Assembly (NCBI GenBank): GCA_038231275.1
Contig: JBBRLQ010000033.1
Span: 1 to 64,000, forward strand
DNA: 64,000 nucleotides
Source of the DNA: Polyangiales bacterium
GTDB taxonomy: Bacteria; Myxococcota_A; Polyangia; Polyangiales; Polyangiaceae
Reading direction: 5' to 3'
The stretch's first letter is position 1, and each line of letters opens with the position of its first letter. Under the pieces are notes generated by a model. It worked only from the letters and a program-made list of their open reading frames with translations, had not been told where the DNA came from and searched no databases. The position numbers and the translations under genes are program-made. Positions 1 to 64,000 of this stretch are shown here, piece by piece.

Positions 1-45
1 TAGGCGGTGTGGGCGCGAGACCCCGGGAGCGCGTCACCTCAGGGG

Positions 46-128
46 GTGATCGCGATGCGCCGTTTTGTGCGATCGGCATCCGCCGTTTTGTGTGATCGCG
101 ATGCGCCGTTTTGTCCGATCGGCATCCG
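46..128. repeat. Short tandem repeat, 23-bp period (46-bp higher-order unit)
   Basis: Core CGCCGTTTTGT starts at 58, 81 and 104. GTGATCGCGATGCGCCGTTTTGT(G/C)CGATCGGCATCCG occurs at 46 and 92. Confidence 0.8.
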
Positions 129-211
129 GCGACGCGCGCAGCTTCGGCTGCTCGTTGCTCGCGCCGAGGTAGGCGGTGGTCGCCAACTCGAGCTCACGCG
201 TTGAAGCATGG

Positions 212-472
212 AGTCGCGCGATCGGCCCGCGCGCGCGGGTCCTCACCTACCTTGTGGTTGCAACTCCTAAAATCGACGACGTTTACCTCCTCAGTTCGGA
301 GGGCTAACGAAAATGGTGCCCGACGATCTGATCCGCGATGTGCTCGAAACCATCGTCGACGTCGGCCGCGCCGCCGATTGCCTCGTGGAGCCCGCCAACG
401 GACGGGGCGGTATGTACAACATCAGCGTCGTGCTGGTGCGCGTCGTCGAGGCGCTGCGCCGCGGTGGCCTGA
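212..472 (+). pseudogene. Decayed 3' fragment of a PP2C phosphatase (paralog of 3820-4083)
   Basis: Aligns codon by codon with the PP2C C-terminus (SRAIGPRARVLTYLVVATPKIDDVYLL..LTKMVPDDLIRDVL..). A 1-nt deletion near 300 disrupts the SDG motif, and GGADN has become GGMYN. Confidence 0.85.
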
Positions 473-557
473 GGGTCGCCAGCTTGCCAAGGGAGAAGCC
501 TCGAGGCTACGATTGAGGGCGGTGTGGACTGTGCGAAGAGCCGTTGCGATTGGCTCC

Positions 558-1907
558 ATGCTCGCCGCGCACCTAGTGGTCTTGGCAGTCCCTGCCCCCG
601 CCCAGGCGCAGCGTAGGCCGCCGAAGACGGCCCCCGCCCCCAAGAAGCCCGCCAAGAAAGACGTCGCGCTCGAGGAGGCGCGAAAGCGAGAGGAAGAGCG
701 GCGTAAGGAAGAGGAAGCCCAGCGTGCCGCAGCCCAGCGACAACTCACGGACCAGCGCGCCGAGGAGGCGCGGAAGATAGCCAAAGCGGCAGAGGCGGCA
801 GCGCTTGTCCGCCAGAGCCGTACCTCGTTCGACGAAGGACGCCGCTACCTCAACGAATCGAAGCGGGAGCGCCGGCGCGCGGACGACGAGATTGCCGCCG
901 AGCGGGTCGCGGCTTCCCGCGGGTTCTTGGCGCTCCCCATCCTCTTCTACAGCCCCGAAACCAATCTAGGCCTCGGCGCATTCGGGCTTTATTACTTTCA
1001 CTTGGGCGAACCCGACAAGACACGAACGTCCAACATTCGCTCGAGCTTCATCTACACGACGAAGAAGCAAGCCTTGTTCGACATCGGGCCAACGCTTTGG
1101 TTTGCCGAAAATCGACTGAACGTCAACGCGCTCTTTACGTACGACTACTATCCAAATTTTTTTGCAGGAATCGGAAATCGAACACCGTCGACGCTCATTG
1201 AGAACTACGCGGAGCGATTTCCATCGATTTCCACGCAAGTCCAATACCGTCTCGTGAGCAGCCTGTACGCCGGGATACGGTACCGGTACGAAAGGCGCGC
1301 GATCTTGGACACGGAGCCCGGTCGAGCCCTCGACTCCGGCACCATCCTCGGTGACCACGGCGGCGTTTTGTCGGGGCTCGGCGTGACCGTGTCCTTCGAC
1401 TCGAGAGACAACATCGACGCGCCCGCCGTGGGGACCTACGCCTACCTCGGCGTTCGGCAGAACTTCGCCGCCATCGGCAGCGATTACCGGTTTACCGAAG
1501 TCGACGTGGACCTGCGCAAATACTTCGGGATCGGCGACAACGTCCTAGCGTTCCAAATTCTCGGCGGAACGAACGCCGGCAACACGCCCTTCTACGCGCT
1601 CTCCACGATCGGGGGCGGGTCGAACCTTCGAGGGATCACGTTCGGCCGCTACCGCGATACGCACCTCATCGAGGGGCAAGCCGAATTTCGATTTCCAATC
1701 TTCGGACGGTGGAGTGGAGCCGCGTTTGGCGGAGCTGGGGAGGTGATGCACTCGGTCCTGGACTTCAAACCCGGCGGACTCCACCCGGCGGGGGGGGTTG
1801 GTCTGCGCTTCGCGATCGTCCCGAGCGAGCGACTCCGCATCCGGCTCGACTTCGCGTACGCGGAGGCCGGACTCGCGTACTACCTCAATATCGGGGAGGC
1901 GTTCTAG
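558..1907 (+). CDS. Omp85/BamA-TamA (surface antigen D15-like) outer-membrane beta-barrel with charged helical N-terminal region
   Basis: Signal-like segment ending AQA, a K/E/R-rich helical stretch, then LPILFYSPET, amphipathic strands, LRG..GRYRD loop motif and C-terminal YLNIGEAF. Start uncertain (GTG 522 or ATG 558). Confidence 0.75.
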   Translation: MLAAHLVVLAVPAPAQAQRRPPKTAPAPKKPAKKDVALEEARKREEERRKEEEAQRAAAQRQLTDQRAEEARKIAKAAEAAALVRQSRTSFDEGRRYLNESKRERRRADDEIAAERVAASRGFLALPILFYSPETNLGLGAFGLYYFHLGEPDKTRTSNIRSSFIYTTKKQALFDIGPTLWFAENRLNVNALFTYDYYPNFFAGIGNRTPSTLIENYAERFPSISTQVQYRLVSSLYAGIRYRYERRAILDTEPGRALDSGTILGDHGGVLSGLGVTVSFDSRDNIDAPAVGTYAYLGVRQNFAAIGSDYRFTEVDVDLRKYFGIGDNVLAFQILGGTNAGNTPFYALSTIGGGSNLRGITFGRYRDTHLIEGQAEFRFPIFGRWSGAAFGGAGEVMHSVLDFKPGGLHPAGGVGLRFAIVPSERLRIRLDFAYAEAGLAYYLNIGEAF

Positions 1908-2049
1908 CAACGTAAGCGTCGGGCGGAGGTCATAGACCGCCGCCACCGCGTATCCGGCCTGCTCGCGTCGCGTTCGGACGAGTAGGCGCGCGACGTCAAC
2001 CGGACCGTGGCCTGGCAGACCGCGTTCGGGGGCTTACTTCGCCCGACGG

Positions 2050-2790
2050 GCGACGAAGGCTCTTCGTCGAACGACACTACCCGGGGTGTCCACCGCAGGG
2101 TTCGGGCTAAGCGGGTAGTGGATGAACCACGCGAGAGCGGCCGGCGCGTACGGGCGGTGCGCGAGGAGCCAGCGGCGATTGCCCTCCACCACGGCGGACT
2201 CGGTCTGCAGGAGCGTAGGTCACGCGGACGGCAGCTTCGCCGTCAGCATCTCGAACAGCACCATCCCGCACGCGAACAGGTCGCTTCGTGAAGTGACCTT
2301 TCCGCCGAGACGCGCCTCAGGCGCCATGTAGCTGCGAGTGCCCACCATCACGCCGGGGCGCGTGAGGCGCGAGACCGGCCGCGACGTTCCGCGAGTGCGC
2401 CGCGTCGAGCGCGCTCAGAACCTGGAGCATCAAATCGAGCGCGTCACCGAGCGGGAGGGGGCCGTTGTCCCGGATCGCCAGCGATAGGTCTCGCCGAACG
2501 GGCGCTCCATGAGCAAGTAAGGACCGACACCTTCGAGCCACCCAATGTCGAGGAGCGAGCGAATGTGAGGGTGACGCAGCGACGCGACGAGCAGGGCCTC
2601 ACGCTCTCGGCGGCTCACCGACTCCGCAGCCTCGTGGGCGGGTCATGACCTTGATGGCGACCTGGCCGCCCGTCCGCTCGCCTTCGGCGCCAAAGCCGAA
2701 GCCTTTCCCGCCCCGCCGGACGAGCTCGGTCATGCGTTAGCGATCGTCGACCACGCGGCCGAGGAGCGGGTGGAGCAAGCCACGGGCCGG
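2050..2790 (-). pseudogene. Degraded Ser/Thr protein kinase
   Basis: Fragments across frames: GRVVDDR*(stop)..RRGGKG..QVAIKVM, REA..LRHPHI..YLLME, QVLSALDAAHSRNV, MVGTRSYMAPE..SDLFACGMVLFEMLT. Stops and frameshifts present; the HRD-DFG segment is missing. Boundaries approximate. Confidence 0.8.
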
Positions 2791-3015
2791 ATGTGGTTTC
2801 GTGTGGATAACCCGCGCGGGGGCCAATGTGTGGCGCGCCGGTCGACAGGTGCAAGCGCCAATCGCCAGAACCGGATCCGCATGCGATGTGGCGGCCCACG
2901 CACCGAGTCGACGACGGCACCACTCCCGCCGCATGGACTCCGCGCGTCTAGCCGCGGATCGCCAGTGGAATGACTGTTGCTCTTGGCCAAGCATGGCTCT
3001 CGGGTGGACTGCACG

Positions 3016-4083
3016 ATGACAGCGGAGCGAATTGCGCTCTGCGGGATCGTCCTGTTCGTCACGGGGCTCGTCCTTCTCGCGTGGACCCTGCTGCGCTCGA
3101 GGACGCGGCCGGGCACCGCGCAAAGGGTGCCCGCGAGCCTGCCTGGCGCCGTACGCGTCGAGCTGGGCGCGCATGTCGACCCATCCGACAGCCTTCCCAT
3201 CATCCACTTCGACGAGGGGGAAGAGGACGGCGACGAACCGACGCGCCACTCGGACTTCGACGACGCCGACGAGAGCTGTCCGGCGGTCCCCATCGCCTTC
3301 GACCACTCCGCGCTCGACGAAGAGGAGACGTCGCTTCAGCCGCATTTTATCTTGGCGGCCGTTGGTCGTACCGACCGAGGACGCCATCGAAAGCAGAACG
3401 AGGACACCGTGCTCGTACGCTCGACCGACGGCCTGTGCGTGGTCGCCGACGGAATGGGCGGGCACAAGGGCGGCGGGATCGCGAGCGGGCTCGCAGTCGA
3501 GACCATCGCGAAAGCGCTCGAGGAGGGGACTTTCGAGGGCAAGCGCCACCCCACGCTCCCGTCGCGCGGGAGCGAGGTCGTGCGCGCGATCCAGGCCGCG
3601 AGCTCGCGCATTCGCGCGGTGGCGAAGGAGAGGCCCGAGCTCTCGCAGATGGGAACCACAGTCGTCGCGGCGCGCTTCTCTCCGGACAAGCGGAGGGTGT
3701 ACATCGGCCACGTCGGCGACAGCCGCTGTTACCGTTTTCGCAGCAACGAGCTGGTTCTCATGACGAAGGACCACACGATGGCGTGCTTCGGCGTCGTCGG
3801 TGAAGGCTCGGGCCTACTCAGTCGGGCGGTGGGCCCGCAGGCACGCGTCCTCACGGATCTCGTGGTCGCCACGCCGGAGATCGGCGACGTCTACCTCCTG
3901 TGCTCGGACGGGCTCACGAAGATGGTGCCCGACGATCTCATCCGCGATGTCCTGGACACGATCCTCGACGTCGGCCGGGCGGCGGACTGTCTCGTGGAGC
4001 TCGCCAATGGCCGCGGCGGCGCGGACAACATCAGCGTGGTGCTCGTTCGTGTCGTCGGGGCCGCCGCGCGCGCCGTGGCCTGA
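3016..4083 (+). CDS. PP2C-family Ser/Thr phosphatase with N-terminal membrane anchor
   Basis: GRHRKQNED, VADGMGGH, MGTT, HVGDSR, LLCSDGL and GGADN motifs. Hydrophobic N-terminus followed by an acidic linker. Confidence 0.92.
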   Translation: MTAERIALCGIVLFVTGLVLLAWTLLRSRTRPGTAQRVPASLPGAVRVELGAHVDPSDSLPIIHFDEGEEDGDEPTRHSDFDDADESCPAVPIAFDHSALDEEETSLQPHFILAAVGRTDRGRHRKQNEDTVLVRSTDGLCVVADGMGGHKGGGIASGLAVETIAKALEEGTFEGKRHPTLPSRGSEVVRAIQAASSRIRAVAKERPELSQMGTTVVAARFSPDKRRVYIGHVGDSRCYRFRSNELVLMTKDHTMACFGVVGEGSGLLSRAVGPQARVLTDLVVATPEIGDVYLLCSDGLTKMVPDDLIRDVLDTILDVGRAADCLVELANGRGGADNISVVLVRVVGAAARAVA

Positions 4084-4200
4084 CGGGCTCCGGCCGCCAT
4101 ACACGCGCCACCTTGTACGCAGCAAATCGCGCGCGCGCATGAGTGTGGTGCCCGATGGTCGTGACCGCGCGGTAGATTGAATCGTGGGCCGACCTCGCTC

Positions 4201-5739
4201 ATGAGCCAACGACGCACCTCACTGCCTCCGCCGCGCGCCACATCGCTGTTCGCGCGCACGGTCTACCGTCAGCTGAAGCAGGCGGGCTACGGGAAGGCCG
4301 AAATAGTCGCCTTCGTTAGCGAGCTCATGGGTGAGCTCACGGACGAGAGCTCGGGAGGCGCGCTCTCGGGTGTCACCGACGTCGAGACTTCCCTCCCGAA
4401 CTCCGAGTCATTTCTAGATGTCATCGAGTTCGAGCTTCGGCGGGCTCGCAGCATCCCGAGCCGCGACGTCACGTTGATCTGTCTCGACGTAGATCCGCCG
4501 GAGTGGGCCACGGACGACGTGGCACAGGCACTCCACGCGCGCGTCGCGAGCCTGCTCCGACGCGGCGTGAGGCCGACCGACGCGATCGCACGCCTCGCGG
4601 CGTCGCGTTACGCGATCATGCTACCGGGCTCCACCAAGGATTCCGCGCGCGTCGTCGCCGCGCGCGTCGTTCGTTCGATCCTCGAGCCTCGACGAAGCAA
4701 CGACGCGCCTCCGGAAGGCACTCGCATCGCGATGCGCGCCGCGAGCCTCGTCGACGGCGACACGGACAGCGCCTCCGCGCTCCTCGCGCGGTGCCTCGGT
4801 GATGTTCCACGCGCCGTCGAGCCCACGGGGCGCGCGTCCTCCACGATTCCGCCACCCCTCTCTCGACCTGAGCGACCCGGTGCGATGGTCCTCGCTTTGG
4901 GCGGAGGCGCCGCGCGTGCCGCCGCACACATCGGGGTCCTTCGTGCGCTCGAGGCGAACGGCGTTGGGGTCGCCGGCGTCGCGGGAACGAGCGCGGGTGC
5001 CATCGTCGGGGCGATGGCGCTTCGCGGCATGAGCCACGCGGACATCTTGGAGCGCTTCGTCGCCTTCACACGCTCCGACACCTACCGCCAGATGCGGCGT
5101 CGTTACATCGAGTATCGGCGCTCGGCGAAGGTCCCTCGGTCGACGGTCGAATACTTCCGGAACAGCGGCATCGCGTTCCTCTCCACCGACCGGCTGGCGG
5201 CGTTCGACGACGATCTCTTCGGTCAATTCATCGAATTTTTCGTCGGCCCCGATCGCGACATCGGCACGCTGGATCGCCCGTTCGCCGTCGCCGCGACCGA
5301 TCTCGTCACGGGCCGCGCCGTCCGGATCGCGCACGGACCCCTGCACTTCGCGTTGAAAGCGAGCTGTGCGCTTCCAGGGCTGTTCCGCCCCCAAGTCGAG
5401 GCGGATCGGTTGCTGGTCGACGGGTCCACCGTCGCCGAGGTCCCCGTTCAGGTCGCCGTACAACTCGGCGTCGCCGCGCCGATCCTGGCCGTACACTTGA
5501 TGCGCCCGGAAAAGGACGTCACGACGTTCGAGTCCAGCTCCGAGGTGGTCATGCGTTGGGGAACGATCGTGCACCGCGAGCTCGTCCGCGAGCAGCTGCG
5601 TCACGCCCATCACCTCGTCACCGCGTGCGTAGATCAAATCGGTTGGCTCGACTTTCGACGCGCCATCGAGACGGCGGGCATCGGCGAGAGGGCGGCACAC
5701 GCGCACTTTGCCGGAATGAGCGCCTGCACGAAGACGTAG
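4201..5739 (+). CDS. Degenerate GGDEF domain fused to patatin-like phospholipase
   Basis: TDVETSLPN..ELRRAR..LICLDVD..RPTDAIARLAASRY is GGDEF-like with the A-site lost. Patatin motifs LGGGAAR, GTSAG and LVDGS follow. Confidence 0.85.
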   Translation: MSQRRTSLPPPRATSLFARTVYRQLKQAGYGKAEIVAFVSELMGELTDESSGGALSGVTDVETSLPNSESFLDVIEFELRRARSIPSRDVTLICLDVDPPEWATDDVAQALHARVASLLRRGVRPTDAIARLAASRYAIMLPGSTKDSARVVAARVVRSILEPRRSNDAPPEGTRIAMRAASLVDGDTDSASALLARCLGDVPRAVEPTGRASSTIPPPLSRPERPGAMVLALGGGAARAAAHIGVLRALEANGVGVAGVAGTSAGAIVGAMALRGMSHADILERFVAFTRSDTYRQMRRRYIEYRRSAKVPRSTVEYFRNSGIAFLSTDRLAAFDDDLFGQFIEFFVGPDRDIGTLDRPFAVAATDLVTGRAVRIAHGPLHFALKASCALPGLFRPQVEADRLLVDGSTVAEVPVQVAVQLGVAAPILAVHLMRPEKDVTTFESSSEVVMRWGTIVHRELVREQLRHAHHLVTACVDQIGWLDFRRAIETAGIGERAAHAHFAGMSACTKT

Positions 5740-5743
5740 CGCA

Positions 5744-6793
5744 TCACCCGAAGATCGCAGCGGCTACCCGGTCCGCCGTCACCTTCGCGAGCAAGATCCC
5801 ATTGCGGTGATGCCCCGTCGCCAGAAACAGCCCGGGCAACGGAGAGGCCCCGACGAGCCATGCCGTCTCGTCCCCCGCGAACGGGCGAAAGCTGCTCCAC
5901 ATCCCCGTGAGCGCGGCGCCCGCTAGCGAAGGCGCGACGCGCAGCGCGCCGTCGAGGATCGCGCGCACTCCGCCTGCGGTGACGCCGTGCGCGTAGCCGG
6001 CGTTCTCCATCGTGGAGCCGCAGACGATCCGCCCGTCACCGCGCGGGACGACGTAGCCGGCGGTCGTCTTCAGCATCGCGCGTAGCCGCGGAGGCCGCTC
6101 GTCGAGCTCGACGATCTGTCCGCGCACGGGCACCACGCGCGGCAAGGACGCGGGCACGCCGGGGACGAGCGACGACCAGCTCCCCGCCGCGAGGACGGTG
6201 GCGTCGGCCTCGAGCGTCTCCCCCTCGAGGACGACGCCGCGGCAACGGTCTGCGGATCCCGCGAGGCGCTGCACGACCGCGCCGCTGCGGACCACGACCC
6301 GCGAGCGCGCGATGGCCGCGACGAGCGCCCTCAGAAGAGCGCGCGGATCGACCTGCGCCTCGTCCGGGAAATACGCGGCGCGCACGATCGGGGCGAGCTC
6401 CGGCTCGATCGCGCGCGCTTCCGCGTCGCTCAGCGCCTCCGCGCGGAGGCCGGCCGCCGTCTGCCACGCCACCGTGCGTTCCACGTCGCGTGCTTCGTCT
6501 TCCGTGAACGCCACGCGCAGCATTCCAGACACGCGGTGTCCGACGTCGAGCCCCGTGCGCTCACGCAGATCGGCGGCCCACCCGGCGTACTCCGCGCGCG
6601 CGCGCACGAACGTGTCGAGCATCGGACCGGCCTCGCGGCTCTCGACCTGCGCGCCGAGGATCCCGGCGGCGGCGCTCGACGCCTCCGCGCCAGGGACGCT
6701 GCGCTCGAGGAGCACGACGTCGGCGCCGCGCGACGAGAGAGCGAGCGCCGTCGCGCAGCCCATGACCCCACCGCCGATGATCGCGACCCGCAT
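5744..6793 (-). CDS. thiO: Glycine oxidase (ThiO/DAO family FAD oxidoreductase)
   Basis: MRVAIIGGGVMG, ASSAAAGIL, PVRGQ, YVVPRGDG and ATGHHRNGILLA. The real gene is the C-terminal part of the 978-aa ORF. Confidence 0.85.
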   Translation of the reverse strand: MRVAIIGGGVMGCATALALSSRGADVVLLERSVPGAEASSAAAGILGAQVESREAGPMLDTFVRARAEYAGWAADLRERTGLDVGHRVSGMLRVAFTEDEARDVERTVAWQTAAGLRAEALSDAEARAIEPELAPIVRAAYFPDEAQVDPRALLRALVAAIARSRVVVRSGAVVQRLAGSADRCRGVVLEGETLEADATVLAAGSWSSLVPGVPASLPRVVPVRGQIVELDERPPRLRAMLKTTAGYVVPRGDGRIVCGSTMENAGYAHGVTAGGVRAILDGALRVAPSLAGAALTGMWSSFRPFAGDETAWLVGASPLPGLFLATGHHRNGILLAKVTADRVAAAIFG

Positions 6794-6865
6794 GGCGCCG
6801 TCAGCGTAGCGCGGATTTGCCCGGTTTCCGTTGACGTCGGCCCGAGAGGGGCGTGGCATGGCGCG

Positions 6866-8569
6866 ATGCGAAGCGCTTCGATCGCCCTGATTTCGTGCGT
6901 CCTCGGCCTCCTCGTCACCGCCATCCCCCGAAGCGCAGCCGCGTTCTGCGGCTTCTACGTGAGCGGCGCCGACACCAAACTCTACAACAACGCCACGATG
7001 GTCGTCATGATGCGCGACGGCCAGCGGACCGTGTTGTCGATGCAAAACAACTACCAGGGGCCCCCCGAAAAATTCGCGATGGTGGTGCCGGTGCCGGTCG
7101 TCCTCCAGAAGGAGAACGTGAAGACGCTCGACCGCGCGATCTTCGATCGCGTCGATCTGCTCGCAGCGCCGCGCCTCGTCGAATACTGGGAGCAGGATCC
7201 GTGCGGCCCAGATTTCATTTCGGCCACGCGGGGCGGCGGCCCCGGCGGTCCGGTGACGCGCAAGCCTAGCCCCGCGCCCTCGAAGGCGGACCTCGGCGTC
7301 ACGATCGAAGCGCAGTTCACCGTTGGCGAGTACGAGGTCGTGATCCTCTCCGCAAAGGATGCCTCGGGCCTCGACAGCTGGCTGAAGCAAGAGGGCTACA
7401 AAATCCCCGAAGGCAGCGAGCCGTACCTGCGGCCGTACGTGCAGAGCGGGATGAAGTTCTTCGTCGCGAAGGTCGACATCAAGAAGGTGAAGTTCGAGGG
7501 CGGCATGGCCACGCTCTCGCCGCTGCGCTTCCACTACGACACGGAAAAGTTCAACCTGCCGATCCGCCTCGGCCTGGTGAACGCGAAGGGCGCGCAGGAT
7601 CTCATCGTTCACGTCCTCGCGAAGGGGCAGAGGTACGAGGTCGCGAACTACGCCAACGTGACCATCCCCACCAACTTCGACCTGTCCGAGAACGCGCGCG
7701 GGCGGTTCTCGACGTTCTACGCGGCGCTCTACGATCGGACGCTCGAGAAGACCCCGAAGGCCGTCGTCACCGAGTACGCGTGGGACGCGTCGACGTGCGA
7801 TCCGTGCCCCACCCCTGCCCTCACGTACAACGATCTCGCGACGCTCGGCGCCGATGTGCTGCCCGGCGCGCCTGCGCCGGTGGGCACCGCGACAGGGCCG
7901 ATCGCGCCGCGGGCGCCGTGGTTCTCGCCCAGTGGGTTCGTGCTCACGCGCCTCCACGCGCGGTACACGAAGGAGGCGCTCGGAGAGGATCTCGTCTTCA
8001 AGCAGGCGGGGCCGATCACCGGCGGACGTGAAGTGCGCGTGAAGGACAACGAGCTGGAGCACGGCTCGACGCCTGCCTCGATCAACAATTTCCAGGGTCG
8101 CTATGCGATGCGGCACCCGTGGACGGGCCCCATCGCCTGCGAGAACCCCAAGCGCGGCAGGTGGGGAGGACCGACGACCGACGGTCCTGGCGACTCGCGG
8201 CCGAAGGCCGCCACGAACCTCGCGTTCGCGCCGCGCGGTGGGGCGCCGCTCACGGCGTTCCTCGCGTCGGCGGTCCCCGAGCTCGGCGCGAAGCCCGCGC
8301 CGTTCGTCGCGCTGCCGCCCGATCCTGCGCCGCTGGACGCGAGCGTCGCGGTCGACGCGGCGAGCGCCGTGGCCATCGACGCAGCCCCGCCTGCAGCGCC
8401 CGCGTCCGCCGCGCCGCCGGCCGCGCCTGCGAAGAGCAGCGGGTGCTCGGCCAGCCCGTCCACGTCGTTCTCCCCGTTCGACGCGTGGGGGGCAGTCGCG
8501 CTGGCGATCCCCCTCGCGGTGAGCCGTACCCGGCGGAAGCAGCGGCGTAGCCGACCTGCTAACCTCTAG
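6866..8569 (+). CDS. DUF2330-like secreted protein with MYXO-CTERM-like tail (copy 1)
   Basis: Signal peptide, FCGFYVSGAD, FAMVVPVP, APRLVEYWEQDPC, VTEYAW..CDPC, LTRLHARY. C-terminal GC motif, hydrophobic segment and basic tail. Confidence 0.85.
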   Translation: MRSASIALISCVLGLLVTAIPRSAAAFCGFYVSGADTKLYNNATMVVMMRDGQRTVLSMQNNYQGPPEKFAMVVPVPVVLQKENVKTLDRAIFDRVDLLAAPRLVEYWEQDPCGPDFISATRGGGPGGPVTRKPSPAPSKADLGVTIEAQFTVGEYEVVILSAKDASGLDSWLKQEGYKIPEGSEPYLRPYVQSGMKFFVAKVDIKKVKFEGGMATLSPLRFHYDTEKFNLPIRLGLVNAKGAQDLIVHVLAKGQRYEVANYANVTIPTNFDLSENARGRFSTFYAALYDRTLEKTPKAVVTEYAWDASTCDPCPTPALTYNDLATLGADVLPGAPAPVGTATGPIAPRAPWFSPSGFVLTRLHARYTKEALGEDLVFKQAGPITGGREVRVKDNELEHGSTPASINNFQGRYAMRHPWTGPIACENPKRGRWGGPTTDGPGDSRPKAATNLAFAPRGGAPLTAFLASAVPELGAKPAPFVALPPDPAPLDASVAVDAASAVAIDAAPPAAPASAAPPAAPAKSSGCSASPSTSFSPFDAWGAVALAIPLAVSRTRRKQRRSRPANL

Positions 8570-8574
8570 TGACG

Positions 8575-9147
8575 ATGTCCCTCCCTGCTCCGCTTCATCA
8601 CTATTCCTACGCGGAGTACCTCGCACTAGAGGAGCACAGCCGAGCGCGTCACGAGTTCGTCGGGGGCGAAATCTACGCAATGGCGGGCGGCACGCCAGGC
8701 CACGCCGGGCTCGCCGCCACCTTGCTTCGCCTCCTCGGCAACCAGCTGCCGGCGGGATGCCGCGCGTACACTTCGGATCTCCGCGTTCGCGTCGCGGCGA
8801 GCGACGTCACGACGTACCCGGATGGGACGGTGATCTGCGGAAAGATCGTCCGCGCGCCTGAGGACCCTCTCGCGGTGACCAACCCCGTCCTCCTCGTCGA
8901 GGTCACGAGCACATCGACGGAGACGTATGATTGCGGCGCAAAGCTGGAGCAGTACAAGTTGCTGCCATCCGTGCGCGAAGTGCTCATCGCATCGCATCGC
9001 ACTCCGCAGCTCACGCTCCACCGGAGGGCGGCGGACGGCAGTTGGACCGCCGCCGAAGCGGGCCCCGGCGGCTCCGTGGCGCTCGAGAGCCTTGGAGGAC
9101 GGCTTGCCGTGGACGACGTCTACCGCGACGGCCTCGACGACGCCTGA
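8575..9147 (+). CDS. Uma2 (DUF820) family PD-(D/E)XK-like protein
   Basis: YAEYLALE..RHEFVGGEIYAMAGGTPGH, YPD, NPVLLVEVTS.ST. Confidence 0.9.
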   Translation: MSLPAPLHHYSYAEYLALEEHSRARHEFVGGEIYAMAGGTPGHAGLAATLLRLLGNQLPAGCRAYTSDLRVRVAASDVTTYPDGTVICGKIVRAPEDPLAVTNPVLLVEVTSTSTETYDCGAKLEQYKLLPSVREVLIASHRTPQLTLHRRAADGSWTAAEAGPGGSVALESLGGRLAVDDVYRDGLDDA

Positions 9148-9245
9148 GACTGACGTTGCGCGCAGGAAGCGCACCGCCTGCACACCGCGCGAGCGCGCTG
9201 CGCAATAGACGCAGCCGGGGGCAGCGCATCCCGCGCACTTCGGCG

Positions 9246-9261
9246 CGGCACGAGGCCTGCA
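9246..9261 (+). promoter_or_regulatory. Putative sigma54 promoter
   Basis: CGGCACGAGGCCTGCA gives GG-N10-GC, close to the TGGCACG-N4-TTGC consensus, 15 nt before ATG 9277. Confidence 0.6.
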
Positions 9262-9276
9262 AAACCTCGTCGCACC

Positions 9277-9999
9277 ATGAAATGCCTCCAATGCGGCGGC
9301 GGCCTCGAATATGTGCAGAATGCACAGTTCTGCCGCTGCTCCCACTGCTGCGCCCTCTTCAAAAACGACAACCGCCACCTCTCGCCGATCGGTCCGCCCG
9401 ATCCCGACGGAAGCGCCGCCTACGCCGCGCAGCTCGGGTTCGCGCCTCGCAAGGCCAATTACACCGTCGTCGATCTCGGCGGCGTGAACCTCAAGATCAA
9501 CTCCGGCAAGATGGAGCGGGACCTGAAGAACAAGGTCTCCTCCATGATCTGGGGGTGGGTCATCGGCGCCGTCATCCTCGGCCTCATCGCCGTCATTTTC
9601 GTCGGCGTCGGCATTTGGGTGTACGCGCAGTCGAAGAACACCGGCGCGACCGCGAGCGGCAGCATGGCGGCACCCAAGGCCGTCTCGTGGGACGGCACCT
9701 CACCGTTCTCGTGCGGCGGCATCGACGTCGTGAAGCTCGAGAAGGTCAAGGCTACTGTCGCGGGCACCGCGATCACCGCGGGCGGCAACTGCCAGCTCAC
9801 GCTCGTGAACGTCGACGTGACCGCGCCGCTCCCCATCGACGCGTCGGGCAACGCGAAGGTCGTCGTCACCGGCGGCAGCCTCAAGGGAACCCCGGAAGCG
9901 ATCGTCGCTTCTGCCAACTCCAGCGTCACCGTCTCGGGCACCACCGTGAACGGCAAGACGAAGGCGAGCGGCAACGGGAAGATCCTCGGCGTGAAGTGA
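9277..9999 (+). CDS. Zinc-ribbon / single-TM / beta-solenoid-like membrane protein, function unknown
   Basis: N-terminal CLQC..CRCSHC, a long hydrophobic segment, and a C-terminal G/T/V/A-rich repeated-strand region. Confidence 0.75.
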   Translation: MKCLQCGGGLEYVQNAQFCRCSHCCALFKNDNRHLSPIGPPDPDGSAAYAAQLGFAPRKANYTVVDLGGVNLKINSGKMERDLKNKVSSMIWGWVIGAVILGLIAVIFVGVGIWVYAQSKNTGATASGSMAAPKAVSWDGTSPFSCGGIDVVKLEKVKATVAGTAITAGGNCQLTLVNVDVTAPLPIDASGNAKVVVTGGSLKGTPEAIVASANSSVTVSGTTVNGKTKASGNGKILGVK

Positions 10000-10057
10000 C
10001 GGGTGCGCGCGCACGCGCCGGTTGACGGCCGCGGTCAAAAGGCGGTCCCATACGCCC

Positions 10058-11797
10058 ATGCGAAAATTGCGAACCTTGCTCGGGCGGCGTGGGGCGGTGC
10101 TCGCGTGTGCGATCGCTGCGGGTGTGGCGGTCGCGCCGCGGGCGGCCGACGCGTTTTGCGGCTTCTACGTGAGTGGCGCGGACACGAAGCTGTACAACAA
10201 CGCGACCATGGTGGTGCTGATGCGCGAAGGGCAGCGCACGGTGCTGTCGATGCAGAACAACTACCAGGGGCCGCCGCAGAACTTCGCGATGGTGGTGCCG
10301 GTGCCGACCGTGCTCCAGAAGGAGAACGTGAAAACGCTCGACCGCGGCGTCTTCGATCGCGTCGACACACTCGCCGCGCCGCGCCTCGTCGAGTACTGGG
10401 AAGAGGATCCGTGCGCGCCCGAGCCACCGGCCATGGCGTACGCGGCCGCCGGAGGGAGGCCGCCGCCGTCGCCTGCACCGATGGCGAAGGGCGCCGCGGA
10501 CCTCGGCGTCAAGATCGAGGCGCAGTTCACGGTCGGCGAGTACGAGATCGTCATCCTGTCGGCGAAGGACGCGGCAGGACTCGACACCTGGCTGAAGCAG
10601 GAAAAGTACAAGATCCCCGAAGGCAGCGAACCGTACCTGCGGCCATACGTGCAGGCCGGGATGAAGTTCTTCGTCGCGAAGGTCGACGTCACCAAGGTGA
10701 AGTTCGATGGGAACATGGCGATGCTGTCGCCGCTCCGGTTCCACTACGACACCGAGAAATTCCAGCTGCCGATTCGGCTCGGCCTCGTCAACTCGAACGG
10801 CACGCAGGACCTCATCGTCCACATCCTCGCCAAGGGACAGAGGTACGAGGTCGCCAACTACCCGAACGTGACGGTGCCGACGAACTTCGACGTGTCGGAC
10901 AATGCGAAGGGCAAATTCGCGACGTTCTACGCGTCGCTCTTCGATCGAACGCTCGAGAAGAACCCGAAGAGCGTCGTCACCGAGTACGCGTGGGACGCGT
11001 CGACGTGCGATCCGTGTCCGTCGCCGGCACTGAGCTACAACGAGCTCGCGACGCTCGGGGCCGACGCGCTGCCGAGCGCGGGCGATCAGGGGGGACCTCC
11101 GCCGCCACCGCCTGGGCTGCCGCGACAGCCGATGCCCCTGCCGACCATCCAGCCGAGAGGCGGGGGAAAGCCCATGCCACCGTCGCCGATGCCGTCGCCG
11201 CCGGTGATGCGGCGTCCGTGGTTCTCGCCGAGCGGCTTCGTGCTGACGCGGCTCCACGCGCGGTACGGGAAGGAGTCGCTCGGGGAAGATCTCGTCTTCA
11301 AGGAGGCGCCGCCGATCACCGGGGGGCGCGAGGTGCGCGTGCAAGGCGATCAGCTCGAGCACGGGGCGACGCCCGCCAGCTACAACAACTTCCAGGGGCG
11401 CTACGCGATCCGTCACGCGTGGACAGGTCCCATTGCATGCCAGAGTCCGAAGCGCGGCAAGTGGGGTGGACCGCCGGCCGGCGCGACGGCCGACGACGGA
11501 CGACCGAAGCCTGCGCTGAACCTCGCGTTCGCCCCGCGCGGCGCGCAGCTGGGAACGTTCCTCGCGGCGCCGGTACCGGAGCTCGACGTGAAGCCGACCG
11601 CGGCGGGTGCGGCTCCGGCCGCGGGTGCGATGGACGGCGGGAGCGACGGCGCAACGCCGCCTGCGACGCCGCCGACCGGCTCGCGCGGGTGTGGCGGATG
11701 CGCGGCAGCTCCGAACGACGGGGCGGGCGCGCTCGTGCTCGGCGCCTCTGCGCTCGGCGTGCTCCTCGCGATGCGACGGCGGCGGAGGCGCGAGTAG
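10058..11797 (+). CDS. DUF2330-like secreted protein with MYXO-CTERM-like tail (copy 2)
   Basis: Long blocks nearly identical to the 6866-8569 protein, with a Pro-rich insertion. Ends GCGGC..hydrophobic..RRRRRRE. Confidence 0.85.
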   Translation: MRKLRTLLGRRGAVLACAIAAGVAVAPRAADAFCGFYVSGADTKLYNNATMVVLMREGQRTVLSMQNNYQGPPQNFAMVVPVPTVLQKENVKTLDRGVFDRVDTLAAPRLVEYWEEDPCAPEPPAMAYAAAGGRPPPSPAPMAKGAADLGVKIEAQFTVGEYEIVILSAKDAAGLDTWLKQEKYKIPEGSEPYLRPYVQAGMKFFVAKVDVTKVKFDGNMAMLSPLRFHYDTEKFQLPIRLGLVNSNGTQDLIVHILAKGQRYEVANYPNVTVPTNFDVSDNAKGKFATFYASLFDRTLEKNPKSVVTEYAWDASTCDPCPSPALSYNELATLGADALPSAGDQGGPPPPPPGLPRQPMPLPTIQPRGGGKPMPPSPMPSPPVMRRPWFSPSGFVLTRLHARYGKESLGEDLVFKEAPPITGGREVRVQGDQLEHGATPASYNNFQGRYAIRHAWTGPIACQSPKRGKWGGPPAGATADDGRPKPALNLAFAPRGAQLGTFLAAPVPELDVKPTAAGAAPAAGAMDGGSDGATPPATPPTGSRGCGGCAAAPNDGAGALVLGASALGVLLAMRRRRRRE

Positions 11798-11810
11798 GCG
11801 GTCCTCGGCG

Positions 11811-13997
11811 ATGAACGCGCTGCGCGGCGCGGTCGGGTGGGCGATCGTGACGGTCCTCGCGTCGTGTGCCTCGGGCGCGCACGACGAGGGCACCGCCGCG
11901 CCGCCGCGCCCTTCGCCCGTGCCGGCGGCGATTCTGCCGAGCGGCGAAGGTGATTTCGCTCCGTCCTTCCTGCGCCTCGAGCGCGGGGGGACGAAGGCGG
12001 GGCAGACGCTAGCCGACGTCGAGACCTGCGGCAACTGCCACGCCGACATCGAGGCGCAGTGGCGATCGAGCGCGCACGCCTTCGCCTCGTTCAACGACGC
12101 CGTGTACCGGGCGACCGTAGAGCGCCTTCGCAAGGATCGCGGGAACAAGGCGAGCCGATTCTGCGCGGGGTGCCACGACATTGCGCTCCTCGTCGACGGC
12201 GCGATGGACGCCGAGATCGATCCGAAAGACCGCCGCGCCCACGCCGGCGTCTCCTGTCGCGTCTGCCACGGCGTCGTCGCGACGCGCCCCGACGGCAACG
12301 GGAGCTACACGCTCGACGTCGGCGATTTTCCGCTCCCGAAAGAGGGCGATCCGGACAGCGTTCGCAAGCACAAGGCGCGCGCCGCCGCTGCGCCGCTTCG
12401 AACGGCGTCGCTCTGCGCGAGCTGCCACAAAGCGTTCTTGAGCGAGGGGAGCGGCAACGATCACTTCATGGTCGGCCAGGACGACGCCACGCCGTGGGCG
12501 CGCTCCGCGTACGCCGGAAGCCTCGCCGAGCGCGTCGACGCGAAGGTCGCGCAGAAGGAGTGCCGCACCTGCCACATGCCCCTCGAGGAAGCGAACGATC
12601 CGGCGGCGAAGGAAGGCAAGGTCGCGTCCCACCGCTTCACGGGCGCGCACACATGGCTCGCGCAAATGCGCGGCGATCGCGAGCAGCGGCGGCGCGTCGA
12701 GGCGCAGCTCGCGAGCGCGGTGACGCTCGACGTCGCGGCGGTGGTCCCGGACGGCGGCGCGCGCGTGCTCCCTGCGGAGGACGCCACGCTGACGCCGGGG
12801 GGACGCGCGATCGTCGAGATCGTGGTGCGCAACGTCGGCGCCGGGCATCGCTTTCCGGGCGGCGTGCTCGACGCGCAGGACACGTGGCTCGAGGTGAGCA
12901 TCGAGGACGCGCGCGGCCAGCGGATCGCGGAGGCGGGATCTCGCCACGAAGCGACGGGGAACGATCCGACCGCCCACGTCTTCACCGCGGCGGTCGGCGG
13001 CGCGGACGGCAAGCCGCTCCTCGCCCGAGAGACACACCTCTTCGAGGCCGGCGTCTACGATCACACGATCGCGCCGCGCGACGCCGATGTGGCGCGCTTC
13101 GCCTTCGACGTCCCGCGCGGCGTGCCGAATGGACCGCTGCGCGTGGTGGCGCGCCTTCGTCATCGCACGCGACGACTCGCCCTTCAACGTGTCGCCTGCG
13201 ACGACGCGCGCAGCCCGCGAGGTCGCGCGTTCGGGCAAGAGGGGCTGCGCCACGTCGCCCGTTCGATCGATCCATGCCCGCCGCAGCCGGTCTCCGAGAT
13301 CGCGCGCGCCGAGGCGCTCCTTGGTGTCGGAGCACCGGCGAACGGCGAGCGGCTCGGCGCGGACGACGCGCGCACGTTCCAGCGCGCGTTCGATCACGGC
13401 CTCGCGATGCTGCACGAGGTCGGCGAGCGCCAAGGCGAGGCGCGGCCAAGCCTCGAGCGAGCCCTCATGCACGCGACGAACGATCGCGAGCGCGCGATGG
13501 CGCTGGGTGCGCTCGCGCGCCTTGCCGAGGATCAAGGGCGCACGGACGAGGCCGCGGATCTCGTGGGCAAGGCGAGCGCGTTCGCCCCCGCGCATCCCGC
13601 GCTCGCGCGCCTCCGTGGCGAAACGATGGCGACCGTGTGGCGATGGAGTGACGCCGCGCCATTTCTGCAGGAAGCGTCGGTCGGCGCGCCGAAGGACGAT
13701 GCCGTGTGGGCCCGCCTCGCGGTCCTTTGGGGCGGCGCGGGACGCGAGAGGGACGCGCTCGACGCCGCGCAGCGTGGGCTCCTCCTGCAGCCGCGCGACG
13801 CCGACATGCTGCGCGTTCAGGCGCTCTCGCTCCGCGCGCTCGGCGCCGCGACCGAAGCAACGTCCCGTGCCGACGACGCTTTCCTCGCGCACCGCGTCCC
13901 CGACGTCGCGTCGCGCGTCCGCTCGCGCTGCACGCAAGACGTTCCCGGATGCGCGCTCGAGCGTCTGCCGGTCCACGTCCACGAGATGCGGCGCTGA
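11811..13997 (+). CDS. Pentaheme c-type cytochrome lipoprotein with C-terminal TPR-like helices
   Basis: Lipobox LASC. Five CxxCH motifs (CGNCH, CAGCH, CRVCH, CASCH, CRTCH), GAGHRFPGG motif and Ala-rich helical repeats. Confidence 0.85.
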   Translation: MNALRGAVGWAIVTVLASCASGAHDEGTAAPPRPSPVPAAILPSGEGDFAPSFLRLERGGTKAGQTLADVETCGNCHADIEAQWRSSAHAFASFNDAVYRATVERLRKDRGNKASRFCAGCHDIALLVDGAMDAEIDPKDRRAHAGVSCRVCHGVVATRPDGNGSYTLDVGDFPLPKEGDPDSVRKHKARAAAAPLRTASLCASCHKAFLSEGSGNDHFMVGQDDATPWARSAYAGSLAERVDAKVAQKECRTCHMPLEEANDPAAKEGKVASHRFTGAHTWLAQMRGDREQRRRVEAQLASAVTLDVAAVVPDGGARVLPAEDATLTPGGRAIVEIVVRNVGAGHRFPGGVLDAQDTWLEVSIEDARGQRIAEAGSRHEATGNDPTAHVFTAAVGGADGKPLLARETHLFEAGVYDHTIAPRDADVARFAFDVPRGVPNGPLRVVARLRHRTRRLALQRVACDDARSPRGRAFGQEGLRHVARSIDPCPPQPVSEIARAEALLGVGAPANGERLGADDARTFQRAFDHGLAMLHEVGERQGEARPSLERALMHATNDRERAMALGALARLAEDQGRTDEAADLVGKASAFAPAHPALARLRGETMATVWRWSDAAPFLQEASVGAPKDDAVWARLAVLWGGAGRERDALDAAQRGLLLQPRDADMLRVQALSLRALGAATEATSRADDAFLAHRVPDVASRVRSRCTQDVPGCALERLPVHVHEMRR

Positions 13998-14030
13998 GAA
14001 CTTGCTATAGCGTCGTCGAGAGGTCGCCCC

Positions 14031-14717
14031 ATGGCTCGAATCCTGGTGATCGAAGACGAACCCGATCTCCGTGAGGTGCTCGCCTACAACCTCACGAACG
14101 CCGGCCATCAGGTGCGCCTGGTCGCGCGCGGGCGTGAAGGGCTCGCGGTGGCGAAGGCAGAAAAGCCCGAGGTCATCCTCCTCGATCTCATGCTCCCGGA
14201 CATGGGCGGCATGGACGTGTGTCGCGCCCTCAAGGCCGATCCGCAGACGCGCGCGCTCCACGTGATCATGGTCACCGCCAAGGGCGAGGAGATCGATCGC
14301 GTCGTCGGCTTCGAGCTCGGCGTCGACGATTACGTGGTCAAGCCGTTCAGCGTTCGCGAGTTGCTCCTCCGCATCCAGGTCGTCCTCCGCCGCAAGGACC
14401 AGGGGACGGAGGACGCGCCGGTCGTGCAGATCGAGGGGCTCAAGATCGATCTCGGCGCCCACCGCGCGTGGGTGGACGGAAGCGAAATCACGCTGACCGC
14501 CCTGGAATTCAAGCTCCTCGTGACCCTCTGCGATCGTCGCGGCCGCGTGCAGACGCGCGAGCGGCTCTTGTCGGACGTGTGGGGCATCGACGCGGACGTC
14601 ACGTCGCGCACGGTCGACACGCACGTGAAGCGCGTGCGCGAAAAGCTCGGCGCCATCGGGGAGCGCATCGAGACGGTGCGCGGCGTCGGCTACCGCTTCT
14701 CCGACGAAGTGGCCTGA
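14031..14717 (+). CDS. phoB: PhoB/OmpR-family response regulator (copy 1)
   Basis: Receiver domain ([21 protein letters not shown]) plus winged helix ([19 protein letters not shown]). Coupled to a PhoR-like kinase in the pst neighbourhood. Confidence 0.85.
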   Translation: MARILVIEDEPDLREVLAYNLTNAGHQVRLVARGREGLAVAKAEKPEVILLDLMLPDMGGMDVCRALKADPQTRALHVIMVTAKGEEIDRVVGFELGVDDYVVKPFSVRELLLRIQVVLRRKDQGTEDAPVVQIEGLKIDLGAHRAWVDGSEITLTALEFKLLVTLCDRRGRVQTRERLLSDVWGIDADVTSRTVDTHVKRVREKLGAIGERIETVRGVGYRFSDEVA

Positions 14718-16540
14718 TGAAGCTGCGCTTCGGGGTCAGGCTCAAGCTCTTCTTGGTGACGCTCGCGCTGATCGCGGTGTCGGTCGTCGTTGCCGACGCG
14801 TACCTCACGCGATCGACGGCGGAGCAGGTGACGCAGACGGTGCGCGACGATTTGTTCGTCCGCGCGGCGCTCGTCGCGCGCGAGGCGGCGATGAAGGGCG
14901 CGGCGAAGACCGACCTCGCGGCGTGGGACGCGCTCGCCGACGGCCTCGGTCAGGCGGCGGCGGCGCGCGTGACGCTCATCGCGAAGGACGGCACGGTCCT
15001 GGGGGACTCCGAGGTGTCGCTCGCCGATCTGCCGGCGGTCGAGAACCACGCGGGGCGCCCCGAAGTGGCGAGCGCGCTCGGCGGCGATCGCGGGGACACC
15101 GCGCGCATGAGCGCGACCGTTCAACGTCAAATGATGTACGTCGCCGTGCCGGTCACCGGCGGCTCTGCGGTGGCGGTCGCGCGCGTCGCCACGCCGCTCG
15201 GTGTCGTCGACGCTGCAGTGGCGCAGGCGCGGCGTGCGATCCTCGTCGCGTCGGCGCTGGCCCTCGCGCTCGCGGTGCTCCTCTCGAGCCTCGTCGCCGA
15301 GCGCATGTCGCGCGTCGTTCGCGAGCTCACCGCGGTGGCGCGACGGATGACCGCCGGAGATCTCGCCGTCCGCTCGCACGTCCGCGGCACCGACGAGGTC
15401 GGAAAGCTCGCGTTCGCGCTCGATCAGCTGGCCGGCAGCCTCTCGACGACGCTCGCCGAGCTCAAGGGCGAGCGCGATCTCCAGGGCCGAATCCTCGAGG
15501 GAATGCAGGAGGGCGTGCTCGTCGTCGATCGTGAGGGGCGCGTCGCGCTCGTGAACGGCGCGCTCCGCGCGATGATCCTCCTCGGCCCCGACGCGCACGG
15601 CCGCCTCTTGCTCGAGGCCATCCGCCACGCCGAGCTCGAGGATCTCCTCGCGCGCGCGACGGCGGCGGGCGGCACGACGCAAGGCGAGCTCGATCTGCCG
15701 GGCCTCAAGCCGCGACGCCTCCTCGTGCACGCGACCTCACTCGCGGGCGAGGCGGGCGGTCTCCTGGCCGTCTTCGTCGACGTGACCGATCTCCGTCGCC
15801 TCGAGTCGCTGCGCCGGGATTTCGTGGCGAACGTCTCGCACGAGCTGCGCACGCCGGTCACCGCGCTCCTGTCGGCCACCGAGACGCTCCGAAGCGGCGC
15901 GCTCCAGACGCCGGCGGCGGGGCGATTTCTCGACATCGTCGATCGCAACGCGCATCGCCTCCAGGCGCTCATCGAGGATCTCCTCGAGCTGTCGCGCCTC
16001 GACGCGCACCAGTACAAGCTGAAGAAGGAGCCGGTGGATCTGGCGGCGCTCTTCGGGATCGTCCTGGGGCTCTTCCGCGAGCGCGCGGAGGGCAGAGGTG
16101 TCCGCCTCGCGGCGAAGGTCGCGCCAGACCTCACGCCGTTCGAGGGCGATCCGCGCGGGCTCGAGCAGGTGCTCGTCAACCTCGTCGACAACGCCGTGAA
16201 GTACTGCCCGAGCGGCGCGACGGTCTCCATCGGCGCCGAGAACGACGGGGACGGCGGGCTCCGCATCGCCGTGACGGACACCGGCCCCGGCATCGAGCCG
16301 AAGCACTTGCCACGCATCTTCGAGAGGTTTTACCGCGTGGACAAGGGCCGCTCGCGCGACGTCGGCGGGACGGGGCTCGGCCTGTCGATCGTGAAACACC
16401 TCACCGAGGCGATGGACGGCGAGGTCACGGTCGAGAGCGCGCCGGGCAAAGGCTCGACGTTCTTCGTCCGGTTCAAGGGGCCAACGAGGAGCGAGCCGCC
16501 CCCGTCGGTCAGCGGCAAGGCCGCCGCGGCGACGCCATGA
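14717..16540 (+). CDS. phoR: PhoR-like sensor histidine kinase (TM-HAMP-PAS-HisKA-HATPase)
   Basis: TGATG overlap with phoB. ENHAGRPEV, DFVANVSHELRTP, NLVDNAVKY, ERFYRVDKGRSR and GGTGLGLSIVKH motifs. Confidence 0.9.
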   Translation: MKLRFGVRLKLFLVTLALIAVSVVVADAYLTRSTAEQVTQTVRDDLFVRAALVAREAAMKGAAKTDLAAWDALADGLGQAAAARVTLIAKDGTVLGDSEVSLADLPAVENHAGRPEVASALGGDRGDTARMSATVQRQMMYVAVPVTGGSAVAVARVATPLGVVDAAVAQARRAILVASALALALAVLLSSLVAERMSRVVRELTAVARRMTAGDLAVRSHVRGTDEVGKLAFALDQLAGSLSTTLAELKGERDLQGRILEGMQEGVLVVDREGRVALVNGALRAMILLGPDAHGRLLLEAIRHAELEDLLARATAAGGTTQGELDLPGLKPRRLLVHATSLAGEAGGLLAVFVDVTDLRRLESLRRDFVANVSHELRTPVTALLSATETLRSGALQTPAAGRFLDIVDRNAHRLQALIEDLLELSRLDAHQYKLKKEPVDLAALFGIVLGLFRERAEGRGVRLAAKVAPDLTPFEGDPRGLEQVLVNLVDNAVKYCPSGATVSIGAENDGDGGLRIAVTDTGPGIEPKHLPRIFERFYRVDKGRSRDVGGTGLGLSIVKHLTEAMDGEVTVESAPGKGSTFFVRFKGPTRSEPPPSVSGKAAAATP

Positions 16541-16565
16541 AGTTGGTTTCTACAATTTGCGGAGG

Positions 16566-16609
16566 GTTCACGGTCGCGTGCGGCGTGCGTCACCGGGCGG
16601 GGGGATCCT
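16566..16609 (+). promoter_or_regulatory. Putative Pho box and -10 element for the GT21 gene
   Basis: TTCAC at 16567 and GTCAC at 16589 (22 bp = 2x11). GATCCT lies 10 nt downstream, and the GTG start follows 6 nt after it. Confidence 0.5.
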
Positions 16610-16615
16610 CGGCGT

Positions 16616-17818
16616 GTGAACCTCGAGACCTCCCTCACGCTCGCGCCGGCCGCGATCGCGCTGCTCGTGTACCTCACCATGCAGGCGCTGTTCGTGTGCG
16701 CGTTGTTACGACACCGGGCGCGGCGACGGCCGCCGCGTGAGGCGTGTACGCGCGCGCCCGGCGTCAGCGTACTGAAGCCGCTGGCGGGCGTGGACGACGA
16801 GCTCGAGGCGAACCTCGAGTCGTTCGCGCGCATCGACTACCCGACGTACGAGCTGCTCTTCGGAGTCGCGTCGACGTCCGACCCCGCGTACGGCGTGGCG
16901 ACGCGCTTCGTCGCGCGGCACCCCGAGGTACGTGCGCGCGTCATCGTGACGGATCCCGACGCGGCCACCAACCCAAAGGTCGCGCAGCTCATCGCGCTGG
17001 AAGCGCGCGCGGTGGGTGAGGTGGTGGTCATCAGCGACTCGAACGTCCGCGTCCCCCCCGATTACCTCTTCTCGCTCGTGCGCGAGCTCGAGGAGCCGGG
17101 CACTGGCCTCGTCACCAGCGTGATCGCCGGCACCGGCGAGGCGAGCCTCGGCGCGGCGCTCGAGAACTTGCAGCTCGGCGGGGTCGTGTCGCCCGGGATC
17201 GTGTCGTGCCAGACGCTGAGCGGATGGCTCGGGACGCGTCCCCTCACGGTCGGCAAATCGATGGCCATGAGGCGGCGCGATCTGGTGCGCCTCGGCGGGT
17301 TTCGTCCACTGGGAGGCGTCCTCGCCGAGGATCACGTCCTCGGCCGCATGTTCCTCGAAGCCGGGCTCGCGATCCGCACGTCCCTCGACGCGGTCGAGAA
17401 CCGCAACGTGCGCGGCGGCCTGGCGCGCACGTTCGAACGGCACACGCGCTGGGCGAAGATGCGCCGCGCGATCTCGCCGCGCGCGTTCCTTCTCGAGCCA
17501 CTCCTCTCTCCGCTCGCGGTCGCCGCGATCACGCTCGTCGTCGCGCCGACGCGCATCGCAGCCGCCGCGCTCGCCGTGACGGCCATTCTCCAGACCGTCG
17601 TGGGCTTCGCGGCGACTCGGATCATTCGTGGCCACGCGCTCGCGTGGTACCTCGCGCCGCTCGAAATCGTGCGAACGTTCGTGGCGCTCGCGTGCTGGGC
17701 CCGCGCGTTCGTGAGCCGACGAATCGCGTGGCGGGGGCACCCCTTCGTGATTGGCCCCGACTCGGTGATTTCGCCCGCCGAAGGGCCCCGATTTCGCGGC
17801 CTGTTCACAAGAACGTAA
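16616..17818 (+). CDS. GT21 ceramide glucosyltransferase / HpnI-like glycosyltransferase
   Basis: N-terminal TM, VSVLKPL.G.D, DYP.YEL, NPKV, SDSNV, AEDH, RHTRW, C-terminal TMs and WRG. Confidence 0.85.
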   Translation: MNLETSLTLAPAAIALLVYLTMQALFVCALLRHRARRRPPREACTRAPGVSVLKPLAGVDDELEANLESFARIDYPTYELLFGVASTSDPAYGVATRFVARHPEVRARVIVTDPDAATNPKVAQLIALEARAVGEVVVISDSNVRVPPDYLFSLVRELEEPGTGLVTSVIAGTGEASLGAALENLQLGGVVSPGIVSCQTLSGWLGTRPLTVGKSMAMRRRDLVRLGGFRPLGGVLAEDHVLGRMFLEAGLAIRTSLDAVENRNVRGGLARTFERHTRWAKMRRAISPRAFLLEPLLSPLAVAAITLVVAPTRIAAAALAVTAILQTVVGFAATRIIRGHALAWYLAPLEIVRTFVALACWARAFVSRRIAWRGHPFVIGPDSVISPAEGPRFRGLFTRT

Positions 17819-17820
17819 CA
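17803..17820 (+). promoter_or_regulatory. Putative Pho box upstream of porin
   Basis: GTTCACAAGAACGTAACA: TTCACA and GTAACA are 11 bp apart. Confidence 0.65.
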
Positions 17821-17846
17821 ATCAGGCATGAAGGTGGCCCCAACCC

Positions 17847-19568
17847 ATGCGCCCCACCCTCCTCCTCCTCCCCGCTCTCCTGACGTTCCTCGTTCCGGCG
17901 GTCGCCGCCGCGCAAGACGCCGCACCTACCGCGCCTGCTGCGCCCGTCGAGCCGGCGCAGCCCGCGCCGCCGGTCCCGCCGCCTCCTCCCGGTGACGCGC
18001 CGGTCGGTCCCGCCGCGCCGTTGCCGCCTGACGATGGCGCCTCGCCGACCGCGCCCGAGGGCGCGACGACGCCGGACAGCGCGCTCGCGAAGGACGGGCA
18101 TCCACTCGCCGGTTACCACGACGGCCTCTTCTACCTTCGTGACCCGAACGACAACTTCCGCCTCCACCTGCAGACGCGCGCGCAGGTCGACTTCTACTCG
18201 TACCTCGGCCCAGGCGTCCCCGACACGACGCTGAAGCCGACCATGTTCCTGCGGCGCATCCGCCCGGAGATCACCGGCGAGCTGTTCCACAAGTGGTGGT
18301 TCATGGTCGGCGGCGATTTCGGCGCGTCCGCGCTCGACAACCCGAAGGGCACCAACGCGGCGAACACCGGCGACCCGACGAAGGCGCCCGATCCCACGAC
18401 GGGGCTGCCGCCGCCGACGCCCCGCTACGGATCCGCGCAGACCGCGCGCGTCTCGGCGGCCGCCGCCGACGTGTTCCTCAACTACCGCCCGGCGTCGATC
18501 GTGAACATCCAGGTCGGCCAGTTCGACGCGCCGTTCATGCTCGAGAACCGAACGAGCGACAAATACCTCCAGTTCATGGAGCGCTCGCTGGCGGTGCGCG
18601 CGGTCGGCATCCCGACGAACAAAGAGATCGGCGCGATGGTGTGGGGCGAGACGCAAAGCCGCGTCCTCTTCTACTCGGTCGGCCTCTTCAACGGCGAGGG
18701 CCAGAACCGCCTCGCCGCCGACAGCCGCCCCGAAGTGATGGCGCGCGTCTTCGCGCACCCGCTCGTCACCCTGATCAACGATCCCGTCCTGAAGGACATC
18801 CAGATCGGCGGCAGCTTCCGCTACACGGCGAAGGACAAAAAATACATCGAGTACGACTACCCGGGCCTCACGACGCAGGGCAATTACGCCTTCTGGAGCC
18901 CGGTCTACAAGGGCGCCGCGGGGTACACGCACATCATCCCGAGCGGCGATCAGCTCGGCCTCGCCGCGGAGCTCCGCGTGCCGGTGTCGATGTTCGATCT
19001 GACCGGCGAGCTCGTCTACATCAAGAACAACACGCGCGAGGCCATCGAGGGCTACGAGACCACGAACACCGAGCGCATGGGCGACATGTCCGGGATATCG
19101 TACTACCTCCAGCTCGGGTTCTGGCCGATCGGCACGCGCGACATCAACGGCGCGCCGGGCTACGAGAACATGCCGCACGTCGACTTCAAGAAGCCGGTCG
19201 TCACGAAGCCGCCGCGCGCGCTGCAGCTCCTCGCCAAATGGGAGCAGCTCGCGCTCACGTACTCGAGCGCCAGCCGAGCGGGCATCGCCGACGCCAAGAA
19301 CATCGATGGCGACATCAAGGTCAACGCGTTCAGCCTCGGCGCCAATTACTGGATCACGAAGCACATCCGCCTCTCGGCGAACTACGTACTCAACATGTTC
19401 CCGGACTCGGCACCCACGTCGGTGACCGCCCAGGGCGGGCCGGTTCAGACAGGGACGAACCGCGCGATCGCGCCAGGCAACACGCTGTCGAAGGGCGTCA
19501 ACGACACCGCGCGCGACACGGCGCACGAGGTCCACGAGCTCCTCTTCCGCGTTGCGGTCGCGCTGTAG
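17847..19568 (+). CDS. Phosphate-selective porin OprO/OprP-like protein
   Basis: Signal peptide, Pro-rich linker, FLRRIRP, GQFDAPF.LE..TSD..LQFMERS and YSVGLFNG motifs. Context beside the pst genes. Confidence 0.75.
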   Translation: MRPTLLLLPALLTFLVPAVAAAQDAAPTAPAAPVEPAQPAPPVPPPPPGDAPVGPAAPLPPDDGASPTAPEGATTPDSALAKDGHPLAGYHDGLFYLRDPNDNFRLHLQTRAQVDFYSYLGPGVPDTTLKPTMFLRRIRPEITGELFHKWWFMVGGDFGASALDNPKGTNAANTGDPTKAPDPTTGLPPPTPRYGSAQTARVSAAAADVFLNYRPASIVNIQVGQFDAPFMLENRTSDKYLQFMERSLAVRAVGIPTNKEIGAMVWGETQSRVLFYSVGLFNGEGQNRLAADSRPEVMARVFAHPLVTLINDPVLKDIQIGGSFRYTAKDKKYIEYDYPGLTTQGNYAFWSPVYKGAAGYTHIIPSGDQLGLAAELRVPVSMFDLTGELVYIKNNTREAIEGYETTNTERMGDMSGISYYLQLGFWPIGTRDINGAPGYENMPHVDFKKPVVTKPPRALQLLAKWEQLALTYSSASRAGIADAKNIDGDIKVNAFSLGANYWITKHIRLSANYVLNMFPDSAPTSVTAQGGPVQTGTNRAIAPGNTLSKGVNDTARDTAHEVHELLFRVAVAL

Positions 19569-19630
19569 GGTCACGCCACTTCGCGGAACGCCGGCGAGGT
19601 GATCGGCGTGCGACTCGCGGCGTGAGCGCA

Positions 19631-19648
19631 GTTCACCGAAGCGTCACG
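19631..19648 (+). promoter_or_regulatory. Putative Pho box upstream of phoB2-pst operon
   Basis: GTTCACCGAAGCGTCACG: TTCAC and GTCAC are 11 bp apart. Confidence 0.65.
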
Positions 19649-19692
19649 ATCGCGCCATCGTGCCTCCGCACGCCGCTCCTACGAATAGCGGC

Positions 19693-20379
19693 ATGGCGCG
19701 AGTGCTCGTGGTCGAGGACGAGGCGGATCTCCGTGACATCCTCGAATACAACCTGACGGAGGCCGGTCACAAGGTAGCGCTCGCCGCGACCGGCGGCGAC
19801 GGGCTGCGGCTCGCGCGCGAAGGCCGACCTGACCTCGTCCTTCTCGACTTGATGCTCCCCGACATGGCCGGCACCGAGGTGTGCCGCGCCATCAAGGCGG
19901 ACGCGGCGATGCGAACGACCCGCGTGATGATCGTCACCGCGAAGGGCGAAGAGATCGATCGCGTCGTGGGCTTCGAGCTCGGCGCCGACGACTACGTGGT
20001 GAAGCCCTTCAGCGTTCGCGAGATGCTCCTCCGCGTCCAAGCCGTCCTTCGCCGCTCCTCCGAGGAGCCCGCGGCGGGCCGCGCGATCGAGTTCGGCGCG
20101 CTCCGCATCGATCGGGAAGCTCACCGCGTCGTCGTCTCCGGCGAGGAGGTCCCGCTCACGACGCTCGAGTTCAAGCTGCTCGTGACGCTGCTCGAGCGAA
20201 AGAACCGCGTGCAAAGCCGCTCGGTCCTCTTGAGCGACGTCTGGGGCATCGATGCCGACATCACGTCGCGCACCGTCGACACGCACGTCAAACGTCTCCG
20301 CGAGAAGCTCGGCGTCGCGGGTCAGTACGTCGAGACCGTGCGCGGCGTCGGCTACCGCTTCAGCGAGAGCCCCTCGTGA
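19693..20379 (+). CDS. phoB: PhoB/OmpR-family response regulator (copy 2)
   Basis: Close paralog of 14031-14717 (shared [16 protein letters not shown] and [10 protein letters not shown]). Overlaps the pstB start. Confidence 0.85.
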
Positions 20380-21164
20380 GGCTCGCCGCGCTCGCGACGG
20401 ACGGACCCGGCCCGGTGAAGATGCGGGCGACGGCGCTCACCGTGCGCTACGGCGACAAGGAGGCCGTGAAGGACGTCACGCTCGACGTCCGCGAGAAGGA
20501 GGTCCTCGCCCTCATCGGACCCAGCGGCTGCGGAAAATCGACGTTTCTCCGCACGCTCAACCGCATGAACGACACCATCGACGGGGTCGCGGTCACCGGC
20601 TCGGTACACCTCGACGGCCAGGACATCTATGCGCCCGGCGTCGACGCGGTGCTCGTGCGCCGGCGCGTCGGGATGGTCTTCCAGCGCTCGAACCCGTTCC
20701 CCAAGACCATCTTCGAGAACGTCGCGTACGGCCTCAAGATCGCGGGAATCACCGAGCGCCCGCTCCTCGAGCAACGTGTCGAGCGCGCGCTCCGGCAAGC
20801 GGCGCTCTGGGAAGAGGTGAAGGATCGCCTCGCCGAGTCGGGCCTGAGCCTCTCGGGCGGCCAGCAGCAGCGTCTGTGCATCGCGCGCGCGCTCGCCGTC
20901 GAGCCGCAGGTCCTCTTGATGGACGAGCCCGCGAGCGCGCTAGACCCGATCGCCACGAGCAAGGTCGAGGACCTCGTGAGTGAGCTCCGCAGCGAGCTCA
21001 CCATCGTCATCGTCACGCACAACATGCAGCAAGCGGCGCGCGTGTCGCAGAGGACGGGCTTTTTCTACATGGGGAAGCTCGTCGAGATCGGCGACACGAC
21101 GACGCTCTTTACCCGCCCGAAAGAGCGGGCCACCGAGGACTACATCACCGGGAGGTTCGGATGA
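20376..21164 (+). CDS. pstB: Phosphate ABC transporter ATP-binding protein
   Basis: [37 protein letters not shown] and [10 protein letters not shown]. Start approximate. Confidence 0.95.
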
Positions 21165-22069
21165 TTTCATTTCGCACGCTCGCATTGACCACGGGCTTCG
21201 TCTTCGCCGCGATCGGCTGCACGCGCACCGAAACGCAGCAGCAGGGTGCGCCGAGCGGCAGCACCTCCACCACCGGCGCGCAGCCGACCACCGGCAAGTC
21301 GGCGATCTCCATCAAGGGCTCGGACACGATGGTCATCCTCGGCCAGCGCTGGGCCGAGACGTACATGAAGGAGAACCCCGGCATCACCGTCCAGGTGACC
21401 GGCGGCGGCTCCGGCACCGGCATCGCCGCCCTCATCAACGGCAGCACCGACGTCTGCGAGTCGAGCCGCCCGATGAAGGACAAGGAGAAGGAAGACCTCA
21501 AGGCCAAGCGCAGCGCCGACGCCGTGGAGACGAGGGTCGCCCTCGACGCGCTCGCGATCTACGTCAACGCGAAGAGCCCGATGCAGGAGATCTCGATCCC
21601 GCAGCTCGCGAAGATTTACCTCGGCGAGACGAAGAACTGGAAGGACGTCGGCGGCCCCAACCACGCCATCATCCTCTACGGCCGCGAGAACAACTCTGGC
21701 ACCTACGGCTACTTCAAAGAGCACGTCCTCGTGAACAAGGATTTTGCGGCGGCGACGCAGACGCTCGCGGGCACCTCTGCGGTCGTCAACGCCGTGAAGG
21801 GCGACGAGTTCGGCATCGGCTACGGCGGAATCGCCTACCTCGAGGGGATTCGCGCGCTCAAAGTGAAGAAGGACGACGCGTCGCCCGCGATCACTCCTTC
21901 GCTCGAGACCGCGCAGAACGGCACCTACCCCATCGGGCGCTTCCTCTTCTTCTACACGGCGGGGCAGCCCGAGCCGACGACGAAGAAGTTCATCGACTGG
22001 GTGGTCGGCGACACTGGGCAGAAGGTCATCGGCGACGTCGGGTATTACCCGCTCCCGAAGGCGAAGTAG
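21161..22069 (+). CDS. pstS: Phosphate-binding lipoprotein
   Basis: Lipobox [28 protein letters not shown] and YPIGR motifs. Confidence 0.93.
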
Positions 22070-22074
22070 CGGTC

Positions 22075-23052
22075 GTGCAAGACGTGACGACCGTGGAACC
22101 CGACGCCGCGAGCGAGCGCCGACCGTCGCTCGTCGCGAAGGGGCGCATAGGAGAGCGCCTCGTCGAAGGGCTCATCAAGGTCGTCGCGCTCGCGTCCATC
22201 GCGGCGGTGCTCCTCATCCTCGTCTTCGTCGGCAAGGAAGCGCTGCCGGTCCTGACGAGCGCGGTCGTCCACAAAGAGGTGAGCCTGGGCGGTCTCTTCG
22301 CGCCCCGCGACGGCGTCTTCGGTTGGCAGCCCGTCAGCGACATTCCCAAGTACAACATCGTCCCGCTCCTCGTCGGCAGCGCCAAGGTGACCCTGATCGC
22401 GCTCGTGTTCGCGGTTCCGATGAGCGTCGCCGCTGCGGTCTACGTATCGGAGATGGCGGGCAAGCGAACACGCGAGCTCTTGAAGCCGGCGATCGAGCTG
22501 CTCGCTGGCGTGCCCAGCGTGGTCGTCGGCTTTTTTGCGCTCGTCGTGCTCTCGTCGTGGGTGCAGGCGGCGTTCGGCACCGAGCATCGTCTGAACGCGC
22601 TCGTCGCCGGCATCGGCCTCGCGTTCGCGATCTGCCCGATCGTCTTCAGCGTCTCCGAGGACGCGCTGCGCGCCGTGCCGGGCTCGTACCGCACCGCCGC
22701 CATCGCGCTCGGCTCGACGCGATCGCAGACGACGCTGCGTGTGGTGCTACCGGCAGCCGGCCCCGGCATCGCGGCGGCCATCGTCCTCGGCTTCGGTCGC
22801 GCGATCGGCGAGACGATGATCGTGGTCCTCGCGTCGGGCAACGCCGCGCTCCTGGACGGCTCGCTCGACCACTCGGCGCGCACGATCACCGCGACGATCG
22901 CGCAAGAGCTCGGTGAGGTCGTCGTCGGGAGCCCGCACTACCACGTGCTCTTCTTCCTCGGCGCGGTCCTCTTCCTCTCTACCTTCGCCGTCAATTTCTT
23001 CGGCGAGCGGATGGTGCACGGGATGCGCGCACGCCTCGGAGGCTCACGATGA
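22075..23052 (+). CDS. pstC: Phosphate ABC transporter permease
   Basis: KPAIELLAGVPSVVVG, SEDALRAVP and GRAIGETM. Start approximate. Confidence 0.93.
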   Translation: MQDVTTVEPDAASERRPSLVAKGRIGERLVEGLIKVVALASIAAVLLILVFVGKEALPVLTSAVVHKEVSLGGLFAPRDGVFGWQPVSDIPKYNIVPLLVGSAKVTLIALVFAVPMSVAAAVYVSEMAGKRTRELLKPAIELLAGVPSVVVGFFALVVLSSWVQAAFGTEHRLNALVAGIGLAFAICPIVFSVSEDALRAVPGSYRTAAIALGSTRSQTTLRVVLPAAGPGIAAAIVLGFGRAIGETMIVVLASGNAALLDGSLDHSARTITATIAQELGEVVVGSPHYHVLFFLGAVLFLSTFAVNFFGERMVHGMRARLGGSR

Positions 23053-24002
23053 GCGCCCAGACGCAGCCCACCACGACGACGGTGTCCTGGGCCCGGCAGA
23101 ATCGAAGCTTCATGGGCGATCGTGTCCTGTCGGTCCTGACGATCTCGGCCACCGTCGTGATCCTCCTCATGCTCGTCGTGATCCTCGGCGACGTGGTGAT
23201 CGGCGGCGCGCGCGTCATCTCGTGGGAGTTCGTCAGCGCGGCGCCCACCCACGGGATGACGGCCGGCGGCATTTTCCCGGCGATCTTCGGCACCGTCGCG
23301 CTCACGCTGCTCATGACGATCGCGGCCGTCCCCGCCGGCGTCGCGACCGCGATCTACCTCGCCGAGTACGCGCCCGCGTCGTCGCGCCTCGCGCGCGCGA
23401 TCCGGGTCTGCATCGCGAACCTCGCCGGTGTTCCTTCGATCGTGTTCGGCCTCTTCGGCCTCGGCTTTTTCATCTCGACCGTCGGCAAGGGCATCGACGA
23501 CGCGGTGTTCGCCGGGCAGGCGACGTACGGCAAGCCGTCGCTCATCTGGGCCGCCCTCACCCTTTCCATCCTGACGTTGCCGGTCGTCGTCGTCGCGACC
23601 GAAGAGGCAATCCGGGCCGTGCCTCGCGACGTGCGTGACGCCAGCCTGGCGCTTGGCGCCACCAAGCTCCAGACAATCTTCCGCGTCGTCCTCCCCGAGG
23701 CGCTCGGAGGGATCCTCACCGGCAGCATCCTCGCCGTGAGCCGCGGCGCGGGTGAGGTCGCGCCGATCCTCTTCACCGGGGCCGCGTACTTTCTCCCCTA
23801 TTTGCCGACGAATTTGAACGATCCGTTCATGAGCCTGGGCTACCACGTGTATGTCCTCGCGACGCAGTCGCCGGACGTCGATCGCACGAAGCCGCTTCTT
23901 TACGGCACCGTGCTCGTCCTCTTGTCGCTCACCTTCCTCTTGAACTTCGTCGCCGTCGCGATCCGCGCGCGCACGCGTCGCCGCCTCAAGGCGTCGCTCT
24001 AG
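23049..24002 (+). CDS. pstA: Phosphate ABC transporter permease
   Basis: GGIFPAIFGT, IYLAEYA, NLAGVPSIVFGLFG and RGAGEVAP. Confidence 0.93.
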   Translation: MSAQTQPTTTTVSWARQNRSFMGDRVLSVLTISATVVILLMLVVILGDVVIGGARVISWEFVSAAPTHGMTAGGIFPAIFGTVALTLLMTIAAVPAGVATAIYLAEYAPASSRLARAIRVCIANLAGVPSIVFGLFGLGFFISTVGKGIDDAVFAGQATYGKPSLIWAALTLSILTLPVVVVATEEAIRAVPRDVRDASLALGATKLQTIFRVVLPEALGGILTGSILAVSRGAGEVAPILFTGAAYFLPYLPTNLNDPFMSLGYHVYVLATQSPDVDRTKPLLYGTVLVLLSLTFLLNFVAVAIRARTRRRLKASL

Positions 24003-24011
24003 GAGACTTCC

Positions 24012-24728
24012 ATGCCGTCGTCACACACCAGCAGAGACTTCGAGGCCGAGCTCCGAGAGCTCCGCGCGCACACGCTGGCGATGGGGGCGCGGTGCGAGCG
24101 GAGCCTGCGCCTCGCCCTCGAGGCGTTCTGGACGCAGTCGGACAAGATCGTGGCCGAGGTGAAGGAGCTCGATTACAAGATCGATCGCGACGAGGTGGAC
24201 ATCGACGCGCTCGTGCTCCGGATCCTCGCCCTTCGACAGCCCGTCGCGTACGACCTGCGACTTCTGGCCACCGCGCTCAAGCTGGTGACCGATCTCGAGC
24301 GCATCGGCGACGAGGCCGTCAACATCGCCGAGCGCGCCGAGGAGGCCCACGGGCAGTCGAAGGATCAGGTCCAGTCCGAGCTCCGCGCGATGGCCGATCA
24401 CGCGCAGCAGATGCTCCGCGACGCGCTCGACGCGTTCGTCGAAGGGGATGTGCAGCGGGCCGCGCTCATTCGCAGCCGCGACGACGCGGTCGACGCGCTC
24501 TACGGAGAGATCCTCCGCGCGATGACCACGTTCATGGCCGCGCACCCCGAGGAGGTGATGCCGGCCGTGCGCGTCATCAAGGTCGCGAAGTACATCGAGC
24601 GGATCGCCGATCACGCGACCAACATCGCCGAAGAGGTGATCTTCATGGTCCAGGGGGACGACGTTCGGCACCAGACGTATCCGCCGCCGACCGCGTCGTC
24701 GAAGGTCCTCGGACGCGCCAAGGGATAG
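24012..24728 (+). CDS. phoU: Phosphate signalling regulator PhoU
   Basis: ALRQPVAYDLR, DLERIGDEAVNIA and ERIADHATNIAE. SD AGGAG at 24001. Confidence 0.95.
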   Translation: MPSSHTSRDFEAELRELRAHTLAMGARCERSLRLALEAFWTQSDKIVAEVKELDYKIDRDEVDIDALVLRILALRQPVAYDLRLLATALKLVTDLERIGDEAVNIAERAEEAHGQSKDQVQSELRAMADHAQQMLRDALDAFVEGDVQRAALIRSRDDAVDALYGEILRAMTTFMAAHPEEVMPAVRVIKVAKYIERIADHATNIAEEVIFMVQGDDVRHQTYPPPTASSKVLGRAKG

Positions 24729-24754
24729 CGGCGCGTAGCGGCATCACTCTTGCG

Positions 24755-25156
24755 ATGGGTGAGAGCATGAGCAGCCCCAACCTCTCCGCTTCGAGCGCGC
24801 GGCCTTCGGTGGACGCGCCCATCCGTCTCGCGATCGACGTCTCGCCCACCAGCGAGTCGCACTTCTTCGTCGGCCTCACGGGCGACCTGTCGCAGGGAGG
24901 CCTCTTCGTCGCGACGTACCGGGACCTCGCGGTCGGGACTCCGGTCATCGTCGCGTGCCGGCTGGGAGACGACGAGGGCGAGGACGAAGTCCTCCTCTTT
25001 GGGCTCGTCGCGTGGCAACGTGACGCGGGCGAGGGCGCCTTCCCGGGCATCGGGGTGCGCTTCGGCGATCTGTCGGGCCCGCGCCTCGCCGTCGTCGAGC
25101 GCTTCTGCCGCGCGCGCGCGCCGCTCTTCTACGAGGTCGATCTCGTCGCGGCCTGA
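24755..25156 (+). CDS. Myxobacterial PilZ-like (TIGR02266-like) protein
   Basis: SESHFFVGLTGDLSQGGLFVATY, GIGVRF and RAPLFYE. No clear N-terminal RxxxR motif. Confidence 0.75.
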   Translation: MGESMSSPNLSASSARPSVDAPIRLAIDVSPTSESHFFVGLTGDLSQGGLFVATYRDLAVGTPVIVACRLGDDEGEDEVLLFGLVAWQRDAGEGAFPGIGVRFGDLSGPRLAVVERFCRARAPLFYEVDLVAA

Positions 25157-25172
25157 GGCGCTCAAACCCTCG

Positions 25173-25250
25173 TCAGCCCGTCACGCGGTGGACGAAGAAT
25201 ACGAGGACGAACGCGAGCGCGACCATGCCCATGGCGTCTACGGAGGTCAT
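25173..25250 (-). CDS. Putative 25-aa single-TM small protein (MTSVDAMGMVALAFVLVFFVHRVTG)
   Basis: Read directly from the minus strand; below the ORF-track cutoff. Hydrophobic core, with a Pho-box-like repeat 23 nt upstream. Confidence 0.5.
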   Translation of the reverse strand: MTSVDAMGMVALAFVLVFFVHRVTG

Positions 25251-25273
25251 CACATTCGAAGGTGCGCCCGCAA

Positions 25274-25291
25274 CGTGACGGGCGCGTGAAC
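25274..25291 (-). promoter_or_regulatory. Putative Pho box facing the small ORF
   Basis: Minus strand GTTCACGCGCCCGTCACG has the same GTTCAC-N5-CGTCACG pattern as 19631-19648. Confidence 0.6.
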
Positions 25292-25375
25292 GACTGGGAA
25301 AAACCACGCGTCGACACGCGAACGTCACACCGGCGACGCGGAGGCGACGAGCGGGCCCTCCACATTCGGGTCGAA

Positions 25376-27127
25376 ATGAGCGCGCCCCGCTTCGCCGCGA
25401 TCGACGTCGGATCCAACGCCCTGCGCCTGCGGATCGTGGAGGCCGACGAGCCCGGCGCTTGGCGCGAGATCGCGTCGATGAGGGTGCCGGTCCGGCTCGG
25501 CCGTGAGGTCTTCGTCACGCGGCGTCTTTCGGGCGGCGCGCTGGGCGACGCGTGCCGCGCGATGAAGTCCTTCCGCGAGCGCATGGATCAGGAGCGCGTG
25601 GTCGGCTACCGCGCCGTCGCTACAAGCGCGGTGCGTGAGGCTCAGAACGGCGCGACGCTCGCCGAACGCGCGCGCCGGGAGGCCGGCATCGATCTCGAGA
25701 TCATCGAGGGCATCGAAGAAGCGCGCATCGTCGAGGAGGCGGTCGCGCGCGAGGTCCGTCTCGAAGGCCCGGCGCTCCTCGTCGACGTGGGTGGCGGCTC
25801 CACCGAGCTCACCGTCGTCGACGGCGGGGCGACGACGTTCTCGACCTCACTGCCCCTCGGCACCGTGCGCTTGCTCGAGACGTACCTCGCGGGCGGAGGC
25901 GTCGTGGAGAAGAAGACGCAGCGCTTGGTGCGCGAAGCGATCGATCGCGCGCTCTCTCCCGTGCTCCCCAAGCTGCTTCGCGCGCGCGTCGCCCACGTCG
26001 TCGGTACCGGCGGGAACGTGGACGCGCTGGCGTCGCTGTGCCCCGGCCGCGGCGCGAGCGTCGACGTTTCGGAGATGAAGTCGCTCCTCGCGAAGATGGT
26101 GCAGATGACGCCGACCGCCCGCGAGCGCGAGTACGATCTGCGCCCCGATCGCGCGGACACCATCGTCCCGGCCGCGATGATCTTCGCGCGCATTGCCGAC
26201 GCGCTCGGCGTCGACCACGTCGCGGCGCCAGGGGTCGGCGTCAAGGAAGGCATCCTCCACGAGCTCGTCCTCCGGCACTTCCAGGCCTGGGACGCCGCGG
26301 GCCACGACGCCGCGGTCCTCGACGCGTGCCGCGCGCTTGGCCGGAAATTCGAGTGGGACGAGGCGCACGGCGAGAAGGTCTGCGCGCTCGCCCGTCGCCT
26401 GTTCGACGATCTCGCCGCGGTGCACGGGCTGGGCGCCCGCGCTCGGCTGCTCCTCCAGGCCGGGGCGCTCTTGCACGACGTCGGCGACTTCGTCCGCTAC
26501 GACGGCCACCACAAGCACGGCTATTACCTCATCACCCACTCGGACATCATGGGCCTCTCGCCGCAGGAGCGCGCGGTCGTGGCCAACGTCGCGCGGTACC
26601 ACCGCAAGAGCGCGCCGAGCGAGTCGCACGCGAACTTCCGTGAGCTCGGGCGAGAGGATCGGGAGACCGTGCGCGGGCTCGCCGCGATCCTGCGCATCGC
26701 CGACGCGCTCGATCGCGAGCACAAGGGCAAGGTCGTCGGCGTGAAGGCCACCGTCGGAAAGACCCGCGTGCGCCTGCACGTCGACGGCGCGGCGGATCGC
26801 GAGCTGGAGGAGTGGACCGTCCTCGAGAAGGCGGCGCTCTTCCGCGACGTGTTCGGTCTCGACGTCGTGCTCGCGCCTCAGGATCGGACGCGGCGCATCA
26901 GCCGGGCGATCGCCGCGGCGTTCCAGGCGGCGAAGCCCAAGAACATCACCACGAGCGCCACGGCCCAGCGTGCCTGGTCCGGCGCCTCGCCGTCGACGAT
27001 GAGCCATGCGCCTGCGGGCACCGGCGTCCCCGTGCGCTCTGCGATCGCCGCGCGGAGGCCGCGATGGCGCGGACCGGTCGCGTCGAAGCGCATCAGCCGC
27101 CCGCGCAGCTCGGTCGGCGGAACGTAG
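25376..27127 (+). CDS. ppx: Ppx/GppA exopolyphosphatase with HD-like domain
   Basis: AIDVGSNALRL, ATSAVREA, EEAR, DVGGGSTE, RADTI, LHDVG, HHKH, ARYHRK and LRIADALD. Family-like sequence ends near 26880 but the frame stays open to 27127. Confidence 0.92.
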   Translation: MSAPRFAAIDVGSNALRLRIVEADEPGAWREIASMRVPVRLGREVFVTRRLSGGALGDACRAMKSFRERMDQERVVGYRAVATSAVREAQNGATLAERARREAGIDLEIIEGIEEARIVEEAVAREVRLEGPALLVDVGGGSTELTVVDGGATTFSTSLPLGTVRLLETYLAGGGVVEKKTQRLVREAIDRALSPVLPKLLRARVAHVVGTGGNVDALASLCPGRGASVDVSEMKSLLAKMVQMTPTAREREYDLRPDRADTIVPAAMIFARIADALGVDHVAAPGVGVKEGILHELVLRHFQAWDAAGHDAAVLDACRALGRKFEWDEAHGEKVCALARRLFDDLAAVHGLGARARLLLQAGALLHDVGDFVRYDGHHKHGYYLITHSDIMGLSPQERAVVANVARYHRKSAPSESHANFRELGREDRETVRGLAAILRIADALDREHKGKVVGVKATVGKTRVRLHVDGAADRELEEWTVLEKAALFRDVFGLDVVLAPQDRTRRISRAIAAAFQAAKPKNITTSATAQRAWSGASPSTMSHAPAGTGVPVRSAIAARRPRWRGPVASKRISRPRSSVGGT

Positions 27128-27543
27128 CGCGACGTCTCCTCGCCGGCGGGAACGCGAACCTCCACGTACACGTCGGGACGGCCGGCCACCGGCGTCACGC
27201 GGAACGAGTCCTCGACGAACGGGCGCTCGTACCGGATCGCTCCGGCCGCGCTCATCATGCCGCGCGCCTGCACGAACGTGTTTGGCGCGAAGGCCCCGAC
27301 CGGCGCGCTGCGGAGCTCGCCCAGATCGTTCTCCCGGGGGGCCGCAAACGCATAGGCCGCGTCACGCCAGAGCGAGGCCACCATCGCCACCGATGCGACC
27401 GCCGTGAGCGCCAAAACCAGGAGGGTCACCCGCCGCTCGCCGCGCGGCGGGTCCGGCAGGGCGACGAGCTCCGGATCGACCTCGTCCGAGGCCTTCCCTA
27501 GCAATTCCAGCGAGTTGTCTTGAGTCGTCACGTCCGTCGGCAC
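26878..27543 (-). CDS. Hypothetical two-TM membrane protein
   Basis: DPELVALPDPP, N- and C-terminal hydrophobic segments, GC-rich third codon positions. Upstream TATACT and GGAG. Confidence 0.7.
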   Translation of the reverse strand: MPTDVTTQDNSLELLGKASDEVDPELVALPDPPRGERRVTLLVLALTAVASVAMVASLWRDAAYAFAAPRENDLGELRSAPVGAFAPNTFVQARGMMSAAGAIRYERPFVEDSFRVTPVAGRPDVYVEVRVPAGEETSRYVPPTELRGRLMRFDATGPRHRGLRAAIAERTGTPVPAGAWLIVDGEAPDQARWAVALVVMFLGFAAWNAAAIARLMRRVRS

Positions 27544-27636
27544 GGGATTTCGCTCCAGAGTATAGCGTGTTCGAAGGATGGGACAGCACGCCGCCGCAAA
27601 TGTTCCGGCGTCCCAAGCTCTGCGTGTGGCCTACCC

Positions 27637-28203
27637 CTACTCGAGCGGATCGGCGTAGACGGCGTCGAGCGAGAGGCTGCAGTCAATCGCCGGCAGCGGC
27701 ACCTTCCCCTCCTGGAAGTCGCGGAGGGTCCACGTGCCGTCCGCGCCGCGCGTGTACAGGATCACGATGCGCTCTTCTTGCGACACGAGAACGTACGCGC
27801 GAAGCGATGGAATCCGCCGGTAGTCGTGGTACTTGTGCTCGCGATCGGTCGCCTCGGTGCTCTTCGACATCACCTCGACGAGGACGATCGGGTTCGTGGC
27901 GGTGTTCTTGTCGGCGGTGTCGACCTCGAGCTTGCCGCACACGACGGTCACGTCGGGATACGTCGCGAGGCCGGTTTCGAGGACGCGCACCCGCAGGTCA
28001 GAGCTGAAGACGGCGCACGGCCGCCCCACCCGCTGGGCGCGTAGCTCGCCGCCGATGGTCATCGCGATGCGTGCGTGGCCAGGCGTGCCGCCGGCCATGG
28101 CGTACACGTAGCCGCCAATGTACTCGTGCTTCACGTCGCTCGCGGCGTCGATCGCGATGTACTCCTCGAACGAGACCTTGGGCGGCGACGGCTGCGCGAC
28201 CAT
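27637..28203 (-). CDS. Uma2 (DUF820) family protein (copy 2)
   Basis: SFEEYIA..KHEYIGGYVYAMAGGTPGH, SDLRVRV, YPDVTVVCG and NPIVLVEVMSKST. Confidence 0.9.
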   Translation of the reverse strand: MVAQPSPPKVSFEEYIAIDAASDVKHEYIGGYVYAMAGGTPGHARIAMTIGGELRAQRVGRPCAVFSSDLRVRVLETGLATYPDVTVVCGKLEVDTADKNTATNPIVLVEVMSKSTEATDREHKYHDYRRIPSLRAYVLVSQEERIVILYTRGADGTWTLRDFQEGKVPLPAIDCSLSLDAVYADPLE

Positions 28204-28227
28204 GCCGAAGTCTAGCACGCCAGACTC

Positions 28228-28265
28228 GGCGCCAACGTTGGCGCCCCCGCCCGCCAACGTTGGCG
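28228..28265. promoter_or_regulatory. Tandem perfect palindromes (operator-like)
   Basis: GGCGCCAACGTTGGCGCC (28228-28245) and CGCCAACGTTGGCG (28252-28265); centres are 22 bp apart. Confidence 0.6.
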
Positions 28266-28433
28266 CCCAGCCGGTGGGAACGCTACGGAGCGCTCTGGCG
28301 CCAGGGCGGCCCGTGCGGGAAAAACCGCGACGGCGGGCCGGATGGGCGTTCGGACGCAAATTTAGGGCGGTGAGGCCGGGCGCCACCGTCGAGTTTGCGA
28401 AATGGTCCCCTCCCCTTGTAGGCTGCGGGGGTC

Positions 28434-28970
28434 ATGGCCTCCGCCAAAGCCGTCGCTTGCCCCTCGTGTGGCTTCCAGAAGAACCCTCCCAACTCCGCGC
28501 GCTGCGCGTCGTGTGGGGCGAAGATCGAGGCGCTCGGTAAGGCGCAGCGTTCCCGCGAGGAGGAGCTCGAACGCCGCTACCAGCAAGAGGGCGTCAGCGT
28601 GCAGTGGATGTTCATCGCCCTCGCCGTCCAGGGCGTGCTCACCGCAGCGCTCGTCTTCGGGCTGCCGATGGTGATTCCGGCGATCGACTTCGAGGGAGGC
28701 AACGGCATGGCCGTGTGCTTGCCGGTGTGGTTCATCGGCGGCCTGCTCGTGGGCATGATCTCGCCGGGCCGCACCTTCATCGAGCCGATGGTCGCGAGCT
28801 TCATGGTCGCCATCCCGTCGACGCTGCTGCTCGTGCAGAGCCAGACGGTGCGCATGATGCCGACGTTCCTCTATGTCATCTTCGCGGCGATCGGCATCCT
28901 GATGAGCCTGATCGGTGCGTATATCGGGGAGCGCATCCAGCTCGGCCCGCCGCCGAAGCCCGCCGACTGA
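28434..28970 (+). CDS. Zinc-ribbon multi-pass membrane protein
   Basis: CPSCG..CASCG followed by about four hydrophobic segments. Confidence 0.8.
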   Translation: MASAKAVACPSCGFQKNPPNSARCASCGAKIEALGKAQRSREEELERRYQQEGVSVQWMFIALAVQGVLTAALVFGLPMVIPAIDFEGGNGMAVCLPVWFIGGLLVGMISPGRTFIEPMVASFMVAIPSTLLLVQSQTVRMMPTFLYVIFAAIGILMSLIGAYIGERIQLGPPPKPAD

Positions 28971-28977
28971 GGTCAAG

Positions 28978-30165
28978 GTGTCCGCGCCGTTCGTCGTGAT
29001 CGGCGGGGGTCCCGCGGGGGCCGTGGCGGCAGCGCGGCTAGGGCAGCTCGGCGAGCCCGTGATCGTGCTCGAGCGCGAGACGTTCCCGCGCTTTCGGCTC
29101 GGGGAGTCGCTCCTCCCGCAGTCGCTCCACGTGATGCAGGCGCTGGGGCTCTTGGACGCCATGAGCGCGCGGTTCATGGTGAAGCGCGGGGCGCAGTTCT
29201 ACGACGACGCATCCGGCAGGGTGACGCGCTTCTCGTTCGACGGGGCGTTCGACAACCGCTTCAGCCACGCCTTCCAGGTCCCGCGCGACGAGTTCGACGC
29301 GCTCCTCCTCGCGCGCGCCGCGGAGCTCGGCGCCGACGTGCGCCACGGGTGGACGGTGACGCGCGCGCGCACCGATGGGGACCGCGTCGTCGGCGTCGTC
29401 GCGAACGATCCGGAGGGCCGTGAGCACACGCTCGACGCGCGCTTCGTGATCGACGCCTCGGGCCGCGACGCGCTCTTCGCCCACGGCGGACGCGCGACCG
29501 AGCGCTTGGCCGGCCTCGAGAACACTGCGCTCTATACGCATGTCCGGGGCATGGCGCGCGAGGAAGGCGAGCGCGAGGGCGACGTCCACATCGTCCTCTT
29601 CCGCGGCGGCTGGCACTGGGTCATTCCGTTCGCCGACGGGCGCAGCAGCGTCGGCGCCGTCGCCACCCGCGCGTGGGTGCGCGAACGCCCGGGAGCGTCG
29701 GTCCCCGAGATGTTCGCCCGCGCAATCGACGAGTCGGCCGCGATGCGCCGGCTCATGAAAGGGGCCGAGCCGCTCTGGCCTGTGCGCGCGGCCGCCGATT
29801 TCAGCTACCGCGTCGATCGCTCATTCGGCGACGGCTGGGTCGCGATCGGCGACGCCGGCGGCTTCATCGATCCGCTCTTCTCGACGGGCGTGCACATCGC
29901 GATGTGGGGCGCGTTCGAGGCGGTGCCGGCCATCTTGAACGGCGGCCTCGACGCGTGGGATGCCCGCGTGCGCGCCGGGGTCGGGCTGTTCCTCACCGCC
30001 GTGCGCGGCTTCTACAAGGGGGCCCTGCAGCCCTACATCTTCACCGACAACCCGCGCACGTACCTGAGGCGCGCGATCACGTCGATGCTCTCGGGCGACG
30101 TCTTCAGCGAAGAGCGGTGGGCGCGCGACATGCGCGAGCGGCTCGGCGGTCTCGTCGGCGAGTGA
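28978..30165 (+). CDS. FAD-dependent halogenase-like oxidoreductase
   Basis: GGGPAG, FPRFRLGESLLP, KRGA, WHWVIP (WxWxIP) and GDAGGFIDPLFSTGV. Confidence 0.8.
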   Translation: MSAPFVVIGGGPAGAVAAARLGQLGEPVIVLERETFPRFRLGESLLPQSLHVMQALGLLDAMSARFMVKRGAQFYDDASGRVTRFSFDGAFDNRFSHAFQVPRDEFDALLLARAAELGADVRHGWTVTRARTDGDRVVGVVANDPEGREHTLDARFVIDASGRDALFAHGGRATERLAGLENTALYTHVRGMAREEGEREGDVHIVLFRGGWHWVIPFADGRSSVGAVATRAWVRERPGASVPEMFARAIDESAAMRRLMKGAEPLWPVRAAADFSYRVDRSFGDGWVAIGDAGGFIDPLFSTGVHIAMWGAFEAVPAILNGGLDAWDARVRAGVGLFLTAVRGFYKGALQPYIFTDNPRTYLRRAITSMLSGDVFSEERWARDMRERLGGLVGE

Positions 30166-30205
30166 GCCCTCAAGGTCGCCGGCGAACGTCCGTTCCCCCG
30201 TCAGG

Positions 30206-30703
30206 ATGAACGCCGCTCCGAAGATCGTCGACGCCGCATCTCCGTCCGTGTCCGTCGTCACCGTGGCCGATCTGATGTCGCGCCGCGTGATCACCATCGA
30301 CCCGGAGGCGCCGCTCGCCTTGGCGCGCGATCTGTTCCAGCGGCATCGGTTTCACCACATCCTGGTGACCGAAGGCACGCGCCTGGTCGGGCTGATGAGC
30401 GATCGCGATCTGTTGAAGGGCCTGAGCCCGTTCCTCGATACGATGGCGGAGCGCGCGCTCGACGCCGACACGCTCAAGCGCAAAGTTCACACGCTCATGC
30501 AGCGCAAGGTCATCACCACGCCGCCGGACGCGACGATCGCGGCCGCCTCCGCGCGCATCGTGAAGCACGGCATCTCAAGCCTTCCCGTCATCGACGCGAA
30601 GGGCGCGCTCGTGGGCATCGTGACGTGGAAGGACATCCTGCGCTGGCTCGTGCACAGCGCGCAGGGCCCTGCCGGCTTGTCCCTGGCGCCTAGCGCCAAG
30701 TAG
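30206..30703 (+). CDS. CBS-domain pair protein
   Basis: VADLMSRRVITI, LVGLMSDRD and LPVID..LVGIVTWKD. Confidence 0.88.
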   Translation: MNAAPKIVDAASPSVSVVTVADLMSRRVITIDPEAPLALARDLFQRHRFHHILVTEGTRLVGLMSDRDLLKGLSPFLDTMAERALDADTLKRKVHTLMQRKVITTPPDATIAAASARIVKHGISSLPVIDAKGALVGIVTWKDILRWLVHSAQGPAGLSLAPSAK

Positions 30704-30715
30704 GGAGCGCGTCGC

Positions 30716-31081
30716 TCAGTTGTCTTTTGCGTCGCGGACGCGGGCGGCCTTGCCCTGGAGCTCGCGCAAGTAGAAGAGACGCGCGCGGCGGACGACGCCC
30801 TTGCTCACGATCTCGATCTTCTCGATGCGCGGCGAGTGCGAGAGGAACACGCGCTCGACGCCGACGCTGAAGCTGATCTTGCGCACGGTGAACGTGCTGC
30901 GGGCTCCGGCGCGGTGGCGCTTCAGGACGACGCCCTGGAAGACCTGGATGCGGTCCTTGTCGCCTTCGACGATCTTGTAGTGGACGCGGACGGTGTCGCC
31001 CACGCGAAACTCCGGCAACCCGGTGCGAAGCTGCTCGGCTTCGATCTGCTCGATGGTGGTCAGGTTCGCGGGGCTGTTCAT
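30716..31081 (-). CDS. rplS: 50S ribosomal protein L19
   Basis: [36 protein letters not shown] and [10 protein letters not shown]. Confidence 0.97.
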
Positions 31082-31174
31082 CGGTCGAGTCTCCAAATGC
31101 CGTTTTCTATAGAAGGGTCGCAGCTTAAAGCACGCACCTTGCGGCCTGTCAACGCAGCGCCTATGGAAGGCCTC

Positions 31175-31639
31175 GTGAGCCTCCACATTGGTGACAAAGC
31201 CCCCGACTTCGACGTGACCGCCCACGACGGCAAGCGCCTGCGCCTCGGCGACTATCTCGGGAAAAAGAACGTGGTTCTCTACTTTTACCCGAAGGACTTC
31301 ACCGCGGTGTGCACGGCCGAGGCGTGCGGGTTCCGGGACATGTACGACGAGCTCATGGGCAAGGACACGGAGGTCATCGGCGTCTCCGTCGACGACAACG
31401 AGTCCCACGACCGCTTCGCCAAGAAGCATGGGGTCACGTTCCCCTTGGTCGCCGACCCCAAGAAGGAGCTCGCGGCGAAGTACCAGGCGACCGGCTTTTT
31501 CAGCGATCTCCTCGGCGGCACCAAGCGCATCACCTATCTCATCGACAAAAAGGGCAAAATCGCCGGCGTCTTCGACAGCGCCATCCGCGCGTCGCAGCAC
31601 CTCGACGGCGTCAAAGGCGCGATCGCCGCGCTTGCGTGA
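31175..31639 (+). CDS. bcp: Peroxiredoxin (BCP/PrxQ type)
   Basis: GDKAPDF and [17 protein letters not shown]. Start is GTG 31175 or ATG 31163. Confidence 0.88.
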
Positions 31640-31676
31640 CTCGCCTGGCCCGCCGTGGATTCGCAGGCCTAAGTGC

Positions 31677-31704
31677 TTGACGGAAAAGGCGGCGCGACTA
31701 GGAT
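31677..31704 (+). promoter_or_regulatory. Putative sigma70 promoter for rplC
   Basis: TTGACG-N16-TAGGAT. Confidence 0.55.
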
Positions 31705-31843
31705 GCCGCCTCTCCTATCGGCGTGGGGTTTTCCCCTCGGTCTTGCGCTCCGAGACCGGTCCAGTCCTCTGCAACGCCGTGCGGAATCATTTCGAGCTGC
31801 CTCGAGCTTTCATCATCCGCGGAGCGCGCGACGGAGAATCGCC

Positions 31844-32503
31844 ATGAACCAGAACCCCGGAATCTACGGCCGCAAGATCGGCAACACGCAGCTCTACACC
31901 GCGGACGGCAACGTCAGCCGCGTCACCGTCGTGCAGGCGGGCCCGATCCACGTCATCAACAAGCGTACGCCCGAGAAGGACGGTTACACCGCCCTCGTGT
32001 ACGGCTTCGAGGATCGCAAAGAGAAGCACACGACCAAGCCGATGATGGGGCAGTTCAAGAAGGCGAACACTGCGCCGCGCCGCGTGGTGAAGGAGCTCCG
32101 CTGCTCCCCCGAGTTCGCCGCCAAGTTCGAGGTCGGGCACGAGATGAAGCTCGACGAGATCTTCGAGGTCGGCGGCTTCGTCGACGCGCGCGGCACCTCG
32201 CGCGGCCGCGGCTTCACCGGCGTCGTCCGTCGCTGGGGCTTCGCGGGCGGCGTGCAAACGCACGGCACGCACGAGTACCGCCGTCACGGCGGCTCGATCG
32301 GTACGAACATGACGCCGGGCCGCACGCTCCCCAACATCAAGATGGGCGGGCAGTACGGCAACACGACGATCAGCACGCTCAACCTGAAGATCTCGCGCAT
32401 CGACGTCGAGAAGCACCTCATCATGGTCGAGGGCGGCATCGCCGGCGCGAAGGGCGGCCTCGTCCTCATTCGCCAGGCCGTCAAGAAGCACAAGAAGAAG
32501 TAG
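31844..32503 (+). CDS. rplC: 50S ribosomal protein L3
   Basis: GIYGRKIGNTQ, EKDGYTA, GRGFTGVVRRWGFAGG..THG and RHGGSIG. SD GGAG present. Confidence 0.95.
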   Translation: MNQNPGIYGRKIGNTQLYTADGNVSRVTVVQAGPIHVINKRTPEKDGYTALVYGFEDRKEKHTTKPMMGQFKKANTAPRRVVKELRCSPEFAAKFEVGHEMKLDEIFEVGGFVDARGTSRGRGFTGVVRRWGFAGGVQTHGTHEYRRHGGSIGTNMTPGRTLPNIKMGGQYGNTTISTLNLKISRIDVEKHLIMVEGGIAGAKGGLVLIRQAVKKHKKK

Positions 32504-32527
32504 TGGGCGACGCCGGGGGCGGGCGGT

Positions 32528-33598
32528 CTACGGATCGACGCCCCCGTGGGTGCCGTACTTCTTCGCGCGCCACACGCCGAGACCTTCGTCGAGGACCGTC
32601 ACCTTCGTGAAGCCCTTCGCGACGAGCTTCGCCGCGAGGGTGCTCGACTCGGCGTGCGGGCACGCGCAGTAGCAGACGAGCCACGCGTCCTTCGGGAGCG
32701 CCGCGAAGTACGGATCGGGATCGTAGAAGGGCACGCTGACGGCGCCCTTGATGTGATCGTTCGTGTAGTCGGACGGCGCGCGCGCATCGAGCAGCGCCAT
32801 CTTCGCGCCGCGATCGAGCTCGCGATGCACGATGTCGGCGCCCGTCGTCTTCGGGTGCGTGTTGAAGCCGATCGGCTCCGGTCCTTTGGGGTGGAGCGGC
32901 ACGGGGCCGAGCGGGATCGGCGGCGGCTTCGCGGGAGGAGGAGGCGGCGTCGCGGCGGCGCCGAGCTGCCAGCTGCGAAGGAGCGCGATCTGATCCTCGA
33001 CGCCAGTCGTGCCGAGCGGGGCGGCGAAGCCTTGCATTGGCGTCCCGTCGCGGCCATGCGCGATCGCGCGGCGGAGGAAGCCGTTTCCGGCGAGGCCGAG
33101 GAGCTCCACACTGCCGATGCCGACGTTCGGGCCGCCGATTCCCTTCGCGCCGTGGCACTTCGCGCACGTCGCCGAGAAGGTGACCGCGCCGCGCTGGGCG
33201 TCTCCGGCGGCGACGCGATCGTCGACCTCTTGGCGCGGGCGCATCTGCCACGTGCGCATGAACGCGACGACCGCATCGACGTCCGCGCGCGAGAGCGGTC
33301 CGCCGCGCTCGGTGCCCCACGCCGACATCGTCGTGCCGGAGCGGCCGCGCGCGATCGCGCCGCGTAAGAAGTCGTCGGTGACCGTGGTCAGGAACTCGGG
33401 GTGGCGGAGCGTGGGCGCCTGATCGGCTTTGTACCCCTCGCCGTTCGCGCCGTGGCAGACCGCGCACATCCGACCGTAGAGCTCGGCGCCGCGCGCCTGC
33501 GTTCGCGTCTGGATGTGGCGACCGCACTCGAGCGATCCGCTCGCGATGCACGCGCCCATGACGGCGACAAATGCGAGGAGCCGGGTTCGAATGTCCAC
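32528..33598 (-). CDS. Diheme c-type cytochrome fused to a rhodanese domain
   Basis: CAVCH and CAKCH, each with a downstream Met motif (GTTM, GTPM). Rhodanese motifs LLDAR..HIKGA..CYCACPHAES. Confidence 0.85.
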   Translation of the reverse strand: MDIRTRLLAFVAVMGACIASGSLECGRHIQTRTQARGAELYGRMCAVCHGANGEGYKADQAPTLRHPEFLTTVTDDFLRGAIARGRSGTTMSAWGTERGGPLSRADVDAVVAFMRTWQMRPRQEVDDRVAAGDAQRGAVTFSATCAKCHGAKGIGGPNVGIGSVELLGLAGNGFLRRAIAHGRDGTPMQGFAAPLGTTGVEDQIALLRSWQLGAAATPPPPPAKPPPIPLGPVPLHPKGPEPIGFNTHPKTTGADIVHRELDRGAKMALLDARAPSDYTNDHIKGAVSVPFYDPDPYFAALPKDAWLVCYCACPHAESSTLAAKLVAKGFTKVTVLDEGLGVWRAKKYGTHGGVDP

Positions 33599-33654
33599 GC
33601 GCGACGAAGCGTAGCAGGGGACCGTGCGCCTGCCGTCGAGTATCGTTGGCGGAG

Positions 33655-35721
33655 ATGACGCCCCTTCGCCTCTCCGCGACGCTCGCCCTCACCGTCATGG
33701 CGTGCGGCCCGTCCACACCGTCCGCGACCTCCACGCCGAACGCGATGCCCACGCAGAAATGCGCCGCGACGAGGGCGCCGCCCGCCGAGCGCGTGATTCG
33801 CTTCGACTGCCTCATGATGGGCAAGAAGGCGGGCGAGCACGTCGTGACCGTGCACCCGAGCGGCGATCGGGCCGCGACGTTCGAGTTCAACGATCGCGGA
33901 CGCGGGCCCAAGCTCACCGCGCACCTGGAGACGAACGCCGACGGATTTCCCACCGCGCTCGACGTCGTCGGCGTCGACTACTTGAAGGTGCCGGTCGACG
34001 AGCACCTCACGATGAAGAACGGCACGCTCGCGTGGAAGAACCGCGCGGAGATCGGCGAGGCGCCGGCCGGCAGCGGGTTCTACGTCCCGTTCCACGGGAT
34101 GACCGATCACGACGCCGCCCTCGCGCGCGCGCTCATCCGGCGCCCCGATCACGCGCTCGATCTGCTTCCGAAGGGGCGCGCGCGCATCGAGAAGGGCACC
34201 GAGCTCGTGCTCGGCGAGGGCGAAACCAAGCTCCACGTGACGCGCTGGGATTTTCTCGGCATCGATCTCATGCCGCAGCCCATCTGGCTCGACGACGACG
34301 GCGAGCTCTTCGCGCAGGTCTCCGATTGGTTCACGACCGTGCGGAAAGGCTGGGCCGAGCAGGTACCCAAGCTCCAGGACGATCAGCACGCGGCGGAGAC
34401 CGCGCGGCTGGAGCACGACGCCAAAGCGATCGCGCACACGCCGCCGGCGGCAGGGCTCGCCATCGTCAACGCGCGGATTTTCGACGTCGAGAAGAAGACC
34501 GCGACGATGGGCACCGTGCTGGTGAAGGGCGATCGCATCGTCCAGGCGGGTCCCGCCGCGGCCGTGAAGCTTCCGCCTGGGGTGGAGACGCTCGACGTGG
34601 CGGGCAAGACAGTTCTCCCGGGCCTATGTGACATGCACACGCACGTCTCGCCGCTCGACGGCACGCTCCACGTCGCCGCCGGGGTCACCAGCGTGCGCGA
34701 TCTCGGCAACGACGTCGACGTCGTGAAGCGACTGAAGGACAGCTGGGACGCAGGCAAGACGATCGGTCCGCGCTTGCTCTCTGCGGGGCTCATCGACGGC
34801 CGCGGCCCGTTCCAGGCGCCCACCAAGATCTTCGCGGACACCGAGGACGAAGCGCGCGCGCAGGTCGACGCGTACGCCGCGCTCGGGTACGCGCAGATCA
34901 AGATCTACAGCTCGATGAAGCCTGCGCTCGTGCCCGCGCTCATCGCCGAGGCTCGCCTCAAGAAGATGCGCGTGAGCGGTCACGTACCGATGGGGATGAC
35001 CGCCGCCGACGCCGTCAACGCCGGCTACGACGAGATCCAGCACATGAACTTCCTGTTCCTCAATTTCCTCGCGACGCGCGAGGAGGACACGCGCACGCCG
35101 CTGCGCTTCACGCGCGTGGCCGAAAAGGGGAGCACGATCGATCCACAGAGCCCGCCCGTCCGCGAGTTCATCAAGATGCTCGCGCAGAAAAAGATCGTGA
35201 TCGATCCGACGGACAACATCTTCGAGGCCATGTTCACCGATCGCGCCGGCAAGGTACCGGATTGGGCGGCGCGCCTGGAAGGACGACTCCCCGTGCTGGT
35301 GCGGCGCGGTCTCCTCGGCGGCGGACTGCCGGTCGCCGACGACGGGGCCGGCGCGCGGTACAAAGCGTCGTTCGACGCGGTGCTCAAGATGACCAAGGCC
35401 CTCTTCGACGCAGGCGTGACGCTCGTGGCCGGCACCGACGCGCCCGCCGGCTTCGCGCTCCACCGCGAGCTCGAGCTCTACGCGAAGGCGGGGATCCCCG
35501 CAGGCGACGTGCTCGCGATCGCGACGATCGGCGCCGCGCGCGTAATGAAGCAAGAGAAGGTGCGTGGATCGATCGCGTCGGGAAAACTAGCCGATCTTGC
35601 GATCGTCGACGGCAAACCCGACGTGGACATGATCGACATCGAGAAAGTCGTGACCACGATCAAGGGCGGCGTCGTCTTCTCGTCGAAGGACCTGTACGCG
35701 ACCGTCGGCGTCGGTCCCTGA
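33655..35721 (+). CDS. Secreted amidohydrolase-family lipoprotein
   Basis: Lipobox VMAC. VLPGLCDMHTH, GVTSVRDLG, SGH, AGTD and GKLADL motifs. Confidence 0.88.
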   Translation: MTPLRLSATLALTVMACGPSTPSATSTPNAMPTQKCAATRAPPAERVIRFDCLMMGKKAGEHVVTVHPSGDRAATFEFNDRGRGPKLTAHLETNADGFPTALDVVGVDYLKVPVDEHLTMKNGTLAWKNRAEIGEAPAGSGFYVPFHGMTDHDAALARALIRRPDHALDLLPKGRARIEKGTELVLGEGETKLHVTRWDFLGIDLMPQPIWLDDDGELFAQVSDWFTTVRKGWAEQVPKLQDDQHAAETARLEHDAKAIAHTPPAAGLAIVNARIFDVEKKTATMGTVLVKGDRIVQAGPAAAVKLPPGVETLDVAGKTVLPGLCDMHTHVSPLDGTLHVAAGVTSVRDLGNDVDVVKRLKDSWDAGKTIGPRLLSAGLIDGRGPFQAPTKIFADTEDEARAQVDAYAALGYAQIKIYSSMKPALVPALIAEARLKKMRVSGHVPMGMTAADAVNAGYDEIQHMNFLFLNFLATREEDTRTPLRFTRVAEKGSTIDPQSPPVREFIKMLAQKKIVIDPTDNIFEAMFTDRAGKVPDWAARLEGRLPVLVRRGLLGGGLPVADDGAGARYKASFDAVLKMTKALFDAGVTLVAGTDAPAGFALHRELELYAKAGIPAGDVLAIATIGAARVMKQEKVRGSIASGKLADLAIVDGKPDVDMIDIEKVVTTIKGGVVFSSKDLYATVGVGP

Positions 35722-35725
35722 TCGT

Positions 35726-36793
35726 TCAGGGCGCGGGCGGCAGCGGGATGCCGGGGATTCCGTCGGGAACCTTTCGCATCGCGAGACTCCCCTCCCCTCG
35801 GCCACTCGAGATGCTGCCGATCAGCACGTCGTCGGCGCTGATCGATCCCGTTCCGCGAACCAGACCCGATCCGTCCTGCGTGAACGTCGACGCAAAGCGC
35901 GTGTTGCGGAGCGTCACCTGGGGCTGCGGTACGTCCACGTCGACCGGAAGGTTCACGTACGAGGCCGTGCCGTCGCCGATGTCCTCCGCGCAGCCGTGCA
36001 CGGTAAACGAGTAGCCGGTGGGCGGACCGGGATCGGGGATGTAGTCGGGAAACTCGTCGGGCGTGCCGGCGCGCTCGGACGGGATGACGCACGCCGGCTG
36101 CGGGAGGAGCCGGCACGCCTCGCTCGACTTGCACGGCGACGGGCAGCGTGACGGATCGGGGTTTCGTTTGGCACGCGTGAATTGGCCGAGAATTTCCCCG
36201 GTGGGGAGCGGCTGGAGGACGACGAAGAGCTGCACTTGCGTCGCGATCGGCTTCTTCACGTCCATCAAGTAGAAGTACGTGCCGCCCGTCACGACCGCGG
36301 AGGGCTTCGTGCACGACAGCTTCACGTCGAAGCCGAACACGATCTTTCGCCGCGCGCGCGTCGCGCTCCCGCCGATCTCGGTGAGGCCGGGCTCGACGAG
36401 GAGGACGAGGCGCGGCGTGATCGGGAGCGGCGTCTTCGGCGTGATACGCACGCTCTTCGCGTCGGGCGAGAGCTCGAGGGATCCGCCGCGATCGCCGTCG
36501 TCGGGATCGTGCGAGAAGAGGGGCGAGAGATCGCCGGGAGGATCCACCTCGTCGGGGAGGTTGCCCTCGATGTCGACGACGTTGCGCACGATCTCGAGGC
36601 GCAACGTCGAGATCTCGATCGGCTTGGTGAACGTCACGGTGATCGGCGCCGCCGGATCGGACAGGAGCCCGTCGTGGGCCTCGGCGAGCGTCGGCGACGG
36701 AGGCGCGTCGAATTTCTCGCACGCGCTGGTGAGCGCGAGGGGGAACGCGAGGACGATCGCGAGAGTCAGACAGAGGAGCGCGCGGCGGATCAT
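35726..36793 (-). CDS. Hypothetical lipoprotein (Ig-like N-terminal region, Cys-rich insert)
   Basis: MIRRALL..LTSAC signal/lipobox. Lies directly downstream of the barrel gene. Confidence 0.7.
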   Translation of the reverse strand: MIRRALLCLTLAIVLAFPLALTSACEKFDAPPSPTLAEAHDGLLSDPAAPITVTFTKPIEISTLRLEIVRNVVDIEGNLPDEVDPPGDLSPLFSHDPDDGDRGGSLELSPDAKSVRITPKTPLPITPRLVLLVEPGLTEIGGSATRARRKIVFGFDVKLSCTKPSAVVTGGTYFYLMDVKKPIATQVQLFVVLQPLPTGEILGQFTRAKRNPDPSRCPSPCKSSEACRLLPQPACVIPSERAGTPDEFPDYIPDPGPPTGYSFTVHGCAEDIGDGTASYVNLPVDVDVPQPQVTLRNTRFASTFTQDGSGLVRGTGSISADDVLIGSISSGRGEGSLAMRKVPDGIPGIPLPPAP

Positions 36794-36803
36794 CGTCGTC
36801 CTC

Positions 36804-38471
36804 TCAAAAATAGAAGGTGGTTCGAGCCTGGACGAGGACGCTTCGCGCGGCGTATCCGTCGGCGTCCTTGAGCGCGCTGCCCGGGAAGAGCACCGCGCCC
36901 TCGAGATCGGCCACGAAGTGATCCCAGATGCGGTACTGGATGCGCCCGTCGAGCTCGGCGCCGTAGAAGCTGCCCGGCTTTCCGCCGGCGAAGTTGACGA
37001 GATCGTCCTTGATGGTGAGGCCGTCGCGCGACTGGAGCGACTGGATGGGGCTGACGACCGGCGAGGCCGCCCACGCGACGAGCGCGCCGGCGCGGAAGAG
37101 CCAGCCATCCCACGGACGCAGATCGAACTGCGGAAAAAGGGCGAGCGCGTTGGTGAAGGCGCCGCGCGTGTTGATCGCCTCGGCCGGGAAGCTACGCGCG
37201 CCGAGGCGCTTCAAGAGCTCCACGCCGGCGAGCGACGAACGCGCGCTCTGGAACCCAAGCGCGTGCTTGAACATGAGGAGGCCGACGTTCGTGTCCTCCG
37301 CGAACGTGAACTGCGTGAGCGCCGAGCGCGGCGTCGGATCGTCGTCGCCCGACGCGTAGTCGGCCTCCATGTACGCGGTGAAGAGCGGCTTGTCGTAGCG
37401 GAGGACCGCGCGCGCGCCCAGCTGACGCACCGTCTGGTCCACCGACGGATCGCTCGTGATCGTGCGGTACGCCTCGCTGATCTCGCGCGTGCTGCCGAGC
37501 ACCAGCGCCGCGTCGACGCCCGCTTGGAAATCGCCGAAGCGCGAGATGCCGCGGAGGCCCATGCTGTCGATCGCTGTGCCGTACTGCTGATCGAACCGGT
37601 AGACGTAGTAGCCGGAGAAGCGCAAATCGCGACCGAGCGGCCACCTCTCGGCGAGGTAGCGAAAGCCGGCGGAGACCTGGTGCACGTCGTCGCGGAACGA
37701 GCTCGGCTGATCGGTGACGACGCGATCGTAGGTGACGCCGACGAAGAGGCCCTCGGTCTGCGACGCGTTGCGCTGCTCGGCCGGCTTGAACGCCTCGAGG
37801 GGCTTCGTCGCGAAGAGGACGCGGTCCACGATGTTGCCGGTGTGCGAGACGCCGAAGCGGTTGGTGCGCCCGTCGCCGTCGGCGGACTGCACGCCCATTC
37901 CTTCGTTGGCGGTCTGGCGACCGATGCGGAGGAGCCCGAACGGAAGCAGGATCTCGCCGTACGCCTTGCGAACGAAGAGGGGCGTCGCGGGGCACAGCGT
38001 GTAGCCGTACGACTCCGGCACGAGCGGATCGCCGCCCTTGAGGCCGATGCACGCCACCGCGAGGTTCGGGTTTCGTGCCGTGATGTTCGCTCCGCTGAGC
38101 GGCTGCGGCGAGGAGCCGAGGGTGCCGTTGTCCCCCCACATGACGCCGTCGAGCACGTCGGCCGAGAGGATGAAGCGCACCTTGTCCTGCCAGTCGACGG
38201 CGCCGTCGAGGCGGAGGCGCTGATCGATCCAGCCGACGCCGCGCGCGTTCTCGTCGGACAGCGCGATGGGGTTCACGAAGAGCGCCTGCGTGCGGTACTC
38301 GACCGCGCCCTTGAAGCCGAAGTCACCGAGCTCGGCGCGCGCGGGCGGCGACGGAGGATCGGCGTCGGCCCACGGCTCGGCCGCGCGCGCGGTTCCCTCG
38401 AACGAGAGGAGCGCGCCACCGAGGGCGAGGGCGAGGCCCATGGAGAGGCCAATCGACGTGGCGGCGCGCAT
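36804..38471 (-). CDS. Hypothetical outer-membrane beta-barrel protein
   Basis: Signal peptide ending ARA, amphipathic strands, GLLRIGRQ, and C-terminal TTFYF beta-signal. Confidence 0.75.
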   Translation of the reverse strand: MRAATSIGLSMGLALALGGALLSFEGTARAAEPWADADPPSPPARAELGDFGFKGAVEYRTQALFVNPIALSDENARGVGWIDQRLRLDGAVDWQDKVRFILSADVLDGVMWGDNGTLGSSPQPLSGANITARNPNLAVACIGLKGGDPLVPESYGYTLCPATPLFVRKAYGEILLPFGLLRIGRQTANEGMGVQSADGDGRTNRFGVSHTGNIVDRVLFATKPLEAFKPAEQRNASQTEGLFVGVTYDRVVTDQPSSFRDDVHQVSAGFRYLAERWPLGRDLRFSGYYVYRFDQQYGTAIDSMGLRGISRFGDFQAGVDAALVLGSTREISEAYRTITSDPSVDQTVRQLGARAVLRYDKPLFTAYMEADYASGDDDPTPRSALTQFTFAEDTNVGLLMFKHALGFQSARSSLAGVELLKRLGARSFPAEAINTRGAFTNALALFPQFDLRPWDGWLFRAGALVAWAASPVVSPIQSLQSRDGLTIKDDLVNFAGGKPGSFYGAELDGRIQYRIWDHFVADLEGAVLFPGSALKDADGYAARSVLVQARTTFYF

Positions 38472-38535
38472 CGTTTCGAGTCTCCCCAGGAGGAACGAAG
38501 CTACATAGCGCACGGCTCGGCTGCGCGCCGCAAGA

Positions 38536-38550
38536 ATTTACACCGTAAAT
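38536..38550. promoter_or_regulatory. TetR operator 1 overlapping the tetR -35 element
   Basis: Dyad ATTTAC-ACC-GTAAAT. Promoter geometry TTTACA-N17-TACCTT-N6-ATG. Confidence 0.8.
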
Positions 38551-38571
38551 GAAGGAGCGTACCTTGGACCC

Positions 38572-39222
38572 ATGGCCCGGAAGCAAAAGCGCGAGCCGCT
38601 GTCGCAGGAGCGCATCGTGACCGCGGCGCTCCACGTCATCGACGCCGTGGGTCTCGAAGCCTTCACCACACGCGCGCTCGGCAAGAAGCTCGGGTGCGAG
38701 GCGATGGCGATCTACAACCATTTCGCGAGCAAAGAGGAGCTGCTCGACGCGGTGGCCGATCGCCTCATGTCCAAGACGGAGCTGCCGATGGAAGGGAGCT
38801 GGCGCGATCGCGCGCGAGGCCTCGCCAACTCCTACCGCTCGCTGGCGCGCGTCCATCCGCACGCCTTCCCCCTCCTCGCGACGCGGCGCGGCACGCTTCC
38901 AAGCGCGTACGGCATGTACGATCGCGTCTTCGCGGCGACGATGGGAGAGGGCCTCGACGCCTTCTCGGTCGCCTGCGTCTTCCGCGCGCTCGCGCAGTAC
39001 TGCACCGGCACCGCCCTCTACGAGATCAACACGACCGCATTCTACGCCGAGGGCGGCAACGCCGAGATCCCGCCGGAGGTCGCCGCGAGCGTGCCGTCGC
39101 TCGCCAAGGTCGCCGCGTACTTCACGCCGGCCCACTTCGACGCCCTCTTCCATTTCGGCCTCGAGTCGATGCTGGACGGCTTCGAGCGCCAGCTGATTCG
39201 CCGGGCCGCCGAGCACGCCTGA
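38572..39222 (+). CDS. TetR-family transcriptional regulator
   Basis: LSQERIVTAAL..GLEAFTTRALGKKLGCEAMAIYNHFASKEELLD helix-turn-helix, with a TetR_C-like end (FHFGLESMLDG). Confidence 0.93.
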   Translation: MARKQKREPLSQERIVTAALHVIDAVGLEAFTTRALGKKLGCEAMAIYNHFASKEELLDAVADRLMSKTELPMEGSWRDRARGLANSYRSLARVHPHAFPLLATRRGTLPSAYGMYDRVFAATMGEGLDAFSVACVFRALAQYCTGTALYEINTTAFYAEGGNAEIPPEVAASVPSLAKVAAYFTPAHFDALFHFGLESMLDGFERQLIRRAAEHA

Positions 39223-39247
39223 TGCATTATTTCGCCTCGCAGGCCTT

Positions 39248-39262
39248 GTTTACACCGTAAAC
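39248..39262. promoter_or_regulatory. TetR operator 2 upstream of dioxygenase
   Basis: Dyad GTTTAC-ACC-GTAAAC; its 13-bp core is identical to operator 1. Confidence 0.8.
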
Positions 39263-39302
39263 TCGTGTCAGAGAAAAGGCGCCTACCCAAGGAGCCTCCG
39301 CG

Positions 39303-40166
39303 ATGACCATGACCGAGCCCCTCTCCGCGATCTCCCCCCTGGCCCCGGCGACGAACCGCATGCTCCACATGCCGGACTTCGAGCTGGGCGAGCGCTTCAC
39401 GAAGGAGCAGCTCGAGTACCTGGACACGTACGGCTTCATCCGCTTCAAGCGCTTCGCCTCGAAGGAGAAGGTGCGGGAGCTCGCCCAGGAGGTCGAGGAG
39501 ATCGATCGCCGCCTCGTCGCCGAGGGGCGCACGCACGTCAACGGCGTGCCCATCATGTTCGGCGCGCGCCCCGACGGGACGCGCTTCGTGCAGCGCATGG
39601 TCTTCTCGTCGCTCTTCGGAGAGCGCCTCCACGCCCTCCTCGACGATCCGCGCTTCCGCGCGATCCTCGACGTCGCCGGCCCCGGCTACCGCATCGGCGA
39701 GCGTGAGCGCGACGGGCTCGTCATCAACCACTACCGGCGCGAGGCGGGCTCCGCGTTCAAGCGCCTCGGCTGGCACACCGACAGCCTGCGCGATCTCTTC
39801 TATCTCGAGAAGCCGCGGCGATACCTGAACGTCGGCTTCTACCTCGACGACTCGCCGCTCACGAAGGGCGGCGTGCGCGTCATCCCGTTCACGCAGGACC
39901 AGAGCATCTGGTCGATGCTCACGCGCAAGGCGCACTTCATGGAGCACCAGCCGGACCCGGCGGAGTACGCGATCGAGGCAGAGGCAGGCGATTTGACGAT
40001 CCACGACGGCCGGATCTGGCACCGTGTGGCGGAGGCCTCGGTGACCGGCGACGCCAGCCAGCGTCGGGTCATGTACATCCCGCTCATGGAGGGGCCGCTC
40101 AAAGAGAAGAACGAGAAGAGCCCCACGCCGCTGTATTTCCGGTTCAAACGCTTCGCCAAATTCTGA
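39303..40166 (+). CDS. Phytanoyl-CoA dioxygenase (PhyH) family Fe/2OG oxygenase
   Basis: YGFI, GWHTD, YLDD..GGVRVIP, AGDLTIHDGRIWH and a distal Arg. SD AAGGAG present. Confidence 0.85.
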   Translation: MTMTEPLSAISPLAPATNRMLHMPDFELGERFTKEQLEYLDTYGFIRFKRFASKEKVRELAQEVEEIDRRLVAEGRTHVNGVPIMFGARPDGTRFVQRMVFSSLFGERLHALLDDPRFRAILDVAGPGYRIGERERDGLVINHYRREAGSAFKRLGWHTDSLRDLFYLEKPRRYLNVGFYLDDSPLTKGGVRVIPFTQDQSIWSMLTRKAHFMEHQPDPAEYAIEAEAGDLTIHDGRIWHRVAEASVTGDASQRRVMYIPLMEGPLKEKNEKSPTPLYFRFKRFAKF

Positions 40167-40171
40167 GGCCC

Positions 40172-41227
<1,056 letters not shown>

Positions 41228-41229
41228 CT

Positions 41230-44200
41230 TCAGATATCGCCGACCCACGCCGTCGCGAGGGCCATCGTTCGGGCGTTCTCGGGGACGCGTTCGAGGAAGC
41301 TCGCGCGGAATGTCGGATCAGCGATTTTGTCGGCGAACGAGAGGAGGCGCGCGCGTGCGGCGGCGATCTGCGTGCAGCCCTCGGCGTCGTGGCCGGCGGC
41401 GCGGAGCGCTTGCGCGTAGGTGAGGCGGACGAAGGCCTCGCCCTCTTCGATGCCGCCGAGCTTGATGAGCAGATCGTAGGCGAGGGTCGCGGCCTCCAGC
41501 GCTTCTGCGGCGCGGCCGCGAGCGAGGGCGACGGACGCGAAGATCGCCATCGCAGGGCAGACCAGCGTAGGCACGTCGGTCGCGCGCTCCACGGCGGCGC
41601 TCGCTTCAATTTCTGCGCGCGCGAGATCCCCCTGCTCGGCGAGGAGCGTCGCCATGTAGACGTGCGCGAAGACGAGGATCTGGTGATCGTGTCCGGGCCC
41701 CTTCAGCGCCTCGAGGGCCGCGCGCTCGATCGCGCACCCTTCTTCGAGCGCGCCGCGGCGTGCGACGGCGAGGCCGAGGTTCATCCGCGCCGTGAGCGTG
41801 GATCCGGCGAGGTCCATCGCGTTGGCCATCGCGACGGCCTCGCGGAGCGTCGCCTCGGATTGCTCGTACGCGCCGAGCGCCGCGTAGCCGCACCCGACGT
41901 TGATGCAGGAGTGCCACATGCCGCGCCGATCTCCTGCGAGGCCGTACGCTTCGGTCGCAGCGCGCTCGAGGTCCAGGCTGGTAGACAGATCGCCGAGGAC
42001 GCCGGCGTAGAGGGCCCGTGATGCGTACCAGTGCGCCGCGCAGCCCGGATCGCCGGCGGCGATGATCGCGGCGCGCGGCTCGAGGAGGCCGAGCAACGTC
42101 GCCGTGTGGTGCGTCTCGCCCATGAAGCAGAGGTAGCGCGCGACGCGCGACGCGGCGCCGACCTCCGTAGGTCCCAGGGTGGCGGTCGCGCGGAGCATCG
42201 TCTCGACGTCCACGGCGATCTCCCGCGCGCGCGGGACGTCGGCGCAGCGGACTGCGGCGATCGCGGTGTGCGCCATCGCTTGCCACCAGGTCGTGCTACC
42301 TCGGAGCAGCGTCGCCGTTGCCTCCGCGCCTGCGGAGAGCGCCCCCACCGGATCGCCGCGCCACACCATCGCTTCGGTCTGCATGGCGCGCGCGGTGCCA
42401 TAGTCCTCGCCCTTCGCGCCGCACGCGACGGCGCGATCGCAGCGCGCGATGACCGCGACGAGATCGTTGCCCTCGAGGGCCTGCGCGGCGGCGCGCAAAT
42501 ACCACCCGACGGCGCGCATGGCGTCGCGCCCGCGCTCGAAGTGATCGGCGAGGGTCATCGCGTCGGGCTCGCCGGAGCGCTCCAGCCACTCGGCGGCGAG
42601 GCGATGCCCGAGCGCGCCGTCCCCCTCGGTGAGCGTCGCGTACGCGGCGTCGCGGAGGAGCGTGTGGCGGAAGATGTACTCGACCTCGCCGGCAAAGCGG
42701 GCCTCGTTCCTGCGGGTGATCGCCTCACGCGACGTGAGCTCGGCGAGCCAATCGTCGCACGGCTCGTCGCCCATGAGCGCGACGACGGCGCCGCGCCAGA
42801 AGACCTGCCCGAACACGCTCGCCGCGCGCAGCACGCGACGCGCCGGGGGCTCGAACGCCTCGACGCGCGCCTGCACCATCGCGAGCACCGTCTCGGGCAG
42901 CGAATCTCAGCGGCCTTCGGCGACCGAGCGAACGAGCTCTTCCAAGTAAAACGCGTTTCCCTGCGCCCGCTCGACGATGCGGCCCATCGTCTCGTCGGTG
43001 ACGTCGTCGCCCAGCGCGCGCCGCACCAGCTTCTCGCTCGCCTTCTTTGTGAGCGGCGAGAGCGGCAACGGCAAGACGGCGCGATCGGACCAGAGCTTCG
43101 GGAACGCGTCCTCGACCTGCGGGCGCGCGAGGGCGACCACCATGAACGGCGCCTCCTTGAGCGTGCGGAGGGCGCTGTCGACGAAGCCGACGGACGGGAG
43201 ATCCCCCCAGTGGAGATCCTCCAAGATGAGGACGAGCGGGCCGGCGGCGCACTCGGCGGCGAGCCACTCCTCCCACGCGCGGCGGATCTGATCGCCCATG
43301 AGCACCGCGTTCTCGCGCGCCGCGCGGAGCTGCACGCGGTCGTCGTCGGGGAAGGGCGCGCCGACGAGCTCGCCGATGAACTCTGCGTTGCGCGAGAGGT
43401 CCTCGCCGGTGAAACGCCGGCCGAGGCGCGCGCGAATTTTTTCCTGCCGGTCCGCGAGCGGCTCGCCGTCGATGAGGCCGACCGCGCGACGCAACGCCTC
43501 GCCGAGGAGACCGAACGGAGAGCCGGCGCGCATCGGATCGCCGCGACCGATCCACACCTGCGCGGGCGTCTCCGCCTGCTCGACGCGCCGATTGAGCTCG
43601 TAGCGGAGGCGGCTCTTTCCGACGCCCGCTTCGCCGGTGACCAGCACCACGCGCGGCACCGGCTCGCTCACGCACTCCTCGTAGACGGCCATGAGCGTCG
43701 CGAGCTCGCGATCGCGGCCGACGCACGCGGTCGGTTTGCCGAGGAGCGTGCGCGCGCCGTCGGCCGGCTCACGTTCGCCGAGGAGGCGCAGACCCGAGGA
43801 GGACTGCTCCACGTCGAAGCGCGCGTCGAGCAGGCCCGCCGTGAGCGCGTCGAGACGCACGGCGTCGGTGGACGCGTCGCCCGCCGCGAAGAGGCGCGCG
43901 GCGCGGTCGATCGCCTCGCCGATGGGGACGCGCCCCGAAATTTCGCCGCGGCCGGTGGCAAGCACGACCGGCGCGTCGGGACAGTGCTCGCGAACGGCCA
44001 ACGCGCAGCGCGCCGCGATCGCCGCCTGATCGGTCGCGGGACGCGCAGCACCGAGCGTGATCGCGACGGATCCGTCGACCAGCGCTTCCATCCGGCCGCC
44101 GAAGCGCGCCACGGTCGCCCGCAGCGCCTCGCGCGACGCGCGCTCTTCGGCCCCCATCGAGCCCTCCTCCGCGTCGCGTGCTTCCCACACGTGGCGCGCG

Positions 44201-45102
44201 AGGATCACGGAAAGAAGCTGTTTTTCACCTGTCGTGAGCGACTCCGCGCTCGGGCGATCCATCGGCATCCGCTCGGCGACGGTCGGTCCGAGATCGCCGA
44301 GCGCCCCGAGGCGCTCCACGACGGCCCGCGCGTTCTCGGGCCGTCCCTTCGGATCCTTGCAGAGCATCGTCGCGACGAGGACGTCGAGCTCGGGGGGAAT
44401 GCCGAAGCGGATCTCCGACGGGAACGGCACCTCCTCGAAGAGGAGCTTCGCGAGCACGGCCATCGCCTCGTCGCCGCCGAATGCGCGCCGCCCGGTGAGG
44501 CACTGGAACAGGACGCAGCCGAGCGAGAACACGTCGGCGCGCGGATCGACGCGTTCGCCGCGCGCCTGCTCGGGCGCCATGAAGCCCGGCGTGCCGACCT
44601 GCATCCCCGTGCGCGTGATGACCGTCGCCTGCCGGCTCGAGCGCGCGAGACCGAAGTCGAGCAGCTTGACCTTCGTGAGATCGCCGCTCGGGAGGAAGAG
44701 ATTGCGCGGCTTGATGTCGCGATGAACGAGCCCCCGATCGTGGGCCGGCGCCATCGCCTCCGCGATGCGCGACACGAGCCCCACCGACTCGGGCACGTCG
44801 AGCCCCGAGCGCGCGAGGCGCGTCGAGAGATCCTCGCCCTCGAGCCACTCCATCGCGAGGTACGCCTCGCCCGCGAGCGTCTGGCCGTGCGCGATGTATT
44901 TGACGATGCGCGGGTGGTTCAGGTCCGCGAGGATCTTCGCCTCACGAAGGAACCGCTCGTCGCGCTCCGCCTCGCGCAGCACCTTGATCGCGACCGGCGC
45001 GCCGCTGATGCGATCGTGCGCCTTGTAGACGATGCCCATCCCGCCGGAGCCCGCCACGCGCTCGATCTCGAAGCGGTCGGCGACGACGTCTCCAGGGCCC
45101 AT
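41230..45102 (-). pseudogene. Ser/Thr kinase - cyclase-like - AAA ATPase - TPR gene interrupted by one in-frame TGA (42907-42909)
   Basis: Kinase (GSGGMG, HRDIKP, DFG, APE), Walker A GEAGVGKS and EDLHW. Reads ..AEGR*DSLPETVLAMVQAR.. in a single frame. Confidence 0.8.
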
Positions 45103-45177
45103 TCAGCCCTTCATTATCACGCGAACACGCCCGCGGTGGGCGGGGAAGTCAGTTCGGCAACGTCCGTCCGCGGAACG

Positions 45178-45402
45178 TCAGTCCGCGCACCAGCCGCGGG
45201 CGCGGTGCCAGCTCTCGACGCTCACCCCGGGGGAGCTGTCGCTCGACGAGCTCGACCAGTCGTGGCCGGTCGTCTCGCTGTCGTCGTCCCACTCGACCTC
45301 CAGATCAATGCTCAGACGCGCGGCCTGACGCACGGGCGCGGCGTAGGCCTCGGCGGATTGAGTGGCGCGGAGCTCGAACAGGTCAACAAGGGTCTCACGC
45401 AT
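45178..45402 (-). CDS. Small acidic hypothetical protein
   Basis: Fills the gap upstream of the kinase (MRETLVDLFELR..EVEWDDD). No family recognised; start uncertain. Confidence 0.35.
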   Translation of the reverse strand: MRETLVDLFELRATQSAEAYAAPVRQAARLSIDLEVEWDDDSETTGHDWSSSSSDSSPGVSVESWHRARGWCAD

Positions 45403-45608
45403 GGTACCCACCCCTTCAGCAAGCCCCGGGCCAGCGTCTCGCGCAGGTCTCCCGGCAATTTTCCCTGTTATTTCAATATGTAGGATACGGGACAACGTTC
45501 GCCGGGTGGTTCCGCGGAGATCCGCGGCGATCGGCGGTGCCCCAGTGGGATAACGTCCTGAAACGATACGAGTGAACGGTTACCGCCAGGACGCACGGCG
45601 GAACGACG

Positions 45609-46226
45609 ATGGCAAAGCGCAATCCCTACAAAGGCCCCGACGCCAACACGCTCCGCGCAAAGCGCGAAGGGTACCCCGCGCGCAGCGTCTTCAAGCTCGA
45701 AGAGATCGATCGCCGCGTGCGCCTCTTCCGTCCCGGCATGAGCGTGCTCGATCTCGGGGCATCGCCAGGGAGCTGGAGCCTCTACGCGATCGAGAAGATC
45801 GGCAAAGGCGGCAAGCTCCTCGCGATCGACCTGAAGGCGCTCGACGTGGCGCTCCCACCTTCGGGCACGTTCATTCTCGGAGACGCGCGAGAGAGCGCAG
45901 CGCTTTCGATGCACGCGCCGTACGATGTCGTCCTGAGCGACATGGCCCCCAACACCTCCGGAAACCGCATGGCCGATCAGGCGCGGAGCTTCGAGCTCTT
46001 CATGTTCGCGCTCGAGGTCGCGGCGAAGACGGCGAAAGAGGGCGGCAGCTTCGTCGGCAAGATCTTCATGGGCGAGGACTTCACCCTGGCGCGCACGGAG
46101 CTGAAGAAGCACTTCGCGACCGAAAAGATCATCCGCCCCGAGGGGACGCGGAGCGTCAGCTATGAGATATTCCTGATCGGGCAAGATCGACGGAAGCGTG
46201 AGCCGGTCGGAGGCGCCGCGCCGTGA
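45609..46226 (+). CDS. rlmE: 23S rRNA Um2552 methyltransferase (RrmJ/FtsJ)
   Basis: AKREGYPARSVFKLEEID, LDLGASPGSW, DVVLSDMAPN, K and SYE catalytic pattern. Confidence 0.93.
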   Translation: MAKRNPYKGPDANTLRAKREGYPARSVFKLEEIDRRVRLFRPGMSVLDLGASPGSWSLYAIEKIGKGGKLLAIDLKALDVALPPSGTFILGDARESAALSMHAPYDVVLSDMAPNTSGNRMADQARSFELFMFALEVAAKTAKEGGSFVGKIFMGEDFTLARTELKKHFATEKIIRPEGTRSVSYEIFLIGQDRRKREPVGGAAP

Positions 46227-49200
46227 CGGCCACGATCGCCGAACAGATCACGCTCGGAGGGCGGTTCGTCGTCGAGCGCGAGGTCGGGCGCGGCGGCGTC
46301 GGCATCGTGTACCGCGCGCTCGACACGATGACCGGGCAGCCGGTGGCGCTCAAGGTCATCGCGATCGCGGGCGTGGACGCCGGAGAAGAGGCGCGCTTCA
46401 ACCGCGAAGGGCGCGTCCTCGCGGGGCTCGCGCACCCGGGGATCGTACGGCTCGTGGCGTTCGGTCAGCTCGACGAAGGGCAGCCCTACGTGGCGATGGA
46501 GTGGCTCGAAGGCGAGGACGTCGCGCAGCGATTGAAGCGCAAGCCGCTCACCTTGTTCGAGACGCTGGAGGTCGCGGCGCAAGTGGCCGAAGCCCTCGCC
46601 GCTTCGCACGACGCCGGGATCATCCACCGCGACGTCAAACCGTCGAACATCTTCCTCATCGGCAGCGGCGCGGGGGGCAGCGACGCGCTCCGGGCCAAGC
46701 TCGTCGACTTCGGCGTCGCGAGCGCGGACGACGCCAAGCTCACGCGCACCGGGGCGATCATCGGGACGCCCGCGTACATGGCCCCGGAGCAGGCGCGCGG
46801 CGACGCCGAGGTGAGCGCGCGCGCGGATCTCTACGCGCTCGGCGCCACGTTGTTCGAGATGGTCTCCGGCCGGCCCCCCCACGTCGGGCCGACGCCGATC
46901 GCGATCCTGGCGCGCCTGGTCACGACGCCGGCGCCGCGTCTTTCGGACGTGACGGAAGAGGCTCCGCCGGGGCTCGACGATCTGCTCGCGCGAATGCTCG
47001 ACACGCACCCCGAAGAGCGGCCGGAGTCGGGGCGCGAGGTAGCGCGGGCGCTGCGGCGCATCGTGACCGAGATCAGCGCCGACACGCCGGAGCGTCTGAG
47101 CGGCGTCGAGGTGCAGCCGCTCAGCGTGATGGGCTCGGTGCCGGACATGTCGGCGCGCTCGGGCGGCGGAGGAGGGACGCGGCTCGTGACGTCGATCCTC
47201 GCGACGTCGGTGCCCAAAGGGCCGGTGCGCGGACGCTTGCTGGCGAATTTGCGCGCGCGCGGGGCAGACGCGACCGAGCTCGGCGGCGACGCGATCGTCG
47301 CGCACCTCGGCGTGCGAAAAGCGCTGGGCGACGAGGCGGCCCGCGCGATCGAGCTCGGCGTTCGCCTCGCGCGCACCAACGCGCAGGTCGGCGTCGCGAC
47401 CGGACGCACGCGCATCGATCGCACGAGGCCTCAGGGTGAGGTCGTCGACCGCGCCGCCGCGCTGGCCCGCGACGCGCAGCGCGGACAGGTTCTCGTGGAC
47501 ACGACGACGAGCGAGCTGGCGCGGGGGCGCTACGAGCTCGCGGCGCGCGACGACGGCACGGCGCTCGTCCTGAGCGAGCTCCAGGCCAAGCGCGAGCAGA
47601 TTGCCGGCGCGCCGTTCGTGGGGCGCGAGGCGGAGCTCGGGCAGCTCCTCTCCAGCTACGAGCGCTGCCAGGAGGACTTGAACCCGCTCATCGCGACGGT
47701 CACCGGCGCGCCCGGCATCGGCAAGACGCGCCTCCGCCGCGAGGCCCTCTCGCGCATCTCGTCGCACGCCGCATCGCCGCGAATCGTGCTCGTGCGCTGC
47801 GAGTCGTTCTCGAAGAGCCACGCGCTCGGGGTCGTGGCGGACGTGGTGCGCGGTCTCTCGGGCGTCGCGAAGGGCGTCACGCTGGAGGCGGCGATCGAGG
47901 CGGCCAATGTCCTCATCAAGCGCGGGCCCGGCACTCAGGCGGATCCGCGCGAGCTCGTCGCGCGCCTCCTCGCGAACGAGCCGTTGCCCGATCTCGACGC
48001 GCAGCGCGGCTCGCGCGATGCGCTGTGGGTCGCCTTGACCGACGTGGCGCTCGCCGCCGCCGAAACGACGCCGCTCGTCATCGCGCTCGAGGACGCGCAG
48101 TGGGCCGACTCCGAGAGCCTCGCGTGGGTGGACCACTTGCTGGGCCGCGCCGCGGGGCGCGCACTGTGGGTGCTGGTGACGACGCGTCCGACGCTGTGGC
48201 GCGACGATCCGACGCGGTTTTCAGGCCGGGACCACGTGAAAATCGAGCTGCGCCCGCTCTCGAAGAAGACGGTGCGCGCGATCGCCAAGGCGATGCTCGG
48301 CGACCGCGCGATCGGCGAGGCGGGCGAGGCGCTGACCGACACGATCGCGCAGCAAGCCGCCGGCTCGCCGCTCTTCGCCGAGGAGCTCGCGCGACTCGCC
48401 GCGAAGGGGCAAGACGCGACGGCCGCGGCGACGATCGAGGCCGCCATCCAAGTGCACCTCGACGCGCTCGACGACGCAGCGCGCGAGGCGGCGGCGAAGC
48501 TCAGCGTCTTCGGTCTGGTCGGATGGGACGGCGGGCTCACGGCGCTCGGTGTCTCCGGGTCGAACGACATGCTCCGTTCGCTCTCGGGCGCGGAGGTCCT
48601 CGTCGAGCAGGCGCAGTCGCGCTTCCGCGAGGCGCGGGAATGGGCGTTCAAGCACGCGCTGATGCGCGAGGTGGCGTACGCGTCGCTCGGCGAGGACATG
48701 CTCAAGGAGTGCCACGCGCGCGCCGGAAAATGGCTCGCCAAGATGGGCGAGGACGACGCGACGGTCGCGCGGCACCTCGAGCTCGGTGGACGCGCAGAAG
48801 AGGCGGCCGGCTACCTGGAGAAGGCGGCTAGGCGCGCGCTCTCGGCGAACGCGCTCGCGCAAGCCGTCAATTTCGCCGAGCGCGCGTTGGCCTTCGCAGA
48901 CGACAAGCCCACCCAGTTCGCGCGCGCGCTCATCCTGGACGAGGCGTGGAACCGCCTCGACGCGCGCGCCGGCGAGCGCGACACCGCCGTCCGCGCGATG
49001 GAAGACGCCGTGTACGACGAGGCGAGCGCCGTTCGCGCGCGCGGCGCGAGGGTCCGCTACGAGGACGCGCGCGGTGGCGACAGCGAGACGAGCGCGCGCC
49101 TGGAGCAAATCGTGAAGGACGCGCGCGCCGCCGGGCTCGCTGACGAGGAGGCCCGCTGCGCCGCCGCGCTCGCTTCCCGCTACGCGTTCGCGGGCGAGCT

Positions 49201-50134
49201 CGATCGCGCCGCGCAGGTCGCCGACGATCTCCTCGCGATGGCGCAGCGTCAAGGCATCGCGGGCGCGGCGGTCGACGCGTGGCAGACGCTCGCCGTCGTG
49301 CGCCAGACGCGCGGCGATGTCGGCGCAGCGCTCGAAGCACGGCGCAGCGCGGCGAAGGCGGCCGCCGAAGCGGGCCTCAAGACACGCGAGGCGACGCTCA
49401 CGATCAACGTGGGCTTCGCGCTCACCACGCTCGGCGCGAAGACCGAGGCGCGGCAGGCCCTCGACAGCGGCATCGCCCTCGCGCAAGCCGTCGGCTCGCC
49501 CGGCACGGTGCGCCACGGCCAGATGAACCTCCTCGGCTGGACCGCCGCGTTCGGCGCCGATCCGGCGCTCGATGCGCTCCTCACCGAGCCGCGGCAGATC
49601 GCCGACAACGCGCTCAGCGGCAGCTGGGTGCCTCACGATCGCGCGACCCTCGGCGTCCTCTTTTACCGCGGCGTCGAGATCCTCCGCGGCGACGCCGGCG
49701 GGAACCCCGAGCACGCGCGCACGCTCCTCCGCACCGCCGCCGAAGGGTACCGCGCCACCAAGATGCTCGACGTCGTGCCGGTGGCGCTCGGTTTCTGGAG
49801 CGAGGCGGAACGACGCTGCGGTCAGGCCGAGCGCGCGCACGAGCTCGCGCTCGAGGCGACGCGCATGCTCGACGAGCGCGGCGCGAGCCTCCTCAACGAG
49901 GCGCCGGTGTTCCTCGCCCTCCACGACGCGTGCGTCGCGCTCGGCGATGCGGCAGGGGCCAAGGTCGCGATCGAGCGAGGCATCCCTCGCCTCGTCACGC
50001 GAATCGAAGGCCTCGCAGGAACGGCGTATCCGCATGGCTTCCTGACGGAGCTCGCCCCCAACGCCGGCCTCCTCGCCGCGGCGGAGACGTACGGCATCGT
50101 GCCGCCGAGCCTCGCCGCCGTTCTCAAGGGCTGA
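46223..50134 (+). CDS. Ser/Thr kinase - AAA ATPase - TPR multidomain protein
   Basis: GRGGVG, HRDVKPSN, DFG, APE; FVGRE, GAPGIGKT, EDAQWAD, GSPLFAEEL and FKHALMRE. Overlaps the rlmE stop (GTGA). Confidence 0.92.
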   Translation: MTATIAEQITLGGRFVVEREVGRGGVGIVYRALDTMTGQPVALKVIAIAGVDAGEEARFNREGRVLAGLAHPGIVRLVAFGQLDEGQPYVAMEWLEGEDVAQRLKRKPLTLFETLEVAAQVAEALAASHDAGIIHRDVKPSNIFLIGSGAGGSDALRAKLVDFGVASADDAKLTRTGAIIGTPAYMAPEQARGDAEVSARADLYALGATLFEMVSGRPPHVGPTPIAILARLVTTPAPRLSDVTEEAPPGLDDLLARMLDTHPEERPESGREVARALRRIVTEISADTPERLSGVEVQPLSVMGSVPDMSARSGGGGGTRLVTSILATSVPKGPVRGRLLANLRARGADATELGGDAIVAHLGVRKALGDEAARAIELGVRLARTNAQVGVATGRTRIDRTRPQGEVVDRAAALARDAQRGQVLVDTTTSELARGRYELAARDDGTALVLSELQAKREQIAGAPFVGREAELGQLLSSYERCQEDLNPLIATVTGAPGIGKTRLRREALSRISSHAASPRIVLVRCESFSKSHALGVVADVVRGLSGVAKGVTLEAAIEAANVLIKRGPGTQADPRELVARLLANEPLPDLDAQRGSRDALWVALTDVALAAAETTPLVIALEDAQWADSESLAWVDHLLGRAAGRALWVLVTTRPTLWRDDPTRFSGRDHVKIELRPLSKKTVRAIAKAMLGDRAIGEAGEALTDTIAQQAAGSPLFAEELARLAAKGQDATAAATIEAAIQVHLDALDDAAREAAAKLSVFGLVGWDGGLTALGVSGSNDMLRSLSGAEVLVEQAQSRFREAREWAFKHALMREVAYASLGEDMLKECHARAGKWLAKMGEDDATVARHLELGGRAEEAAGYLEKAARRALSANALAQAVNFAERALAFADDKPTQFARALILDEAWNRLDARAGERDTAVRAMEDAVYDEASAVRARGARVRYEDARGGDSETSARLEQIVKDARAAGLADEEARCAAALASRYAFAGELDRAAQVADDLLAMAQRQGIAGAAVDAWQTLAVVRQTRGDVGAALEARRSAAKAAAEAGLKTREATLTINVGFALTTLGAKTEARQALDSGIALAQAVGSPGTVRHGQMNLLGWTAAFGADPALDALLTEPRQIADNALSGSWVPHDRATLGVLFYRGVEILRGDAGGNPEHARTLLRTAAEGYRATKMLDVVPVALGFWSEAERRCGQAERAHELALEATRMLDERGASLLNEAPVFLALHDACVALGDAAGAKVAIERGIPRLVTRIEGLAGTAYPHGFLTELAPNAGLLAAAETYGIVPPSLAAVLKG

Positions 50135-50147
50135 TCCGACCGCGTTC

Positions 50148-51515
50148 ATGCGTCGCCCGCGTCCGCTGACCGTGGTCGCCCTCGTCGCGCTCGCCGCGGG
50201 CGCCGTCCTCCGCGCGCTCTACGCGCTCGTGTGGCACCCGATGATGCAGTTTCTCTTCGCCGACATGGAGGTCTACTGGCGGTTCGCGCGCGCGTCCGTC
50301 GATCCGAGCCACCGCCCGACGATCGAGGACACGCTCTTCCCTCCGGGCGCGCCCATCTTCTTCGGGCTGCTCTCGAAGATCGACGGAACGATGCACCTCG
50401 CGCAGCTCGTCCAGCTCGCGATGGCGCTCGCAGTTCCGCTCCTCGTCTACGGAATCGCCCGCGAGCTTTACGAGCGTCGCGTCGCTCTCCTCGCCATGGC
50501 CTTCGCGAGCCTGCACCTGCCGCTCTTCGAATACTCCGGCTTTTTTCTCGCCGAAAATCCGTTCACGTTCTTCCTCCTCGTCGCATTTCTCCTCCTCGTG
50601 CGGAGCCTCCGCGAGGAGGCGAACGCCAAGCGCCCCGCGCTGGCCTTCGGGCTCGCGGCGGGCGTGGTCCTCGGTGTCTGCGTCGCGTTCAAGTCGGCGG
50701 CGCTGATGTCGGCGCTCATGGTGATGCTCGTCGTGGTGGGGCGAATGCGCTGGGGAGGGAGTCAGCGGCTTCGCGCCGGACGGGCCCTCGCGGCGGCGGC
50801 GGTCGGCCTCACGCTCTTGCTCGTCCCGCTCGCGATCCGCGCGACGCGCCTCAACGAGGGGCGCTTTTGCCTCGTCGCCAACGAGGCGTCGCGCGGAATC
50901 CTCCTCGGGCATCACGGCGACGACTCGCTCGCCAAGTTCGAAGACTACCAACGCGGCTACTACTACGAGTTCGGCTACTCGACCGCGATGGAACGAGGCC
51001 GCCACGGCGTCGTCATCCTGACCGCGGGCCCGTGGGACAACGATCGCGTCCTCGCCGAGGCGTGGCGGTGGACGAAGCTCCATCCGACGCGCTCGATCGC
51101 CCTCGGCTTCGAGCACATCTTCGATCTCTTCATCTCGCGCCCGTGGCCGAGCGCCGGCGATCGCGTCCTCGCCCGCGCCACGCAGCTCACGCGGCTCGGC
51201 TACCAGCCGATCCTCCTCCTCCCCGCGGGCCTCGGGCTCGCGATGCTCCTCTGGCCGTGGCGGAAGAGCCGCCCTGGCCTCGGCGCCGACCTCTTGGTGC
51301 TCGCGCCGATCGCGGGGATTTGCGCGTCGGCGTTCCTTGCGGTCGGCGAATCGCGGTACCGGGCGCCGTTCGACGGCTTCCTGGTCGTGCTGGCCGCCCG
51401 CGGCTACGTCGCGCTGTGGGACGCGATCACTTCCCGCATCCGATCCCTACGTCGACCACGTCCACCTCGTTCGGCGGCATCCCCGACGCCGACCCGTCCG
51501 GATCCATCACCTTGA
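50148..51515 (+). CDS. GT-C (family 39/ArnT-like) polytopic glycosyltransferase
   Basis: Many TMs; ADMEVY, FPPGAP, LAEN and late ESRYRAP motifs. Confidence 0.7.
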   Translation: MRRPRPLTVVALVALAAGAVLRALYALVWHPMMQFLFADMEVYWRFARASVDPSHRPTIEDTLFPPGAPIFFGLLSKIDGTMHLAQLVQLAMALAVPLLVYGIARELYERRVALLAMAFASLHLPLFEYSGFFLAENPFTFFLLVAFLLLVRSLREEANAKRPALAFGLAAGVVLGVCVAFKSAALMSALMVMLVVVGRMRWGGSQRLRAGRALAAAAVGLTLLLVPLAIRATRLNEGRFCLVANEASRGILLGHHGDDSLAKFEDYQRGYYYEFGYSTAMERGRHGVVILTAGPWDNDRVLAEAWRWTKLHPTRSIALGFEHIFDLFISRPWPSAGDRVLARATQLTRLGYQPILLLPAGLGLAMLLWPWRKSRPGLGADLLVLAPIAGICASAFLAVGESRYRAPFDGFLVVLAARGYVALWDAITSRIRSLRRPRPPRSAASPTPTRPDPSP

Positions 51516-51625
51516 TCTCGATGGCCACCCTTCTTGGCGCGGGCGCGGCCAAGCCAGAGCGACGCGACCCGGCCGGCGACGTGTTGCTCTCTCTCGGGGA
51601 GGCTCGGAGAGCGCTCGCGCCACGC

Positions 51626-51701
51626 GAGGGAGCGGAGGAGGATTTGTCGGTTTGAACCCAGGCACCATTGCCCGAAGCCCAAAACCCTCCTCCGCTCCCT
51701 C
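51626..51701. repeat. Perfect 16-bp inverted repeat, 44-nt spacer (REP/MITE-like or terminator)
   Basis: GAGGGAGCGGAGGAGG (51626-51641) and CCTCCTCCGCTCCCTC (51686-51701) lie between convergent genes. Confidence 0.8.
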
Positions 51702-51727
51702 TCGGAGCGGAGCCGGCGAGACGCGTC

Positions 51728-52855
51728 TCAACGCGCGCAGCCGATGCCGATGTCCACGACGTCGACGCCTGTGAGGAGCATCTCTCCTCCCGAGCCGTCG
51801 GCGTTCATGATCTTGAGCTCGTGTCCGCTGTTCCTCTTTGCCTTTCCGCCTTCTTTGCGGCCGAGCCACAAAGAGACGATTCGTCCGTCGGGGAGCACGC
51901 AAGGGGAGTTGTCGTCCGAGAACCGGGGGCGCGTCGCGTCCTCGGGATCCACGTCTACGTTGACGAGCGACGGGACCTTCCCTGGCTCCACGCGCCAGAC
52001 CTGCTCGGCGCCGCCGTTCCACGTCCCCTCGAAGACGATCGCGCCGTCGGGGGAATAAGATGCGTGGTGATTTGCGCCGGTTTTCCCGCCGACCGCGGTC
52101 GCTTCGATGGCCACCCTGAAATCTTTTCCATCGACTCCGACCTCGCATACGGCGGTGCCGAGGCCGGCGCCGGGATCGCTTCCGCAGTCGAAGAGGACGC
52201 GCTTTCCGTCGGGCGAGAGCGCCGGTTGCTTGTTGTAGCGCGCGTGCGACGCGTCAGTGATGTTGACCGGCGTACCCCATCCGTAGGAGCCACGAGTGAC
52301 CGCGAAGAGATCGGAAGGGTGCGTGCCTTCGGCGGGGAAGACGACGACCTCCCCGCGCGAGCCTATCGCGCTCGTCGCCTCGGGGTGCACGGCCGCGCGG
52401 CCGGTGACCATCACCTGCGCGGTGCAGGCGGAGCGATCGACGACCGCGGTGCACATGTCCTGCCCGCAGCCGAAGCGCGTCGTCTGGACGAGGAGCCACT
52501 GGCCGTCGGCCGAGGCGTTGACGAAGCCGTCGACGCCGGGCGCAATCGCGTCGAGCTCGCGCGTCAGATCCTCGGCGTGCGCGTCGGCGCGGGCCTCGAT
52601 TCGATAATCATGGCCATCCGGGAGCCGAAAGACGACGTGGCCCGGCGAGGCCGAGACGCTCCCGGACGCGGACGGCGTCGTCGCCGGAACGACGGCCGCG
52701 CACCGCGGGTCCGTGCTCTTCACCCACTGCCCGAGCGCGCTCGTCTGGGTCGGCACCGTGTCGACGAGATCCTCGACGCCGCTGTCCACGCGGCATGCGG
52801 CGAGGGCGAGCGTGCCCAACGTCAGCGTGCGGAGCGTGAGCCTGCCCGGTTTCAT
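51728..52855 (-). CDS. Lipoprotein with TolB/PD40-like beta-propeller
   Basis: Lipobox LAAC. PALSPDGKRVLF, ASYSPDG and IMNADGSG motifs. Confidence 0.8.
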   Translation of the reverse strand: MKPGRLTLRTLTLGTLALAACRVDSGVEDLVDTVPTQTSALGQWVKSTDPRCAAVVPATTPSASGSVSASPGHVVFRLPDGHDYRIEARADAHAEDLTRELDAIAPGVDGFVNASADGQWLLVQTTRFGCGQDMCTAVVDRSACTAQVMVTGRAAVHPEATSAIGSRGEVVVFPAEGTHPSDLFAVTRGSYGWGTPVNITDASHARYNKQPALSPDGKRVLFDCGSDPGAGLGTAVCEVGVDGKDFRVAIEATAVGGKTGANHHASYSPDGAIVFEGTWNGGAEQVWRVEPGKVPSLVNVDVDPEDATRPRFSDDNSPCVLPDGRIVSLWLGRKEGGKAKRNSGHELKIMNADGSGGEMLLTGVDVVDIGIGCAR

Positions 52856-52896
52856 GGGTCGGGCGGTGGTACGTGACGGCGCGCCGAAGTCTTCCT

Positions 52897-53427
52897 TCAC
52901 CCTCTATGGGTGCCACGCGCCGCCGCCGGGTCGGCGTCGAGCTCGACCGTCTCGGGGGCCTGGCGGCGTCCGGCCCTCCCCTCCTCTACTACGCCCACGC
53001 GGACCCGGGAGGCCCCCATCATCTCTGCCATGCGGCGCACGTCGGCGACCTTCTCGTCGATCTTGGCGAGCTCGGTCTTCGCGACTTGCCGCTTCTTGGA
53101 GCCGAGCACCCAGACGAGGAGCATCCCCGGGTGAAGCGTGAGAAATCCGAGGGGCACGAACGGCGCGAGTGTGCCGGCGAGGAGCGAGATGATCGTGCCG
53201 AGCACGAGGGCGGTGGCGACGATGATTCCGCGGACGCGCCAGCGCCGCTTCGAATCGCCCATTCCCTTGGCGGCCTCGGCGAGGACCGCTGCGCGCCTCG
53301 CCTCGAGCTCCACCAGCCAAGGCTCGGCGACGCCGCCGGTGCCATGCGCTTCCCCGAGCCGGCGCTCCAGCTCCTCGATGCGCGCGTGCGCGGCGGCGAG
53401 CTCGTCACGGTAGTTTCCTTCGCTCAT
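52897..53427 (-). CDS. Hypothetical two-TM protein with coiled-coil segments
   Basis: YRDELAAAHARIEELERRL followed by two hydrophobic segments. Confidence 0.65.
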   Translation of the reverse strand: MSEGNYRDELAAAHARIEELERRLGEAHGTGGVAEPWLVELEARRAAVLAEAAKGMGDSKRRWRVRGIIVATALVLGTIISLLAGTLAPFVPLGFLTLHPGMLLVWVLGSKKRQVAKTELAKIDEKVADVRRMAEMMGASRVRVGVVEEGRAGRRQAPETVELDADPAAARGTHRG

Positions 53428-53483
53428 CGTCCGCTCACCCTGACGCCATCCTACTACCTACTGGATTCGGGTACCCTCCGGCG

Positions 53484-54230
53484 GTGAGCGCCGCGCCCGC
53501 CATCGAGCTCCGCGACGTCGCGAAGCGGTACGGAGAGCACGTCGCGCTGCATCCGACGAGCTTGACCTTGCCCGCGGGGGCCCGCCTCGCGCTCCTCGGC
53601 GCCAGCGGCTCCGGCAAGTCCACGCTGCTGAAGGTGGTGATGGGGCTCGTGACGCCCGACGCCGGTCGCGTGAACGTGCTCGGCGAGGAGATGGGGCCGT
53701 CGACGTCACGAAGCCTCCGTCACAAGATGGGCTACGTCATCCAGGAGGGCGGGCTCTTTCCGCACCTGACGGCGCGCCGCAACGTCTCCTTGATGGCGGA
53801 CTATCTCGGCTGGGAGAAGGCGCGCACGAGCGCGCGCATCGGCGAGCTGCGCGAGCTCGTAGGGCTCTTGGACGACGCGCTCGATCGTTTTCCGTCGGAG
53901 CTCTCGGGGGGACAGCGGCAGCGCGTCGGCATCATGCGCGCGCTCTTGCTCGATCCGCCGCTGCTGCTCCTCGACGAGCCGCTCGGCGCGCTCGACGCCG
54001 TGGTGCGCCGGCGCCTCCAGAAGGATCTCGTCGCGATCGTCACGCGGCTCGAGAAGGCGGTGCTGGTGGTGACGCACGACGCCGGCGAGGCCGCGGTGCT
54101 GGCCCACGAGATCGCGGTGATGGACGGCGGGCGCATCGTTCAGCGCGGGCCGATGCGGGCGCTGCGGGACGCTCCGGCGACGCCGTTCGTGCGCGAGCTG
54201 CTCGGCGATCCCGCGGAGGCGATCGCGTGA
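53484..54230 (+). CDS. Osmoprotectant-type ABC transporter ATP-binding protein
   Basis: GASGSGKST, GYVIQEGGLFPHLT, LSGGQRQR and DEPLGALD. Confidence 0.9.
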   Translation: MSAAPAIELRDVAKRYGEHVALHPTSLTLPAGARLALLGASGSGKSTLLKVVMGLVTPDAGRVNVLGEEMGPSTSRSLRHKMGYVIQEGGLFPHLTARRNVSLMADYLGWEKARTSARIGELRELVGLLDDALDRFPSELSGGQRQRVGIMRALLLDPPLLLLDEPLGALDAVVRRRLQKDLVAIVTRLEKAVLVVTHDAGEAAVLAHEIAVMDGGRIVQRGPMRALRDAPATPFVRELLGDPAEAIA

Positions 54231-55726
54231 GACGCGTCGCCGCCCTCCTGCTCCTCTTCGCTGCGCTCGTCGCGTCCGGCCGCGCCTCGGCCGACGGGGC
54301 GCCGCGCGTGGTGGCCGGATCGAAGGCCTTTCCGGAGTCGTGGATCCTCGGCGAGGCGCTGCGGATCCTCGCCGCCGAGTCGGGCGCCGCCGCCGAGCAC
54401 GCGAAGAACCTCGGCGGCACCGAGATCGCCGTCGCCGCGCTGCGTACCGGCGCGATCGATATTTATGTAGAATACACGGGTACCGTCGACGAGGTGATCC
54501 TGCGCGCGCCCGGCGCAGAGGCCGCGCAGCGCAAGGCCGGCCTCGCGGCGCTCGGGATCGGCGTGAGCGAGCGCCTCGGGTTCGACGACAGCTACGCGCT
54601 GGCGATGCGCGCCGACGTCGCGGCACGGAATGGCGTCCACACCATCGGCGATCTGGCGCGGAAGCCCGACCTTCGCCTCGGCCTGAGCCACGAGTTCTTG
54701 GGCCGCGCCGACGGATTCCCGGGCCTCGCCGCGCGCTACGGCCTCGGACAGGGCTCGGTACGCGGCCTCGAGCACGCGCTGGCCTACGAGGCGATGGCCG
54801 GCGGATCGATCGACGTCATGGACGTGTACACGACGGACGCGCAGATCGAGCGGCTCGGCCTCGTGGTCCTCGACGACGATCGCGTCTTCTTTCCGCGCTA
54901 CGACGCCGTGCTCCTCTATCGGTCGGACCTCCCCGCGCGGGCGCCCGCCGCCTTCGCCGCGATGTCGCGCCTCGTCGGCGCGATCAGCACCAAGGCGATG
55001 ACGCACGCGAACGCGGCGCTCGTGATCGATCACGCGACCGTCGGCGACGCGGCGGCGCTCCTCTTGCCTGGAGGTGCCGCGGCACACGCGCGAGCGCCCG
55101 CGCCAACGACTGCCGAGGCGATCGCCAAAGATACGATCCGTCACGTCGAGCTCGTCCTCGCGTCGCTCGCCGCGGCGATCGTCTTCGGCGTGCCGATCGG
55201 CGTTATCGCGAGCCGCGCCCGTCGCCTGGGACCGACGCTGATGACGTTGACCGGCCTCTTGCAGACAATCCCGTCGCTCGCGCTCTTGGCGCTCCTCGTG
55301 CCGCTCCTCGGGATCGGCGCGCGTCCGGCGATCGTCGCCCTCTTCTTGTATGGGCTCCTGCCGATCGCACGAAACACGTATACGGGGCTCGTGTCGATCT
55401 CGCCGGAGCTGGAGCGATCGGCAGAGGCGCTCGGTCTGTCGCCGTGGGCGAAGCTGCTCCGCATCTCACTGCCCCTGGCCTCGCCCATGCTCCTCGCGGG
55501 CGTGAAGACGAGCGCGATCATCAACGTGGGGACGGCCACGATCGCGGCGCTCGTCGGCGCGGACGGCCTCGGCAACCCGATCCTCCAGGGGATCAGCCTG
55601 CGCGATCCGTCGCTCATCTTTCGCGGCGCGGTGCCGGCGGCGGCGCTGGCGCTCGTCTTCGAGGCGGCATTCGCGGGTCTGGAGCGCGTCATCGTCCCGC
55701 GAGGCTTGCGCGCGGCGACGCGCTGA
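54227..55726 (+). CDS. Fused glycine-betaine/choline-family substrate-binding protein and permease
   Basis: GSKAFPES, YVEYTGT, GFDDSYAL, YTTD, FFPRY; then QTIPSLALL, LLPIARNT and GLGNPI. Confidence 0.9.
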   Translation: MRRVAALLLLFAALVASGRASADGAPRVVAGSKAFPESWILGEALRILAAESGAAAEHAKNLGGTEIAVAALRTGAIDIYVEYTGTVDEVILRAPGAEAAQRKAGLAALGIGVSERLGFDDSYALAMRADVAARNGVHTIGDLARKPDLRLGLSHEFLGRADGFPGLAARYGLGQGSVRGLEHALAYEAMAGGSIDVMDVYTTDAQIERLGLVVLDDDRVFFPRYDAVLLYRSDLPARAPAAFAAMSRLVGAISTKAMTHANAALVIDHATVGDAAALLLPGGAAAHARAPAPTTAEAIAKDTIRHVELVLASLAAAIVFGVPIGVIASRARRLGPTLMTLTGLLQTIPSLALLALLVPLLGIGARPAIVALFLYGLLPIARNTYTGLVSISPELERSAEALGLSPWAKLLRISLPLASPMLLAGVKTSAIINVGTATIAALVGADGLGNPILQGISLRDPSLIFRGAVPAAALALVFEAAFAGLERVIVPRGLRAATR

Positions 55727-55830
55727 CGTCCTCCGTGCCGCGCGCGCTCGTTCGCACCGCGCGCGGCTCGACTGCGTAGAACGATGCGCGAAAGGCCGTG
55801 GTCGCGTCATGAGGTCGCGGAGTTGGCCGT

Positions 55831-55847
55831 CGGCATGGTCGCTGCAT
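55831..55847 (+). promoter_or_regulatory. Putative sigma54 promoter
   Basis: CGGCATGGTCGCTGCAT gives GG-N10-GC, about 75 nt before ATG 55922. Confidence 0.5.
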
Positions 55848-55921
55848 ACGCGTGGCTCGCTCATCAACTGGTTGAACCACTTAATGAGTATACCCGATCA
55901 TTGACCGACCAGGAGACTGCC

Positions 55922-56674
55922 ATGTCGACCCTCCCCCGCCTCGGAATCGCCGCGCTCATCGCCGCTCCCCTCCTCTTGTGCAGCGCCACCGCGTGGAGCC
56001 AACAAGTGGGCGCGCCGAACGGAACGTGGACGCCCGCGCCGCCCGCGACGTCGCCCCAAGCGTCCGCCGTCCCCGCTCCGCTGCCGACGCTGCCTCCGCA
56101 GACGACGACTGTGACCCTCATCGCCGAGACGTCCCCCGCACCGCCGCCGCGCCCCACGGCCGCCGCGGTCCCGCCCGACGCCGACGTGACGTACGAACCG
56201 AAGAGCCCCCGCGACAGGCTCGTCGAGCAGCGCTTTTTGAACGGCTTTCGCCTCGGCTACGCCTACGTCGCCAACTACGACAAGCCGGTCGAGTCTCTCG
56301 GCGGCCAGTCGCTCAAGGACAGGATCGACATGAAGACGCCGCACCACTTCCTCCTGGGCTACGAGGGCGTGGTGCGGATGGTCGGTCACTCGTGGCTGAA
56401 CGTGATCCTCGTCGGCAACGTGATGGTGGCCGGCGTGGAGCAGAGCAAGTTCTACCCGACCGGCAACGCGCTCCTCGGCTTCGAGATCGACAACTCGTTC
56501 CAGGTCGGCGTCGGCACTAGCCTCACGCCGCTGCGCGGACAGGAGGCGCACGCGATCGCCGCCGCAGGATGGACGCCGCGCGTCGGGGGCTTCTACGTCC
56601 CGGTCCACGCCTTCGTCATCCCCGACGTCGACGGACTGCACCGCACCGGCGTCACTACCGGCGTGACGTGGTGA
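55922..56674 (+). CDS. Exported hypothetical protein, probable small OM beta-barrel
   Basis: SD AGGAG, signal peptide, Pro-rich linker, amphipathic strands and C-terminal GVTW. Confidence 0.7.
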   Translation: MSTLPRLGIAALIAAPLLLCSATAWSQQVGAPNGTWTPAPPATSPQASAVPAPLPTLPPQTTTVTLIAETSPAPPPRPTAAAVPPDADVTYEPKSPRDRLVEQRFLNGFRLGYAYVANYDKPVESLGGQSLKDRIDMKTPHHFLLGYEGVVRMVGHSWLNVILVGNVMVAGVEQSKFYPTGNALLGFEIDNSFQVGVGTSLTPLRGQEAHAIAAAGWTPRVGGFYVPVHAFVIPDVDGLHRTGVTTGVTW

Positions 56675-56713
56675 GGGCCTCTCTCCTGAATGGCTGCCCC
56701 GCGCCGCGCGAAG

Positions 56714-57310
56714 TCAGGCGCGGAGGAGCGCGGCGACGTGGTCGAGGACCCGCGCGTCGGTGATCATGAAGCGGTGCATCGCGACGCGAAAGCCGCGCAC
56801 CGAGCGTGCACCGGCGAGGACGGCGCTCTTCGCGGGGAGGATCATGAGATCGAACGGCGTGTAGAGGCAGTGGACCGCGACGTCGCCGAACGGATCGGGA
56901 TCGGTCTCGAGGTCCTCGAGGAGGGCGCTCTTCGGACGCATGTCGCGCGCGCCCGGGAACGGGAGTGCATACGCGGTCGCGGTGCCGTGGTGAGGCCCCG
57001 CGATCGACACGAACCGGCGCACGCGCTCCTTGCCGCCGCCGCGCTGGATGTACCAGCGCGACACGAGCGCCCCCATGCTGAAGCCCACGACGTCGACCTG
57101 CGCCGCCTTCTCGCGCGCGGCGAGGGCGTCGGCTTCGCGGGCGACGAGGCGACCGAGCTCGGCGATCGGCGCTCGCCCGTCGTTCGGCACCAGATCGATC
57201 GCGTGAACGCCGCGAACGCCGCGAAGCGTCAGTCCCGCCGCGAGGGGCGCGAGGCGGGAGGACGAGTCCCAGATGCCGTGGACCAAGAGGACCGGATGCG
57301 GCGCAGTCAC
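56714..57310 (-). CDS. Small alpha/beta-hydrolase lipase
   Basis: PVLLVHGIWD, VVGFSMG, SIAGPHHGT and DLMILP..H. The real gene is the end of the 1317-aa shadow ORF. Confidence 0.88.
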   Translation of the reverse strand: MTAPHPVLLVHGIWDSSSRLAPLAAGLTLRGVRGVHAIDLVPNDGRAPIAELGRLVAREADALAAREKAAQVDVVGFSMGALVSRWYIQRGGGKERVRRFVSIAGPHHGTATAYALPFPGARDMRPKSALLEDLETDPDPFGDVAVHCLYTPFDLMILPAKSAVLAGARSVRGFRVAMHRFMITDARVLDHVAALLRA

Positions 57311-57439
57311 GATCCCGATGTAGTCGACTGAACGTCGATGTCCCGCATGGAACGCGCGGAGACGCTGATTTCCGTGGGGCGTGCATCCCGTGCGCGATAT
57401 GGATGAGGTCGGGGAACGGCGGACACGGGAGGCTTGGAC

Positions 57440-60400
57440 ATGGCGAGCACGCGTACACGTGTCTACGGGGCTCTGATCTGCGGCATGGCCGTCCTGGTCG
57501 CCTGCTCCTCGTCGAAGGACGTCGCGGAGAAATCCGACAAGAGCGCCGACGAAGCCGCGCTGCAGACACCGGCGACGCCCGCGGGCGCGAAGGCGGTCGT
57601 CGCGGCGGCACCTACGGTCCCGAACTTCTTCGCCGGGCCCATCGACGAGTCGTTCTCGCAAATCCAACGGACGCCGCGCGTCCAGGTCGCGCAGGCCTTC
57701 TCGTCGCGCCCGCTCCGTGATTTGCCGGCGATCTTGCCGGACACCCAGGAGGACCACGAGCGCGAGATGGGGATGCACCCGCACCTCCTCGAGGGCCTGG
57801 TGCCGCGCCCCGATCCGGTGCTCCAGACGAGCGTGCCGATCATGCAGATGCCGGCGACCATCGGCAATTTCGCCGGCCAGCAAGGCCCCGCGGGGACGGC
57901 GGGACAGGTCACGCCGCCGGACACCAACGGCGCGGTCGGCCCCAACCACTTCGTGCAGACCGTCAACTCCGGCATCGCGATCTATAGCAAGGCCGGCGCG
58001 GTGCTTTCCGCGACGCGCGCGATCAACGTCCTCTGGACGGGCTACCCGACCACCAGCGGCAACCGCTGCGCGACCGAGAACGACGGCGATCCGGTCGTCG
58101 TCTACGACCAGGCCGCCGATCGCTGGTTCATCACGCAGTTCGATCTGCACAACTTCATCAACGGCACGGGGAACACCAACTACCAGTGCGTCGCCGTGTC
58201 GAAGACGCCCGATCCGCTCGGCGCGTACTCGCTCTACGACTTCAGCTACAACGGCATCAACGACTACGGGAAGTTCAGCGTCTGGCCGGACGCGTACTAC
58301 GCGACGATCAACCTGTTCAACGGCGCCGGCACTGCCTACGTCGGCGCAGAGATCTGCGCGTACGATCGCGTGTCGATGCTCGCGGGCGCGGCGGCGACGC
58401 AGCAGTGCTTCATGCAGGGCGCGAACATCTTCGGCCTCTTGCCGGGCAACTTCGACGGCAAGGTCCCGCCCCCGCGCGGAGAGCCCGGCTTCTTCGCGGC
58501 GCTCGGCGTGAACGCGGGCGGCAACCTGAACAACACGCTGGCCTTCTGGAAGTTCCACGTCGACTGGACGGCGCCGGCGAACAGCACCTTCACCGGCCCC
58601 ACCCAACTGCCGGTCGCCGCGTTCACGCCCACGTGCCCGGCAACGTCGCGCAACGCCTGCGTCCCCGAGCCCCCGCCGGGCAACCAAATCTCGGCGCTCT
58701 CCGACCGCCTGATGTTCCGGCTCAACTACCGCAACTTCGGTACGTACGAGTCGATCCTCGTGAACCACGCGGTGGAGGCGAACGGCACGGTGGGCGGCAT
58801 CCGCTGGTACGAGGTGCGCAGCCCCAACACCGCGCCGGTCATCTTCCAGCAGGGCACCTACGGTCCGAACGACGGGCTCTGGCGCTTCGCCGGCAGCATC
58901 GCGCAGGATCAGGCGCGCGACATGGCGCTCGGCTTCGGCGCATCGAGCGCGAATCAGCGCCCCTCGATCGGGTGGGCCGGCCGCGTCGCGAGTGACGCGC
59001 CGGGGCTGATGGGGCAGGGCGAGACGATCTTCGACATCGGCGGCGGCGTCGAGAGCGGCGGCGGAAACCCTCCGCCGAACCGCTGGGGCGACTACAGCGC
59101 GATGACCGTCGACCCGACCGACGACTGCACCTTCTGGTACACGCAAGAGGACTACCGCATCAACGGCTTCGGCACGTGGGCCACGCGCGTCGCGTCGACC
59201 AAGTTCCCGGGATGCGCGGCGAACGATTTCTCGCGCTCGATCGCGCCGGGGTCGCAGAACGTGGCGCGCGGCGGAACCATCCCCTACACCGTGAGCACCG
59301 GCGTCGCCGCGGGCATCGCAGAGAGCATCACGCTCAACGTGCAGGACTTGCCGCCTGGCGTGAGCGGCGCGTTCGCTCCGGTGGCGGTGACCGCAGGAAG
59401 CACGTCGACGCTGACGCTCTCGGCTACGGCGGGCGCACCTCTGACTGCGCCGGTCACGTTCACTGTCATCGGCACCTCGCCCTCCGCGGTCCACTCGGTC
59501 ACCGCGCAGGTGGGCGTCATCGCCGTCAGCGCGGTCTGCGGCAATGGAGTCCTCGAGGCCGGTGAGTCGTGCGATGACGGCGCGGCCAACGGGACGCCGA
59601 CCGATTGCTGCACGGCCAACTGCACCTTCGTCGGCGCCGGCACCGTTTGCCGCGCAGCCAACGGCGCGTGCGACATCGCAGAGACCTGCACCGGCGCCGC
59701 GAGCGCGTGCCCCGCCGACACCAAGCAGCCGAACGGCACCACCTGCAACGACGGCAACGCATGCACGCAGGCCGACACGTGCCAGGCCGGCACCTGCACT
59801 GGTGGAAACCCCGTCGCGTGCACCGCGTCCGACCAGTGCCACGACATCGGAATCTGCGCGCCCGCCACCGGCGTCTGCAGCAACCCCGTCAAGGCCAACG
59901 GCAGCGCGTGCAGCGACGGAAACTCCTGCACGCAAGCCGACAGCTGTCAGGCGGGCACATGCACCGGAGGAAATCCGGTGACATGCACCGCCTCCGACCA
60001 GTGCCACGACGTCGGAACCTGCGCGCCCGCAACCGGCGTCTGCAGCAACCCCGTCAAGGCCAACGGCACCACGTGCACCGACGGAAACTCCTGCACGCAG
60101 ACCGACACATGCCAGGCGGGCACATGCACCGGAGGAAGTCCCGTCACGTGCACGGCCTCCGATCAGTGCCATGACGTCGGAACCTGCGCGCCCGCCACGG
60201 GCATCTGCAGCAATCCTCCAAAGGCCAACGGCACCACGTGCACCGACGGGAACGGCTGCACGCAGACCGACACTTGCCAAGCTGGAACGTGCACCGGCGG
60301 AAATCCCGTCACGTGCACGGCCTCCGATCAGTGCCACGTCGCCGGGACATGCAATCCGGCCAACGGGACGTGCAGCAATCCTCCAAAGGCCAACGGCACC

Positions 60401-61261
60401 ACGTGCACCGACGGGAACGGCTGCACGCAGACCGACACCTGCCAGGCTGGAACGTGCACCGGCGGAAATCCCGTCACGTGCACGGCCTCCGATCAGTGCC
60501 ACGTCGCCGGGACATGCAATCCGGCGAGCGGGACGTGCTCCAATCCGCCGGCAGGAAATGGAACCGTCTGCAACGATGGCAACGCGTGCACGACGGGTGA
60601 CGTGTGCACGGCCGGCACCTGCACGAGCGGGACCCCGAAGACGTGCACTGCGCTCAACGAGTGCCACACCGTCGGCACGTGCGACACGCAGAGCGGCAAC
60701 TGCTCGAACCCGGTGAAGCCGAACGGCACCGCGTGCTCGATCGGTACCTGCCAGGCGGGCACCTGCACCGCAGCCCCCGACGCCGGCACCGACGCAGGCT
60801 CCGGCACCGACGCGGGGACTGACGCCGGCACCGACTCAGGCTCCGGCACCGACGCAGGCGCCGACTCCGGCCCAGGCACCGACGCAGGCGCCGACTCCGG
60901 CCCAGGCACCGACGCCGGCACCGACTCCGGCTCTGGCACCGACTCCGGCTCTGGCACCGACTCCGGCTCTGGCACCGACTCCGGAACTGGCACCGACTCC
61001 GGAGCCGGCACCGACTCCGGCACGCCCGAGACCGACTCCGGAACGCCCGGCTCCGACTCCGGCACGCCCGGCAGGGACTCGGGCGCCGGCTCCGACTCCG
61101 GCCTCACGCAGCCCGACGGCGGCGGAACGGGCGGCGTCGGAAACGACGGCGGTTGCAGCTGCCGCACCATCGATCGCAAGCCCGACACGTCCGCCGCGCT
61201 GTTCGGCATCGGCGGCCTCGCGCTCGTCGGGATGCTCCGCCGGAAGAAGCGCCGCGACTGA
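57440..61261 (+). CDS. Large surface protein: uncharacterised N-domain, Cys-rich repeats, D(S/A)G linker, MYXO-CTERM-like tail
   Basis: SD GGGAGG, lipobox-like LVAC, CGNGVLEAGESCDDG, disintegrin-like CRAANGACDIAETC, and GGCSC..hydrophobic..RRKKRRD. Confidence 0.9.
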   Translation: MASTRTRVYGALICGMAVLVACSSSKDVAEKSDKSADEAALQTPATPAGAKAVVAAAPTVPNFFAGPIDESFSQIQRTPRVQVAQAFSSRPLRDLPAILPDTQEDHEREMGMHPHLLEGLVPRPDPVLQTSVPIMQMPATIGNFAGQQGPAGTAGQVTPPDTNGAVGPNHFVQTVNSGIAIYSKAGAVLSATRAINVLWTGYPTTSGNRCATENDGDPVVVYDQAADRWFITQFDLHNFINGTGNTNYQCVAVSKTPDPLGAYSLYDFSYNGINDYGKFSVWPDAYYATINLFNGAGTAYVGAEICAYDRVSMLAGAAATQQCFMQGANIFGLLPGNFDGKVPPPRGEPGFFAALGVNAGGNLNNTLAFWKFHVDWTAPANSTFTGPTQLPVAAFTPTCPATSRNACVPEPPPGNQISALSDRLMFRLNYRNFGTYESILVNHAVEANGTVGGIRWYEVRSPNTAPVIFQQGTYGPNDGLWRFAGSIAQDQARDMALGFGASSANQRPSIGWAGRVASDAPGLMGQGETIFDIGGGVESGGGNPPPNRWGDYSAMTVDPTDDCTFWYTQEDYRINGFGTWATRVASTKFPGCAANDFSRSIAPGSQNVARGGTIPYTVSTGVAAGIAESITLNVQDLPPGVSGAFAPVAVTAGSTSTLTLSATAGAPLTAPVTFTVIGTSPSAVHSVTAQVGVIAVSAVCGNGVLEAGESCDDGAANGTPTDCCTANCTFVGAGTVCRAANGACDIAETCTGAASACPADTKQPNGTTCNDGNACTQADTCQAGTCTGGNPVACTASDQCHDIGICAPATGVCSNPVKANGSACSDGNSCTQADSCQAGTCTGGNPVTCTASDQCHDVGTCAPATGVCSNPVKANGTTCTDGNSCTQTDTCQAGTCTGGSPVTCTASDQCHDVGTCAPATGICSNPPKANGTTCTDGNGCTQTDTCQAGTCTGGNPVTCTASDQCHVAGTCNPANGTCSNPPKANGTTCTDGNGCTQTDTCQAGTCTGGNPVTCTASDQCHVAGTCNPASGTCSNPPAGNGTVCNDGNACTTGDVCTAGTCTSGTPKTCTALNECHTVGTCDTQSGNCSNPVKPNGTACSIGTCQAGTCTAAPDAGTDAGSGTDAGTDAGTDSGSGTDAGADSGPGTDAGADSGPGTDAGTDSGSGTDSGSGTDSGSGTDSGTGTDSGAGTDSGTPETDSGTPGSDSGTPGRDSGAGSDSGLTQPDGGGTGGVGNDGGCSCRTIDRKPDTSAALFGIGGLALVGMLRRKKRRD
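59732..60770 (+). repeat. Six full 165-nt (55-aa, 8-Cys) tandem repeats plus a partial unit
   Basis: Unit starts (NG..C) at 59732, 59897, 60062, 60227, 60392, 60557 and 60722. Confidence 0.92.
60779..61105 (+). repeat. Low-complexity GTDAG/GTDSG repeats
   Basis: Repeated ggcaccgactccggc(tct) units, including near-exact 18-nt and 30-nt copies. Confidence 0.9.
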
Positions 61262-61264
61262 GCG

Positions 61265-62425
61265 TCAACGAACGGACTGGATCACGCGGAGCAAGTGCTC
61301 CGCGCTGTCCGACCACGAGCCGGGGCCGCACGCTCGGACCGACTCGGGCGGCCAGTCACGCGCGAGCGCCTCGAGGAGCCCTCGCGCGAGGGCGGCGGGA
61401 TCGCGCGCGGGGACGATCAAGCCGCTCCGTGGATCGGAGAGCACGTCTGGGATGCCGCCGACGTCCGAGCCCACCGACGGACGGCCCGACGCGAGCGCTT
61501 CGAGGACGGCGTTGGGTGTGCCCTCGGCCCAGCTCGGCAACGTGAACACGTCGCACGCGCTCATCCAGCGCGCGATGTCGGCGAACGGGACGGAGCCCGG
61601 CGCGACGAGGCCGTCCTTCCACTCGGCCTTTCGCGCGTCGACGGCGGGACGCGAGACGCCGTCGCCGATCAGGACGAGCACCACGTCGCTCCGGACCTCG
61701 CGAACGCGTGCCCACGCTTCGAGAAGATCGGTCGTGCCTTTCTGCGGCTCCAGGCGCCCGACGGTGAGCACGATCTTCTTGTCGACGGGCAGCCCCAGCG
61801 CGCGGCGCGCCTCCGCCTTGTCTCGCAACGTGAACGTCTCGGTGTCGACGCCGTTCTCGACGACGTGGATTTTTTCGCGCGCGACGCCGACCGCAGCGAT
61901 CTCCTCGGCGAGCGGCCGCGACACGCTCACCATCGCGTCGGTGCGCGGGAGCACCGCGCGAAGGACGGCGCGCGCGCTCGGCATCTTCGCCACGAGGTTC
62001 ATGTCGGAGCCGTGGACCTTCACCACGCACGGCTTGCCCAGCGCGTGCGCCGCGAGGATCGCCGCGCAGCCGTCGGGGTACGCCCACGTCGCGAGGATCA
62101 CGTCGGCGCGCGCGAGCATCCGCCGGTGCGCCAGCAGCGAGGCGAAGTACAGCGGCACTGCGATCGGAACGCCGAGCCGCGGCAAATAGAGCTGACGCAT
62201 GTACGTCGTCTCGATGCCGCTCGTCGTCTCGTGCCGCGGCAGGTTGGCGAGTAGCGCGGGCCGCGGCGGCTTTCCGACGATCGCCGCGCCCGGGACGTAC
62301 GCGACGGCGGCGAGCACCTCGAGGTCGACGTGCTTCTTCAGCATCGCGAACTGCTGCACGTTGTACGGGCCGCGGAGCGGCTCCAGGCTGTTCGGCCAGA
62401 TTTGCGTGATCGCGAGGACCCTCAT
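61265..62425 (-). CDS. Glycosyltransferase family 4
   Basis: YPDG, HGSD, NGVD, VGRL..K and EGTPNAVLEA (EX7E). Confidence 0.92.
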   Translation of the reverse strand: MRVLAITQIWPNSLEPLRGPYNVQQFAMLKKHVDLEVLAAVAYVPGAAIVGKPPRPALLANLPRHETTSGIETTYMRQLYLPRLGVPIAVPLYFASLLAHRRMLARADVILATWAYPDGCAAILAAHALGKPCVVKVHGSDMNLVAKMPSARAVLRAVLPRTDAMVSVSRPLAEEIAAVGVAREKIHVVENGVDTETFTLRDKAEARRALGLPVDKKIVLTVGRLEPQKGTTDLLEAWARVREVRSDVVLVLIGDGVSRPAVDARKAEWKDGLVAPGSVPFADIARWMSACDVFTLPSWAEGTPNAVLEALASGRPSVGSDVGGIPDVLSDPRSGLIVPARDPAALARGLLEALARDWPPESVRACGPGSWSDSAEHLLRVIQSVR

Positions 62426-62454
62426 GGAAGCGCGGATGATATCGTCATCCGCCC

Positions 62455-63534
62455 ATGCGGATCGTCCACGTTGTTCTGTCGCTCGACGTCGGCGGGCAAG
62501 AACGCCTCATCCTCAGCCTTTCGCGCGAGCTCGCCGGGCGCGGTCACGACGTTCGCGTCCTCTCGCTGACGCCTGGCGGAGGACTGCGGCCGCAGTTCAC
62601 GGGGATTCCGACGTTCGACGTCCCTCACCAGGGCGGCACACGCCCGTCGACGTGGGCGAAAATCGCGCGCGCGTTCGTTGGGCTCTCGCCAGACGTCGTG
62701 CACACCCACAACGCGGCGCCGCTCATTTACGCAGGTCCCGCGGCGCGCCTCGCGGGCGTGCGGCGCGTCGTGCACACGAAGCACGGGAGCAACACGTACC
62801 CCAGGGGAGCGTTGTGGCTCGCGCGCGCCGCGACGCGGACCGTCTCGGCGTTCGCGGCCGTGAGCGACGAGACCGCGGTGAGGGCCGCGCGCGACGAACG
62901 ACCGGCCGCGGCGAAGCTCCACGTCGTCCCCAACGGCATTCCGCTCGCGCAGTTCGCGCGTGATCCGGCGGCAGGCCTCCGCGCGCGCGCCGAGCTCGGA
63001 ATCGCCCACGACGCGGTGGTCATCGGCACCGTCGGCCGCCTCGTCTCCGAGAAGGACTACCCGTTCCTCGTGCGCGCCGCGGCGCCGCTCCTCCGCGAGA
63101 AGGTGCGCCTGGTGATCGTCGGCGAAGGGCCCGAGCGCGCCGCCATCGAAGCCGCGATCCCGAAGGACGCGGCGTCGTTCGTCACGATGACCGGCATGCG
63201 CAGCGACGTGCCATCGCTCATGAGCTCGCTCGACGTCTTCTGCTTGAGCTCTCGCACCGAAGGTCTACCTCTCGTCGTCCCTGAGGCGATGGCGTGCAGC
63301 CTCCCGGTCGTCGCGACCCGCGTGGGCGGCCTGCCCGGCATCGTTCCGGCAGATGTCGGGCTCCTCGTCGATCACCGCGACGAAACGGGCCTCCGCGACG
63401 CCCTCGCGGCGCTCGCCGGCGATCCCGCGAAACGCGAAGCGATGGGCGACGCCGCGCGAAAATACGCGCACGCGCGCTTCTCGCTGGCGCGGATGGCCGA
63501 CGATTACGAGCGGCTTTATTCGGGGGTTTTCTGA
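62455..63534 (+). CDS. Glycosyltransferase family 4
   Basis: GGQER, HTKHG, PNGI, VGRL..K and EGLPLVVPEA (EX7E). Confidence 0.92.
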   Translation: MRIVHVVLSLDVGGQERLILSLSRELAGRGHDVRVLSLTPGGGLRPQFTGIPTFDVPHQGGTRPSTWAKIARAFVGLSPDVVHTHNAAPLIYAGPAARLAGVRRVVHTKHGSNTYPRGALWLARAATRTVSAFAAVSDETAVRAARDERPAAAKLHVVPNGIPLAQFARDPAAGLRARAELGIAHDAVVIGTVGRLVSEKDYPFLVRAAAPLLREKVRLVIVGEGPERAAIEAAIPKDAASFVTMTGMRSDVPSLMSSLDVFCLSSRTEGLPLVVPEAMACSLPVVATRVGGLPGIVPADVGLLVDHRDETGLRDALAALAGDPAKREAMGDAARKYAHARFSLARMADDYERLYSGVF

Positions 63535-63567
63535 TAGTGTCGGGCGACTCTCAGGCTCCCGCCCCCC

Positions 63568-64000
63568 ATGCTCTTTGCGCAGATCCAAGCGCCGCCCACC
63601 ACGCCGACGACCCCGACGGCGGCCGATGTGCGCGAGAGCACGGACACCCGGACGACCCGGGGCGAAGGCGATCTCCGCCTGAAAGATCCGAACGACTCGC
63701 GCACGACGCGTGACGATCAGTTCGATCCGCGCGCGCTCGAAGCCCCGGCGACGGCGCGCGATCGGCTCGCCTACGATCCGGCGTTCCAGTCGAGCCCGGC
63801 GCTGCGCAACCAGGCGCGCGTGGCGGCGGAGGAAGGGACGGTGTTCCGCCCCGGCGGCCTCGACTACGGCGTGCAGGTCGCGATCGTCCAGGGGTACAAC
63901 GACAACGTCGTCCAGACGCAGGCCGTCCTCGACGGGCCGATCGTTCGTCATCCGTCGCCGTTCACGGGCGTCGACGCCGAGCTGACGCTGCGCACGTGGA
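63568..64000 (+). CDS. Partial ORF, possibly a polysaccharide-export-associated OM beta-barrel
   Basis: Open from ATG 63568 to the window end (MLFAQIQAPP..GVQVAIVQGYNDNV..). The GYNDNV-type strand and the GT4 neighbourhood support the guess. Confidence 0.5.
   Translation, partial: MLFAQIQAPPTTPTTPTAADVRESTDTRTTRGEGDLRLKDPNDSRTTRDDQFDPRALEAPATARDRLAYDPAFQSSPALRNQARVAAEEGTVFRPGGLDYGVQVAIVQGYNDNVVQTQAVLDGPIVRHPSPFTGVDAELTLRTW

Follow-up and report, generated by a model that had tools for sequence, protein, structure and literature searches.

The gene at positions 4201–5739 of the forward strand encodes a 512-residue protein in which an N-terminal two-helix hairpin, a degenerate GGDEF-fold domain and a patatin-like lipase are joined in a single chain. 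We propose, with moderate confidence, that it is a c-di-GMP-gated cytoplasmic phospholipase, receptor and enzyme in one polypeptide; that c-di-GMP binds and that binding alters activity are both inferred. It could, tentatively, be the first case of direct c-di-GMP control over a phospholipase, with the I-site of a dead GGDEF domain gating a cytoplasmic patatin.

The window, by which we mean the whole stretch of 64,000 nucleotides of Polyangiales DNA that was analysed, is contained in two DNA sequencing runs from one study; no RNA dataset is listed as containing it. Open reading frame analysis of the window places the start codon at the ATG at 4201 and the stop codon at 5737–5739. An alternative TTG start at 4177 would add 8 residues; in the family alignment, the homologues start level with the ATG. 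The domain order is hairpin (residues 11–47), GGDEF fold (residues ~58–205), proline-rich linker and RssA/PlpD-type patatin (residues 228–512). Family members differ in both the length and the sequence of the linker (residues 206–227; 4816–4881, forward strand), and its pLDDT falls below 50 at residues 213–216. The AlphaFold model of the 512-residue protein (pLDDT 89.2, pTM 0.87) superposes on the GGDEF and patatin folds, for both of which Foldseek returns a probability of 1.00; the pTM indicates that the relative placement of the two halves is confidently predicted. The motifs quoted in the initial annotation (RPTD, AASRY, GGGAAR, GTSAG and LVDGS), together with its N-terminal helical stretch, were all recovered at their positions in the translation, and both of the domains that it proposed were confirmed by HMM searches and structure prediction (Pfam, family profile against the PDB, AlphaFold and Foldseek). 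A membrane or secreted protein was considered and rejected: a signal-like N terminus is absent and the top 19-residue hydropathy window (residues 416–434) is a helix and strand of the lipase core. The protein is predicted to be cytoplasmic and soluble. An Rfam scan of positions 1–12000 found no riboswitch upstream of the gene (a single chance-level match, E = 0.95, is distant from it), and neither a sigma-70-like promoter nor an intrinsic terminator was found in 3800–6100.

The patatin-like phospholipase domain (4882–5736, forward strand) is of the RssA/PlpD type. PF01734 matches residues 231–419 over nearly its entire length (profile positions 1–190 of 191) with E = 4.3e-25 and 89.5 bits against a cut-off of 27.7. 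Against PlpD (5fqu), the family profile reaches E = 1e-43 across residues 228–510, and Foldseek aligns the model with PlpD (5fya, TMt 0.79) as well as with patatin (1oxw, E = 7.5e-8). The RssA equivalog NF007623 of NCBIfam scores 96.3 bits, below its cut-off of 272, and by this sequence measure the domain is a relative of RssA rather than an RssA member. The Gly-rich oxyanion-hole loop and the Ser–Asp dyad of the patatin family are both present. The loop, G-G-G-A-A-R (residues 234–239; 4900–4917, forward strand), is conserved at G234 (59/60), G235 (60/60), G236 (58/60) and R239 (59/60). The nucleophile elbow, G-T-S-A-G (residues 262–266; 4984–4998, forward strand), keeps G262 and G266 in all 60 aligned members and the nucleophile Ser264 in 56. 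The catalytic Asp407-Gly408 of LVDGS (5419–5424, forward strand) is kept in every member. The three patatin motifs named initially are thus retained both in the protein and across the family; the lipase residues are intact and the domain is a predicted lipid acyl-hydrolase. The four members without Ser264 (three Gly, one Cys) still carry the I-site residues described below, suggesting that lipolysis is perhaps not the sole output.

The hairpin module (4231–4341, forward strand) consists of AlphaFold helices at residues 11–27 and 32–47, and bears out the short helical N-terminal module that had been placed ahead of both domains. Residues A18, R19, L25 and A28 are conserved at 90% or more in the family alignment. 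No matching family was found for the hairpin in Pfam or NCBIfam. A stand-alone 61-residue hairpin ORF occurs elsewhere in the same genome, with 43% identity over 42 residues.

The GGDEF-fold domain (4372–4815, forward strand) is degenerate. The Pfam match to PF00990 is partial and barely exceeds the cut-off (25.8 bits, cut-off 23.8) over residues 59–162, and covers profile positions 3–109 of 161 only. The family profile matches about 50 solved GGDEF structures in the PDB, the best being 3ign at E = 2e-12. Foldseek gives TMt values of 0.72 for 3ign, 0.74 for 4urs and 0.70 for 6tts, of which 3ign and 6tts are c-di-GMP-bound GGDEF domains, and the secondary-structure elements of the AlphaFold model follow the order α-β-α-β-β-α-β-α. 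The fold asserted in the initial annotation is therefore present by family profile, AlphaFold and Foldseek alike.

Its cyclase site is another matter. The sequence A-A-S-R-Y (residues 133–137; 4597–4611, forward strand) aligns on the GGEEF motif of 3ign, 7e6g, 6zxm and 3i5c. We examined this position in an alignment of 60 family members (A1; mean column identity 41%), which includes the window protein and the genome copy L001. GG(D/E)EF is present in none of them; the consensus is x-P-x-R-Y, with a near-invariant pair, R136 (55/60) and Y137 (57/60), where E-F would be expected. Where the guanine-binding GHxxGD stretch would lie, the protein has P-P-E-W-A-T-D-D and a four-residue gap relative to the same four structures. 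Both the GG(D/E)EF motif and the FKxxND...GHxxGD guanine-binding residues of active diguanylate cyclases are thus gone, and the site is dead. The loss of the catalytic motif, first noted in the single protein, holds throughout the aligned family members, and a second stretch, replaced and four residues shorter, is affected as well. Other conserved residues of the domain are specific to the family: H112 (59/60), R179 (56/60) and C198 (54/60).

By contrast with the catalytic motif, the I-site is retained. The motif R124-P-T-D127 (4570–4581, forward strand) is in register with its counterpart in 3ign: when HMMER aligns the family profile with this c-di-GMP-bound structure, RxxD falls on RxxD and s-p-x-R-Y falls on GGEEF, five residues downstream. 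The five-residue register claimed for RxxD and the lost GG(D/E)EF position therefore holds, and it is the arrangement seen in degenerate GGDEF domains that act as receptors. Conservation among homologues, which had been proposed as a check, is high. R124 is found in 60/60 members of A1, and position 127 carries D in 50 members and E in the other 10. In a second alignment of six sequences (A2), which adds three divergent, 35%-identical genome copies (L003, L004 and L005), R124 and D127 are both invariant and make up two of only nine invariant residues within the N-terminal 225. Across the 63 sequences formed by A1 and these three copies, R124 is always kept and position 127 is always D or E. 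These counts indicate strong constraint on the I-site. A third arginine, R155 (4663–4665, forward strand), is a candidate I-site residue. It is present in 60/60 members of A1, aligns with an arginine of 3ign and lies 18 residues past the F/Y of the motif, the same offset as in 3ign. It is putatively equivalent to PleD R390 and PelD R402, the second arginine of the primary I-site, on the helix after the β-hairpin. In the divergent L003–L005, this column holds D, E and D, and that helix has arginines at a distance of one to four residues. The conservation of R155 as a candidate third I-site position is absent from the initial annotation.

We propose the following mechanism. The GGDEF-fold domain, having lost its cyclase chemistry, would retain the I-site pocket (R124-x-x-D127 and R155) as a c-di-GMP sensor, and the hairpin ahead of it would occupy the place of the dimerizing stalk helix of active cyclases. 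c-di-GMP would bind at this pocket, most likely in the form of the intercalated dimer known from other I-sites. Binding would alter the packing of sensor and hairpin on the lipase, or the pairing of protomers, and thereby switch phospholipid hydrolysis. We favour activation by binding, because a cytoplasmic phospholipase is expected to be off by default, but this direction is a guess. Ligand binding, coupling, direction and substrate are all inferred. By analogy, both halves of the proposal have precedents, in the degenerate GGDEF receptors and in the dinucleotide-switched patatins CapV and CapE.

For the ligand, the host genome offers a likely source. It contains 21 GGDEF matches, of which 18 have GG(D/E)EF and 17 have RxxD/E, and all of its cyclases retain G(H/R)xxG(D/A). 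The genome thus looks c-di-GMP-rich, and the messenger is probably available in the host.

The main rival is that the GGDEF fold is a relic scaffold that binds no nucleotide and, with the hairpin, dimerizes, positions or auto-inhibits the lipase, which would then be controlled by other means, for example by contact with the membrane, by phosphorylation or by a partner protein. We consider this unlikely. Non-binding GGDEF domains exist, as shown by TmoK of Myxococcus xanthus, whose GGDEF domain neither makes nor binds c-di-GMP according to the available portion of the source (PMC4877007). The conservation of H112, R136, Y137, R179 and C198 shows a domain remodelled for a non-catalytic role. The pTM of the model suggests that sensor and lipase are tightly packed, so the invariant arginines could be interface residues, forming interdomain salt bridges rather than binding a ligand. 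The window also has a PP2C phosphatase gene 118 nt upstream of the gene; it is conserved in none of five other loci. The GGDEF fold does not in general require RxxD, which is absent in 1 of the 18 intact GG(D/E)EF domains of the host genome, yet the R124/D127 positions are kept in 63/63 family sequences, and R155 is invariant in the 60 members of A1. c-di-GMP sensing is our preferred reading.

The gene neighbourhood points to no partner. In the window, the neighbours encode Omp85, PP2C, DAO oxidoreductase, DUF2330 and cytochrome proteins. Searches with tblastn of 11 window neighbours against the five genome loci L001–L005 matched only the gene itself, an all-against-all ORF comparison of the window with these loci found no shared neighbour, and, in a Pfam scan covering 65 flanking ORFs, neighbours largely differ from locus to locus. 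A conserved operon was accordingly rejected. No conserved diguanylate cyclase, phosphodiesterase or other partner was found beside the gene in the window and the five loci, and no CD-NTase or cyclase was found near it in the window or among ORFs of at least 230 residues within ~4 kb in L001–L005. In one divergent sub-clade, the gene directly precedes a giant PUFA-synthase-like gene (NMO-KS-AT-KR-DH).

A second alternative is that the I-site, or a remodelled A-site with its Arg-Tyr pair, senses a different ligand such as 3'3'-cGAMP, pGpG, GTP or (p)ppGpp. We regard this as improbable. In the cGAMP-making Hypr enzymes, one position is Ser; in the host, 17/18 intact GG(D/E)EF domains have Asp at this putative Hypr position and none of the 18 has Ser or Thr. 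Nor was a CD-NTase-like gene found near the gene, and the deletion of the guanine-binding residues of the A-site argues against GTP there. On the other side, the former A-site has gained the near-invariant R136 and Y137, cGAMP and cUMP-AMP are known activators of CapV and CapE as given in structure titles, and some GGDEF enzymes make cGAMP (Hallberg 2016, as cited in the accessible part of PMC9095652).

The protein belongs to a family of ~74 full-length relatives, drawn almost exclusively from metagenomes and uncultured Myxococcota genomes; among named genome records, it is confined to uncultured Myxococcota. The gene is single-copy in its 9.28-Mb genome. The family is overlooked in practice: a precomputed PF00990 match exists for only 11/74 relatives, and many members carry the JGI label 'NTE family protein', which reflects the patatin half only. 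A phmmer search with residues 1–225 against 1.84 billion representatives gave 1534 matches at E = 1e-3 or better. The best 27 of these comprise 19 proteins of 484–572 residues with the module at the N terminus and 8 short proteins. P0125 was considered as a stand-alone sensor and rejected, as its sequence ends inside the patatin Gly loop and it is therefore a fragment. P0124 (212 residues), whose contig is up to 33 kb long, may truly be a stand-alone sensor. A metagenome locus search found no family member among the 80 matches listed, all of which start at residue 203 or later and are ordinary patatins. The hairpin–GGDEF–patatin architecture was not found in the ESM Atlas, where the best clusters were GGDEF at 0.82–0.83, below the 0.9 level and thus no more than a lead. 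The statement that no characterized protein has such an architecture agrees with a literature search, which found no description of a GGDEF–patatin fusion in the portions of the sources available.

Finally, a role as an anti-phage or suicide effector, killing on a cyclic-nucleotide signal as in CBASS or on c-di-GMP depletion as a Panoptes-like guard, is very improbable: the PADLOC models of CBASS phospholipase effectors match weakly, over some 60 N-terminal residues of the lipase alone (PDLC00757, E = 2e-4; PDLC00755, E = 7e-4), an NCBIfam anti-phage phospholipase model matches weakly (E = 0.003) and in Panoptes an effector can be kept inactive by decoy cyclic nucleotides (PMC12657218, in the part available), but no adjacent cyclase, sensor or other defence gene was found, the neighbours are housekeeping-type and different at every locus, the single-copy gene is vertically scattered within one phylum, and the family profile places the patatin far nearer PlpD/RssA (E = 1e-43) than CapV/CapE (E = 1e-4).

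Known targets of c-di-GMP effectors are transcription, the synthesis of polysaccharides, motility machines, proteolysis and the processing of adhesins. A c-di-GMP-gated patatin, if true, would extend the outputs of the messenger to lipid hydrolysis. It would also mean that a dinucleotide–patatin switch of the CBASS style arose independently, through a different, modular sensor, and would give Myxococcota a one-protein link from c-di-GMP state (surface life and development) to the remodelling of membrane or storage lipids. Given the PUFA-synthase-like gene adjoining it in one sub-clade, the messenger may then also govern the release or turnover of special fatty acids. In the available text of a 2025 review of c-di-GMP effectors (PMC12564702), the words lipase and phospholipase are absent.

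Among known systems, the sensor half most resembles PelD of Pseudomonas aeruginosa, PopA of Caulobacter and SgmT of M. xanthus, the last from the same phylum as the family described here. All three have a dead GGDEF site with RxxD retained, as in our family, and in all three the domain is a c-di-GMP receptor: according to the portions of the sources available, PopA and PelD bind c-di-GMP through RxxD with a Kd of 0.5–2 μM (PMC12564702), and the degenerate GGDEF domain of SgmT likewise binds it through RxxD (PMC4877007). Their outputs differ (Pel polysaccharide machinery for PelD, a ClpXP adaptor for PopA and a histidine kinase for SgmT), and none is a lipase. Unlike them, the family has a four-residue deletion in GHxxGD, R-Y replacing E-F and an N-terminal hairpin of its own. 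TmoK shares with it a GGDEF fold without cyclase activity fused to another enzyme and is, by analogy, the null model for the family.

The closest relatives of the lipase half, by sequence and structure, are PlpD and RssA (COG1752), which have the same GGGxxR, GxSxG and DG motifs. PlpD belongs to a type Vd secretion protein, in which it is the passenger and is accompanied by POTRA and β-barrel domains. Set against these two, the window protein has neither a signal peptide nor a membrane segment, and RssA, unlike it, has no sensor domain. CapV and CapE of CBASS share the patatin fold (Foldseek E = 4e-11 to 1e-8; TMt 0.50–0.64) and are phospholipases switched by a cyclic dinucleotide, forming nucleotide-bound filaments according to their structure titles. 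Their ligand sits on the lipase itself, without a separate sensor domain, and their genes lie in operons with a CD-NTase. In the window protein, by contrast, sensing would fall to a separate domain of GGDEF fold that is fused to the lipase, an adjacent cyclase is absent and the match to the CBASS effector models is marginal. A parallel in overall logic is offered by NTE/PNPLA6-type patatins, in which an N-terminal cyclic-mononucleotide-binding domain is fused to the esterase. These enzymes likewise combine a nucleotide domain with a patatin, but their regulatory domain has a CAP-type cNMP-binding fold rather than a GGDEF fold.

The gene lies in an open frame on the forward strand that opens at a TTG (4177) and closes with the stop codon at 5737–5739, in DNA with a local G+C content of about 61–75%. 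The ATG at 4201 agrees with homologue starts in the family alignment, so the 512-residue protein of the initial annotation (4201–5739) stands, and the motifs quoted from it are all in place in the translation: RPTD (residues 124–127), AASRY (133–137), GGGAAR (234–239), GTSAG (262–266) and the D-G pair (407–408). Pfam detects a patatin domain at residues 231–419 (E = 4.3e-25) and part of a GGDEF domain at residues 59–162 (profile positions 3–109 of 161; 25.8 bits against a cut-off of 23.8). In NCBIfam, the RssA patatin model scores 96 bits, far below its equivalog cut-off of 272, alongside several weak cyclase models.

Because the single-sequence GGDEF match is marginal, a family profile was built. 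Among 5.8 billion clustered proteins, 74 score as family-level relatives (P0002–P0075; E = 1e-64 or better), the next scores being those of ordinary patatins of ~300 residues at E = 1e-30. Sixty were aligned (A1); the 14 left out (P0011, P0028, P0032, P0043, P0044, P0062 and P0067–P0074) are fragments or have coverage below ~90%. A precomputed PF00990 hit exists for just 11 of the 74, and most of the relatives are labelled 'NTE family protein'. Compared with solved structures, the profile from A1 hits PlpD (5fqu; E = 1e-43, positions 228–510) and about 50 distinct GGDEF structures, led by 3ign (E = 2e-12, positions 60–195). The AlphaFold2 model made with A1 (mean pLDDT 89.2, pTM 0.87) has helices at residues 11–27 and 32–47, the α/β order of a GGDEF domain between residues 60 and 205, a linker of low confidence (pLDDT <50 at 213–216) and a patatin fold from there to residue 511. 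In a Foldseek search of the PDB, PlpD ranks first (5fya; E = 1.9e-16, TMt 0.79), followed by CapV patatins (9kej and others; TMt 0.50–0.56) and CapE patatins (9ion and others; 0.56–0.64), and then by GGDEF domains (3ign, 0.72; 4urs, 0.74; 6tts, 0.70). GGDEF structures with a stalk or coiled coil ahead of the domain (6ttr, 3i5c, 3bre and 6et7) align over 192–196 columns, compared with about 150 for bare domains, which suggests that helix 32–47 occupies the position of the dimerising stalk of active cyclases. The proposed fusion of a GGDEF fold to a patatin was thus recovered by Pfam, family profile and structure prediction, and the model shows the short helical N-terminal module.

The GGDEF-fold half lacks everything needed for c-di-GMP synthesis. 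The family profile places R-x-x-D on the RxxD of 3ign and s-p-x-R-Y on the GGEEF of 3ign, 7e6g, 6zxm and 3i5c, bearing out an RxxD five residues before a lost catalytic motif; the GHxxGD stretch has a four-residue gap, and GG(D/E)EF occurs in 0 of the 60 A1 members. By contrast with that loss, the candidate I-site residues are, as judged from the alignments, kept under strong constraint: R124 and R155 are invariant (60/60 each) and residue 127 is Asp in 50 and Glu in 10. In the same domain, D60 and H112 (59/60 each), Y137 (57/60), E62 (56/60), R136 (55/60) and R131 (47/60) are also conserved. R155 is at +18 from the Tyr found where GGDEF has its Phe, and aligns with the arginine that 3ign carries at that offset; we take its counterpart to be R390 of PleD, which is third among the residues of the primary inhibitory site. 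An out-of-sample alignment (A2) of the protein with its relatives at five other genome loci (L001–L005) includes three copies, L003–L005, only 35% identical to it. R124 and D127 remain invariant there, two of the nine invariant residues of the N-terminal half, and the R155 column reads D, E and D in L003–L005, where arginines occur close by in that helix.

The lipase half is predicted to be catalytically complete: the patatin motifs are kept as first described, with G235 and D407 in 60/60, R239 in 59/60 and S264 in 56/60 members. The nucleophile is replaced by Gly in P0036, P0045 and P0059 and by Cys in P0039, and all four keep R124, D/E127 and R155. L003–L005 have C-G-G-A-A-(M/W/R) for GGGAAR and A-T-S-A-G for GTSAG. 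In this sub-clade (match from 8001 to about 9400 at each locus), the RxxD and both catalytic residues, Ser and Asp, persist, R155, H112 and the R-Y pair are missing, and activity or regulation may differ.

The dead cyclase site, the constrained I-site residues, the complete lipase and the confidently predicted arrangement of sensor and lipase relative to each other (pTM 0.87), which fits direct allosteric coupling, together lead us to propose, at about even confidence, that the protein is a c-di-GMP-gated cytoplasmic phospholipase. We infer ligand binding, its direction and the substrate: c-di-GMP at the I-site would gate the patatin, and we lean towards activation. As the initial annotation held, there is precedent for degenerate GGDEF domains as c-di-GMP receptors: in cyclases the equivalent residues form an allosteric c-di-GMP site, and the degenerate receptors PopA and PelD (PMC12564702) and SgmT (PMC4877007) bind the messenger through them. 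The latter source also describes TmoK, whose GGDEF domain neither makes nor binds c-di-GMP and which is the precedent for a relic scaffold domain; we consider that rival rather unlikely for a domain with such constrained I-site candidates. The host genome (9.28 Mb, 164 contigs, 94% complete) has a single copy of the gene and 21 GGDEF matches, 18 of them with GG(D/E)EF and 17 of those with an upstream RxxD/E; the host is therefore well equipped to make c-di-GMP. The position that is Ser in cGAMP-making Hypr enzymes is Asp in 17 of these 18 domains and Ser or Thr in none, and a different nucleotide as ligand seems improbable. PADLOC hits to CBASS phospholipase models are marginal, and no cyclase, phosphodiesterase or CD-NTase lies among the gene's neighbours; a role as defence or suicide effector is very improbable. 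Overall, the observation on the gene is confirmed, and the gated-lipase interpretation is supported, as a prediction, by sequence, structural and comparative evidence.

Two same-strand genes lie upstream, one of the Omp85 family (111–1907) and one for a PP2C-type phosphatase (2977–4083; 117-nt gap); downstream are a convergent oxidoreductase of DAO type, from 5744, and a DUF2330 gene. Searches for a riboswitch, a consensus promoter or a terminator around the gene were negative. The neighbourhood survey yielded no shared partner: sequence comparison finds none of these four beside the five other copies, and Pfam scans of flanking ORFs give different neighbours at each locus. Most of the 978-residue ORF at 5744–8680 (−) is an artefact of high G+C, the oxidoreductase match being confined to the final ~350 residues, and the DUF2330 gene (6536–8569, +) fills the overlapping stretch. 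Further on, an ORF at 11607–13997 (+) matches TPR and multihaem cytochromes c (c554/MtrC-like) and overlaps long opposite-strand ORFs. In two related copies, L004 and L005 (a Nannocystales and a Myxococcota genome), the gene precedes a same-strand giant ORF of >2500 residues (9534–17375 and 9761–17407, both +) with NMO, KS, AT, KR and DH domains, resembling a PUFA or polyketide synthase; that of L004 starts 4 nt past the gene's stop. At L002, genes for an acyl-CoA dehydrogenase and an AMP-binding acyl ligase follow closely downstream but in the opposite orientation. A link to lipid metabolism is possible, in one sub-clade only.

The architecture is narrowly distributed. Among the 80 loci kept from 185,579 species-representative genomes, five have matches that begin by residue 12 and reach at least residue 485, and 75 match the lipase half only; all five are from uncultured Myxococcota (one labelled delta proteobacterium, one Polyangiaceae, two Myxococcota and one Nannocystales). 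Among 401 sampled genomes of the phylum (three candidates scored per genome), full-length matches occur only in the host and in G310, counted as one locus with L002, and the lipase half alone in four more.

The N-terminal two-helix module also occurs in the host genome as a stand-alone 61-residue ORF (contig C7, 18555–18740, +; 2971–3156 of locus L085), with E = 6.4e-9 against the family profile and 43% identity to the protein over 42 residues; a 713-residue FHA and T2SSE-type ATPase gene follows 161 nt downstream. The module has no family in Pfam or NCBIfam. Its twenty small relatives are 108–167 residues long as called, two with FHA annotation, and it may be a portable partner or dimerisation element. 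The first non-family match of the N-terminal half, P0134 (462 residues), has an intact GGEEF domain followed by a degenerate one with RxxD, S-S-Q-E-I at the motif position and a C-terminal end resembling that of the patatin fusions; related dead GGDEF domains are therefore present in other architectures.

The architecture is uncharacterised, as had been suspected: titles and abstracts, mostly of non-subscription literature, describe no GGDEF–patatin fusion, and the co-mentions in PMC9095652 and PMC13375341 concern CapV and CBASS. It brings together two ideas already known, that of a degenerate GGDEF domain as receptor and that of a patatin switched by a cyclic dinucleotide. Its lipase half shares a fold with CapV and CapE, which are cyclic-dinucleotide-activated patatins, and in its kept candidate I-site residues it resembles the dead-GGDEF receptors PelD, PopA and SgmT.
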